Assembly: GCA_002633005.1 (NCBI GenBank)
Contig: NMRA01000206.1
Location: forward strand, 393,250-457,249
Direction: 5' to 3'
Length of the DNA: 64,000 bases
Origin: Phoronis australis
Taxonomy: Eukaryota; Animalia; Phoronida
Positions within the stretch are counted from its first letter, which is position 1, and each line of letters starts with the position of its first letter. A program made the position numbers and the translations under genes. A model generated the notes under the pieces. It was not told the DNA's origin. It was given only the letters and a program-made list of their open reading frames with translations, and searched no databases. Positions 1 through 64,000 of this stretch are shown here, piece by piece.

Positions 1-59
1 AATTTTTATCTAAATTAGGACTAGGCTTGGTTATAGTAATATGTGTGTTTTCAACTCAG

Positions 60-201
60 AGACATGCCGGGACAAGCACATGAACTCGTCCGTCGTCTGA
101 ACGCTGATCACGCCGCCTCCGAAATGGACATGGAAAACGACTGGAAGGTTATCACGCTGTTCATTGGTGGTAACAACTTGTGCGACTTTTGCAACGATTT
201 G
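60..201 (+). CDS. PLB1: PLB1-like exon (DMPGQA...[21 protein letters not shown])
   Basis: tcaactcag acceptor, TTG|gtaagc donor; SGNH block III-like GGNNL. Confidence 0.92.
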
Positions 202-3200
202 GTAAGCTCTCACTCAAAGAGGAACTGTCAGTCTTGTGCGCACAACATAATCTTTGATACATGGTAAGCTCTCACGTTCTCACTCTTCGAAAATAAGGAG
301 GCTTCTCCCGGTCATCTTCCGGCCACAGGTTTGATATTGAAAAATGTGGTGCTTGAAAACTCCAGTGAATTAGTCATTACGTCATTTAAAACCTAAGACA
401 ACAACAGCATCAAGTTATACACCGGGAAGAAACAATCACGTAGGATCATCACGCGTCTTGTTCGCTATCGTTAAACGTCATGCAAAAATTAAAGTTATAC
501 ATTGTATCAGTTTTAAACGTCTTATGCAACCCAACCTGGGGTCACTAGGGCCCGGGGTCACTAGGTCCAGGGGTAAATAGTTATACTCGAAATCGATTTC
601 GAAATTATTTTTGTTATTTTCAATTCTACTTTTGTGCGAACTGAAGATAAGTGTATGTTATTCTATGCTATTGTACATAATGACTTGCGTGAATAACTTT
701 CTAATCCTAGTTTACACTTGATGATCCCAGCATTAAGAGAAATATTTCAAGTCTAACCTCGAAATTTACGCAGTTTTTACTCGAAATCGTGAGTTTTACT
801 CGAGTATGGTGGTCGAAGCTAGGTGCCGTCAAGTGTGAAATTGGACTAAAAACTCATATGCGTAAACTATAATGTACTCGAGCATAGAATAATAGACACT
901 TATCTTGAATTCGCACAAAAGTAGAGCAGAAAACGCTAAAAAATAATTTAGAGTTAGTTTTCGAGTAAAAAGATTAGACCCCGGACCGTGAAGTGTCCTT
1001 AAATAAGGAAAATCACTTATTTTGTGTACACATAAAATACACTTCATTTTGAGAAACCTTATCAGCAAGTTTGTGTATTTAATCAAATTCCACAAAAATA
1101 TAGAGTACAACATGGAAAAAGTATAAATATATGAAAGTATAAATCCTGTAAAACTTAATTTTTGACTTTAATGTAACACTCTGTCATCGTCTGCGTCACG
1201 CGACCATCACTTTGTAGCAAAATTATACCAAAACAATGATATTCAAGATGAAATCACACAAAAACGCTGTTACAGTTTTCTAAATCATCATCGTGATGCA
1301 ACTTTTATTTTTTGATGAAATAATTTAGAAGTCGTAGTTTTTCGTCAGCACCCTATGCAAACGTGGAACATTTTACAATTGGTAATAACGTTGTGGAAAA
1401 CGGCATAACACACGGCATCTCAAATTTCATTTGAGCCCAATCAGCCGTTTCTAAGGTATGATGTCCCAAAGATGGGGTCAAACATCGACATTTTCCAGGG
1501 TTACTCATAACATTAAAATGATACCTAGCCCGGTTTTTGGCCTATTGACAGTTATTAAAAACGGATTTTCACTTCCAGTTTTCTGAAACAAAATAATGCC
1601 TTGTAACCCCTGATAACCCTCAAGTTTGGAGCAAAGTGTAAAGATTCCATTACAAAGTGTAGTAAACGGGAAAGCGTCACATACGCTTAAGGCAAATTAT
1701 ACAACTATGGGGAAAGAACAACCATCAAGAACCAAGATATCCAAGTGCAACTATGAGTTTTCAGTGGAATCCTGTTTTCATCACTATATTGCTACGCCAA
1801 TGACGCATTGACAGAACGAGGATTAGGGTTTGCTATCATTTTACGCCGGGGACAAACCATCGAACAGATGAATTATAAAACAACGTGAAGTAGGCCTACT
1901 CAATGCGTAATTTGTCTAAATTGCAGGAAAGACACAGCGCAGAAAATTACATTGGTAGCATCCGAGAAGCCCTAGACATCCTCCACAACAACGTCCCGCG
2001 AGCATTTGTCAACTTAGTTCAGATATTTGATGTCACACCTGTTGCCGGTTTGAGTAGCGGTACGATATGCAATATCATTCACGGGTACGTGACCTAAATT
2101 ACATAACTATACACTAGGCCGCCTCGTGGCGCCTCAGTCATGAAAAAAATCGCATCGTGTACTTGCAGCTTGTCGGTAAATATTAAATTTTGAAGTTCAA
2201 ATCTCATCTAGTTACTATTGGAATAGAACTGTTATTTAAAACGACAACCCTAATTGCAACCAGTACCACGTTGAAGCGGTGACCAACTTACGACAAACAA
2301 TAGCTTCCCTTACTTAACAAGCCATGTCATTTTGTCATTTGAAGTGCTGTTTGCGGATGCGGGCACGGAAGTAACGCTGACCCAGAAGGCCTCACTGAGC
2401 TCTCCAGACAGTATCAACGGGTCACAGAAGATTTGGTTAACAGTGGGCGCTACGACACAAGGGAAGATTTCACAGTGGTTATGCAACCTTTCTTCAGAGA
2501 CACCGCCCCTCCTCTGAAGGTACTCCAGCTGACCTATCGCCAGGATTTTGAGTGACAGCTTAACTGACCATTTAGAACTCATCGTTCTTGACACACCTTC
2601 GTTTCCAAGTCGCCATTTTACCCGACAAACAACACGTTGCCGGGTAAAACTTATTGTTTGTTAGTCGACATTACGCAAGGGGGCGGAGCTTGCGATAGGT
2701 CACTTGCTGTTCTTGTAACAATAATGATGCTAGTTTCCAAAGGATAACTTTAGTCTTAAAGTTACCGTTTTACACAAACCTTCGAAATGGTGTATATACT
2801 AGTTCAAGTTCGTCCATATTTTAAAACTGGCAATTTCGTGTTAGCCACCAGCAGTCTTGCAATTTTACTTGCTAACTAACCAAGAAGGGACTACTGGAAT
2901 CTCTCAGAAGACTTGAAGTGCTTCCCCTTTAGAACCAGTCAGGAAAACTTGGCTCAAATTCTTGGTGTATACTCCATGTATCGGGAGAACATGCACCCGA
3001 ATGAATTCACGATCAAATATATTTACAAACAGAACGCTGTGCAAAAGCTATTTAAAGTCATACACCTGAGGTAACGTATTTTACAGGAGAACAGTGATGA
3101 ACCCGACTTGAGTTACTTCGCTCCAGACTGCTTCCATTTCAGCGAAAAGGGGCACCAAGTGTCGGCCCGGGCTTTGTGGAATGCAATGGTGAGAAAACAT

Positions 3201-4208
3201 TCTATGATGGGCGCTACATATATTCTTAGATATATTCTTCCCGCCTCATTTCAGTTAAAACGTGAAACAAATCACGTAAACCAATAATTAAGGTATTTGT
3301 ATAGGCTTTTCGTTTTGTGCACGTCATCTCCGTGTTGCTATAAAAATCGTGAGCATAAAACTGTGACAATGATAGCATTTATGTACTTGCTTTTGGGTTA
3401 AAATTGAGATTTATGCAGTGATTTTATCGAGGCGCGCATTACACTACAGTGAAATTTATAACAGGAATAAACTTCAAAGAAACGTTAAATGCATATCTTA
3501 TGTAAGATTTGAATCTTCACCCATCCCAACAGCTCCGTCATTTAGGTGAAAAATCAACTTTAAGTAACCCTTGTCTTGATAAAAATCTAAGGCTTTGTTC
3601 TGCAGCTTACACCTATCGGTTCCAAGAGAACGGAATGGAGGCTGGATGATTACATGACGTGCCCTACACAGGTAGGTTGAAAATGAACTAGTAGACCAAA
3701 TAAAACCAATTACAACGAACAGTAAATAATGACTACTGGCGCACTTTGTGTTGAGCCGAAATTCCGATGAGTTATTTATGAGGAAAACTGTTCATCAGAT
3801 TTTTACTTATAGTTGTACAGGGGCTGGTGGTTCCTTGGAGCAAACGAGCTGCGATGAATATCAGATATGTGTACCTCGCAGTTCTGTAGCGTCCAGAGGT
3901 GATTCCCGGGGCGATTTTTATTGGATGCCCATTTCTGTCTACTCAAATGCATGGATCGAATAGTAAAAAAGACGAAATTTCAAAAACTTTATTCATAGTG
4001 ATTGGATACCCCTCCGATGCAGATGCCCTGGGACGTCGCCCCGTCTCCCATTTTGCACGCAACTGGTTCCTCATCTAGTTACGGTGTCTTGCTGACGGCA
4101 AACACAGCTGTATACTTTCAGAACGAATTGTACATTATTTGACAGTTGTTAATCAAGTTTTTTTATTCTTTGCAGGCACGACCTTATCTGGCTACCCGAC
4201 TCAACTAA
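60..4208 (+). CDS. PLB1: Phospholipase B1-like SGNH/GDSL lipase, 3' part: join(60..201,1927..2084,2345..2519,3087..3188,3606..3671,4176..4208); 5' exons lie outside the window
   Basis: Hand-spliced exons keep frame and give PLB1 motifs [60 protein letters not shown] (catalytic DxxH), LWNAM, CPT..PYL; GT-AG boundaries. Confidence 0.93.
564..987. mobile_element. Foldback/MITE-like element with long (about 165 bp) degenerate terminal inverted repeats
   Basis: Left ggtccagggg...tctacttttgtgcgaa...aagataagtgt...ttattctatgct mirrors right agcatagaataa...acacttatctt...ttcgcacaaaagtaga...ccccggacc. Confidence 0.75.
1927..2084 (+). CDS. PLB1: PLB1-like exon ([31 protein letters not shown]...)
   Basis: ttgcag acceptor, GG|gtacgt donor, 158 nt, phase 0 to 2. 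Confidence 0.92.
2345..2519 (+). CDS. PLB1: PLB1-like exon (AVCGCG...[26 protein letters not shown])
   Basis: Frame absent from the ORF track; AAG acceptor, AAG|gtactc donor, 175 nt, phase 2 to 0. Confidence 0.9.
3087..3188 (+). CDS. PLB1: PLB1-like exon with catalytic Asp/His ([34 protein letters not shown])
   Basis: ttttacag acceptor, ATG|gtgaga donor, 102 nt. Confidence 0.94.
3606..3671 (+). CDS. PLB1: PLB1-like exon ([22 protein letters not shown])
   Basis: ttctgcag acceptor, CAG|gtaggt donor, 66 nt. Confidence 0.88.
4176..4208 (+). CDS. PLB1: PLB1-like terminal coding exon ([10 protein letters not shown])
   Basis: Strong pyrimidine tract plus tgcag acceptor; TAA at 4206-4208; AATAAA follows at 4288. 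Confidence 0.85.
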   Translation, partial: ARPYLATRLN

Positions 4209-4287
4209 ATGTCAAACATTCTGTTTATTGGCCTAAAAGGAACTAACTGTAATCAAGGTATGCAGTTAAGTGTTAATGAAAAAAAAC

Positions 4288-4293
4288 AATAAA
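4288..4293 (+). terminator. Candidate polyadenylation signal of PLB1-like gene
   Basis: First AATAAA 80 nt after the stop; ATTAAA alternatives near 4467 and 4747. Confidence 0.45.
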
Positions 4294-5672
4294 TTGATAA
4301 TTATATCAACTGGCAGTACTTCGGGAGCAAGTTTTCCGATATTATAGCAAAATTGGTTACGACACTTGTCGTTATTAACAATCTTTATTCCGTTCCGTTC
4401 GTATCCTCGGAACAAAGTTCGACACTCAAAAGAACATGGGGGTAGAGCAACTGACCAAGAGACTTGATTAAAAGACACACGATATTTCGAAGCATACTTG
4501 TTTCATTCTCAAGTCGAAATAAGACGACGCAGTAATACCACCACAGAGCAAACGCTGGAAACATACACCGTGAGACACGGCAGGTGTTATTTTACACAGC
4601 AAGTTTAGTAAATCGGTGATTATGCGAAATGTATAATTTTGACTATGTTTATTGTAGTTGCATAATATGAGGCGTAAAAAGATCGTTATCAAAGATGGGG
4701 AATAGAAGATAACTATTCCTATCAAGGTGTATGGCCTGAGCTCTTCATTAAAGATATGACGTTTTAATTAATTTAGCCATGAACTCTAGAAAAAATCCGA
4801 CCAGATTCATGACTTACATAATTTATTTTCCAGTATTATACCAGAAATTTCTAGTGTAACTGAGGGACCTTTGTTTTATATTTTTTATTCGAACGCCATG
4901 TTTAAATGACAGTATGTGGCTCCGACATTGCAGAACATTTACCGTATTTTACGAAACACATCAGGTGTGGATTGCAGAAAGTGTCTCATTTTACATGTGT
5001 GAAAATTATTCTCGATTGGCTGATGGGTAGTTAGCTCTCACATAGTTTTAAAAGACACACCGCAAGCAGCTCAACCATGAGAGCGTCATTCATTGATCAC
5101 GACCGCCATTCTTTTCTTGTGGAGGCTATGAGAATGCTAGCAGCAGTGACTTCAGTCTTAGATGACTAAGGCTATTATATCTTGTCAGTGTGACATTTCC
5201 TCTCCAGAAAACCATCGTATGTCAATTTGACATGGCCTAAATTAAAATTAGAAAAAAGGTTTCCCTTAATTCCTGAAACCAATCGCATCAACAGTGCCAT
5301 TCAAAACTACTTATCAGCAAACTGACAAAAGAATTTGTTTGTAAAATGATATTTTATTGCAAAAGCAGGACACCCCACGACAAGTGTATACGAGGAATGC
5401 GTTAAAGGATCTCCGAGAACTTTAAGTTACTTTATTGAGCGTCTGTAGATACTACACGTCAACTTATAAACGCATCAGTGACAACACGTTTTGCTCACCA
5501 CCTCCATGAGGATAGGGTGAGAAAATGAACATTATAATTTACTTCAAGGGTAAATGGTCAAATGCATCATACAGATGCTGGACTCGGGCCAGTGTCCTGA
5601 CGGACGCCACTATTGTATAAAGGAAATTGATGAGATAAACAAAGAAAAAAAACAAGTAAAAGTCATAAGCAC

Positions 5673-5678
5673 TTTATT
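5673..5678 (-). terminator. Candidate polyadenylation signal of semaphorin-5 (3' UTR about 2.7 kb)
   Basis: AATAAA on - strand followed by a U-rich tract (+ aaagaaaaaaaacaag at 5641-5656); alternative AATAAA at 5830-5835. Confidence 0.5.
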
Positions 5679-8359
5679 CTTTATCAACTGTTTTGCTGAC
5701 AGTACAAAAATATACAAAATGAGGCAACTGCCAAGCAGAAAGTAGGCTCTATAATCTGCCAAAGGAGAAGCAGTGAATAACGAATAAATGAAAGATTTAA
5801 CAAATCTTAATGTAGTCCCAAAGCAAATGTTTATTTTACCTTAAAGTAACAGCTTTAATACACAGCAAATTTAACTGACTGCACTTCAAAACGGTGAAAA
5901 ATCAATGTTAACAAAGCTCCCCCAGTGATGTAGTACAGAGCCTCTCTCTCCACAAGAACAAGAGCCCTAGTCCTTCTATGCCTTGTTTTACAAGGCTACA
6001 CTCAAGACAAGACAAGACAATTATTACATAATTGACAAAACATAAAATAGAAATTGATATAACAAAACTAACTGGTCAACTCAACTACAAGCAAAATATC
6101 AGATTTGATTTGCATAAGTACGAGTTGTGGGTAAAAAGTTAATTGCCTATTCAGAAACAAAGCTAAGTGAAAATAATAAATTATCCACCGCTCGTTTTAC
6201 TGAAAAATTAAAGACGGCACGAAAAAATTTTTTTTGCATCAACCGTGAGAAAAAGTGATGGCAAAAAATTAATTAAATCAGTAAATAGTTTGCTCATAAT
6301 AAAACATATGTTGAGTATATGAATGTACATAATCATGAAACAATTAAAATCTCTACCAGAGAGACACACATGAAAATAAATGCAACATGATGTTATGGCT
6401 GTAAGGCCAGGAAGTTGTTATTATTTGTCCAAAACATAAGCACTTATTACTTGCCAAAATTTGTATTAATTTCCTGAATTGCTGATATCCAGTTCATGAT
6501 TAGTTCAGTTCATGATTAGCTTGTCATTATAAAAATGAAACACTATGTTTTTGTATATAAGTGAAAACTTTTAAAGGTGTATCAGTCCAGGTTAGTAAGG
6601 CATCACAGATGAATAACACATATACTTCTATAATCATAAATTTTCCGAAAATGAAGACATAAATACTGGCGTACAGTCCACAGAGCCAAAACAAACTTTG
6701 TATCAGTTATAAATTTTACATTTTATATTCCATGGCAAACACTCATGTGTGGGGAAGGGGCCTGTGCCTTAAGAGTGGACTTTTATCAAAAGCAAGGGAA
6801 ATCCTTCACCCAGTGTACACTCCTTATACCAATTCACCACCAAGTCATCACTAAGTCTGCTCCCCTGGCAAAGCTTCAAGTAAACAGGAGCAAAATGCTC
6901 TAAAGCAAGTTGTTCTGGGGTAGTTCATAGTCTGCAAGGAGCTTTAGAGCAGAATGTGTAGTGTTTTGATGTATTGGAACAGGCCAAAGAAGGAGGGGTG
7001 TCAGGTAGTGTATGTAGGACTACCATGCATGATATTCTTTGCTCAATATTACATGATCACCCCTGTACGCACGAGAAACTAATCCCGATTCCGTTCTCCA
7101 CACCGAGGCTGTAAACACTGGGAAGGCATGCCTGTGAGATGAGAATTTTCACAGTTAATAAAACCGTCTGAATCTGAAGGCCTGCAACTCTTTACACAAC
7201 CTCACAAACTTTGAGAAATGCATCCTGAGACCGTACACCAGTATTTGCGGTAAATACAAAATTGAACTTATCAATATGGATCATAGTCATAATAAGTGAT
7301 ATCATCACAAATAAAGAATCAATATGTTATACATCGTGACGGCCCTTCATAACAGGATATTAACCCTGGCAGTGGATAATTAGGCTTGTGCACTGTTTGT
7401 GTTTTTGTCTTTCACCTGGCAAAGAATTGAACAACCACAGAGTGGTTAATTCAGATACTCGCTTACGTTATTACATTCAGCATTAACCGGATAATCTCAC
7501 CAATTTTGGACAAAAATAACTGCCAAAATTGTCCTTTCATCATTTTCAAGGGCTTCTAACATTGCTGTGAATGCCAACAACATTCAACTTGGAAATTCAC
7601 GTGGAAAATCCTTCAATTTGGTGCCACACACGTTTCTTGGGAAAAACGATGAAATAAATGTCCACCTGTTGGCCGTATTGTGAACTAAATTGGTGATATT
7701 TTACTGAAACCAACATAATCCAACAGGTTATTGAAGGACATCATCTGGCTTTAAGTGAATGTCACCAGTATTCATTGCACATCATGAATGCAATTCAACT
7801 TTGTTGCATTCTATCAACATCTTCCAACACGTGAGGTGAGCTCCTGTATGGGAGTCTATCACAAATATATCATGCCTTCTAGCAGTTCAATAGTGTTGAA
7901 GCTATGCACCATTTCCCTATTGAACTCTTGTGAAGTTCGTGATTATGCGAATGGCGTAAAACGCTCCATAGGATTCCATTCATGACAATCTTATTTCTGT
8001 GAGGACAATACAGCACTCACACCAAAAGACAAAATCTCATAACTTGATCCAGGTTTAGGGCTGGTGTGGCCAAAGCTTTGTGTACACATCACTTAGCAAC
8101 AGTCTGAAGGTGAAGATCAGCCAACAAAGTGTTAACACAAAATATTGTTTGGCATCCGTTGAGCAAATTCCTTGTGTAACATCAGAGCTCTGATGTCTCC
8201 TCACCTACTTGATGGTTTATAACAACAGTCATGTCTGTTTGTTCCATCACGTTTCATTGGCCCATTCAGGACAACCACATATGAACTCTCCAATCACAGC
8301 TCTCATTGCAGATCTCCTGCTCCAATCACAGTCCTGTCTGTGAAACATCACTACCAACA

Positions 8360-8766
8360 CTATAAATCATTCGATGATAAATTTGTCCGCATGGAATTGC
8401 GCTTTGCCTCTTTTATATTGTCCTTCTTAGAATCCTTCCTACTCAACTGCCTATTGAGAGTACTTGTATTTAGTGTGATGTTCATAGCATTCAATTCCTG
8501 TTCACTGCAATACTGATTGTTCAAACTAACTCCTGACGGCACGGTGGATAATGTCGTCATATAAAGATTAGGTTGTGCTTCGTTCTTGTGGTTTCTTTCG
8601 TTCTCCACCATGGGTTTCTCCCTTCTCTCTTTCCGCCGGATGTACATGAAAATTGCGAACACCACCAACCCGCCTAGGACAAAACCTGCCACAGCGCCCC
8701 CTATAGCGTGTTCAATTCCCAGTCCACCCCTGGCTACCTGCTCCTGGGTTTTCCCCAATCGGATTT
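8360..8766 (-). CDS. SEMA5: Sema5 terminal exon: TM helix + cytoplasmic tail
   Basis: HAIGGAVAGFVLGGLVVFAIFMYI followed by RRKERR stop-transfer; TAG stop. Confidence 0.92.
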
Positions 8767-11700
8767 CTGGAACGAGAAAAGGAAAAATGAAAACAAATAA
8801 CAGATTGAAGGTGCAGAATAAGCATTATGCACTTAAGTTAAGTACACCACCAAACTAAGTGTGTGACCCGTGACACTTAATATTCATGAAACAGTCAAAA
8901 ATCTATACAAAGATTTACATACCTGTACAATCATGTGGGCAACAAAAATGTACAGGTAACAATAATGTGCAGGTAACAAAACTGTACAATATGCATCCTA
9001 TCCCCCAAACCAGGGAAACCTTCAGCAGCAACCTTCAGCAGAAGACATTTCGACGAGAACAAGAAACTAAACTCACCTCCTTCATTGAAGAGACATGGTC
9101 GTTCTTCCCTACTGAGACCTTGACATTCAGTGTCTGACGGCGACGGAACATCACAGTCCCTCTTCCTAAACTCCATACTGTTGCTAGCACACGCGGACCA
9201 CTCTGACCACACTTTCCAACCATTGTTGTCTGTAACCATAAAAACACACACATAACAGCAAGAGTTGGATTAGTACTACTCACACGAACAGACTTTGATC
9301 GCGGTTTTCAAGGAAATTTGTAATGTTCTACCTTCACAGGTATTTCAAACAGTATAACATTACCATCCTCTGGTCTGTTCACGCCTCCTTAACAAGAATT
9401 TGCAATCAAAAATTAAAAAATGTGTCATTAAAAAGTTTACTTCCAAAAAAAATCCTTAGTCTGTTTCCATTTCTGCCACAAAGAACCCTCGAAGATTACC
9501 GTAGAAGTAAAAGCTAGGTCCGAAGGTTAACTTTTGACATCTTGTCTCATAAGGTAAATTTTAAATAACATCAACAAACTATATCACTTCTTCCAGAAAC
9601 TGCTATGAACTTCAGTGAAGATGTGACAAGACAAACTTCAAGTTTTTGTATTCAATTGATCATTCTCCAAGTGAAACATGTGTCCTGAGTATAATCAGTA
9701 CAAACATTCCAATTATCCCATGTAAAATTTCATCCCGACAAAAAATCTACAGCAAAACCAATTGGATTGAGGAACTGCAACTTAACTCTACTATCAACTC
9801 CGGCACTTCAACATGCATGCATGTTTAAGTGACCACCTCTGCCACAAGAGGGCACTGCATGACAAGTGAAATACTTACCCCTGCAATCAGCTGAGCACAA
9901 GGCGGTCTCCTTGTTAGAGCCTGGACAGGGGATATCGTAGCTGCGCCCCTTGATATTGCTCCGACACGACCGCAACCGTGACTTGACACCATGACCACAG
10001 CTCACTGAACACGTGATCCAAGAGCTCCAACATGACCACTCACCTAAAGGGGGCAGTGCAGTCACTATTACATTATGACACACTTGGACCACACTGTAAC
10101 ATTTTCACATCTTGAGCTAGTATCATGTATATGTAGTATACTTTACATTACATGGAGAACCTTATTGACAAATCTGTGTATTTAGTCACATTTCTACAAA
10201 ACTAGATTTTAACAAAGTAACAGTACATATTTTCTGAAAATAAAGCCTGTTGAATTAAATTATTTATAATTACCAATCTGCCACTTGTTGGGTCACACGA
10301 CCATGTCGTTTTTAGTAAAATTTAGCAACAAAGAAATTACATTGAAAGCAATATAAAATATTGCTAACACGATCAAATTTCCTTTTGATATAAATGAGAT
10401 CTCAAAAGCGATGTTTCAGTTTTCTGTTTTTCGTTATTTCATAAAAAACATATAAGTCCTATTTTTGATAGCCTCTCAAGCAAGAGTGTAACAATGCCCA
10501 TCAGTATCTTAGAGAACACTGTTCAAAGCACAGTGTCTGTAAGTTAATAAATTCGATAAGACATTTCTGAAATATGATGTTCCAGAGTTATGACCAAAGT
10601 TGGACATTCTCCAAGGACCTACGTAACCATAAAATAGTTCCAGGAATAATTTTAGGAACACGGTCTGTGTCATTGGCAACGAAATAATTTCAATTACGCA
10701 CTGTGATTGCCAAACTCGGGCCGACGGGTCCATTAGAATTGGAAGCCAATACACAAAAAACTAGGTCCTCCAAATTGACCCACAGATTTTAAGCCGGGTG
10801 GGTCAATTCACCCATACCCACGTTTTTATAAAATGATCGCTGTAGTGCTGTTTCAAATGTTAAAGAAACTAGCTTTATTGAACGGGGCGCTTTTCCGAGA
10901 AAGCATCTGGAAGACACCTTAGCACAGTGAACCAGAGTATTTACCTTGGCACGAGTGTATGTTACACTCTTTCTGTTCGATAGAGTACCCCACACAATCC
11001 TGGCCGTTTCCTTTGGGTCTAGGGCTGTTGCAATGTCGGTCACGCCACTGGCTGCCTACACCACAAGCTCGGGAACATGGGGTCCATTCTGACCAATAAG
11101 ACCAGCCGCCGTTTACATTGGCCACTCGCCCACTGCCATCTGTTGGGAAAATGGAACAACGTGAATTGGTAAGATTATCAGATTTTGTAGCCCAGTAGAA
11201 TAATGATGACCTCGTGCTGAGTGTTATCTAAGGGAAACTAAAGTGAATAGGAAATGTATGAAGGCACACAAAGTGCATTAAATGGATACAACAAAGACGA
11301 AAAGTAAATCAAATTCAGACTGCTTAAGAGAGTGTAAAAGTCACACTTTGCACTTCATGAGGAACGTAAAGCAGCCGTGCATTCCATGGACGTGACCACT
11401 TAATGCAGGTATGTAGTGAGACTGCATGATTTGCTTGAAATGCATCTTGTGTATTCACAAAGTGTTCACGTCTACAGAATGCACGCCACGTGTAATCAGT
11501 TGATTATAGGCCCTCACACTGAGTTGCTTCAATCAAACACCTTTTGCAAGACGTCCAGAGTAAGTTCAGGCGTGCAATTGGGTTGGAATATCAACTAATA
11601 CTACGGCGGTACTATCAGGGTTGATCCAGTGCATTAGCACTTAACAGTGTACTGCAAGGGTGACTTATCAGACTAGAATACGGAAAGAGCAACATTCCAT

Positions 11701-14700
11701 TATGGCAAATACTACAGTGAATGTGCAAAATTGTAGACTTTTGACTTTAGAGCACAGCAAGCCTATGGTAGCCATGGAAACATTTCAGCATGCTTCACAA
11801 TCAAGATAACACTATAATAGACTATAATTCAAACTTCAAGTGCAGTTAACAGTATTCCTTAATGAAAAAATTCTCCAGTTTGGTACACAATATGGCGGAC
11901 AAGTGAAATCTCATTTTGTCAAAATTTTTAACAAAAATAAATTTCCAGGAAAATTTACTTTGCTCTTAGCATGGTTTGTATGGCGTGGTTTTTTACCTAA
12001 CAACATTGGGAAATGTTTGAGCAATTTTTAATAATGTGGTAAGCCTCTGAAAAATGGAAACATGTCAATTTTAGCAATTATTTTGTCCCAAACTGAAGAA
12101 TTTCTACAATACCTCTACAATAACTAGTCATGACAACAGTATTGGCAGACAAAATGTCGTCGTAAAACAACTTTTTTTTGCAGTGCAGGGTTATGGGTTA
12201 TCTGTGTGCATATTCAAATATGTTACAACAATGTCATCTATTTCCAGCCACTACAGCGGAGAGCAAGTCATCCCCCCTCATGAACCACACAAACATTCTC
12301 AGTAACAAGGTTCTTTTCTCACGAACACAATTCTTTTCTCATGAACACATTTTACCCATGAACAAAAGTCTTTTCTCATGAGCACAATTCCTTTCTCAAT
12401 AGCTGCGTGTGCTTTCTGATTTTCTCAAGCACCACAGTTCTAACAGGCACATTTCTTTTCTCACACACCACAATTCATTAGTATGAACGTTTCATTTCCT
12501 GAAAAGCTGGAACACCCGTACGTTGATGAGGACACCAGAGTACCCAGAAAACGTGTATCAACGCCCATACTACTGTAGTTGAACAGCATTCGGATGAACA
12601 TCACCAACACATATGGATAGTCTGAAGGTGAATATTCATAGGCAATACAACTTATACAGTTTCAATATCTTGCACATACATCCACGATTTAATATGGTAC
12701 ACTAGTGATAAGCTCTCTTCAATTTCTGTTTGCAAAATTGAATTTTCCCACTCTCTAGTAGAGATATTTAAAAGTTCAAAAAGTTCACCACCGTTTTCTT
12801 CAATAAACACTGATGAAGTCAATTTTTTCAAAGTTTAGTTTTGAGGGGAAATTTCACAAAAATTAAAAGTTTAAAATCTAAATTGACGAAGATTTACCGT
12901 TAAACTCCTAGTAATACAAGCATGGGTACTAAATAAAGCACTAGAACTTCAGCACTCCTTCATTATCGTGCTAACAACTAGACTATGTACAATTCAGTCC
13001 ACATCATAAAAACATCATGCAACTCTCGTGCATACAAACCAGAACTGGTAGATGTAGCATTGGGGAATATGTCATCGGGCTGTCCTATCTCTGAAACGTC
13101 AATTTCAACGATGTTGACTTATGTTACATTTGAACCTATTTTGAATGAGCTGTGAAAGTTGAACAAAACCAAGAACTCGGTCTCGATTTACCGAAAATAT
13201 AAAATTTTCCTCATCTCGACATGACTAATCTAACTTATATTATATTACGGCTACCACCAGAATAATAATTCTTATATCTCCTTATTCTAGGTTTTGACTT
13301 CATACTAATTACTGAATTGTAGACAAAATTAACATATTTCCAACATAAATTATAGTCATTGTTCTCATGCAAGCAAGTCTAACTGAATGCTAGCACAGCA
13401 GAGTCTTACAAGTTTATGTACTCAGTTCAGAAAACGTATTGAATAACGTAATCAAAGCTGGACTTGTAAAGTGAGGCCAATAGTTACGAATAAGTAAAGA
13501 ACTGGACCAGTTAAGTGTTAAACATCGGTTATGTACAAATAAAGTAATGTCAAGCAAGTCATTAAGAGCAGATAGACTAAGTTAGAGATAAATCTAAATA
13601 AAGAAACTGAATAGAAGCTGTTTCATTGCGAAGTATCAGCGTGGGATAATACAAGAAGTATTAATACAAAATTGATGTTTATGAGCGCTAAGAAATGGAG
13701 AAGAGAGGAGACATTTCTATGTAGAAGCAATGTTAGTGTCAGTTGAGCAGAGGAATATTCAGAGCAACGCTATCAAGGCATGAAGGTTGATATCAGTAAA
13801 TGGAAACTGAGTGCATCAGAAAAGCTGCAGTGCCATGACGTAACAGTTTAAACCATCTTACCTTGCGAATAGCTTATGTATGCAACCGAACCGCGTAAAA
13901 TTTTAACTTCTATAATCAGTGAAATTGCATGTGAAAATAAAGTAAATTTCACAAAGAAATTGAAAAAAAAACAAAAAATAAGAAGAAGGATTATATTGTT
14001 AAAATATCTAAAAGTGCACAAAACATTGAGCATATAAATTGAAAATGACTAGATTTTCACATGGCTCAGATGCCAAATAACAATTTCTCCAGACTAATAG
14101 ATCCGACAAATCAAAACTCGTCCCTTGCCACATACGTTATACAAGTTCTTAACCGATAATGAGGCAACGACAGAAACGGTCATACACTCATTTTTGCCCA
14201 GCAATCACACAGCATCATACTGCAATCATACTGGACAATTCTTTGGTAAAAAATTTTCACCATTAAAATTCCATACGTTCAAACCGTTACAAGAAAAACG
14301 CACAGCATCTAACTTCTAATTAATTCTGTATGTTGTACTATGGTTGTACATTTCGCTTAATTGACCACTGTACAACGTGTGAGACAGTGACTTCAGTTAT
14401 CCTATAGCGCCTCCTATTGGTGAGAACAGGTTACAGCCAGAGGAGCCATGCATATAACCTAGAAAGAGCAAAGGCCAGCAGGGATTTGGGGCAGTTATGG
14501 CTGCAAGGACCATAACTTGAGAGGGGTTTAACCGTGATAGTGATCAAAACGTCCAAATGAAGTGGTACAAGCGGGATAGTTTTGCAAATGAAGAACCAAC
14601 TTGGTTCCATCGTCAACAAGAATGTTGAATCCGTACTGGCCTAGACTAGAAAGTTAGCCGTTACAGACTAAAGAAGCACCGTACACCTGCTTGACACTTT

Positions 14701-17700
14701 AACTCGGTCCAGTTTATATGTTACAAAGTTTCCTAACTCTAAAATGGGGAGCCAGTCCTCAGGCTCCGTGTACTGACTAGCAACTTAAGTGTATATGTTA
14801 CTTTAATACTGAAACCCATGTTTTGCTGAGAAAACCCAGATTCATTCCAAGCCATTGTGGCGCTATGAGCACCACAGGCTGGAGGACGGCATGACTACTC
14901 ATATGACAAATGTTAAAACTCACATGAACTACTTTAACTAAAAAACATCGAGTGACAATAATCAAAATAAACTCTGACATCAAAGCAACTCGGCTGAGAT
15001 CAATTCGCGGTCAACAAGAATCAAATACGGTAAAAATGGCACGCAAAAAGTACGGAAATATATGTAAGGACATAAACGAGAAAACCTTTCCACAAAAGCA
15101 CTGGACGGAGCATGATGCACAGGATGGCCATCTTACAATTACTGCCCCTAGGTGGCATAACTAGAGATTTCACAGGCAGTAACATAACTAATTCCAATAC
15201 ATAACAGTGCGATGACAGCAGGCGATCATTATATTGCTCAACACTGAGTGTCAAGCAAGATATGATCAGCCGTGTGCACCACACAACACACGCAGACATC
15301 AACAGTCATTTACACTCTGAACAATTGAACATACATCACTGGTTGAGACTGTAGAATATAGCTCTCAGCAAGCTCAATGCTTGCTCATTCGTAATTAAGA
15401 CTTATATCTACAGAAGTAGGAAACAGTGATTCTTCATCTATTTAGCAGTATTAGGGAAAATTTGCGGACAGAAAATTTTATTATTTCCATCAAGGTACTA
15501 AATGTTTACAGTAACACACCATGTGGATACATGAAAATGTTGTGCTGGCGCTTATTTTCAGAAATTTCATGAAGTGCCAATCTTTTTTCAAACTTGATAC
15601 AAATCGTGGTGTTCGGTATTTGATATACACACATAGACATACATGATGAACACCCAAAATTGTCCATGTCCCAATCTTCAGAATCAAGAACTCCCAATTT
15701 CCGCTTGAATTTAGCTGGTGAGTCCAAATTTTAGAAACAAAAAATATCTAGTATACCTGACTAACAGTCACCTAACAGTCTCCATAAAGCAATACTACGC
15801 AACATTTTGACACTAGGTGGCCATTCTGGCAAGTTTGATAGTGCGAAACAAATAAAGAACAACTGAATCATTTAGTTGAGGGCTTTGAGACAACTCATAA
15901 ACATCTTAATACTTGGGTACACAAAACAGCATAACACCACGTCGTTTACACTGGTACCGTCGTAACAGCCTCCACCAGTATTTATAATAGGGGTCATTTA
16001 ACAAGCAGTACAACTGATCCGGACGGAGTTTACTTCGCTCACCTCCGTTGGTGGGACAGTCCCGCCCCCCACGGCTGCACGCCCGCTGCTCTGTCTTCAT
16101 GGTTCCCGCCATCAGAAAACTGTCCCTCTCCACGTTGGCTTTACACTCAAACTTGTAACGCACTTCCTTGTACGAACCATCAGGGCGGGTTCCATTAGCT
16201 ACCACCCATTGCGTCCATGCCGATGACTTTCGTTTTACTATATAAAAAAATGAGATTAACCTAGTCAGAAAGGTACTATCACCTGTATTATGGTTAGACC
16301 CCCAACGGAACAGAACTGTAATTACTTGAACATTTTTGCAATAGTCTTCCTTTAGAAAGATTTAGATTGAAATTTCTGCAGTTTCTATGCCGACTGTACA
16401 TATAATTTTCTCATATGTCTAAGTTCACGTGCCCCTACAGGAAATAGCATGTTTTTAAAAGAATTATACTTTTACTCCGGGATTTTGCATATAGGCACAT
16501 TTACGTGTGTCTTAAATGGAGTGTTTTCACTTATTCCTGTCCACTCTAACAACTTAATCTAAAGTTATATTGAGCACTGTTTAAGGTAATGTGACTATTA
16601 CCCTGGGACATCCTGTGTCACACAATGGCAAGTGTTGACTATTTTCATTCAATTTTGCAATAACCAAGCTGTGGAACAAAGCAATTCAACACTCGTTGTA
16701 TTCTATAGTGATAATGGAGTTCATATTTTTGATTCGACAAACCAGTTCATTCTTCTCATCGGGAACAATGTCAGGCAGAGACTAAAACGAGTATAAACCC
16801 GAACGTTGACGATGGACACGTTTGCCTTTCTTCCATTCTTCATCCTCACAGCATGTGGGAACACCATTATTATTATTATCATTATTATTATCATATGATG
16901 TCATTACTACACCTCAAGGACAGATAGCCTACAGCAACTGACTTACTTGAACAGGGGGCAGTCTTACAATCCTTCCAATCCTGGTCATTGCCCACACAGC
17001 TACGACCGCCGAATGCGGGTGACGGGTTACTGCAGCGTCGACGTCTCAACTGCATGCCACCACCGCACTGCTTTGAGCATGACGACCACTCTAGCCAGCC
17101 TGACCACTGACCATCACCTGGACATTGGTAATATAGACTTAAGGTCAAGACGCCAACTGCAATTGCTTTTATTTTAACACAAATAATGTTACAATTATTG
17201 ATTTGTTGTAGGCATCCCTTTACAATCCAACTGAATATTTTTAATTAACATAAATAAATGCTTCGCACTCTGATAAAGAGTGAAGCTAGTGGCTGTTAAA
17301 TGACCTATTATGACCCAGCAGTACAGTAGCTTTAAAAATCCAGAAATCAATCAGCTCAATAACTTGTGATGAACAGGTGGTTATACTTACGAGGACACAC
17401 TGGGTTATGAGAGCACCGTTGAGTTTCTTCACGAGCTCCGGTACAGGCCCGCCCCCCAAATTGTGGGGCGGGGCTACTACAATGGCGTGTCCGTCGTCTC
17501 CGTGTGTTTTGGCCACAAGTGGCACCACAGGCTGACCACTGAGACCACTCACCCCATCTACCATGCACTGAAGGAAACAAAATTGTAGGCATAATACAAA
17601 GGAAGCAAACAGGACAGGCGATTCAAAAATGGATCCGACTTACAATAAAATATAAAAAATAATTGCAGGCGGTCTGATACACGTTGTATCAGACGTGCGC

Positions 17701-20700
17701 AGGCCTCGCATGTGGGCCCATTGCACTGATCACCTGGAAATATTTTTATGCTTTATTGATATATGGTTAAAACCGAGCTGAGGAGCTAGAAACCTGGCTC
17801 AAGGGTTTAGCAGAGTGACCTGGTGGGACTTGAACCCAAGACCTCGAGTAAAGAAAGCGGGCACTTATCAACCAGGCCACACTGCCTCCTCACGACTTAC
17901 AATAACCCTACATGCTGGGTGTAGCATTAAACATGCTTTATTTGTCTAGGTAAAAATACAGAAACTGTACAGCAGAGAAAAAGAAGCTAGATTTTTGCAT
18001 ACAGAAAACGCGAAAATTGACCAAGTCCACTAAAGTGACAAGCTTGTGTTTTACATCATGTAACTTTTGTCAACAAAGATGTTTGTAACTTACTCAAATT
18101 AAACCATCACTCCTAAATACAATACAAACAAGAAAACTGAAATATTTTGGTCACATTGAAAGGCATGACACCATCTGCAAGAACATACTGGAAGGAAAAA
18201 CAGAAGGGGTGAGAGCAAGAGGTAGACAACGCAGAAAGTGGCTGGACGACATCAAGGACTGCAAGAATGTACCAGAAAGGCAAAGAGCAGAGCAGAATGA
18301 CGGGTCATTTCAAGTTGACCTCTAAGGAGATGACACCACATGATGATGAACTTTTATCACTTCACCAAAATATTCACTCTAACTATACACTAGAACAGGT
18401 GGTTAGTGTAATGGGCCCAACTGTACGGTCTAACCACACCTGCAGCACCGCAGAAGGCACCAGGTCACCTGTCTAGAAGGTCCTGTAATTAAAGAAAAAG
18501 CATCACATTTTCATATCATTATTTTCAAGCAAAGAGAATAATCAACTGAAGGTCTCACCTGTACAATTCACCACCTGTATAGATGACCCCCGACAAGGCG
18601 ACCCGCCCATCATGGGTGAGGGGTTATCACAGCGCCGTGACCTGCACTTGCACTGAGTCATCGTGTCAACTGACTGTTCGCATGACTGCCAATGGTCCCA
18701 GTCTGACCACTGTCCATCCATTCTGTAGCTGGTGACAGGACAAGAAGTCATTCTCTGCACTGTATACTGATTGTGTTCCACGCAGACCCTGCGGACACTG
18801 TGCCAACCGCAATAGGGATCCATGGCATTAAGACAAGACCTAAATACAAACAATGAAATTTACAAATACATTACAATAGCTTTGTACTCATATGTAGTAC
18901 GTAGACGTATGTAGAATTGTATTACTTTAAATTATTTTCCGAAAGTTTGGAGATCGAACTGGCTAACGACGTCGAGACGACATTGACCTACCTTTTTAAC
19001 TTTCCATGTCAGAGGTCACTGTTGGAGTAGTGTGGGAGGTGAATACGGAAAACTTAATTACATGGTCGTATTTCCCTCGACAGAATTAAAGCGTATGGCA
19101 TTAAATGAAATATGAAATGCAATTTAATTCCCCAGAAATTAATAAACAGACTCGATGACTCAGGTGCTAGACATAAGACTCACCTTCTGTCCTTGAAGCG
19201 CCCACACCTGTGTACAGGTAACTTCATCAGCTTCATCTCAGAACCCACATAAAGAAATCCCTGAAACATCGGGAATGGAAAAAACTTGCAAAAGTAAAAA
19301 AAAAAACGGATATCATATCACAGAACACGATTATAAATTCATAAAAACTGACGTAACATTTTTTTTGCATTTGCCCTCTTTCAAATTATCTCTTCTTAAT
19401 AACTTTATAGATACTGCATTTAAACTAACATTCAAAAACACACCTCCATGATTTTCATGCTCTTAATTGGCTGCACAGCATCCTCGGGAAACAGGCGAAG
19501 TTCTTCCACCAGACATGCCTCCTGTTGGCCAGCAAGTTGTACTAATTTTTTGACTACGCCGTCCAGAGTGGCAACAAACAAGACATGGTACGTGCCGTGA
19601 TGGACAACATCCACCGCAATGTGGCTCCACCTGTGGGAGAAATTGAAGTTACAGGACAGGAAACCTAGACTGTCAGTATCTGGACTCATCAATAGTCGGA
19701 CTGGATCTTTATATCCGGTGCCAAATATTGCAAGCCCTATGGCTAATTGTCAGAGAACAGAGAGGTTGAACTACCTCACACCCCCCCCTCCCGAACAGTC
19801 CAGATTCACCTATGTTTGTTAACAGTAGAACATGAGATGGGATAGGTTGTGCAGACCCAGTGTGACTCACAACTGTCAAGCCTGAGTGTAGCCACTGGAT
19901 TGTCCATCACTTATGGAACTGTAACCAAAGGAAGGTGTGAATCAGTATAAGCTCAACCACTTGATGTTTACAGCTGTACCACTCTAACGAATCCACACAA
20001 ACAGCCACGGGTTCAGAACAACTCCCCCTAGTGAATCATGGGTTCTCTATCCTGAAAACTCACCTTTCGTTCTCTCCACTCGCCAGGGGGCGTATGTGGT
20101 TGGGTTGGACAGCCTTATCCATCAGTTGATAGCGTACTGCGTTACTCAAGAGCTGCTGTACTGCTGGTAGGTTCTCACGAGCCAGTCTGGGACTGGGTGA
20201 ATCAGGCCCGGGGGGACACTGAAACAAACAGCATGGGGTCAACAGACTACTTAAAGCCTTCGATGATTTTTGACCTATTTATTTCTTTTAATGAATAGTA
20301 CATAGAATGAGAATCATTGCCCACAAATCGCTAACATTATAGGCAGGTGGTTAAAAAATAATTAAGATTACTTGGTGATTCAAAAACCGATCTTATATTC
20401 TAACTCAAAGAGATTATGCTTGAAAACACAAAACATGCTGAAACACATCCCCATTCACTTCCTTCAGTTATCAGAGAAGTAACGTTATTTATTTCTTGTA
20501 ATTGGAACCATAAACTAGAGTAAGACACTTAATTTCAACCAGTCAAAACTCAGTCAAGTACCACCCATAGCCACAGTTCAGTTGCTATAAATCACTGTGT
20601 TGATATAACCAAACCAGTATTATACAAATTTTAAGTCCATGCTTGTGTCGGACAATAGCTTGACATGCAGCCCCACCTGGTGTTGGCTCGTAGGATTAGG

Positions 20701-23700
20701 CTTTCTCTCCCAGGCCATGCGTGATGTTGCCTGATACTTCACTGCCCCGTGAAACGTCTGTTGTAGCGATGTCATGTTGAATACGCACACAGCTGAGCCA
20801 TGAATGGAATTGCTGAAGAAGTCGAACTTACAGGTAAGTAAACACTACACTACAGTAAAGATAATGGTCAGATATAACTTGCACGAAAGTGAACACTACA
20901 CTACAGCAAAGATAATGGTCAGATATGACTTACAGGTAAGTAAACACTACACTACAGCAAAGATAATGGTCAGATATGACTTGCAGGTAAGTAAACACTA
21001 TACAACCCTACAGCAAAGATAATGGTCAGACATAACTTGCAGGTAAGTAAACACTACACTACAGCAAAGACAAAAGTCAGATATAACTTGCCCGCACTTT
21101 TAGAACCAGTTTTCACCACTGAATATCGGGCATCAAAATGTGGTCACCTTATATCCGCCTATCGCCACGGCAGTTTGAGAATAACAACACATTGTAGGTT
21201 TAGTATAATCATTTATGGCAGCTATAATCAGTACTAACTGTTCATAATGAAGTACAATCATATTCAATTTGGATTCTTCTGAGAAACTTTAAAGCAATTT
21301 TGAACGTGATGAGATTAAAAAAATACCAAAAAGTGCAGCCTTTGTCATTTTTATCATACGTTAAGGCACAGCTAAAACAGAAATCATTTGACCTAGCCTC
21401 TGACAACTAGCAAATACCCACCACGACAATTATATGACCATTTAAGTTAAACTTACATGGGAGTGGTAAAAACAGCATACAGCAGACCCTCCTCTTTGAC
21501 CAGGTGAGTGCTCTGTAGCTCGTCATAGTAGAATGGATAATCACCGGCTATTGAACAGTTCAGTCTGGCCTTCATGAATGTTGTCCAGTTGTCTTCCAGG
21601 AGCGAGTCTTGACCACCCCGGTCATTCTTACAGACACGGGCCACTCGGGAGTAGACCGCCTGGGAATTAACAACACACGTAGGAGAAAATTTACAACTGA
21701 GAAAGTTTAGAGCTTAGAATAAGTCGTCAATGAAAAATGCATCTGTATTTGACCAGATTCAATAAAAAATTTCAAAACCGTAAAAATTTAATACACAAAA
21801 AAATTAAGATTATCTCTGCCATATCACACAAGTCTTGCATCAGCAGATCTCTGTATCTATAGATGAACAGACGAAAAGGACAGGTTTTTGATTTTTTTGA
21901 AATCCTAGTGATGAGGACACAAGAGGAAAGAAGTACAGTGCAAACCCCAACAGTATTCAGACAAAATGACCCAGAATTCTCTCTCATGACGGCTGATCAG
22001 AAGCCTAATTCATCGTCAGTGTAGTCATGACAACAGAACTGTATTTTGTCTGATTACGTTTGTCTTGTACTGTAATCCATGCTACAACACGCACTACACG
22101 TGCAATGCCGAGACTTTAAGGACATCTACAGGTAAACAAACTGACTAGTTATAATAGAGATATTACCTTGCCACAGTTGGTGTATTCTACAGCTGGCTCA
22201 CGGAAGAAGAAATACACGTAGTCACTGACTTCATACGAAGACACGAACTGAGGAACTGAAAGAAATACATCATAGCTTAAATTACAGATACAGTATTGTG
22301 ATAACTATGACATGATGAACTAACATAAAACAAATTTTCTTACATCCCATTACCCGATAGTATGCCTATTCGGGGAAATAATCAATGAAGACGTGCCCAC
22401 ATTTTGAGAACCAGTTTGATGCCCATTTTTCAGTGTAAAAACTGGTTCTCTAAATGCCGGCATGTTATATACAGCTTCAGTCCACATATGGGGTAAGGAA
22501 GAAGACAGAACAAATGGGCCATATGGCCATGCATTACCCAACAAAGACCAGCTAACAGTTCCAACACAGGGAAAGGTAGCAAAGAACAAAAGAGCAGCAC
22601 CACGCACGAACAATGACATCACAAGAAACGACATATTCAGAAACTTGTAAAGAGCAACAATAATAAATTTTGGATGGGATTTGGTGGGAGGGGGATCCCG
22701 AGAACAACACCAAATGGCTGGGGCGTGATCTTAGGGAAATCAGAGAATACAAATTGAACATGCCATTATCACAGATTTGAACAGGCCAGTTCATCAAAGT
22801 GAAAACAAACATCTTGATTCATTCATTATCTTAATGCCATCAGCGTAATGAGTAAAAGCATGAAATCACGTGTAATTTAGCGACTTGTAGTTTGCTCAGG
22901 AATTTCGACCATTCCCAGTAGGTGTGCTGGCCGCCTAGGACTGTTTATCACAATGAAATTGCATTTTGGCACGACGGGAGACCACAGATGGCATACAGAT
23001 TTTATGGGTATCACAATATACTTGGTATGCCAGCGAATTTTGTATGAAACACATTGCAAAAGATCAGGACACCGTGTTGCAAGTGCAACCAAAGCACAAG
23101 ACGGAGACGTGGTCACAACAACAAAACAATGAAAGCGCTCCGAGGAGCGACACTTGGCGAAATTAACAGAAAAGATGACGATAGTGATGATGGCGAAGTA
23201 GAGGAATATGACGACGATGATGGAGATGATGAGCATTATGATATCATTCATAAGACGAACATTGAGCTCAGAAATCAGTAAGAAATAGGCTAGTCTTGAG
23301 CGGCACTTGGTGAAATTAACAGAAAAGATGACGATAGTGATGATGGCGAAGTAGACGAATATGACGACGACGATGGAGATGACGAGCATTATGATATCAT
23401 TCATATGACGAACATCGAGCTCAGAAATCAGTAAGAAATAGGCTACAGTCTTAAGCGACACTTGGTGAAATTAACTGAAAAGACGACAACGCAGATGAAG
23501 ACGAAGATGACAAATATGATGACGATGGTGATGAGGATGAACAACATCATGACATTCATATGACGAACTTAGATGTCATAAATCAGTAACAAATAGGCTA
23601 CAGTCTTGTTCAATATATGCTTAACCAACATCAATGCAGCAAGACTGCTCAACAAAGGAACAGCGGTATCAGAAAATTACGAATAATTAGAAAAGTAGAC

Positions 23701-26700
23701 GTTCAAGCGAAAATGGAAAACATCTTCTGAAAGCCCATCCAAAACTCTATCGAAGAGATAGTTTCGCAACATTCCGTCAATTTTTCGAAAAAAAATGAAA
23801 TTTTGCATTTTTTGAAATTCTAGGTAAAATAACTCGAAAACGGTTAGTCTGATAAAAATTGTTACAGTTCATTTGAAAGAGTATACTGCAGAGAATCCAC
23901 ATGCAAAAATTCACGTCATTTTCTCTTCCTGTTTAAAATGGCACCCCAGCACGACTAAAAATGTGTCAGCATGCGCCAGATCTGTCATCTTGGAAACAAT
24001 TTCAGGTTTTTTAACATAGAATAATAGCTAGTTGTAAAAAACTAATACGTGAAAAATTTCAAAGAAATTGGTCCAATAATGCGCCCTCTACTGGAGAAAA
24101 CGTTTTTTGAACCAAATCGAAGTGTGCATGCGCAGCTGCTGATATTTCCGCCATCTTTGACCGGAAGTGAACAATTTCTTGCAGATTTGTAACACATGGA
24201 CAGTTCAATATTTCAATTGAGTTTCAGCCCTGTATGTCAAAAATTACGGCTTCTATGAGCAATTGAATCTGAAATTGGAAACAAAGTGGCCGCCATATCC
24301 ACCATCTTGGATCTGATTATGACGAAAAACAATAGGGTTCCTATACTCATAGATGTACAACTTGTGTGTAAATTTCGTGGTGATCGAACGAAAATTGCGA
24401 CCGATATTGCGCGAACAAACAAAAAAACTTAGCGACAGAGCAACATACTTGGCGAAATTTATTTCGCCAAGTAATAACTTCCCAAAACATTTCGACACAA
24501 TACTCTACCTGCATCAATCTCCACTGAAGGCATTGAAGGACAAGTGACATGGTTATACAACAAGTGTAACAAAAATTTACTGAGATCAAAATTGTCAAAT
24601 GCTTTTCAAGAATCAATGAACAAGTACATTTTCTGTCAATTGCTGGCCACAGCATGAATTTAAAAGAAAACAATTTAACTTTAAATGAAATTAACAACCA
24701 CTTTTACCGTTAAATTTTGTAGAAAACACAATATTTAATAAGGTCTTGGTATAACAAAACATCACGAGGCCACCAGTCTTTTTGCTTTGCTTACCATTAA
24801 GCCACTGCGAATTCAACTGCGGCGTTCGCAATGGGTCTAGCCTTCCCATTATCCTATAGATGGCGTAATCGCGAGCCTGGAAATCCAGAACTATACCACT
24901 GAAGAAGGTGCCATCATCTAACATCAGTGATGTGGTATTCACATTGGGACCAAATGGGCATTTGGCAAGGCCAGGCTCCTCGGCACCTCTCTGTCGCCTC
25001 AGTTCAGTTATCTGTGACAGAAACATACTGTAAATCAGTTCAAGAGTAGGGGCAAGATGTCAAGTGACTTACTGTAAATCAGTTCAAGTATAGAGGCACG
25101 ATGCCAAGTGACAAACCAGATTTGCTTACTTTGTAGGTATAAGTCAAAACAAGCTTTCTGTTACTGATAGCACAACAAATGCCACTTAAATGTTTTGTTG
25201 CGCAGAACAAGTTGTATTATTTTCCCCTACCAGTATTGTTATGGATATATTTAAAAAGCACACAAGCAACAAAATGGAAACAAATAACAACATGTGAAAA
25301 ATAGCAACAAAGTGACGGCCGAAAACAAAATTTGAAAACCGGTGCAATGGTGGCTCTGTCTTCCACTGTGACTGCAGGAACACATAAAATTTGTTCACAA
25401 CTCAGTGTGTATGCAATGAGTGAATCTATTGCAAGGACGCATAAACACATAACATTTGTTCACAACTCAGTACATGTATGTAATGTGTGAATCTATTGCA
25501 AGGATGCATAAACACATCCTAGCTTCTATGCAATTTCAGAAATACCACCAGAAAGAATAGAATAACAAAGCGGGAGAGTCAAAAATACCATATCATCGTC
25601 AAAGCTGAAATGTTTTCCTTGGTAACTTAATATCCATAGAGAGGCATGACTTCAAAACAATTCAGGTTGTAAAATATTTCCAAGATGGTGTATTATCAGG
25701 GAGCATCTGACACCAAGTTTTACAATCGAAGAATCGTATAACAATACACATCAATACGTACACTTCGCCATGAACATTTTGGATCATAAGCGTATGTTCC
25801 ACAGGCAAACAATTCTCCACCCTGAATGTGTAGCACTCGTATGAAGTTGTGACACTCCGATTCCGGCTTTCCTCTGGCAGCGCACAATGTTTTGGTCATC
25901 TCATCCGGTAACCAAGGCTCCACTTCGCGTTCAGCTAGATCCATCATGGTCAATTTCAACAGATGATCTCTACAAGGGAAATTGACCAAACTATGAATGG
26001 GGAAACAAACAAATTCGCCATCCAAGACAGAATAATGAAGAACTCGAAAATTGTTGAAGCGGTCCATTAAAACGTCAAGTATCACAAACTACGTCAATTC
26101 GTAAACTGCTTATCATACTAAATGCGTATTTTATTAAAAATTTTAAATTATTTTCTCAACAATAAAGAACATTTAGAAAATACTACAACAGTTCTTGACT
26201 TATCGGCCAGAAAAATAAATGCGAAAAAATATTTAAAAATTTTTTTTAAAGGCTAATTACTTTGCTACCAACAATAGAAACTGCACCAGATGTTGTTTCA
26301 TAAGAACTATATGTAGCACAAACCCAGCTAATAACGGACGAAAATACGTGAAGAATTACCTTAATTATTATTAATAATTATTACTACATCAGTTATATAT
26401 TACCACTAATCATTTAAATAATTTGAATTGTTCTCACGAAAAAATGCTAGGGTTAAAAAATTTCTTTTAACAGCATGGAGGTCAGATAATGAAAACTATT
26501 AAAAATATTTGGCAATTCTTTTTGTGCAAAATAACTTTAGAAACACTGTTACACATCAGCATCAAGAAAATGTGAACTGGCAAAATTGTTAAATGCAATG
26601 CGCCCATATAGCAAGTTTCCAGAATAACAACTAGGTGTGTTGGCAAAGAAATTTAATTTACCAACATGCAGCAAATGAACATTTTCAAATCAACGCCGCG

Positions 26701-29700
26701 CTACGTTGAATATTTGAAGTTAGCTCGCAGGCCTGTCCCTCATTTATTGTGAAAGTCCACATGGGAATATCTTAAATTCAAAACAGAACAATTAGCATAG
26801 AGAGGGTCATCACCGCAGGCTGAAGTCAGCGACCTTTTCAATCATTTTCAAAAAAAACCCGCCCTAACCAAATGGCCAGAGGCAATGGACTAATTGAATT
26901 ACCCAGAGTCAAACTGGCAATTCGGGATCAAGAGACAATGTGGCAGAGAGCAATCAATTGAATAAGTCAAGATGCTGCCTTTGGACAAACTACTTAAACT
27001 TAATCCATGTATGTGTGTGACAAGAAATAGAATCCATGAGGGGCAGGGTGAAGGTTGAATTTGCAAATAATGGATAGAAACACCTGCTAGGTCTGACAGG
27101 AATAACCACGGCAAAATCGTGAAAAAGAGAATGAATTAAATCAATAAAGTTATGTTCAAGTCGTATTTATAACATTGTTACTAATAACAATGATAGCAAG
27201 GCAACAGGAAGAGTGCCAACATATTTAAAGTATTGAGGAGGATGAGTTCAGAAAAAAGAAATAGCAGGTTCAAGGGTTGTGCAACAGTTGAAAACCAATT
27301 TCTTCAGAGCGCAGAAATAGATGTGCTGATGATCTTTGCTGTAGGAGAGACTGTTGCTAACTAGGCCCATTATCACCAAGGCAGAGGGCACTGTTCAACT
27401 GACAAAGCAATTTCAACTGTTCATAATCACACCAAAGTGTCAGCAACGTAATTCTATCATAGCCCAGAGTGCTCAGGACTGTGCAAACATGCCTGTACTT
27501 TTGCTGACCGCTAGAAGAGGTCAGTGTCCACCAGCAAGCCTGACCTACCTGGCTCCAACAATGACCAGCATTCTTTGTGTATCAAACACAAACTTTGAGA
27601 AGTCCACATAACCATTGCTGTATTCCACTACGCCATTTCGTCCATCAGGTACCAGGTCTACAAAGAACAATAATGACTATTAAGAAGAAATACACCATCC
27701 CGTCGTTTTAAAATGTTCAAAATTTTAGTATGAGAGCAACATCTACAGGGGATTACATTTTCGAAGTTACTACCAAAATATTATTGCAGACAAATTTCAA
27801 CGCCCTGGATGGAATTTGTGGTTGGGCTCATTATGTAACAAATCTTTAAAGTCCCAATGCTAAATCCCTAAGAACTGTTTGTTCTAAAATCCCTGCCATT
27901 TGAAAATTTCATAGAACCAAACTGCAGACAACTTGGTGTCTTAAATATAAAATAAACTTTAAGTGTTATTAATACCAATTAAAGACCACATTGCTATCAA
28001 GATGTATTTTTAACAAATGAATGTCCTGATTGTCCTCATTACTGGAGAAGTCCAAGAATAGTTCCTTATTAGACCTTCACCGCCAAAAACCCTTGAAACA
28101 AAAGACCTTTATTCCAAGCTTGAACTGGACACGAGACCCAAGAAAAAATACTCAAAGAAAACAGTGCATATGCTCCATTAATACAATGTGCACTGTGACT
28201 GACTAAGCTATTGTGTTGCCAAGGATACACTACCATGTCCATCTTAAGCCTGATGGTAATTCTTCAGTTATTTCGTACAAAAATAATCGCCAAATTGACA
28301 ATTTTCTAGTTCACAAAGGCTCATATGGCAATCTCACAGTAAACTATGGAAACTTAACCAAACGATGTTTAATAAAATCTTTACGTTACAATCATCAAGT
28401 TCATGAGAGATGAAAACATTCTTAAACTTATACGGTTGAGAAATTTTACAAATTGATAATTCACCTGTCTGTCATACTGTGTGCTAAATAAGAGAATTTT
28501 CATTCCAAAAATGCAAATCATGTAGTCGCTCCCAACAAATGGATGGACGGACACCTCAAACCTTGTCATACCACGATTGAAGATGATTTTCATCTCATAA
28601 CGATCATTACGACCATTGACAAGCAGAAAAAGGTGTCAAAAACTCATCAGTTGTGACAAAATTAGCCAACCATTATCAGTGCAGCCTCAGATGTCGCTTT
28701 TGTCTCTTTACTATGTTGACAAGCACTGTTGCTTGTAGGCATTTAGCACAGTTTAACAGATAGTCTATGGTATGCATAGAATCTGTTTTTAACATTATCA
28801 CCTATTTATAAAATAGAGTTCAGATTTTTTGCAGACTTTGATGAAATCAAAAAACAGTTTGCTTCATTAAGGCTTCAGACTTAACTATCAACAAACATTA
28901 TGTTTTTTTTTACAAAAAACAGGACAACAGGCAATGTTAGTTCTCAATAACTTTAAGTGCCCCACCAAAACCTTGACCCAGATGGCTTTAAAACTATTTT
29001 TTTGGCTCTAGCAAAACCAAATATTTAAGGACTGCTTGGGTTCAGTACACTTGAGTTAACATTTGCACTGTCTGGGAATTTCAAACAAAACTTTTAACTT
29101 AACCAGAATGTTTTCAGCTTCACCTTTGAAGGCCATTTGTACTCTGAAAATTCTCTTGACCCTGGCTGCATGGCTTGCAGCGATTTTGGCTGGCACAGAA
29201 TTTCACTCGCTCTATCAATGTGGCATTCTAGTCAAATGCATTGTTCTACCTGATTCTATTGCAGTCATTGACAACTTGCATGGTAAAATCTCATTAATTT
29301 CGGACAAACATAATTACCAAAATTGCCGGTTTTACATTTTTCAAAAACCTACCGGTAAAACTGATGTGAACGTCCACAATTTCTCAAAACATTGACTGAC
29401 AGCAGCTTTGTTATAGAATTTTGAAGTGGTGATGCACTTGACGAAACTTGAAGCTTTTAGGCAATAATAAGAAATAGAATTTCACCAATACACATGCCAT
29501 ACTGAGTCCTAAATCGTTGGGGTTTTACCACAGTCTCAATTGTCCATATGGGAATGCATATTTTCAAGACAAAAAATCTCTTATCATGAGAGTAAGGACT
29601 AAGTGAATACCAGCTTTACAACAGTAAGTGAACTTAGTCAAAAGTTAGTTTCACGGAACAATTTATCACAGGCAGCACAACAGTTCTGAAAAAGGCACTG

Positions 29701-32700
29701 TATTCAATCAATCAACATTCACCAGGAACAAATGTTGTGCAAGACACTGGCACACCCATGTATAACAAACCCAACCTAACAGTGGTGTTGCATTCAACAT
29801 CATTAATCACGGCCACCAGGGGTCTGTCTGGGCTGAGTTAAGTCTCCAGCCGGGCCTCAGTTGGAGGTGAGGTTGTCACAGCTGGATTGTGTTGCCCACA
29901 GCAAGTGGCAGAGGTGGTTTGTGTGGGATGTCAAGCCAGTCAACACAAGAGGACAAGAGAAAGTGGTTACAATATGGGGAAGCTTGGTGGCTTGAAACAA
30001 TAGAAGGCTTATGAACAGCTGTTGCTGCCCAAGATAATTGGGACTTGTCACAAATCCTTAGTCCAGGCAAAATTCCAGAGAAAAGGACGAAACCAGGAAA
30101 GAGGAAGAGAAAAAGGAAAATGAAACAATAACCTCTTGATACAATCCTAACAAGTTTACAACGAATAACTGACAAGAATAATATGTTAGTAACCAGTACA
30201 TGAGGTGTTGTCAAGTGCCTTTAAAGAACCCCCTCCCCCAACCCCTTAAATTCAAAGTGCCTTGAACACACATCTCAACAAGAGAAATAGATTGAAAAAC
30301 TAAGTAGGAATAAAAATTGAATTTAAATTATTGTTGTTTTATATGGGGCTAGCATATAGCCTAAAAGAAACAGTTATTTTTAACGTAGCTAAATGAATCA
30401 AAGACCAACCACTTGGGAGTGAAAAGTGGATTTAATACGCTGTAAACTTTAGCAAACACCCACAGTTTAAATGTCAGCAAAACGCAATTGAAAGTCATCC
30501 CAGTAGAAACGATACCACTGAAGACTGCAAGTTGATATCTGAAGCAATTACTGAAGAAACACAAAAAAATCTGATACGAAAACAATACAAATCTTGAACA
30601 CAGCACAACCCAAAACCACCATTCTACTGCATAATTACCAAGGAAAATAAACCTTTTGATAAGGGCCTGACAAAAGCCCTCAACAGAGCTGTCAAGAAAA
30701 AATGTTAATCTTAGTGTGACCACCAGTAACACCCCTGGTAATGGACCCAGTGAAACTCTATCAGGCTACCAGCAATAACAATGAACTCTCATGTTGCACC
30801 CATCATGGGTTCATTGCCAAAGGTGGTGAGATGCTTGAACACACATATCTTCAGTGTATGGTAATTGCTTAGAAAGAACAGATAAGTTTCTGAGACTAAA
30901 AGTACAATTATGTCTTGTCTATCAGTTGAAGTTGCCATCAACCTACTTCATCAAAGACACAACCTTTTGATTCAACCCACTTACAATATAATAGTAAGCA
31001 CTTGCAAAATTTGCATTCATTCGAAATTAATTTCACTATAAGAATAACAAATGTCATCACCTGTGTGACAAGAATGGCAAAATATGTAATAACAAATGCA
31101 TAACACACCATACAACAACATACTGTAAACAACAAACAACAGCCACCAAGTGCCCTCTCCCAGTACAACAACAACTCCTAGACTAAACATGTGGCTTTAA
31201 GATTTGGTTCTAAATAAGAAAAACTCCAGACTCCTCTGTAATCACTCAGTTGACACAGAATAAGTCTTTACAAAAGTGAAAATCAGTCTGTAGAGAAACA
31301 GTAGAAAGCAGACCTCTGTTGTTATTTTGTCTTCAAAGTCTATTGTCATCATAGAGTGCCTTGGGGAAGATTAGTCGAGACGGGCACCGCAAAAATTAAC
31401 AAGCCTCAAGAAACCAATCATTAAGTTTAAGCTAGAGGTTACTCAAAAGAAACAGAAGAACTTTTAAATCTTTTTACTTTTTAATTAGTTTTCGCAATAG
31501 ATTAACATAGGCTCAAGACCTTATACTTAATAATTTCATGCAAAAGTGAAACTATATTAGACATTAATTAAATGCCTATTTGCCAAAGTTATTAGGCTAC
31601 TTGGTCTGGGGTTACAGGTTACAATAACACCATTGTGGATGTTAACTGCACCAGGTAAACCAAGGTAAACCAAGGTAAACAGCCTGCAGAGACAGGTGCA
31701 GAGGTATTGAGGTCACCTCAACCACTCTTCTCAGAAAGTGCTACCAGGGATGTTGAGGAAGAAAGCCCACGAGGTGTTCAAAGGGTACAACAGTTAAAAT
31801 AGATAACACGACAAATGAGACATTAACATGAGAACAATTATCATTGTTAAACAACGTTAGGAACTAAGAAGCATGTAACAAACTCTAGAAACGGAAAACT
31901 AATCCAGTGAATGAAGTTGGTACAGTAAAACCTCGCACATTTCAGACAAATATTAGCACCAAAGTAATCTCTTGAATTTATCAAGGGCTGCTAACATTTT
32001 TGAGAATGCTCACAATTATTCATAACATAGTGCGATGGCTCATAGCTATCACTACAGAACTTGAAAATGGCATTAAAAAGGCACTGTTGATCTTTTAGAA
32101 TAAAAATGGAAAAAAGTTCCACATGTGGAATCCTGAACTAGAAAGATTTTTCAAAATGGTGATCAACGGTCACTATGGTACAGAACTTGGACATTATATA
32201 AAACATTAATTTAATTGCATAATACACCTGAGGTATTCTCACAAGATCTCTGTTATCGATCAACAGATTCTTCATGAAAGAAGTTTTAAAATCTACTTAA
32301 ACATTAATTTGATGATACATATCTTTAGAGATAAATTTAAAAATTAAAAATTCCCTTGCCACTCCCACTATTGTGTATAGGGTAAATTCACCGTATATTC
32401 ACACAATATTGTTTACAACCAGCTACCAAAACAAGTTTATTAAAACCAGTAAAGTCATCCCTCACCAAGTAGTCCATTGGTTTGACATTTAACCCATGAT
32501 AATAAATTACCTATGATGGGTCTGACAAAGCATAAAAAGTTGGTGGATTTGGAGGATAATGGCTGTCTAGAACAGCTGACCACAAATGGTTAGTGAATAG
32601 AGGGAGTTCACAACCACAATACAAGAAGCCACCAATGAAATTCTTTGAGATAAAACATAAAGTTAAAACTATGTGCTGGGTCATCGCTCATGAAAACTCA

Positions 32701-35700
32701 ATAACATTGATCAGTGCCTTATTGGGACACTAAAGTGACCACAGACTAATATCATACCAGCAAAATCTCACTAATTTAGGACACAATATGGACCACAAGA
32801 GAAATTTTATTTTCTCAGTTTTGCTTGAACGATACATAGCAGCACTAAATCAATACTTCTCCATGTTCAAATTCTGTCCAATAAACACAACCAGACAGTG
32901 TTTTGAAAATCATGGGCATTCACAAGATGGTTAGAAGCCGTTAAAAATTCAGTATTAATTACCTTTGTCGGAAATTATACATTTAAGTTTGTGATATAAA
33001 ACTGTGCCTGAGCTGAGCACCAGCCTTGATAAAACTTTCAGAAAAAATCTCCCTCAAACTACTTTGAAAATCATTTATATTTTTTATTCCTGGTTTACAA
33101 ATCAAACAAATTAAGCACAAATTTCCACATTAAATTCCACTGCAAAAGGAGAACAGTGGCCACTTGAGAACATGAGTGTTTAGTGACCCATAGTCTAAAG
33201 TTATGACTTATGAGAAGATTTGTTGTCTTCAGCCATGACAATAAACAAACTAAAGGAAATACAAGCAAGGAACAACCAACCTTCTACATGTACTATTGTA
33301 AAATTTCATCAAAATAATTAATAAAATAGCCCTTTTCTCATTTTTCAGTGGTTTCTAACATGAATACCCAGAATTTTTCAAAACCTTGATGGTAGCAAAT
33401 GTGCAGAGCTTGCACATGGGAGAGTATGCATTCTCAATTGGTGATACATATCTTTCATGGGAAAACGAGAAAACAAAATTTCGCTTGTCGGCCATATTGT
33501 GTCCTAAATCTGTGATAATTTACCGTCCCTGAACAGAATTACCCATTGATTAATTAAACTGCAAACACTGTGCCCAAGGATAATGGACTCTTTTTTTAAC
33601 GGAAACAGTCAATTTTCATATCTGAGCTCCCAGTCCAGAACAGGTGGAACCGAAATACAAAACTATTTTTTTCAGATCCATCAACCCAGGGCAATGTTTA
33701 ACACGGTTTCCCAATTTTATCCAAAAACACTGCAAAAGAAACGCAACACTATAACTACCCCCTGTGCTGCGGAGATTACATGAGCCTTCGCATTTCATCG
33801 CCATTTTTCTCATCAAGGACTCACTGAAGGTGCACGCAAGGAGAAATTTTGTCAAAAACTGGCATGTGGTCATCATAAGGGATTGATAAAAATGTGGTCT
33901 GACATTTGGCTATCATATTCCTCCATAAAGGGGATGTTGTAAGCAGATAAACGGCTTATTGTTCAGGATTTTTATCTAGCAAAAAATGGCTGGGAACAAA
34001 ATGATAAGATGGAGATCCTAAGCCGTGGCGAGATAAGTGTTAGGTGAACATCACAAGCTGCGCCACGACTTAAGGACGCTTCAACAAGATGTTCAGTGTA
34101 GAAGGGTTTCATAAAATTGCAATAAGACATATTGTAGTCCATGCAGAAAAACATGATACTCAATATAGAACTAGACCTACAAATAAAGTGTTCTCAATAT
34201 TACGACTATTGGTATCAACATTATCATTATCATTATCATTAAACAGTATATGACAAAGGTAAACAGGTAAAATACTGATTGAAGTCAAGACGGCTAACTT
34301 TGCCTACAGCAAAAATGGATGGAAATAACAATTTTGGCAGCAAACATCTAGTCACTGAATGACCAAGCCACCTCACTAACTTTCCCATAATTCCCCTTCA
34401 TTCTCGGTCTTGAAGGAAGGCTATTCCAGTGATGAACGCGACTTCTCCTAGTGGTCATGATGGTAACTAAAGATCGTTTTGTCTGAATACTTTTGACAGG
34501 CGCTGTATATTAATAAAATGAATGCATATCATCACATTAAAACTATTAACGAGCAGTGTTAACCAGTACCTTACAAGGCATTGGCCAAGCAGTACTCATA
34601 ATTCTGAGTTACACTTAATGAGACTTGTGTACTATTAGTAATAAGCTGATTATGCACATGGGTATGCAAGACATTAGTAAACAAACACAGGGTGGCAGTA
34701 ATCCGACATAACACTGCCTACATCTCCCACTGCTAACTGCTAGGGTGATGACCAGGATGGCAGAGATATGTATTGCCACACCACAAACAAATGCAGTAAT
34801 TATGTACTTATGAGGATCACTCAGCACGCCTTCTTACATTTGTGTAAGGCTAAACATCACCCACAGCCAGAGTGACACATTACACATCAAATATTTTCCA
34901 GTAATTACTTGGAAAGGGATTCCGATGAGGTCATACAGATAAAGCTTAGTTTGAGGCGAAGATAAAATTACACAGCAAAATCTCAAAAACTTTTCATAAG
35001 ATGATTGTCAAAATATATATATTTTAGTCATTCTCCAAAGGCTTCAAACATAGTGGTTGTGAGTGCCTAAAATTTCTCGAAACATTATCTGTTAAGATGG
35101 TACTGCTCTTTGAGACGCTGAAGCAAATATATGGTGTTACGTTATTTTACTGTAAAAAAATAAATTTCACTTGTCAGCCACTTTACCAAAGTAAAATTGT
35201 GCTCACGTCACATAAACCAGGGTTCCTTCACTTTATCCAACGGCCCTACTCCCGGTAGCTCTGAGACTGTTCACAATTATCACGAGCGTACAAACCATTG
35301 TATTGGGGCTATTAGGGGGTGAGTCCTACTGCGGTGTAAGTCAGATATAGTGAGCCTGCATTTTAATAACCAGTTTTCTCTACTGAATAACGGGCATCAA
35401 ATTGACTCTTAAAATGTTAGCATTCTATATATAACCGGCGACTACTGCCCTGGCTTCTACTGCAGAGCGTTTGACAACATACAATGACAATGTTAAAATA
35501 ACATATTAAGTCAATGTTTAATAATTAGTTTTTCACATTGAAACACATGATGAAACAAACAGTAACAATACTGTCGCCAAGATCCAACAAACAAAATACA
35601 CAAACAATTGTTTCAAAATAACGCTTTATTTTTATACCATACCACTAAACAAACCAACACAGGTACATATTTAACTTTGAAGCACACCTGCCCACAAATG

Positions 35701-38700
35701 TTAAACAAATACATAAACACAGACCTTATAAAAATATCACCAATTTTGGATGCTTCTGGGGGGGGATGACTGTGCCGTGTACCATTGTATGTTCAAAGAA
35801 TGGCGAAAATTCTGAATGGTATAATCCCAGATTTTTACGACATATAGTTTCAGAAGTACATGTGAAGGTAGTTGCTATCTTAGCATAGACTGGACAACAC
35901 ATTTGATAAATTAGGCATTCGTAATTCTAACAGCTATCATATGCGTAAACAAAAAATACAAATTATTTGTGATGTTCAAAAACACTTCTGAACAATTTAC
36001 ATGGTCACTTTTGGCATCGTTCCTTTATCACATTCCATGAACATTCAATGTGCAGGACGCTCTCCAAAAAGAGAACTTTTATTTAAATGACACAGGAATG
36101 CCAGCATTAAAATAAAAAAAATCCAAATTATGCTGAAAATGGCATCAGAAAGATTCATTTGAAAAGGTCAATAATAGATTTCCAGGGTAATAATGGTCAG
36201 ATATTACAAGCTTGCATTTTGTAAACCAGTTTTTTCCACTGAATAACAACTAACAAGCATCAAACTGGTTCTCAAAGTGTGGGCACGTTACATCCCGACT
36301 GTTCCCAGTATTTTGAACGCAGCTGATGGTGGCAAACCTGGGATATCAATTATGGTAGGACAAGGAGAGGGCTGCTATTTCCCAGGTATAACAGTCTAGG
36401 ACACATCACAACTGGGACAGGGTAATTACTTGAGGATAAAGAGACTCCGCATTAATGAGGACAATTAGGAAATAAGGTAATTTCCCAGTGACAATTGACA
36501 GAGTTCAGTTGATCTGCCACTGGAAACTTGAGAAGGGGTGTGCAACAGAGAAAAGTGGGCCATTAGCCCTGAATGCAGTCAGAGGAGAAGACCAAATTTG
36601 GCATCAAATCTCCTAAGATGTTGTAATGAGTCTAGACTAAAGCATTACAAGACCACAAACATGTTCAAGTCAAACAGTATGTGCACATAATTGTTCTTAT
36701 CTGAACTAAAGATATATGAAGGCAGGTTTATTCCCTTGAAATACAATTGAATATTTCACTGCAAGCATTTGAAACCATATTTAGTTAATTACCGTCTTTA
36801 CCGTAAAGGTGAATATGTCCAAAATACAGCTTGGATGCGTTTGAAACCAGTTTTATCCGTTTAACATGGCTTTAAGTTGAGTAGAATTTTGGCTTGGATA
36901 CATCTGAGATTGGTGGAGATCTAAAAAGTTGCGGGTTGGTTTTCAATTCTTAATCTATTACAAACACTAGAACANNNNNNNNNNNNNNNNNNNNNNNNNN
37001 NNNNNNNNNNNNNNNNNNNNNNNNNNNNNNNNNNNNNNNNNNNNNNNNNNNNNNNNNNNNNNNNNNNNNNNNNNNNNNNNNNNNNNNNNNNNNNNNNNNN
37101 NNNNNNNNNNNNNNNNNNNNNNNNNNNNNNNNNNNNNNNNNNTACACATGGGTATGCAAGACATTAGTAAACAAACACAGGGTGGCAGTAATCCAACATT
37201 AACGCTGCCTACATCTCCCACTGTTAACTGCTAGGGTGATGAGGAGGATGGCAGAGATATGTATTGCCACACCACAAACAAATGCAGTAATTATGTACTT
37301 ATGAGGATCACTCAGCACGCCTTCTTACATTTGTGTAAGGCTAAACATCACCCCCAGCCAGAGTGACACATTACACATCAAATATTTTCCAGTGATTACT
37401 TGGAAAGGGATTTCGATGAGGTCATACAGATAAAGCTTAGTTTGAGGCGAAGATAAAATTACACAGCAAAATCTCAAAAACTTTTCATAAAATGATTGTT
37501 AAAATATATATATTTTTGTCATTCTCTAAAGGCTTCAAACATAGTGGTTGTGAGTGCCTAAAATTTCTCGAAACATTATCTGTTAAGATGGTACCGCTCT
37601 CTGAGACGCTGAGGCAATTATTTGGTGCTACGTTATTTTACTGTAAAAAAATAAATTTCACTTGTTAGCCACTTTACCAAAGTAAAATTGTGCTCACATC
37701 ATGTAATATAAACCAGGGTTCCTTCACTTTATCCAACGGCCCTACTCCCGGTAGCTCCGAGACTGTTCACAATTATCACGAGCGTGCAAACCATTGCATT
37801 GGGGCTGTTTGGGGGTGAGTCCTACTGCGGTGTAAGTGAGACACAGTGAGCCTGCATTTTAATAACCAGTTTTCTCTACTGAATAACGGGCATCAAATTG
37901 ACTCTTAAAATGTTAGTATTCTATATATATCCGGCGACTACTGACCTGGCTGCTACTGCAAGCGTTTGACAACATACAATGACAATGTTAAAATAACATA
38001 TTAAGTCAATGTTTAATAATTAGTTTCTAACATTGAAAAGACATGATGAAACAAACAGTAACAATACTGTCGCCAAAGTCCAACAAACAAAATACACAAA
38101 CAATTGTTTCAAAATAACGCTTTATTTTTACACCATACCACTAAACAAACCAACACAGGTACATATTTAACTTTGAAGCACACCTGCCCACAAACGTTAA
38201 ACAAATACATAAACACAGACCTTATAAAAATATCACCAATTTTGGATGCTTCTGGGGGGATGACTGCCGTGTACAGTTGTATGTTCAAAGAATGGCGAAA
38301 ATTCTGAATGGTCTAATCCCAGATTTTTACGACACATAGTTTCAGAAGTACATAATATGAAGGTAGTTGCTATCTTAGCATAGACTGGACAACACATTTG
38401 ATAAATTAGACATCCGTAATTCTAACAGCTATTATGTGCGTAAACAAAAAATGCAAATTATTTGTGATGTTCAAAAACACTTCTGAACAATGTACATGGT
38501 CACTTTTGACATCGTTCCTTTATCACATTATATGGACATTCAATGTGCAGGACGCTCTCCAAAAAGAGAATTTTTATTTAAATGACACAGGAATGCCAGC
38601 ATTAAAATAAAAAATCCAAATTATGCTGAAAATGGCATCAGAAAGATTCATTTGAAAAGGTCAATAATAGATTTCTAGGGTAATAATGGTCAGATATTAC

Positions 38701-41700
38701 AAGCTTGCATTTTGTAAACCAGTTTTTTCCACTGAATAACAACTAACAAGCATCAAACAGGTTCTCAAAGTGTGGGCACGTTATATCCCGACTGTTCCCA
38801 GCATTTTGAACGCAGCTGATGGTGGCAAACCTGGGATATCAATTATGGTAGGACAAGGACAGGGCTACTATTTCCCAGGTATAACAGTCTAGGACACATC
38901 ACAACTGGGACAGGGTAATTACTTGAGGATAAAGAGACTCTGCATTAATGAGGACGATTTGGAAATAAGGTAATTTCCCAGTGACAATTGACAGAGTTCA
39001 GTTGATCTGCCACTGGAAACTTGAGAAGGGGTGTGCGACAGAGAAAAGTGGGCCATTAGTCCTGAATGCAGTCGGAGGAGGAGACCAAATTTGGCATCAA
39101 ATCTCCTAAGATGTTGTAATGAGTCTAGACTAAAGCATTACAAGACCACAAACATGTTCAAGTCAAACAGTATGTGTACATAATTGTTCTTAACTGAACT
39201 AAAGATATATGAAGGCAGGTTTATTCTCTTGATATATAGTTGAATATTTCGCTGCAAGCATTTGAAACCATGTTTAGTTAATTACCGTTTTTAAAGGTGA
39301 ATATGTCCAAAATATAGCTTGGATGCGTTTGAAACCAGTTTTATCCCTTTAACATGGCTTTCAGTTGAGTAGAATTTTGGCTTGGATACATCTGAGATTG
39401 GTGGAGATCTAAAAAGTTATGGGTTGGTTTTCAATTCTTAATCTATTACAAACACTAGAACATAATCGGCAAAATATCACCGATATTATGCACATCGGCT
39501 AAACACAGCAATCACCATCTCATTCAGCCAAAAACCAGTTTGAATCAATGACCCGGCATTAAGTTCAGTTTTTAGGTATTTCACTATCACCCATCTCCAA
39601 TCTATGTAGTGTTAGCCCTTAGCAACAGGGACTGTCAGTGGTCTGCAACAGATAACGGAATTCTAAAACACACAAATTCATTCATATTTTATTGGTTATT
39701 TTTAAGGAGTTTATCCCTGTTTGCGCCACTACTCGACCTTTTTAAGAGACCTTTCTAAGAGACACTTGACAAGCAGATATTTGATGCCACTGTTATCAGT
39801 GGTGTTCTGAGACTGGGCAAATTTAATGTGCCAAAGATATCACAAGTGACTGTCCAAAATTAACCCATGGCCCTGGTGAACTTGTAAGCATGAGTGGTGA
39901 CTGAGATAATGCAGGAATGATTGGCTGTGTGGATAAAGTGAATTGTACTAATAACTGATGGTAAATAGCTGATGGTCATTCCAGTAAAGTGTAGTCCAGG
40001 GGCCCATTCCAAGAACAGACTTAGCTACAACAAATCTTAAATTTCAGTAACTTGCACGATAAAACTTAAATTTGTCTGAAGTGCGATCCAAGAAAGAGAT
40101 CTTACGTTTGACTTAAGTTTTTGACTAACTTACAGCATGTGGAAGTTTCAAAGTTTGGAACTTATTAGTAAAAAATGAACTTAAGTCAGTTTCTTGGAAG
40201 GGGTCCCACTGCTATTGTGCAATTGGATAGACCTCCCTCAAGCATATCATTGGACACAGTTTAGAACAGAATGGCTTTACATTTTTATAAACACACCATC
40301 TGTAACTTTCGGTTCAGTCCACTTCCAGTAAATAAAAGTGGTGTCAATATGTTCATTGCTCGCATTAAAAACGACGGTGGCGTAGCCTTACATTCTGTAG
40401 GTGGAAGCGAAAGATGCTTATTTGATCATGTGCTTCGCTAGTAATGCATGGCGACATCTTTTGGCAATTATATTTGCCCGACATTGGGGATTTTACATAA
40501 CCCAGGTTCCGAATAAATTAGTGGCCTAGATCCAACATCATTTTTTTTGATATGCGAGTTTCCAAGTTCCTTTGAGCAGCCACCATCATTGACTAGAACA
40601 CATACAAAAGCAATCAAGCTTGAAAATATACCAATATTTAATTGTTAAAAACTGTGAAATTGAAACAAAACCGTTAAAATCTTCCCTAGAATCAGAAAAC
40701 GCTTTCTCACAAAATCTATGCTTAACGTCCCAACAACTCAAAAAATACCCAAGGAGTGGTTATTAGATCACATTTTAATGTGATTATCATGAAATTAACA
40801 CCGCTGTCACATGACCCCGGAGTGTGGCAGCCTCGTGGCTAAATGGGAAGCAATCAGACATCCCATGTACAGGACATTCACTTGGTCATCGGAAATGCAC
40901 CGTTTCCTGAACTGAAACTTTTTGCAAATGGAAGTCTGTTTCAATTTTGGATAGGAGAACTTGTACAACGGTAAAATCTAACTAACTTCAGACAAAAAAA
41001 TTGTACATTTTCATTTTCAAAGGCTTCTGACATCATTGTGAATACCCACAATGCCCCCAGAATCGTTGCAGCTATGGCATAATGGAATTAATTTCGTGTA
41101 ATTGTTATTAATCTCTAAAAAAAATGAGCGTACAAAATTTCACTCGTCTGCTATACTGTGTCCTAAATTGGTGCAATTTGCCATAAAAGCAATACGGTAG
41201 CTTGTCTGGACTGCCAGCCAAAAGTTTCAGACAGACTAGAATTGAAGACGTGGATGATATAAAAAAATCCATAGAATTAACTAAGCTGTGAACAACTGCC
41301 TAAGAGCGGTACCAAATGTTCAAACCTATGTAATTTAAAAATGAGACTAAACACTCAGCCAATCCCATAATTAAGAAGAAGTATTTTCAAGCACCATTTT
41401 AGACATTATGAGAGATATAAGTTATAGAGACCATAATTGGTTCGATAAAAATGTGAAAATTGAGTGTAAGTAACATGCTTCGTACAGACGCTTGTAACAT
41501 TAAACTCAGGGCTGGTTTGGCATGTCAAAACAATTTTGTTTACCTACGTCATAGAACTTGAACAATCTATCAAGGGTCAAAGTCTTGGACATATGTTCAC
41601 AAGAAGAGTAGATTATGTCAAATCATAACCACACCAAATTTTCAACTGGACACAACCCCATAACACTATTAACCACAACTTCATAAGCCAAACATAAAGT

Positions 41701-44700
41701 CCTTGAGACAAAAGTCTATTTTTTCCATTAGAGAGCTGTCATCTACAATGAGCGTCAGGAAAATGACAGACACACGCCCAAAACCCAATTAATTAGAAAA
41801 CCGCTGTGTTTTAAACTGATTTAAATTCAATCATTTTCCACACCCAACATTTAGAACTGGTTATATTACAAAAGGCCAAACACCTAAAAAAGACATTAAA
41901 ATTTACAAAGGTAACACTTTTTGAACAGGGCAATGTCCAAGTTCACAAGAACTGATTTGATTTCGCTCACGAGACAAACATATGTTTTTGTTTGACTTAT
42001 TTCAAGCGCACCAAATTGTATTAGTCAACACAATAGAGAGGACTGGGTTCAAAATTATTCATAACCCTTCAATTTAACCTTGTTGAAATTTGACAAACAC
42101 TAAGTCTGTTAGGCACCAGAACCCAGGTGACAATGATTTCCAAGTAAATCCTACACAAAATCAGTTTGTGTAATAATTACTAAGCAGACCGCTGGGTTTT
42201 GTTTACACAGCTCAATCTCAAGAAGGGGGTACTGGCTCCGTGGGGGGCTACTGCCACACAGGGTGTACACAGCACGTCCGGCCTGCTCAGATGGGGAGAT
42301 TTACCACAACCAGATTCCCCCAAAACAGCACACGGAGGTCTCCCCTTCGTCACTTCGCTGAGCATTACGACCGACGGTGTTCAGTCATTCCCACCATTCT
42401 CAACCATTATCCTGCCGAGAACAGTGAAATCCCTGGGAAAAAGTTCCTTTTCCAATTTAAAACTTCATAGACGGAATCATGGGAGTTACAGAAACAAAAG
42501 GTTGGCAATGCATGAGCTACCTGGAGCTAAAGAACGGCTCTTTCAAGGAGACCCTTTGCAAAAAGACCCCTCTTGTCTATTCTCAAAAAGGGAGGGAATC
42601 TTAATTTTCCAGCATCAAAGAATAGCGGAGTACCCCCCCCCCAACCCGGGTATATCCAAATCCTCTGATAGAGACACCCCTTCAGTGAATTGGAGACAGT
42701 CAACAGACCACATAATCTTACCCAATACCATGATAATCCTAATAATAATATTTTGACAGCAATCAGTGAGGTAGACAGACAGCTATTAAATACTCCGTTA
42801 AAGGGGAAGGTCACCTCCTAAAGGTCATTTTTTCACCGCCAGATTGGTTTTCCCTTGTGACCGTGAATGAAAGGAAGTTAACAAGAAAGTTAGTAAGGTG
42901 GCTAACACATTCTATAATTATAACTTTGCGGCCATTATCGTTATTACCAGATATTTTTGCAGTTAACCGAGTTGCCCTCCTGACTGGGAAACGCTATTTT
43001 GTCTGATTACTTTTGCCTGGTAACCTCCAATATGTAACATTCCACTTTACTACTTCCTGGGGAAACCACAAGCTTAAATGAAAGGAAATCATACAAGACT
43101 TTTAATAAGTGAACAACTGGTCTAGCAAGTGCAACAAAGGACCAATCTCTTCAGTATGTCTTGTGATATCAATTGATAAATTCTTCACAAAAATATCCTG
43201 TTGATGGCATGTGATTCCTGAATAAAACTGGGTTCATTTGTAAGTCATGCAATGTTATCTTAGAACAAGGCACATTGTATTTAAGAATTTAAAACAAATA
43301 CATGAAAAAGTTTAATTAGGGCCATTTTACAAATTGCCACGAACAGCTTATCAAGAAAATATTTCTTGACAGCTTCTCGTTTGAAATGGTCTTAAACTGG
43401 ATAAAGATTGGAAGGCGGGCAACCATTTAACACGCAAAGTTGGGTCTAAATAAGCTAAATTATATTTCCAAGAACCACTACTAATGCTAATTCCGCCAGT
43501 GTGCAAACATATCAATGAATGATAAACATGGGTTGAACCATAACAGGCAAATTTGTTAGTTATGACACTAGTAAAAACAACAGTTAGTTCATATGATAAC
43601 AGGCTGGGATCATCCAGACAGGAACCACACTAATTAAGCTATCTTAGCAGCTCCAGTCAATGTCTTATTGTTTAGCTGGCAGACACCTCATTGCAAACAA
43701 AGAAACAGTGTTTAATGGCTTCACAGACTTTCACGCCATCAACTGAATAAGTATGTTAAATTTCACCAATTCAGGCCAGAATATGGCAAAAATTGAAATC
43801 TTTTTCTCATTTTTTTCTGTAAAAGCCGAGTAGGAACGACCAAGTGAATGCCTTTCTACCGTTATATTCAATTTCTACATCATAGGTACCACCAGGCAAC
43901 AGTTTAAAAAACTGTGGGCACTCCCAACAAAGTTAGAAGACCCTTTAAAATGAAAAAGGGCAATTTAGGCAATTATTTTTGGTCTGAAATTGGTGAGATC
44001 CCACCCTAATCCATATTTGTTTAAACAGAAGATCCAGTATACAGTGAAACCAGACCCCAATTTTCCACTCAGAGAATTTATAAAATCACTATTTTCAAAG
44101 CCTTACCACGTTGACTGGCAACCCTAAAAGCTTTACCAAATGCGATTTAATGGCATCTGAACTGCAGTCACACTGGCGACATTGTAAAACTTTCCTACTG
44201 GTTATTCTGGAGAGAAATTTGATAAAATAATAAACGACTATTTGGACACATTTGTCTTAAATTGAAAAAGCCTTAAAATAGTTCCGTATTTGCATATGGC
44301 ACTAATGCAAAAAGTCTGGACACCATAGCCAACATGATGTGAACTACCAACACATTTTTCTAATCAAAGCTTGAGTGAAAAGCAAATCAAAGTTTTACTG
44401 CCGGATACAAGGGATAGCCTCCTATTACCAAAGCACACTCTGGAACGTTAGCGCTGCTTCCAGTGACATTTGGCATCAAGTAAATGTAAACAACAGAAAA
44501 TGAAATAGACCTCAGGTGAAGCCTTCATAAATACGTAACACAAACAAAATGCAATCGAGTCTTCTAGAGCAGACTGTAAAATATAAGCACATGTACTTTT
44601 ATAAGGAATAGTATGTGATTATTGACATTTTCAAAAAACAAACAAAATGTACGCTTTGACAAACAATGGGTGCACGCTTTTAATGGTTTCAAAAAGATCC

Positions 44701-47700
44701 GCGTGTGCAGCAATAGTATTTACGCAACGTAGCAGATACAAGTGATCTCATTGTTTAGAAACTTTATTTGAAGATGTAGGCAAGACCAGCGACAAAATGC
44801 AGCACATTCCGTGTTTGTTCGGCAGGATAATTGTTTGGAGTGAAAAGTTCAGTAGTTTTACCCTGCAGCTATGTCCCTGAAGAAATAATGAAGACCTAAA
44901 GTCCTTGACGTTTTGCGTTATCACCTGGGGCAATGGTTGGCAGTGAAGAGTTAAGATATACTTCAAATTTACAATTGTACTAGGTGTCAAACGCAGTGCA
45001 ACTTCAGACTGTCTCTGGCAATAAAGGGACGACAATCTTGTCACAATGCAGTTGGCATCAGCATGACTTAACTTTAATAAAAAAGACAAAGATGTACTTT
45101 GTATTAACCGAATGCATTGGTATTTGATGAATTATTGACTTCTCCGTCATGACTTGGATATCGGACTTCTAAAATACAAATCTCAGGTCAAAAAGTTAAA
45201 AATGTTGTAACCCTGACAGTGACAAAAGAAATGCAAACAGATGGTATTTTGGTTATTTTAATTCATTATACCCAATTTTAAGTTGGAGATATTTCAAAGA
45301 TAAGTTATTGTGAATCCTTTTAGGCTGAGTAGACCAGAATGAATTTCTACCTGACAATCTCACAACACACAATGGCTGTGATGCAATGTTCAGGCCTTCT
45401 GGGACTATAAACCAGACTTTGGACTGCTACTATTATCACAGTTTAGAAAAAGAGTGCAAAAAACATTTCTACAGCTAACTCTTATCTCACTACCATCAGC
45501 TCACTGTGTACAGGCGTGAAATTGCATGTAATCCAGCCCGACAAAGGCTTGCTATTTTCTACAGAGTTTGGACCCCACCCCAGCAGGTGTGATATCCATA
45601 CACTTAAATGCTTTAAGTGGGTCCATATTTTCTATTTCCACATTAAATAGCAGCAAGTAAAGATCACGTTGCCCTGGCTAATTCATGTGCATGCAATTTA
45701 AAAAGACATGCGTCTAGACTAGTTAAAAGCCATCAGGCCCCAGCCAGTCAGGATAAGGCTGATAATCTGATTAATGTTAGGAATATCATGTGACTTCGTC
45801 TACTGATGTCCTCCATCAATTTAACCAATGAGACAACAGGACAGGACCCCTAGGTGCTGCCAAATACCCTGGATCACTAATGGGCGTCCAAGGGTCCTGA
45901 GAGCCAGGCACATAAACACAATGTAACCAATGAGAAGGCAAGTTGGCACCCCAGGCAGCCCTAAATTACTAATAGGTGTCTTGCAACCCTCCAGCTAGGC
46001 ACCTCAACACAGAGACAGAGTCACACTGCACACACATTAGTTGGGAGCTGAGGACAATGGATTTTTCTTTTCTTTCATTTTTAATTAAGCAGCGGTGCCA
46101 TACTTTTCAAAATATTGATGAAATTTGTGGACATCGTCTGTAATCTGGATGCCATGGCAGACGAAAGCTGCATCGTAAAAGGGAAATAAATTAGGTGAAA
46201 ATCAGAGTTACCTAAATTTGTTTAACTTTTTCACTGACAAATTCTTTACGATTGCAGAAAATGTATTTAATTTGAATACTAAAGATCTTCCTAAAATCCT
46301 TCCAAAAACCCGGTTCCCACCAACCCACGACTCATCAAAAAATTATTCCAGAACATAATCAACTAGATATGATGAACATCGTTGAATCATTGCTTCTCAA
46401 TATTACATCACACAGATCCACGAATTTAGCTAAATTGCGCAATAACCACAACTGATAAATCATAATGCCATTAATTTTTAACTTTCAGAAGTCTTTTAAG
46501 ATCACAACCAAATGTCAATTCACCGACAGGACTTCACTCCATAAACACTGGCTTTGGTGAACATGTAATTTTGGAAGTTTTTCTTTATAGTATAAATCCA
46601 AATCAAAACTTAATTCATCCGATGTCAATCGCAAGGAAAATATTTAGCCACCACTTTATTCTTCAAGGTTTTCGAGTCTTTTCAACGAGACAAACACCAC
46701 TCATAATCCGTTTATTTTTCAACCCCCTATTCAAGCCAAAGTTTGGACCCCTCCTTCATGCCCACGTCAATACCGCAGAGTTAGGTAAATGGAGGGACCT
46801 GAATACCAACGCTGCTTCAAAAAACAAACATTTATCCACAGGAGTCCCATGCAGAGAAAGGGTCTTGTGTTGACCTAGTGGATTTCTATGCAGTCCCCAA
46901 GTGAATGGCGTTACTGTGCTGCTCATAACAATATTTGGCATTTGAGACCGGACAGTCACACAGTTCCTGATTTCAGGCATAGCTGAGCAAAAAGCAAAAC
47001 ACTAAGTCCCCATACGACGGGTCTTTGTGCAGCAATATCAATTCTAGACGATGGTTTTGTTGACTACTGTCCTGCAAGAAAAATGTTTGCCAAATTTCCA
47101 AAGTCGATTTATTTCCAAAAACAGGAAACCGATGGAAATCAAAAGTTTATACCAACTTTCACAAGAACACACTGTCTTTCTGGAGACCTCAGGCACACCT
47201 GTGACAGATGAATAACAGGTAGTCTCTCTATTGTCAACAGATCCAAGGATGGCTATTGAAGGGGTCTTTTCACAGACCCCAGACTCTCTGATGAGAACAC
47301 TGATAATGTCGGATTATATCACCAGGTCACACCACTTGGAAGGCCAAGCAGAAACCATATATTGAAACTGGGCTCCCACTAGTCCACATCCAAGCCAAAT
47401 ATAGCCCACAGGTATTCAACATTGATTCTTTAACACCCATAGTCATATTTTCACATGCAACTTATGACAGAGATAGCCAGTTATAAACAGCTTCTTTTCA
47501 GTTACAGAGTTTTCAAACCAACAATTTAGGCAGGATTGCATTGTGCATAATTGCATGTAGACAGAAATGCACTTCAAACTAAACCAGATAGGCAAAATGG
47601 CAGTTGGTCACAAAATGAAAGGCCAAATTATGCAACCACATGCAGCAAGACAACTGCAGTTGATTGCATCATTAAATGTCTTGTACCACTGTGACCAGAA

Positions 47701-50700
47701 TGCCTTTTCACTTTCTGGCAGTGTTAAGAGTCCATAAAAGTGCCCAGACTGTTCTCCCAATGTCTCTTGCCTACCAAATAACAATACATGGGATGATTAG
47801 ACAACCTGTCAACATTGTAGTTGTGTTGGACAGCAAGGAGTCCAGAAGAGATCCAACAAGGTTCCATGAAGGATTCATTTCTTCTTAGCTGGAGCTACAC
47901 TTTTCAAGACCACGGTAAAAAATTCTCAATTTGGAACAAAAATAATTGTTAAAATTGCGGTATTTCTATTGCTCAGATGCTTACACATTCTATCAAATCC
48001 TCAAAATTTTATCAAATGCTGTTCAGTAACAGCTACGCCATTCAAACCACGCCAGAAGCAAAAAAGTACGTTTTCCCAAAAAAGTTACTTTGGTGTCTCA
48101 AACTAAAAAATTAACAGCTAGTAAAGACATAATATTCCATCAGAACTTGACCCAACCCTGACCAAAGCATGGGGCAGCCAGTGGGTGACAGTGATCTTGT
48201 AACAGTCTCAGCATTCAGCAGTTTAACACTTCATTAACACATGGCTGACCTGATCTCACAAACAGTGAGATTTAGAAAGTGAATGGAAAATATTTCCTTG
48301 TTAAAATGCAGGATTCCCATCAACCACACAGTAATGTCAATTCCTGCTTCCCAACACTCCTGTTTTGTGGAGGAAGAAAGGCAGCCGATTGAAAGGGAGG
48401 GAGGCTAACACACTTCAGAGCCGAGTCAGACAACTGAACAACGGTTTATCACGTTTTACTCAGTTTCTCAAGAAAATTAAGCCTGCATACCGTATAAACT
48501 CTCTCCGCAACAGTAAAACTTTATAGGTGTCTTGATTAGTATCAGAACGACGAACTATTAAATACTGTAAAAAAGTGATTTGTCCAGAAGTAGTGGGGAA
48601 TTGTGGGTCAAATGCCCTACAGACGCGAAGTAAATCAAGGAAAGTATCGCAAAAACAGAGTGGGGGCGCTGTTTTATTCTTGGAAGTGACTATTGTATAC
48701 TTAATGCCGAAATGCTTTGACATTTACTACAAGACGATATTCAGATTTTTTAAACTGAATAGCATAATGCAATTTTGGTTACAAACTTGTTTTCACCAGT
48801 CTTGAATAGAACGAGACATACGTGGTTTGTCAAAATCACTTAAGGGAAGGAAATATCGGAGGGAAGGAAAAACACCAACTGTTGATGAAGAAATGGAAAA
48901 GAAATCATGAGCACGCGTCTTCAGCGGTGACCTCGACGGTGCACAACCAGCTAGTAATTAAAACTGTTTGACAGGCACAACTGTGTAGGGTAGCCTGCCT
49001 AGCAATAGTACATTGGTTAGACAAAAAACCCTGGTGCTATTTAAAGCTGACAAATCACAGTAATTCTTTGCCTATTTAGCACACAATATAAGGCAGACTA
49101 GTGAAATTTTGTTTTTCAAATTAGTCAACAGAAATAAAGATTAAGAAAATTCTAGTTCATTTTTGCTAACTCTGTACTATGTACATGTAAGTCACCAAGC
49201 AACATTTGCTAAATTTTCATACAATTTGCAGTGAATTGGCCTTAGAAAATTGAAAATTTAGACAATTATTTTTGAGAGAAATAAGTGAATAACAGCCGTA
49301 GGTAGGACAAAAATGGGCAATGGTCAGATTAAACGTGCCCGAATTTTGAGAACCAGTTTTCTCCACATAGAAACGGGCATCAAACTGGTTCTCAAAATCT
49401 GGGCGCATCCTATTCTACTATTGCCTAGAAATGATCCCTGGTAAACAGGTTGCATGATACATCCACAAGATGGGAAGAGAGTCTGAAAGGGTGCAAATGT
49501 GTGGAGTGTTGAGATGGGAGACACTGGACACAGTAGACACCTGTTGATGAGTGGCACACTCACTCAAGGCAGGAATTTTCATCAAGTTAACAAAACCAAA
49601 CTCAAACTGACAACTCTCATTTAGCAGTGTCATTCAAGACATTCGAGGATACCAGCTGTTCCTAGAACAGAAAGCTTAAAGATCTCTTCTCACAGCATAG
49701 ACTAACAAAAATTATTTAAGGATCGTCTGGAGAATAGCTCACCAACTTCCAGCAAATTAACGCTAATTAGGTGTTTGAGTCATTTTTCAAAAGGTTTGTA
49801 AGACTGCTTAAGTTTGAAACTCTGCAATTTCTCAACAAAAACTTTCTGATGTTAGCTATAGATCATAATTTAAAAATGGTAAATTTAGTATCTTTTACGG
49901 AAAAATTGAAAAGCTAAAACGTCACTTCTCCAGTCAGACAGTGGCATGCATTGGTGGCCTTTTATCACACAGAAACATTTGAGCAGCGAGCATCGTTATA
50001 GCAATGTTACAGAGACCACGAACCAGTGAAAACTGCAGGTTCTGAAAACATTAGACAGGCCAAACTGATTTGATCGTACATTCACACTTCCCAAGATAGA
50101 AATTGGTTTAGGTTGAATTGATTCCAAACCACCTCCACGCCCCGGCTCATACTTCATCGGTGGGAACTAAACTGCTTTCGTTGAAAGCTCTTTACTAAAT
50201 CAGTTTGAACCCCAAACCGATTTCAAATCGAGTTTAAGTCCTCATTGAGAAAAATATGTTTCCCAATGGTGAGTGTTCACATATTGGGTTAAGTGACTTC
50301 ACACCTTTGTACTGGTGTTGACTGCTCCTTTATCCAGTCTACACAGGTGTAATAAACAAGACTACCTTGAGTGACTAGCAGCTATGATTGTACACTACGT
50401 TCGTTTGTCATGCGTGTACTCAACAACACCACTGAGAGTGCGGTATCCGTGCCAGTGAAGATTCAAAAGTCAGACATTTTCTGGGATGGCAAAAACACAG
50501 AGAGAGCCAAAAATGCCAGAAGTATTCACTTCTGTTCAATTCTTCTGTCTCGTAGATCTACAATTATTTTTTTGCACATTTCACACAAACATTATCTAAT
50601 TTAAGTAATATTAACTAACAAGCACAAACAAGTTTTATTACTAACAAAAAGGGCACTTGATAATGCTAATAAATGTTACCTTAGATATTATCGAAGACTG

Positions 50701-51873
50701 GCGCAATACCAGTCCATTGTCATCTCAATGACATTGAATAAATTTGTTTCACTTAGTGAAACTATGATTCACTGATTGTGTAGGCAAGTAGAAATATCTG
50801 AGAAGACTAGTGAGGTAACTTGGGAGCAAACATTAGTTAACAGTGAACTTATCTTTATCACAGCAAACACTTCCCTGGGGTTAAGATTACAATCAATACA
50901 TGATTTATTTCTCAGAAAATACTAGTCACGAAGTCGGTGTTGAAAACATCGTTTACAACAAAAAGAAGGAGTATCCCGCAAAAGTTTAAGGAAAATTTTA
51001 AACAAGGTTTAGAGATTGCAGTCCACCATTGACCAATCTATTACCTACAGATTATAGTTTTATCTACCTGTCTATTAAATACAGATTTTAAGTCACTGAA
51101 TTGCCATGGATAGTGTCAAAAGCTTCTTTGCTGTCAAGGAACAAAAGGCTGCTACCATTTCAAACCTGTAATGGTTTGGCTATCAATAGATAGCCTAGGG
51201 TAAGAACTTGGTAATCATAGCCTAACAATTCTTGCATAACTGTCAAGGTGATATTTCAAAGTGGGGACATCAACTTTCTCAGACCACTTTTGGGCCCATC
51301 TCATAGTTGTAAAATTGGATTTATGTACAAATAGAAGACAGCATTGACAGACACAAATGTGTCTTATCTTGAAAACAGGGAATACATGATAAACAAAGAA
51401 GGTAGTTAATACCTAGCTAGACAACATAGATTTTAATGGCCTACATAATTATGTAATTTCTAACTTAAATTGCAATTCAAGTGCAAAATTGAGTTAAAAA
51501 CAAAATTAAGGAGTAATTCAAGGTCATGTGGGAATAAAAACTGTTGGCTGCTATTTTTATTCATTTTTCAATGCACGCATTAATTTAAAAAGAATGAATA
51601 TAAAAGTGAACCAAAACTCAAAATTAAATGTTTAAAGGGTCCATTAACCTAAAACTAGAAGTTGATTCATTTTTAAGTATACAGGATGTTTAATCGACGA
51701 TTTAAGTAAAACTTACCTCTGTACGGAATTATCCTGAAGTCATATGTGCCTGGCACTGCCGATGCAGCTCCAATAACCCTGAGCAATGAGTCTAGAACCA
51801 GCACACAGAAAAACCACAGCGGCAAACTCCACGAAAATGTCCTCGACCGTTGATTTTTCAGTTTTGATTCCAT
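8360..51873 (-). CDS. SEMA5: Semaphorin-5 (class 5: Sema + PSI + 7 TSP1 + TM), about 1093 aa, 18 coding exons: complement(join(8360..8766,9077..9229,9879..10043,10945..11139,16043..16237,16947..17117,17391..17567,18559..18839,19184..19260,19444..19630,20064..20218,20677..20812,21457..21659,22167..22255,24795..25011,25762..25969,27549..27657,51717..51873))
   Basis: All junction phases match and sum to 3282 nt; motifs ECHNFIRVL, ACGTYAYDPKC, AKCPF, YVYFFFRE, SRVARVCKND.GG, WTTFMKARLNCS, DPYCGW, WxxWxxC repeats, TM helix. Confidence 0.95.
9077..9229 (-). CDS. SEMA5: Sema5 exon 17 (TSR7)
   Basis: GWKVWSEWSAC...RKRDC...CQG...ERPC; G|gtgagt donor. Confidence 0.93.
9879..10043 (-). CDS. SEMA5: Sema5 exon 16 (TSR6)
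   Basis: GEWSCWSSWITCSVSCGHG...; phase 1-1. Confidence 0.94.
10945..11139 (-). CDS. SEMA5: Sema5 exon 15 (TSR5)
   Basis: DGSGRVANVNGGWSYWSEWTPCSRACGVG...; phase 1-1. Confidence 0.95.
12280..12520. repeat. Degenerate ~20-bp minisatellite (ttcttttctca[c/t]gaacacaa-like)
   Basis: Several imperfect consecutive units visible. Confidence 0.6.
13862..13909 (-). CDS. Candidate 48-nt cassette exon of Sema5 (EVKILRGSVAYISYSQ)
   Basis: Phase 1-1, open; about 96-nt AG-free U-rich upstream tract with UGC; CAAG|gtaaga donor. Confidence 0.45.
16043..16237 (-). CDS. SEMA5: Sema5 exon 14 (atypical TSR4: KRKSSAWTQW...EVRYKFECKA...CPTNG)
   Basis: Resembles the divergent Sema5 repeat (WTxW...E.R.++.CKA); G|gtgagc donor. 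Confidence 0.9.
16947..17117 (-). CDS. SEMA5: Sema5 exon 13 (TSR3)
   Basis: DGQWSGWLEWSSCSKQCGGG...; phase 1-1. Confidence 0.94.
17391..17567 (-). CDS. SEMA5: Sema5 exon 12 (TSR2)
   Basis: VHGRWGEWSQWSACGATCG...; phase 1-1. Confidence 0.95.
17797..17888 (-). mobile_element. tRNA-derived SINE head
   Basis: A box-like TGGCCTGGTTG and B box GGTTCAAGTCC at tRNA spacing, followed by ccttgagc. Confidence 0.7.
18104..18349 (+). mobile_element. RTE-clade LINE 3' fragment
   Basis: Translates LLNTIQTRKLKYFGHIERHDTICKNILEGKTEGVRARGRQRRKWLDDIKD (RTE/BovB C-terminal motif) and ends in a (tga)n tail. Confidence 0.88.
18559..18839 (-). CDS. SEMA5: Sema5 exon 11 (PSI domain + TSR1)
   Basis: CLNAMDPYCGW; DGQWSDWDHW...CRSRRCDNPSP. 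Confidence 0.95.
19184..19260 (-). CDS. SEMA5: Sema5 exon 10 (GFLYVGSEMKLMKLPVHRCGRFKDR)
   Basis: LYVG motif at end of Sema domain; AG|gtgagt donor. Confidence 0.92.
19444..19630 (-). CDS. SEMA5: Sema5 exon 9 (WSHIAVDVV...CLVEELRLFP...MKIME)
   Basis: IAVD and CLVEE motifs; phase 2 to 0. Confidence 0.93.
20064..20218 (-). CDS. SEMA5: Sema5 exon 8 (CPPGPDSP...YQLMDKAVQP...ENER)
   Basis: LMDxAVQP motif; AG|gtgagt donor. Confidence 0.9.
20677..20812 (-). CDS. SEMA5: Sema5 exon 7 (NSIHGSAVCVFNM...AWERKPNPTSQHQ)
   Basis: SAVC motif; cttcag acceptor, CAG|gtgggg donor. Confidence 0.9.
20825..21090. repeat. 51-bp tandem repeat, 5 units
   Basis: Unit aacttacaggtaagtaaacactacactacagcaaagataatggtcagatat; one unit has a 5-nt insertion. 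Confidence 0.95.
21457..21659 (-). CDS. SEMA5: Sema5 exon 6 (AVYSRVARVCKNDRGG...WTTFMKARLNCS...YAVFTTP)
   Basis: Hallmark Sema motif; AT|gtaagt donor. Confidence 0.96.
22167..22255 (-). CDS. SEMA5: Sema5 exon 5 (VPQFVSSYEVSDYVYFFFREPAVEYTNCGK)
   Basis: Not in ORF track; tttcag / AAG|gtaata; FFFRE motif. Confidence 0.94.
22391..22470. mobile_element. Short hairpin/MITE family copy
   Basis: tttgagaaccagttt / aaactggttctc arms; related copies at about 21086, 35341, 36191, 37836, 38684, 49320. Confidence 0.7.
23146..23608 (+). repeat. ~154-bp tandem repeat x3 encoding an Asp/Glu-rich peptide and its stop codon
   Basis: Units start at 23146, 23299, 23454; each reads EINRKDDDSDDGEV...ELRNQ* or a variant. 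Confidence 0.9.
23686..24476 (+). mobile_element. Non-autonomous Helentron/HINE-like element
   Basis: CpG-richer block ending in an (aaac)-type run and perfect hairpin TACTTGGCGAAAT-tt-ATTTCGCCAAGTA (24446-24473); left boundary approximate. Confidence 0.6.
24795..25011 (-). CDS. SEMA5: Sema5 exon 4 (ITEL...GLAKCPFGP...LRTPQLNSQWLN)
   Basis: Sema motifs; G|gtaagc donor. Confidence 0.94.
25026..25112. repeat. 44-bp tandem duplication adjacent to exon 4 acceptor
   Basis: tactgtaaatcagttcaag...caagtgac twice. Confidence 0.85.
25379..25517. repeat. ~65-bp tandem duplication
   Basis: aacacataa.atttgttcacaactcagt...gaatctattgcaagga.gcata twice. Confidence 0.85.
25762..25969 (-). CDS. SEMA5: Sema5 exon 3 (DHLLKL...ECHNFIRVL...CGTYAYDPKCSWRS)
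   Basis: Sema motifs; phase 2 to 0. Confidence 0.94.
27549..27657 (-). CDS. SEMA5: Sema5 exon 2 (DLVPDGRNG...DFSKFVFDTQRMLVIVGAR)
   Basis: Not in ORF track; tttgtag / AG|gtaggt; Sema N-terminal VGAR motif. Confidence 0.9.
28495..28680 (-). mobile_element. Possible decayed LINE APE-endonuclease remnant
   Basis: DNGWLIL...LLVNGR...VGSDYM, with an in-frame stop, resembles NG..LL...LNGR...SDH of APE domains. Confidence 0.3.
34653..39462. repeat. ~2.32-kb direct duplication (34653..36974 and 37143..39462) either side of the gap
   Basis: Collinear copies with scattered SNPs and indels; both abut the N run. Confidence 0.95.
36975..37142. other. Assembly gap (168 N)
   Basis: Run of n. Confidence 1.
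39999..40207. mobile_element. PIF/Harbinger-like MITE
   Basis: TIRs ggggcccattccaagaa..gactta / taagtc..ttcttggaaggggtccc. Confidence 0.65.
42237..42650. mobile_element. Non-autonomous DNA element with poly-G/poly-C TIRs
   Basis: Left ccgtggggggctact, right gagtacccccccccc..cccggg; GC-richer than flanks. Confidence 0.6.
49320..49408. mobile_element. Best-preserved copy of short hairpin/MITE family
   Basis: 25-bp arms 49335-49359 and 49382-49406 with 17-bp perfect core attttgagaaccagttt. Confidence 0.75.
51717..51873 (-). CDS. SEMA5: Sema5 first coding exon (signal peptide, MESKLK...DFRIIPYR); exon extends as 5' UTR to acceptor at 52056; in-frame ATG also at 51888
   Basis: Hydrophobic N-terminus, G|gtaagt donor, phase 1 matches next exon; ttttttattctatttttcag acceptor upstream. 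Confidence 0.82.
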
Positions 51874-54446
51874 AGTTGGCAAAATCATAAGTTCACAACA
51901 ACGAATGACTCCCCAATTATTTCTGAGACTTTTTAGGTGCACATGGCATGACTATAGCAATGATATCCTGAGTGTCCGCAGCGTCATAGTGATAAAACTG
52001 TCACCAATCAGTAATCCAACAAAACACCGTTATCCTCGGTGAAAAATCACACTTATCTGAAAAATAGAATAAAAAACTTAGGCAAAACGCCGACAGTTCA
52101 TCACAGATCTTCAGTGCAGATTCCACACACTTCAAGGCTTGTTTTTCCATACAGCCAACCTCCGGGAGTGAACCATCCCAAATTCTTACAAATGGTGGGA
52201 CAATCCTTTTTCTGACTGACTAAACAACTTCACAACACTTGTCTACTGACAACAGCCCTCCAATCAAAACACCATCAGAGAGAAAAGTCAAAGAAAATAC
52301 ACCCACCACAGTTATTGAGTAGGGTTTAAAAATGGAAAAAATTTCTAAGCAACAAAAAGGGGAAAGTAAATTCAATCAAAGTACAAACTTACAGAAACAA
52401 TCCTCAGCCTCACTCCTATCACATGTGCCTGTGTGTGTGTGTACTGAACCTGTGTGGTGGCTACTGGCCAATTGTTTGTACAAGACAGTTGATCTATACC
52501 CTGTTGCAGCAGGGCATTGACAAGTGGCAATCTTATGCCCTGCAGAAAATGATAGCAGCAATAGTAATACCCTCCACCACAGGAGTACTAGAGGGGGGCT
52601 TCAACAAAAATGTCAAACTTGTTTAGTAAACCATTCTTTTTCAGCAATCAGTGAACTTAAACCTAAACTTCTGAACTGGGGTGTATAAACTTCCAAGTGA
52701 TCCAATGGATAACTTTCAGGGTGGTATGACATTCAAATACATCACACTGAGACTGGTGTTGTAATCATGAAGGCAACCTTTATGCAACACAGGACCTAGA
52801 CAGAGCAGTTACCTCTTGATTTATGCACCAACGGTGACTAAATGTTACTTTGCTTTATGGAACCCTATTAACTCAAGTCTATGAAAATGCCCATTACGTG
52901 GTCAAAAAATAAAACAGTTTTCAAACAAATGTTAGCAAGTTTCAGTGAAATTTGCCAAGCTTTGTTGAGTGTATGGCCAAAACCATTCAAGTTTATTTAT
53001 TTATTGTAATATTTAAAGTGAGGAAGGCCTCTTCATTGACAGCACTGCTTTCCAAGAGAGCACTCAACAGCAAAATATAAAACATTAATATAATACAATA
53101 AAGTAGTAAAACAATAATTATATTCACGCAACAAAGAAACAAAACAGGTTGAGAATTTAGATAATAAATAAATGAAGGATGACGAAAATTTGACTGAGAG
53201 ATCAACTAAATAAAAGGACGATACAAAATAGTGAGGGTATTTACAGTAATGAAAATAACACGATTAAGACAGATGAGGTTAAGAATGAATAGAAAACAGG
53301 CGAAAAATGCTGTATCATTTGAAATGAACCCAAAATTTTTTCCATAACTTTTGCCGATTTTTTAAAGGTACAATAAAAACACAGTTCTGGACCACAAGAT
53401 GAGAATAAAACATTGTTTGGACTGTTGTAGTCACATCATGTATTTCTGTTTTACCCTGAGGATGATTTTAAATTAAAAGTGAAACTTTGTTCCACAATGT
53501 GTTTAGATCTGTGCTGAAAATCAGATGGCTGCTATAGGTTGCATTAAAATTGTAATACTCATCGAGAAATAAGATACGTTTACAAAATGAAAATGTTCGC
53601 CTAAAAGTCATATTCCAATATACCGGCGACGAGTTGAAATTTGATTTGCTGCTACAATATTTTGGGTGCGAGCGTAAAAATGCTTCATAATTACAATAGA
53701 CACGTGATTTGGATGGATATTTTAAATCAGTGCATTTCACAGCATTTTGCATTTAAATTGCTTGTTCTCAGCAGCCTTCAAATAAATACTGCCATACAGT
53801 GGGATGTTCATGTAAATAAGCCTTCCCTTAAATATCCATGAATGAAGCAAGCTGCCTTTCACCTTGGTTAACTCTGCCTGTCTAGACATCACACTTTGAA
53901 ATCAGCTTGAGTAGAAGTCACCTTTCTCTTATCACAAAGCTACAGTCAGTTCTATGAGGAAATTATTGTGTTGACATTACCTTTGTTTCATAACAGATCT
54001 GTCCTGAGCAACAAAACACACAGGTGATACACGTGCTCTAACAGGTAAGAATAAAAAGACAAATAGTCACACTTGACCGACTTCCCACATTGACTTGGCT
54101 TCAACGAACCATGGCTGAGTAGCCAGGCTTGGTGCAGTCAACCATACTGCTGGAAACAGGACTGTCAAAGTGTACAAAAGACTCCCTCTTAACAACAGAG
54201 CCCAGCAAGGATTTATGGGTACAAATCCTTGTTAAACCTGCCATAAAACAGTCCCAATAAAAGGTTCACATATAATCTACATCTTGAGAAGGTACATTCA
54301 TCAACCATGAAAGACTGAGTGGCCATTTATGTAAAATAAATCCTCAGTACATTCAGAGAAAGTAAAACCTCTCCAGATTTCTTTACACATGTTTAAGAAA
54401 AGAAAATATTGTTCAGCAGCAGAATTGTGGACTGACATTCATAGGG

Positions 54447-54680
54447 AGGTCCACCATGAATACCCAATAACCATAAATCACCAAGAAATGTATTACAGCT
54501 AAGTACATGTAGTTAGCTAATATTCTATATAGCATTATGATTAACAGTTAGGCTGGCGAACAGAGACCGAGTTAAAAAATGAGATAGCACAGCAACTGAT
54601 TTTAAATGTGAGGTCCACCATTATACCCTATAACCATAAATCACCAAAAATGAGACAGCACAGCAATTGATTTTAAATGT
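54447..54680. repeat. Interleaved local duplications (A...B-A-B)
   Basis: gaggtccaccat...taaccataaatcacca twice and aaaaatgaga.agcacagcaa.tgattttaaatgt twice. Confidence 0.8.
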
Positions 54681-56449
54681 TGTCCAAGAATTAAAAAGTT
54701 CTGATTTTGTGAAAGTCAGTAAAAATTTACAGTTACTGATTACAAGAACAGTACATACAAAAGCCTTTTTTCAGCATAAAACATTATTCAGCAAACATTT
54801 CGCAACTCGTGTTTGCACTGAGCTGGCAGGACAGATCTACCCAAAGCATTAGTAGAAGCCGTTATTATTCATACAACCAAACTAATATCTTAACAATAAT
54901 GATTGTTCAGGCAATATGGAAAGAGTTTTCAAATGGAATTAATCGAGGCATTAAAAAGGCCGCGCTACAAATAATATGGAAGTTAATCATTACCATGTTA
55001 CCAATGTTGATATATACCCTAAAATTACAGTTAACATTTCGGTATCCATCATTTTATTCCATTTTTCAAATTGATGACCGCACACAGAATGATAGTAGAA
55101 AGTTGTTAAGTTAGATGACTTATGCTCAAATGGAATGTAAATTTGTCAAGTCATGAATAGAGCAGAATTTAAAAACTACATTTTTACGTGACAGTTGTGA
55201 GACTGCATCGCACAAAACAAGAAATGAAAATTCAATATTGACAAATGCTTAACAATCACAGAGCAGAATTCTTGCACATTCAGTAAAATGCTGGTTGCAT
55301 TCTTGCCAAATCAATTCCAAATACTATTTATGTAACACAAGACAAATTTCACAGTCACTGTGGTATGCGAGCAGGTAGGAATCAAAATAACCATGGCCCA
55401 GGTAGCAGAAATAACAAATAATCACACTAATGATAACACATAAAGATAACATGACTTGTATTGACAACAAGTGGGCATCAATTATATGAAAGACCTGAAG
55501 CTCAATTATAAACATAATCAATTTTAATCTCACTAAATTACCTGCTTATCCTACAACCTGTGAAGGTGCGAGTAGGTGTAGGGAGAGGGGACTCAGGGGA
55601 GGGGGATGAATTTGGGGGGAGGTGAGGTGGGGGGAGGGTCTATAATAAGTGCAAACACTTTGGAAGAGCCAAAACCTACAAACAACACTTAGAAAAACAT
55701 CAAAATGTGTAGACTGACCTAAGACCGAGACAGTTTGGAGCCAAAGTTATGGTTAGAAATACCAGAAGATCTCACACAACAAAATTGCTATCCCTGATGC
55801 CTGAAAGCAAGCTATAACCCCATTGACCCACCCAAATATAAGAGCAGCCTGAAACTGATGCATTCAGCGCAAGAGCCAACATCTAAATGCACAGATAGAA
55901 CCAATCACTGAGTTGCAATTTCAGTTTCTGTGATTCACCAAAGTCGGGGTTTGTCAAAACGAAAACGCCAGAGCGCTAAAAATTCCCAAATTTGAAAAAC
56001 GTAATCGGCCAAACTGCCATCTTTTGATTTTTCAAAAGCTCACTGCAAATAGTAAAAAATTGCTCAAAAGTTCATCACGTTTTTTTTGACAACAGCTGTA
56101 CGATACAAATTGTGAATCATGAAGTACAATAATTTACCGGGGGTCCTTTTGAATTCTAAACTGAAGAAATTTTATCACAAGATTTCAACAAGGCACAGCC
56201 TGTTATTGATAAATACTTACCAGATGTCTACGTTTTCTAATGACAGGTGATAGAGAGAGGTATCTAAATACAAAGACGATTTCAAAGTATAAGATACTTA
56301 TCTTTGTCCCGGATAACCTTTACAAGTGGAAAAATAAAACGAAACAGCAAGCACACAATAGAGACGACTATTCAGTCATAAAAAAACTAATATTTCCTCG
56401 TGTATATACTGTATACCCTACACCCAACAAGAATACGATAAGTCTACAC

Positions 56450-56600
56450 TATGGCTCAGTGGTTTGAGCTCCCGAATCCTGTTTGGGAGACCGGGCTTCA
56501 AATCCTGGCTTTACTGGCGGACAATCAAGCAATGCACACAGGTGTCTGCTACTGCTCTGAGCTCAGTTTTGCTGGTGAATGGGAGTGAATGAGAACCTGG
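56450..56600 (+). mobile_element. tRNA-derived SINE remnant
   Basis: Perfect A box TGGCTCAGTGG (56452-56462), B box-like GCTTCAAATCC (56495-56505). Confidence 0.6.
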
Positions 56601-58682
56601 ATATAATGCAAAAGCAATTTCCGGGGCCCTGTTCTCCACACAAAATATAGTAGAACATTATTTTGTCAAGTTCTCAACAAAAAATACTAAGAAAATTTCA
56701 GTCCGTTGTTAGTCTGGTTTCTACGTAGATGTCGTAAAACAGCTTTTGGAAAAGTTTCCCTCTGAAAAATTACCACTTTTGTGCCATAGTGAAGCAGCAA
56801 AACTATTCTATCGTGACTTTTTCAAGGTGGCTCCCTACAAATGAAGTCTTTTTTACGAGTCCACTCTCTAAACGAGCGGGGGTCCTAGTTTTCGAGTAGT
56901 ACCATTGCCAACAATAAAATACGGTATCCTTGGGACCCTGAGTTACTAAAATTTCAGCACATTGATGGCACTTTCATCCATCATTTCAAAATGGAAGTAA
57001 AAGACTGAATGAGCACTTCTATCCAGTTAACTTGGAATGTTTCTAAAAGTATATTCATACAAACATGGACTGTTTCCTATGGCAGGAGTTGTGCCTAAAT
57101 GTCACAGTACAATTTCAATTTTCAAATAGCATTGTGCTTTCTCAACCCACTGCTGCTGATTTCAAATATCTAGTTAAATAGCTCAAAAAGTCATAACACA
57201 CACAATAAAAACAACACCAAGGCTTGCAAAGACATAAATGATGTTTGTAGAAGCACAGCAATTAATTTCCCATTCATTACCTCATTAAAAATGCACAACA
57301 AATTTGGCTCAAGATAAGGCACCCCTGGGGTTAAACTCTGACATTAAATCACATTTAATAACACTACACAGTCTGTTATCAAGAACACTTTCAAATCCAC
57401 TAAACAAACATTACACCACTTAATTGGTCAGAGCACCTTATATGTAAGCCTTGCTATAATTTAAAGTGCCCCTTATCTTATTTTCCATCAGTGATGAATA
57501 AAAGTTTGGGGAGTGGTTCCTTGACTTCACAGCCACAAAGTCATTTCAAAACTGTTTACCACATGCCAACTATAGTTATGTAATGGGAAGACTCAATTAT
57601 GAACAATACAATATAATACAATACAATACAATACCATAGGATACAATAGCATCTGTGAATTTCCAATAACCCCAAACCAAACCAGTTTTTGCTCTGCAAA
57701 ATTTTAGGAGCACAAATTGATAACTTACCAAAATTGGAAATTACAACAATATGTTTGTTAAGAAATGTTGTTACACGTGACCAGAGCAATGCCAGATAGT
57801 TATGCTTGTATTAAGAGTTATGAAAGTTTCAGTGCACAGATTCAGTTTCTGACAACTTGTCAATAAATCAGACACCAAACAAAGAGATAGTTATGTAAAT
57901 CTCCAGTATAGTCTCAAAAATGTTGATATTCAATATTTAAAACACAGACAGTATATCATTAATCACAGAAGCTCATCACCAGTTTGGGTTAACACCCACC
58001 TTTGGATAACGCTAATTCACAAATCTTAAGAAATTTCAGTTTGAAGAGACCATGTCCTGCTTCGATTGGTTTAATGGCTCTCCCTGGACTTTCAATTTCA
58101 CTATTCAAATGCCACTGTAGTGACACAAATCAGAACAGTACACTGTAAAACAACTTCCAACTTCAACACTGTGCAAACTTGCAAATTCAATTTTGTTTTC
58201 TTCAAAAAATAGCGGCCCAGCAATTGACACTGACACAGATTTGTAGAAAAGTCAAGGTATAAAGGTGAAGGGCAAGTAATCTGATTATGCACCCAGGTGT
58301 GTGTTATCAATCTGGTCACCTGAGTTTCTCATCAATAGTGCTTGTATTTCAGCGCCTCAGCTAAATGGACTGCGTGCCTTCTCTCATGGCCTCACGATCC
58401 CCCATCAGGCACCGATAACACAGGTAAAAAATGTGGCTCCTTGGACAAGCAGAAAAACAAAACTAGGCAAAGAAATTTCACAGATGTTGTGTAATGTCAC
58501 CAGCAAATATCACCTGGCAACAAGATAACAGAAGAATTAGTGGAACGGCTAGTTTCTGCCTTGACTTGAGTCTGAGTACATACAGTTAAAATATTAAAAA
58601 TCAACAATACAAATTGTAAACATCTTATTGATGAAACAGGCAGATTCATAATCCGGCACACAGTATAGAAGTTTGGTCATTC

Positions 58683-59073
58683 CATTTGGAGGATTTCATC
58701 TACGCCACTGCTGTCGTTTAATTTTGAAATGCATTGTGGGGTTGTTGCATTGGGTTATGTAACACATAACTTGTGGATGTGTAACCTATAATTTGCATTT
58801 TAGGCGACAAAATTTGACTTTGGCGTGATCAGAAAGCACGTGCCTTGTTGACCTGAACAATCATTCAATGCATTTTGAGGCTTATTTTCAATATTTTATT
58901 TTTCTGCTTCTGTTGAACTCACACCCAAGCCTGTAGTATTGTACCCGTGCACTATTGCGTTCACGTCTCACCAAGTCACCTGTGATGTCACTGCATGTTT
59001 ACAAGCCGTCAACCGCCCCACAATGCATTTGAAAAATGACCACTGCAGCAGTGTACATGAAATCCCTCGAATG
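58683..59073. mobile_element. Foldback MITE with ~85-bp degenerate TIRs
   Basis: ggatttcat...aaatgcattgtgggg mirrors ccccacaatgcattt...atgaaatcc. Confidence 0.7.
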
Positions 59074-62000
59074 CTATTGCAAACAAAACATGTCCTGTCT
59101 TTTTTCAGGGAAATAACACCGTACCAACGACACCGATTAAACATTGAAGTCTTTACTGCACCATGCAAACAAATATTTCATACTGGCAGACATTTACAAG
59201 CTTTTAGATAGTCATATGCAGAGATATCAAACATGTTCAGATCAACTACATGTTAGTAAATACTTGACTAGTTCACCCTACTAGTCTTGTGGTAGACCCT
59301 GAGTGAACAAACCCACTTGTAGTGTGATAAACTTTGACGTCAGCTGAACGGGTGACGTTTGTAACGTTGGCTATGGGATCAATGATACCGTAATCACTAA
59401 AGATTGGGGTCACTAGCCGGCTAAAAAGTTACCTCGGACACAATGATGATGGATGCAACGAACATTTCAGATGAGCATAACATTAAATCGTAGCACAGGA
59501 TGTAGAAATTGGAAAATTAGGGCTGTTTGATAGTTCAACGTAGTAATGACATGTCATTATTTTAGATAAAATGAGGGGTCATAGCCTGTTTATAGACTGC
59601 ATGGGTATACGCCAGGCATGTACTGATCATATCAAATGTTACATAGCAGAGTATCATATTTTTTTAAAGTATACTAACCAATTTATTAAGACAAACACAA
59701 AAATATTATATCATAAAATTCAGCCCGCAAAACCCAGTGAGCATTATATCCGGGCTTTAGACGATGAACACACAATATTAACTAAGAAGGATAAACTGTT
59801 ATCCTTATAGACAAGAATAAGAACAAAGAAAATAGTGAAGACACTGACTTACAACACATCAATACAACAGCAGCCCTATTATAAACAAATGATGTAACAA
59901 ACTGAAGGAGCATAAGAATAGTTTCTACACTGAAGTATCCTAGGATAAGACTTTATTCTAAAAAAACAAATGCAAGTTTGCATAGTCAAATCATGCCAAG
60001 TTAAAGTAACTTGATAAAACTAGGTTATCATAATCAACATCATTTTAATGCAAGTTCAAATAAATGATAGCCCTTCAATGTCTGAAGTAGTTTTTAACTA
60101 TGTACCAAAATATGCCATACTTTATCTGAAATCACAGCTTTCCAAAGTCAAGAGCAGATGACTTACTCGAGGAACTGAATTTCAAAACATGATGAAAAAT
60201 GAAGTTTGCACAGATGCTGTGCAGTTATCAACTTGATTTTAAGTGGTAACCTCAACACTCATCACAAAGACGACATAGATAATAAACTTTCAAACTTCTT
60301 GGAAATGACAATTTAATCTTATGCAAACAAAGGGAAATTGGTTATCAGTTCAGTGTCCCCAGCCACCACACCCTTCAAACTGTGGCACCACATTACAGAC
60401 CAATTACCCAGTCATGGCCATCTTGAAAATTTCTTCTATAAAGGAGATGACATCATTCAGTTAGACAGGAATTGGCTAAGATCCGCACCAAAACTAACCT
60501 CAAAGTGAAACCCCCAAGCACCTTTTTGAACAAAACTTGAAAGATAACAGGTTTCGAAACTAACCTAATTTCCAAAACTCAACAAGTACAGTGTGTCATC
60601 AATGTTTTTTAGTATTCCTCTGAATCCTGTGTTATCTCATTTAAGCAACCACAGAAATTATTATCTTACCGTCACGGTGACGTAATTTTTGCCAAAACTG
60701 ACACCTTTCTGTTTTTCACAGGTTGTTTTCCCCTGCTACAAATACTCGAAATGTGATAAAGTATATTTATGACAGCTGCTTACGACAAAAGAGAATTCCC
60801 TCAGGCATTTACTTTTTAGTGGAGATTTGACCAAGTAACCATCAACTTTTTACCCTGTTTTACTAAACTGAACTACTACATTGCCTTTGGAACTCTTTCA
60901 AATAGGCAGGTTTAAGAAACATAAATTATTTACTTAAAAGGTAACTGTCTAGTAGTGCCAGTAATCTTGAACAAAACAATACCACCACAGTGTCAAAATA
61001 TATATACATTAGTCCTGGGTCTAACCACATAATTAACCTGGAATCACTAATTGGACTCAAACAAGTCAGAATTTATGGCCAAGTGAACATGCCATCAGTG
61101 ATGACATTTCCCCCTGTACAGAACACAATAGGTGTAGACGTCCAACAGGGGGCGTCAACATCAAGATTATCCACCTCAGCAGAAATTATTCAGTGTCATT
61201 TGAAAATTATTTAAACATCAACTGCTAGCAACAAATTGTTAACTGCAACTTGTCGCAAAGACACCAAGCCAAGACTTCTGACTGTTTACTCTATTGCTTG
61301 GGCCAGTTCAGCTGTCCTGCCTATAGCTAGTAATTGAACAGCAACGAATCGTGACACTCCCAATTTGAAAAATTAAACTTACATTTATCAATAAAGCTAT
61401 TAAAAATATACAACTAATTGATGAAACTGGTGGAAAAAAGAATTTAATAAATTGCTTGTATTGACTTTTAATGTTCTTCTCCCAAACTTGACCCTGCGAA
61501 GGACAGACACGACCATCCCTTTTCCCAGACAACAAAACATGTTTACATTTGTCATATGGAACCATACACAAGGCTGTAATTTTGGAAAAGTTAAATCACC
61601 TGTTAATGACCTTCGCCCCGGTCATTACTGCAGGTTAATGTTGACCGTTGGTCAATGGCAAAGTGACCAAACATGAGTTTAACCCCCTGGCAATGTCTGT
61701 TTACGTCTTTAATGGAAAAAGGACAAATTGTCTAAATTTCATTGTACCCACTGGCAGTTAATACCGATGACGTTTGTTTGCTTGACCAGAAAGCAAAACT
61801 TCAGGGAATAGCAAAAATACTCTCTGAAAACAAGCTTAATATTGGCTTAGATGATGTTCACTGAACTAAACTGCAAAACTTTACACACATGGATAATTAG
61901 TTTTGATGTCAAAATCGATGGATTTTTAGTGTACTCGTGTTTACAGCTTGGTTACAATTGTTTAGCATTGTAGGAATGTCTATATTAATCATAGTTTTGT

Positions 62001-62269
62001 AATAATGTACTGTGTTGTATCATAACATATAGCTAACAGATTTCAGCGAGTCAGCAAGCCAGCCAATCAAAGACTTCTACTCTAAGATTCTTTATCCAAA
62101 CTTCATGTAATCTACAATATTAAATGGTTCAGTGGAGGAAACTAGTCAAAATGCTTGACAGGTTGTAAATGACTTCCATGTTTACCAAATTGTCATTACC
62201 TACAGAAAGGTAATCATCCTTTGAAAACAGAAAAAATGACAATTTAGAATGTTATTTCTGTACAAAATA

Positions 62270-62540
62270 GTGAAGAATTACATGGGGGACTTGGGAGGCT
62301 CGAATGAGCCCCCCAATTTTACGAATTGGGCAGAAAGGTCCGCCTCATTGAAACAAAAAATCCGAGTAAACGAGACAAAAGTCCACAAAAACCATAGGAA
62401 GTCGGTGGATGCACGACTCGTGGGCCTGAACCTAGTCGCCCCGTTTTTTGTTTTTAGTCCTCGTTGATTTCTTTCAGTAAAAGGTCTGCATAACGAAAAC
62501 TTCCGAGCCCCCCCTATATTTTGGGCTGGGTGCGCGCATG
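62270..62540. mobile_element. Possible hAT-type non-autonomous element
   Basis: GC-rich ends with repeated gagcccccc and aaaggtc.gc subterminal motifs, ending gggctgggtgcgcgcatg. Confidence 0.4.
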
Positions 62541-64000
62541 AATTATTACTTTGTCAAGCACTTACTCTGGCTGTTCTACAGAATATGGATGAGACAATAT
62601 TTCACAAGAAAAAACACAACAGGTTTAATCAGAGGTAAGCGGAAGTCTTCATTATGCCGCTGTTACAAAAACTCTATTTGTCGTCATTTTTTCATTTCAC
62701 AGGTCATAACAATGACAACACATAATGACTTTCTAAAACTGCTCTGAAGTGCTGGCATGTTACAACTATTATTAAAATCTCTTCCCCGGACAATATATAA
62801 TCAAAAAATCATATCATGATGAGTGTACCACATATCTGTGCTTGTTCTTCTAAGATAATGCAGGAATACCTGATGATGGCCGGAGAATAAAGAGACCGAA
62901 ACATCGTGACAATGTAATTTTCATAATAGTTGTGACAACCCATAAGTAGAGGTACATTCTTGGTGACAATTCTACAGAATGGAACCCTAAGCTACGCAAT
63001 AGCAACCTGATCTCAAGCAGTACGTAACATAGTGTACACTCTTTCACCGTGTTGGAATGTTGTTTATCATGGCTTCTCATTGGTTAAAGTAATGAAATCG
63101 ACGTCATAACATTCAGTCATTCACATTGGTTGAAATCTGGGAAACCCCTTTCATTAACCGTTATGAAGAATGGCGACCACCTTTGACTTGTGTAGTTGCA
63201 ATTTATCAAAGCGGGCAGTGATCGAAGTAAACAAAATCAAGGGAACCCTGATCCCGTGGCTAAGCCCAAACAAGTAGTGCATAGGTGTGTGCAAGTGGTC
63301 GGTGGCGATGTGATCGATAAACTTCCGACCAAACCTTGTTTCCACAAGGCCGCTTTTCAGTATAGGTGGCGCTGTATCAGAGAGTATAACATAGTTACAA
63401 ACACTGAAATCATCTCCAATTTGACTAGGGAACAACATGACACCAATCTCATAATGAAAGTGATCTGATTCAAAGGAAGGCCGGTTTCTAGCCACATAAA
63501 ATATGACTTCTTCATCAACACCAACTGAAAAACATAATACTCCCAATACCTACCTAAAGAGCAACCAGCATGACACGAATTCAGTTACAGGACAAAAAGA
63601 AACATCAAAAAGTCTCGGCAGATGCACAAACGTGTCTACTCTAACCTCTTCTTTAGATGAAAGACAACAATGCGCACTCATGCCCATGATGCAGTGGGTA
63701 AAGCGGTCATGTGGGTTGGGTTCAATAGATCAGAGTGTTGCCCATTACCTCTAGGTGAGTGAACAAGAATGGGACGACCCTAGGATACAGGTGTAATGCC
63801 TGGTTGGCTGTGAGAGGATGGGTAATGTTACAAAGTGTCAATGTGATAAACACGTTTTATATTGGTACAAGTGTTGATGGATGGCATTTGTACAGGGAGA
63901 CTAGTGCATAACACAAACGTTTTGTGATGTTGAGTGCTCGCAAGTTATTCACTGTATGCAAGTCTAGTGATTGTATTCTGCGACATATGTCAATCAGGAC

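What the first reader, a model, noticed from the sequence alone, without database searches (positions are those of the whole stretch)
13862..15714. Candidate array of frame-symmetric cassette/micro-exons in the Sema5 TSR4-TSR5 linker intron
Seen: the phase-1 intron 11140..16042 is by far the longest in the TSR region. It holds four AG...GT segments of 3n length that are open in phase 1: 15643..15714 (72 nt, AKFKRKLGVLDSEDWDMDNFGCSS, T|gtatgt), 15137..15160 (24 nt, VMPPRGSN, T|gtaaga), 14435..14458 (24 nt, GYMHGSSG, ctttgctctttctag acceptor, weak T|gtaacc donor) and 13862..13909 (48 nt). The last three have UGC within about 25 nt of the AG. Known: UGC near the 3' splice site marks SRRM3/4 (eMIC)-dependent neural micro-exons in bilaterians. 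Inference: a combinatorial, possibly neural, tuning system for the ectodomain linker of an axon-guidance cue. Caveat: short AG/GT pairs arise by chance in AT-rich introns, and I saw out-of-frame ones too.
Basis: partly seen in the sequence, partly recalled or inferred. Interest (0 to 1): 0.75.

Follow-up and report, generated by a model that had tools for sequence, protein, structure and literature searches.

The report
Secreted semaphorin-5 form hidden in intron
None of the four proposed mini-exons in this nerve-guidance gene shows up spliced in the RNA, but the same intron holds a different optional 51-base exon that is used, and its first 45 codons likely end a shorter, predicted-secreted form of semaphorin-5 resembling a form found across molluscs.

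Summary
The four segments are in the sequence as described, but segments of that quality occur at about chance rate (30 vs 26±7 in shuffles; 9 vs 4.4±2.5 on a stricter score). In four RNA runs none has a listed splice junction. Reads over the 72-nt one would change three consecutive residues. The 48-nt one keeps an eMIC-like acceptor and is not excluded in neurons.

Reading through the donor at 16043 gives 45 codons and a stop: a predicted 837-aa Sema5 with a signal peptide and no membrane anchor. 29 of 58 homologues found end at this point in a conserved basic, Cys-rich tail; those with a name are molluscs. In seven long/short pairs the two forms part right after TSR4. The window's tail matches in position, length and charge but only moderately in sequence (p about 0.002-0.03). 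RNA depth is raised over the intron's 5' part; no poly(A) site was mapped. Verdict: array unsupported; one real cassette; likely an old membrane/secreted switch.

The parts
8360..51888 (-). Semaphorin-5 gene, 18-exon model, 1098 aa (signal peptide, Sema, PSI, TSRs, TM, cytoplasmic tail)
   Evidence: Open from ATG to stop. Five of the 17 introns have listed RNA joints; the rest are inferred from homology and frame.
51717..51888 (-). Predicted first coding exon with a signal-peptide-like hydrophobic stretch
   Evidence: Weak tblastn match to mollusc N-termini; phase-1 GTAAGT donor in frame with exon 27657-27549. No RNA laid here.
16043..16237 (-). TSR4 exon (the atypical, domain-swapped, GAG-binding repeat of Sema5A); its donor is the branch point of three outcomes
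   Evidence: PF23260 E 5.7e-17; 8ckg E 2.4e-6; joints.
15906..16042 (-). Read-through tail: 45 open codons and a TAA stop, net charge +8, no hydrophobic segment; predicted C-terminus of an 837-aa secreted form
   Evidence: similarity to 30 mollusc-type tails.
14160..15905 (-). Putative 3' UTR of the short form; 3' end not mapped
   Evidence: Sense-strand depth higher than in the intron's 3' part: X4 11.6 vs 3.1, X2 3.5 vs 1.2, X3 2.5 vs 2.0.
13040..13090 (-). Real cassette exon, 51 nt, phase 1-1, open; adds 17 residues (acidic, one N-x-T sequon, Ser/Thr-rich end) to the TSR4-TSR5 linker
   Evidence: Joint 11139-13040 in 1+5+5 reads (7 starts) and 13090-16043 in 4 reads of X4 (4 starts), canonical ends; frame.
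10945..11139 (-). TSR5 exon (downstream constitutive exon)
   Evidence: PF00090 E 7e-13; joints.
15643..15714 (-).
   Evidence: No joint. 12 of 12 covering reads in three runs carry four differences that would change three consecutive residues; overlaps a dispersed-repeat fragment 15657-15690.
15137..15160 (-).
   Evidence: No joint at about 20x unspliced depth in X4; acceptor rank 23 of 247, donor 12 of 360.
14435..14458 (-).
   Evidence: No joint; an X1 contig runs unspliced across 14390-14580; acceptor rank 1 of 247, donor 186 of 360.
13862..13909 (-).
   Evidence: AG-free zone 96 nt (longest of 250), UGC at -20, donor rank 1 of 360; no joint, depth only 1-3 here.

Best explanation
This Sema5 intron is not a micro-exon array but likely a three-way switch after the TSR4 exon: splice straight to TSR5 (shown, the main form), include one 51-nt linker exon at 13040-13090 (shown, a minor form), or likely skip the donor, read 45 codons into the intron and end there, which would give a secreted semaphorin without a membrane anchor. 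Shown: direct joint 27 reads; cassette joints 11 and 4 reads, inclusion roughly 13-29%. Inferred: when the donor is not used, a poly(A) site inside the intron ends the message (composite terminal exon, as for secreted IgM). The product would be 837 aa: signal peptide, Sema, PSI, TSR1-4 and a basic tail, without TSR5-7, TM or cytoplasmic part. Because human TSR3-4 is the disulfide-linked dimer and glycosaminoglycan-binding unit, the short form would keep dimer and GAG sites. The added basic tail would likely hold it on heparan/chondroitin-sulfate matrix as a diffusible or matrix-bound plexin cue (untested). The cassette likely acts as a glycosylated spacer between the TSR4 dimer and TSR5 (untested).
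For: Junctions. Chance rate of the candidates. Read-through ORF of 45 codons is second longest of 15 donors in this gene (the others 1-34 and 48). 29 of 58 proteins from the TSR4+tail search end in the conserved tail and one more carries it internally. In 7 of 11 pairs compared, long and short forms part three residues after the last TSR4 cysteine, long beginning D and short G-E or G-Q, as a phase-1 donor read-through would give. Four are same-species named pairs (Mercenaria, Littorina, Octopus bimaculoides, Batillaria). The window's short form is 837 aa against 825-849 for the complete mollusc ones; tail 45 aa against 47-58; charge +8 against +5 to +11. Pairwise similarity with the donor-dictated first 3 residues removed: local 6 of 3000 shuffles and 0 of 585 window control peptides; global 56 of 3000 and 5 of 585. 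Four tail columns (C, G, L, C) are invariant in 37 sequences including the window's. Sense depth is raised over the 5' part of the intron in X4 and X2 (bin test p 5e-5 and 0.013; bins are not independent), while the upstream intron has about zero. Sema5A TSR3-4 dimer and GAG site: PMC10978931 section 6.
Against: Profile-HMM tests are weak: 139 of 5000 shuffles reach the real score and the ORF ranks 35th among 2217 window ORFs; earlier smaller profiles gave 73 and 65 of 5000. The window's tail keeps only 2 of the 5 conserved cysteines. The resemblance was first seen by eye, so the p-values are post hoc. A 45-codon open run is not rare by itself: one other donor of this gene gives 48. No poly(A) site or poly(A) read was seen. 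The only AATAAA (15482) does not coincide with a fall in depth. X3 shows almost no depth step (p 0.07). Junction counts upstream (33) and at this donor (31) are equal, so the short form can only be minor in these samples. The 3' part of the intron also has depth 1-3, so some signal is unspliced precursor. Read-through in molluscs is inferred from proteins; no mollusc DNA was seen, and several gastropod tails do not start with G. The upstream cassette joint is seen in one run only. In human numbering one GAG-site arginine (R747) is not basic here.
Confidence: 0.55

Rival explanations
1. One real 51-nt cassette in a slowly spliced or partly retained intron; the 45-codon read-through is a chance open frame or a decayed relic of the mollusc-type tail and makes no functional protein.
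For: Weak HMM scores; 3 of 5 conserved cysteines missing; depth 1-3 over the whole intron; an X3 read extends 63 nt on the short side of the 11139-13040 joint, beyond the 51-nt exon, as partly spliced precursor would; another donor gives 48 open codons.
Against: Position, length, charge and four invariant columns agree with the mollusc tail; ranked first of 483 control peptides; depth step in 2 of 3 raw-read runs; the neighbouring upstream intron has about zero depth.
Confidence: 0.3
2. One reading: one or two of the four segments (most likely 13862-13909 or 14435-14458) are neuron-restricted eMIC-dependent exons, diluted below detection in these samples.
For: 13909 has the longest AG-free zone of 250 (96 nt), a long pyrimidine tract, UGC at -20 and the best donor; 14458 has the best acceptor, three UGCs and a weak donor. 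These features are described for fly eMIC exons (10.1101/2021.02.24.432780, passages). Tissue unknown; only about 18-19% of each run was read; mild excess of high-scoring segments (14 of 200 shuffles).
Against: No listed joint among 38 acceptor-side and 31 donor-side junction reads, and no inserted letters between the flanking exons in table 5c. UGC is at 37% background. The U-rich tract above 13909 could equally be a poly(A) downstream element. Protein-changing variation in the 72-nt segment.
Confidence: 0.12
3. The raised depth at 14160-15420 is an individual-specific feature of run X4 (an insertion or internal transcript), unrelated to a short Sema5 form.
For: Depth peaks at 14880-15420 rather than next to the donor. 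X4 alone has a cluster of differences at 15184-15239 and 20 reads joining 15203 to 7493 through 21 foreign letters.
Against: X2 also shows a step, and X1 has a contig at 14390-14580 with depth 40. This explanation does not account for the tail's likeness to the mollusc tail.
Confidence: 0.1

Closest known systems
Composite-terminal-exon intronic polyadenylation giving secreted forms of membrane proteins (IgM heavy chain, soluble EGF/FGF receptors; PMC5928244, passages)
   Same: Unused donor, read-through to an intronic stop, loss of the TM segment with the signal peptide kept.
   Different: Here the cut lies three TSRs before the TM segment, not just before it; the read-through encodes a conserved 45-55 aa tail; the poly(A) site is not mapped in this species.
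Mollusc short Sema5 database isoforms (e.g. Mercenaria XP_053408315.1 X2 vs X1; Octopus bimaculoides XP_014767871.1)
   Same: Same break point after TSR4, same total length (about 830-845 aa), basic tail with C-x3-G-x2-L-x-C, predicted helix followed by strand (low to moderate confidence).
   Different: The window's tail is 45 aa, lacks three of five conserved cysteines and scores weakly on a profile; the species falls outside the sampled molluscs in the quick tree.
SRRM3/4 (eMIC)-dependent neural micro-exons
   Same: Two candidates are 24 nt, frame-preserving, with UGC near the acceptor; one 48-nt candidate has a long AG-free zone.
   Different: No inclusion seen; UGC at background rate; the exon that is used is 51 nt and has no UGC.
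Class 3 semaphorins (secreted, with a basic tail; tail mentioned in PMC11017241, passage)
   Same: Secreted Sema-domain ligand ending in a basic tail.
   Different: Separate vertebrate genes with an Ig domain, not an isoform of a TSR-bearing class 5 gene; no sequence relation was tested or is claimed.
Human SEMA5A/5B; shed ectodomains and a proposed secreted splice form 'SEMA5D' (recalled, not verified; one search gave only single mentions, not read)
   Same: TSR4 with the dimer cysteine and the C-terminal cysteine pair; soluble class 5 forms are thought to exist.
   Different: No vertebrate, arthropod, priapulid or hemichordate protein retrieved carries this tail.

Membership tests
eMIC/SRRM3/4 neural micro-exon (the four candidates) | Spliced inclusion between the flanking exons | tested here: not met
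   No listed joint in 4 runs; listing floor 3 reads from 2 starts; 38 and 31 junction reads at the flanking sites. Not met at this depth and in these samples.
eMIC/SRRM3/4 neural micro-exon (the four candidates) | Very short (3-27 nt, cut-off recalled) and frame-preserving | tested here: inconclusive
   Two of four are 24 nt; the others are 48 and 72 nt; all are 3n and open.
eMIC/SRRM3/4 neural micro-exon (the four candidates) | UGC close to the 3' splice site | tested here: inconclusive
   Present in 3 of 4, but also before 92 of 248 AGs of this intron; found in only 74-79% of true targets (10.1101/2024.09.17.613571, passages).
eMIC/SRRM3/4 neural micro-exon (the four candidates) | Long AG exclusion zone and long pyrimidine tract | tested here: inconclusive
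   96 nt for 13909 (1 of 250 that long), 40 for 14458 (28 of 250), 31 and 25 for the others.
eMIC/SRRM3/4 neural micro-exon (the four candidates) | Neuron-specific inclusion and dependence on the eMIC domain | not testable with these tools
   Tissue of the runs not given; no perturbation data.
eMIC/SRRM3/4 neural micro-exon (the four candidates) | Conservation of exon and flanks among close species | not testable with these tools
   No genome held and no related animal genomes; within-species differences argue against the 72-nt segment.
Frame-preserving cassette exon (13040-13090) | Both inclusion junctions plus the skipping junction, canonical GT-AG | tested here: met
   11 downstream reads in 3 runs, 4 upstream reads in 1 run, 27 skipping.
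Frame-preserving cassette exon (13040-13090) | Length 3n and open in the gene's frame | tested here: met
   51 nt, no stop.
Composite-terminal-exon intronic polyadenylation isoform | Open frame from the unused donor to an intronic stop, losing the TM segment and keeping the signal peptide | tested here: met
   45 codons, stop at 15908-15906; 837-aa model. The signal-peptide exon is predicted, not RNA-checked.
Composite-terminal-exon intronic polyadenylation isoform | RNA coverage past the donor that falls at the cleavage site | tested here: inconclusive
   Step near 14160 in X4 and X2, not clearly in X3.
Composite-terminal-exon intronic polyadenylation isoform | Mapped poly(A) site with AAUAAA/AUUAAA | tested here: inconclusive
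   AATAAA 15482 and ATTAAA 14807 do not sit at the fall; the variant AATATA at 13997 before a U-rich tract does; no poly(A) reads listed.
Mollusc-type short Sema5 tail | Starts right after TSR4, about 47-58 aa, net basic, ends the protein | tested here: met
   45 aa, +8.
Mollusc-type short Sema5 tail | Five conserved cysteines including C-x-C and the terminal C-x-x-C | tested here: not met
   Only the two around G-x2-L align; filed as resembling the family and possibly a diverged homologue, not as a shown member.
Mollusc-type short Sema5 tail | Significant sequence similarity | tested here: inconclusive
   Pairwise p 0.002-0.02, profile p 0.013-0.03.
Class 5 semaphorin | Sema + PSI + TSR array with the atypical TSR4, TM segment | tested here: met

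The most novel reading that the evidence does not exclude
Spiralian Sema5 genes carry an ancient membrane-versus-secreted switch: the intron after TSR4 encodes a conserved basic, Cys-rich tail that, by donor read-through and intronic polyadenylation, turns the class 5 membrane cue into a secreted, matrix-binding semaphorin built like vertebrate class 3. This window extends it beyond molluscs, and some gastropods may have kept only the secreted form.
Probability: 0.5. Interest if true: 0.68.

Novelty: new variant of a known kind. Interest (0 to 1): 0.5.

Why it matters
The passages read from a survey of semaphorin evolution call invertebrate Sema5 transmembrane where they state its type and mention no short form (PMC6374515, passages). 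A short form conserved across bivalves, gastropods and cephalopods, and perhaps another spiralian phylum, would give these animals a second secreted semaphorin from the same gene. It ends exactly after the dimer- and GAG-binding unit that sets attraction versus repulsion in Sema5A. That makes isoform-specific tests possible in octopus, oyster or snail, where sema5 expression in the octopus optic lobe is already mapped (PMC9815951, passages) without mention of isoforms in those passages. The mechanism is known and databases already hold the mollusc sequences, so this is an overlooked variant, not a new kind of system. The cassette exon alone is ordinary.

Tried and rejected
No whole genome is held, so no conservation or repeat-copy test on DNA. 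The run search listed no indexed RNA holder beyond X1 at a 0.09 share; the runs were judged by laying them. The first protein search with the TSR4 exon found nothing (23 candidates). No homologue retrieved has a linker insert resembling the four candidates or the 51-nt exon (by eye); none is a close relative (best 49% identity), so this says little. An alternative acceptor at 13117 (78-nt, in-frame version of the cassette) was considered and dropped: rank 227 of 247 and no joint. One search had one training acceptor off by a base; it was corrected and rerun, whose numbers are used. The structure model of the window's TSR4+tail is low confidence (pLDDT 55); the mollusc-type model is 63.5. Fold searches found only Sema5A TSR3-4 weakly and did not test the tail on its own. 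The ESM Atlas gave generic TSR clusters under 0.9 and no usable hit for the tail. Pfam has no family for the tail. Rfam: no match in the intron. The careful tree did not finish; the quick tree was used and not tested further. Earlier scan notes: none near, none by sequence, and one unrelated ADAMTS2 read-through note by words, not used. A DGSG glycosaminoglycan-attachment reading of the linker (motif recalled) was noted but not tested.
Full report
Setting. The minus strand carries a class 5 semaphorin. An 18-exon model from 51888 to 8360 is open for 1098 residues. The exon 16237-16043 is TSR4 (Pfam PF23260; human Sema5A TSR3-4 structure 8ckg). No genome is held. In a quick tree of 40 Sema5 proteins the window's protein falls outside the sampled molluscs, ecdysozoans and deuterostomes, next to one unnamed long-branch partial protein (SH-aLRT 91). 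A non-mollusc spiralian is my inference; annelids, echinoderms and amphioxus were not sampled by name.

Observation. The four segments are exactly as written and the intron is the longest of the TSR region. They are not beyond chance. The intron has 282 AG..GT segments of 3-150 nt that are 3n and open, and 92 of 248 AGs have UGC within 25 nt. Scored with this gene's own splice sites, 30 segments pass per-site thresholds admitting all four (shuffles 26.2±7.3; 63 of 200 as high) and 9 pass on summed score (4.4±2.5; 14 of 200).

RNA. Four runs were laid twice: one set of contigs (X1, RNA by guess) and three stranded raw-read runs read to 18-19%. They differ from the window by about 1% over the exons and 3' UTR (45 differences in 3813 laid bases of the X1 contig). 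The five exon differences I tested are all synonymous. Tissue and library selection are not given. One search lists three joints with none hidden: 11139-16043 (5, 9, 13 reads and a contig), 11139-13040 (1, 5, 5) and 13090-16043 (0, 0, 4). None touches the four candidates, and no read has letters inserted between the flanking exons. The listing floor is 3 reads from 2 starts, so low inclusion is not excluded. Over the 72-nt candidate, 8 of 8, 2 of 2 and 2 of 2 reads carry four differences that would change three consecutive residues, and a repeat fragment overlaps 15657-15690; some of these reads could come from that repeat. An X1 contig crosses 14435-14458 unspliced. The 48-nt candidate has low depth and the best eMIC-like architecture, so it stays open.

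The real cassette. 13090-13040 is 51 nt, GT-AG, open in phase 1. Inclusion is 11 of 38 at the acceptor (95% interval 15-46%) and 4 of 31 at the donor (4-30%). It adds 17 residues with an N-glycosylation sequon and a Ser/Thr-rich end. It has no UGC within 40 nt and a 25-nt AG-free zone, so nothing marks it as an eMIC target. No homologue shows a like insert, but none is close.

The read-through tail. The TSR4 frame continues through the donor for 45 codons to TAA at 15908-15906. Among Sema5 homologues, several stopped right after TSR4 in a shared tail. A search with a TSR4+tail alignment gave 58 proteins; 29 end in the tail and one carries it internally. The query was built largely from such tails, so this share is not a frequency in nature. 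The named ones are bivalves and gastropods; cephalopods appear among cluster members. Of 11 pairs compared, 7 part three residues after the last TSR4 cysteine (long D, short G-E or G-Q); in the other 4 both members end in the tail. The short forms tested have no TM-like segment, while four of the long ones clearly do (maximum hydropathy 0.35-1.26 against 1.78-2.65; one 866-aa long form and one 931-aa tailed form lack it). Three unnamed proteins (P0007, P0014, P0018) have a longer tail with the same closing C-x-C-x2-L-G-x4-C-x2-C motif. The window's short form would be 837 aa.

How good is the match? Position, length and charge agree. In pairwise scores against 30 tails the window's tail ranked first of 483 control peptides and 2 of 2000 shuffles reached it. 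With the first three residues removed: local 6 of 3000 shuffles and 0 of 585 controls, global 56 of 3000 and 5 of 585. Profile scores are weak (139 of 5000; 35th of 2217 ORFs), and three of five conserved cysteines are missing. One other donor of this gene has a 48-codon open run. I put homology at better than even, not shown.

Is the short RNA made? Sense depth over 14160-15959 exceeds that over 11280-14159 (two repeat bins left out): X4 11.6 vs 3.1, X2 3.5 vs 1.2, X3 2.5 vs 2.0. The upstream intron has 0-0.05. Against: equal junction counts above and at the donor (33 vs 31), no poly(A) reads, no canonical signal at the fall, and an X4-specific oddity near 15203. So the short form is at most minor in these samples.

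Mechanism. Shown: two spliced forms. Inferred: donor skipping plus intronic polyadenylation (the composite terminal exon of PMC5928244, passages read) gives a secreted Sema-PSI-TSR1-4 protein. Human TSR3-4 is a disulfide-linked, domain-swapped dimer holding the GAG sites (PMC10978931, section 6 and passages read). The window keeps the dimer cysteine, the following lysine and one of two site arginines as lysine. A basic tail would likely add matrix binding. Secretion, binding and function are untested.

Literature. Passages only were read of PMC6374515, PMC6040699, PMC10084454, PMC9815951, PMC11017241, 10.1101/2021.02.24.432780 and 10.1101/2024.09.17.613571. None of those passages describes a short or secreted invertebrate Sema5 or a linker cassette; the cricket paper notes extra Sema5 isoforms without detail. 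Searches listed no paper on it (listings only; open-access library). Supplements were not opened; those of PMC6374515 may list such sequences. SEMA5D and proteolytic shedding of vertebrate Sema5 are recalled, not checked. RefSeq already models the short form in some molluscs.

Verdict. The micro-exon array is unsupported; one ordinary cassette is real; a likely ancient secreted-form switch is the result worth following. Interest 0.5; new variant of a known kind.

Noticed in passing
window 34655-39462: A 2.3-kb direct duplication (95.5% identical) flanks the N gap at 36975-37142; likely two haplotypes assembled in tandem.
   Followed up: no
window 15203 and 7493: In run X4, 20 reads join 15203 to 7493 through 21 foreign letters, next to a cluster of X4-only differences at 15184-15239; probably an insertion polymorphism, unexplained.
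   Followed up: no
window 27658-51716: The predicted first coding intron is 24 kb, far longer than all others; not examined for nested genes beyond an ORF list.
   Followed up: partly
window 5661-8359: The long form has a 3' UTR of about 2.7 kb (X1 contig).
   Followed up: no
window 23146-23607: Three tandem copies of a 153-nt unit in a Sema-domain intron, overlapping a 197-codon hydrophobic ORF on the minus strand.
   Followed up: no
window 11860-12110, 17608-18271, 21947-22435: Dispersed repeats with many reads from elsewhere in the transcriptome.
   Followed up: no
proteins P0030, P0206, P0207, P0209, P0213, P0216-P0218: Limpet and heterobranch gastropod tails begin with K, N, R or S rather than G, and the Patella cluster listed only short forms; the donor may have been lost or moved there.
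   Followed up: partly
proteins P0055, P0149, P0168, P0172: Tick Sema5 isoforms differ by about 57-60 residues after TSR5, where the longer ones start a further TSR: another site of ectodomain variation.
   Followed up: no
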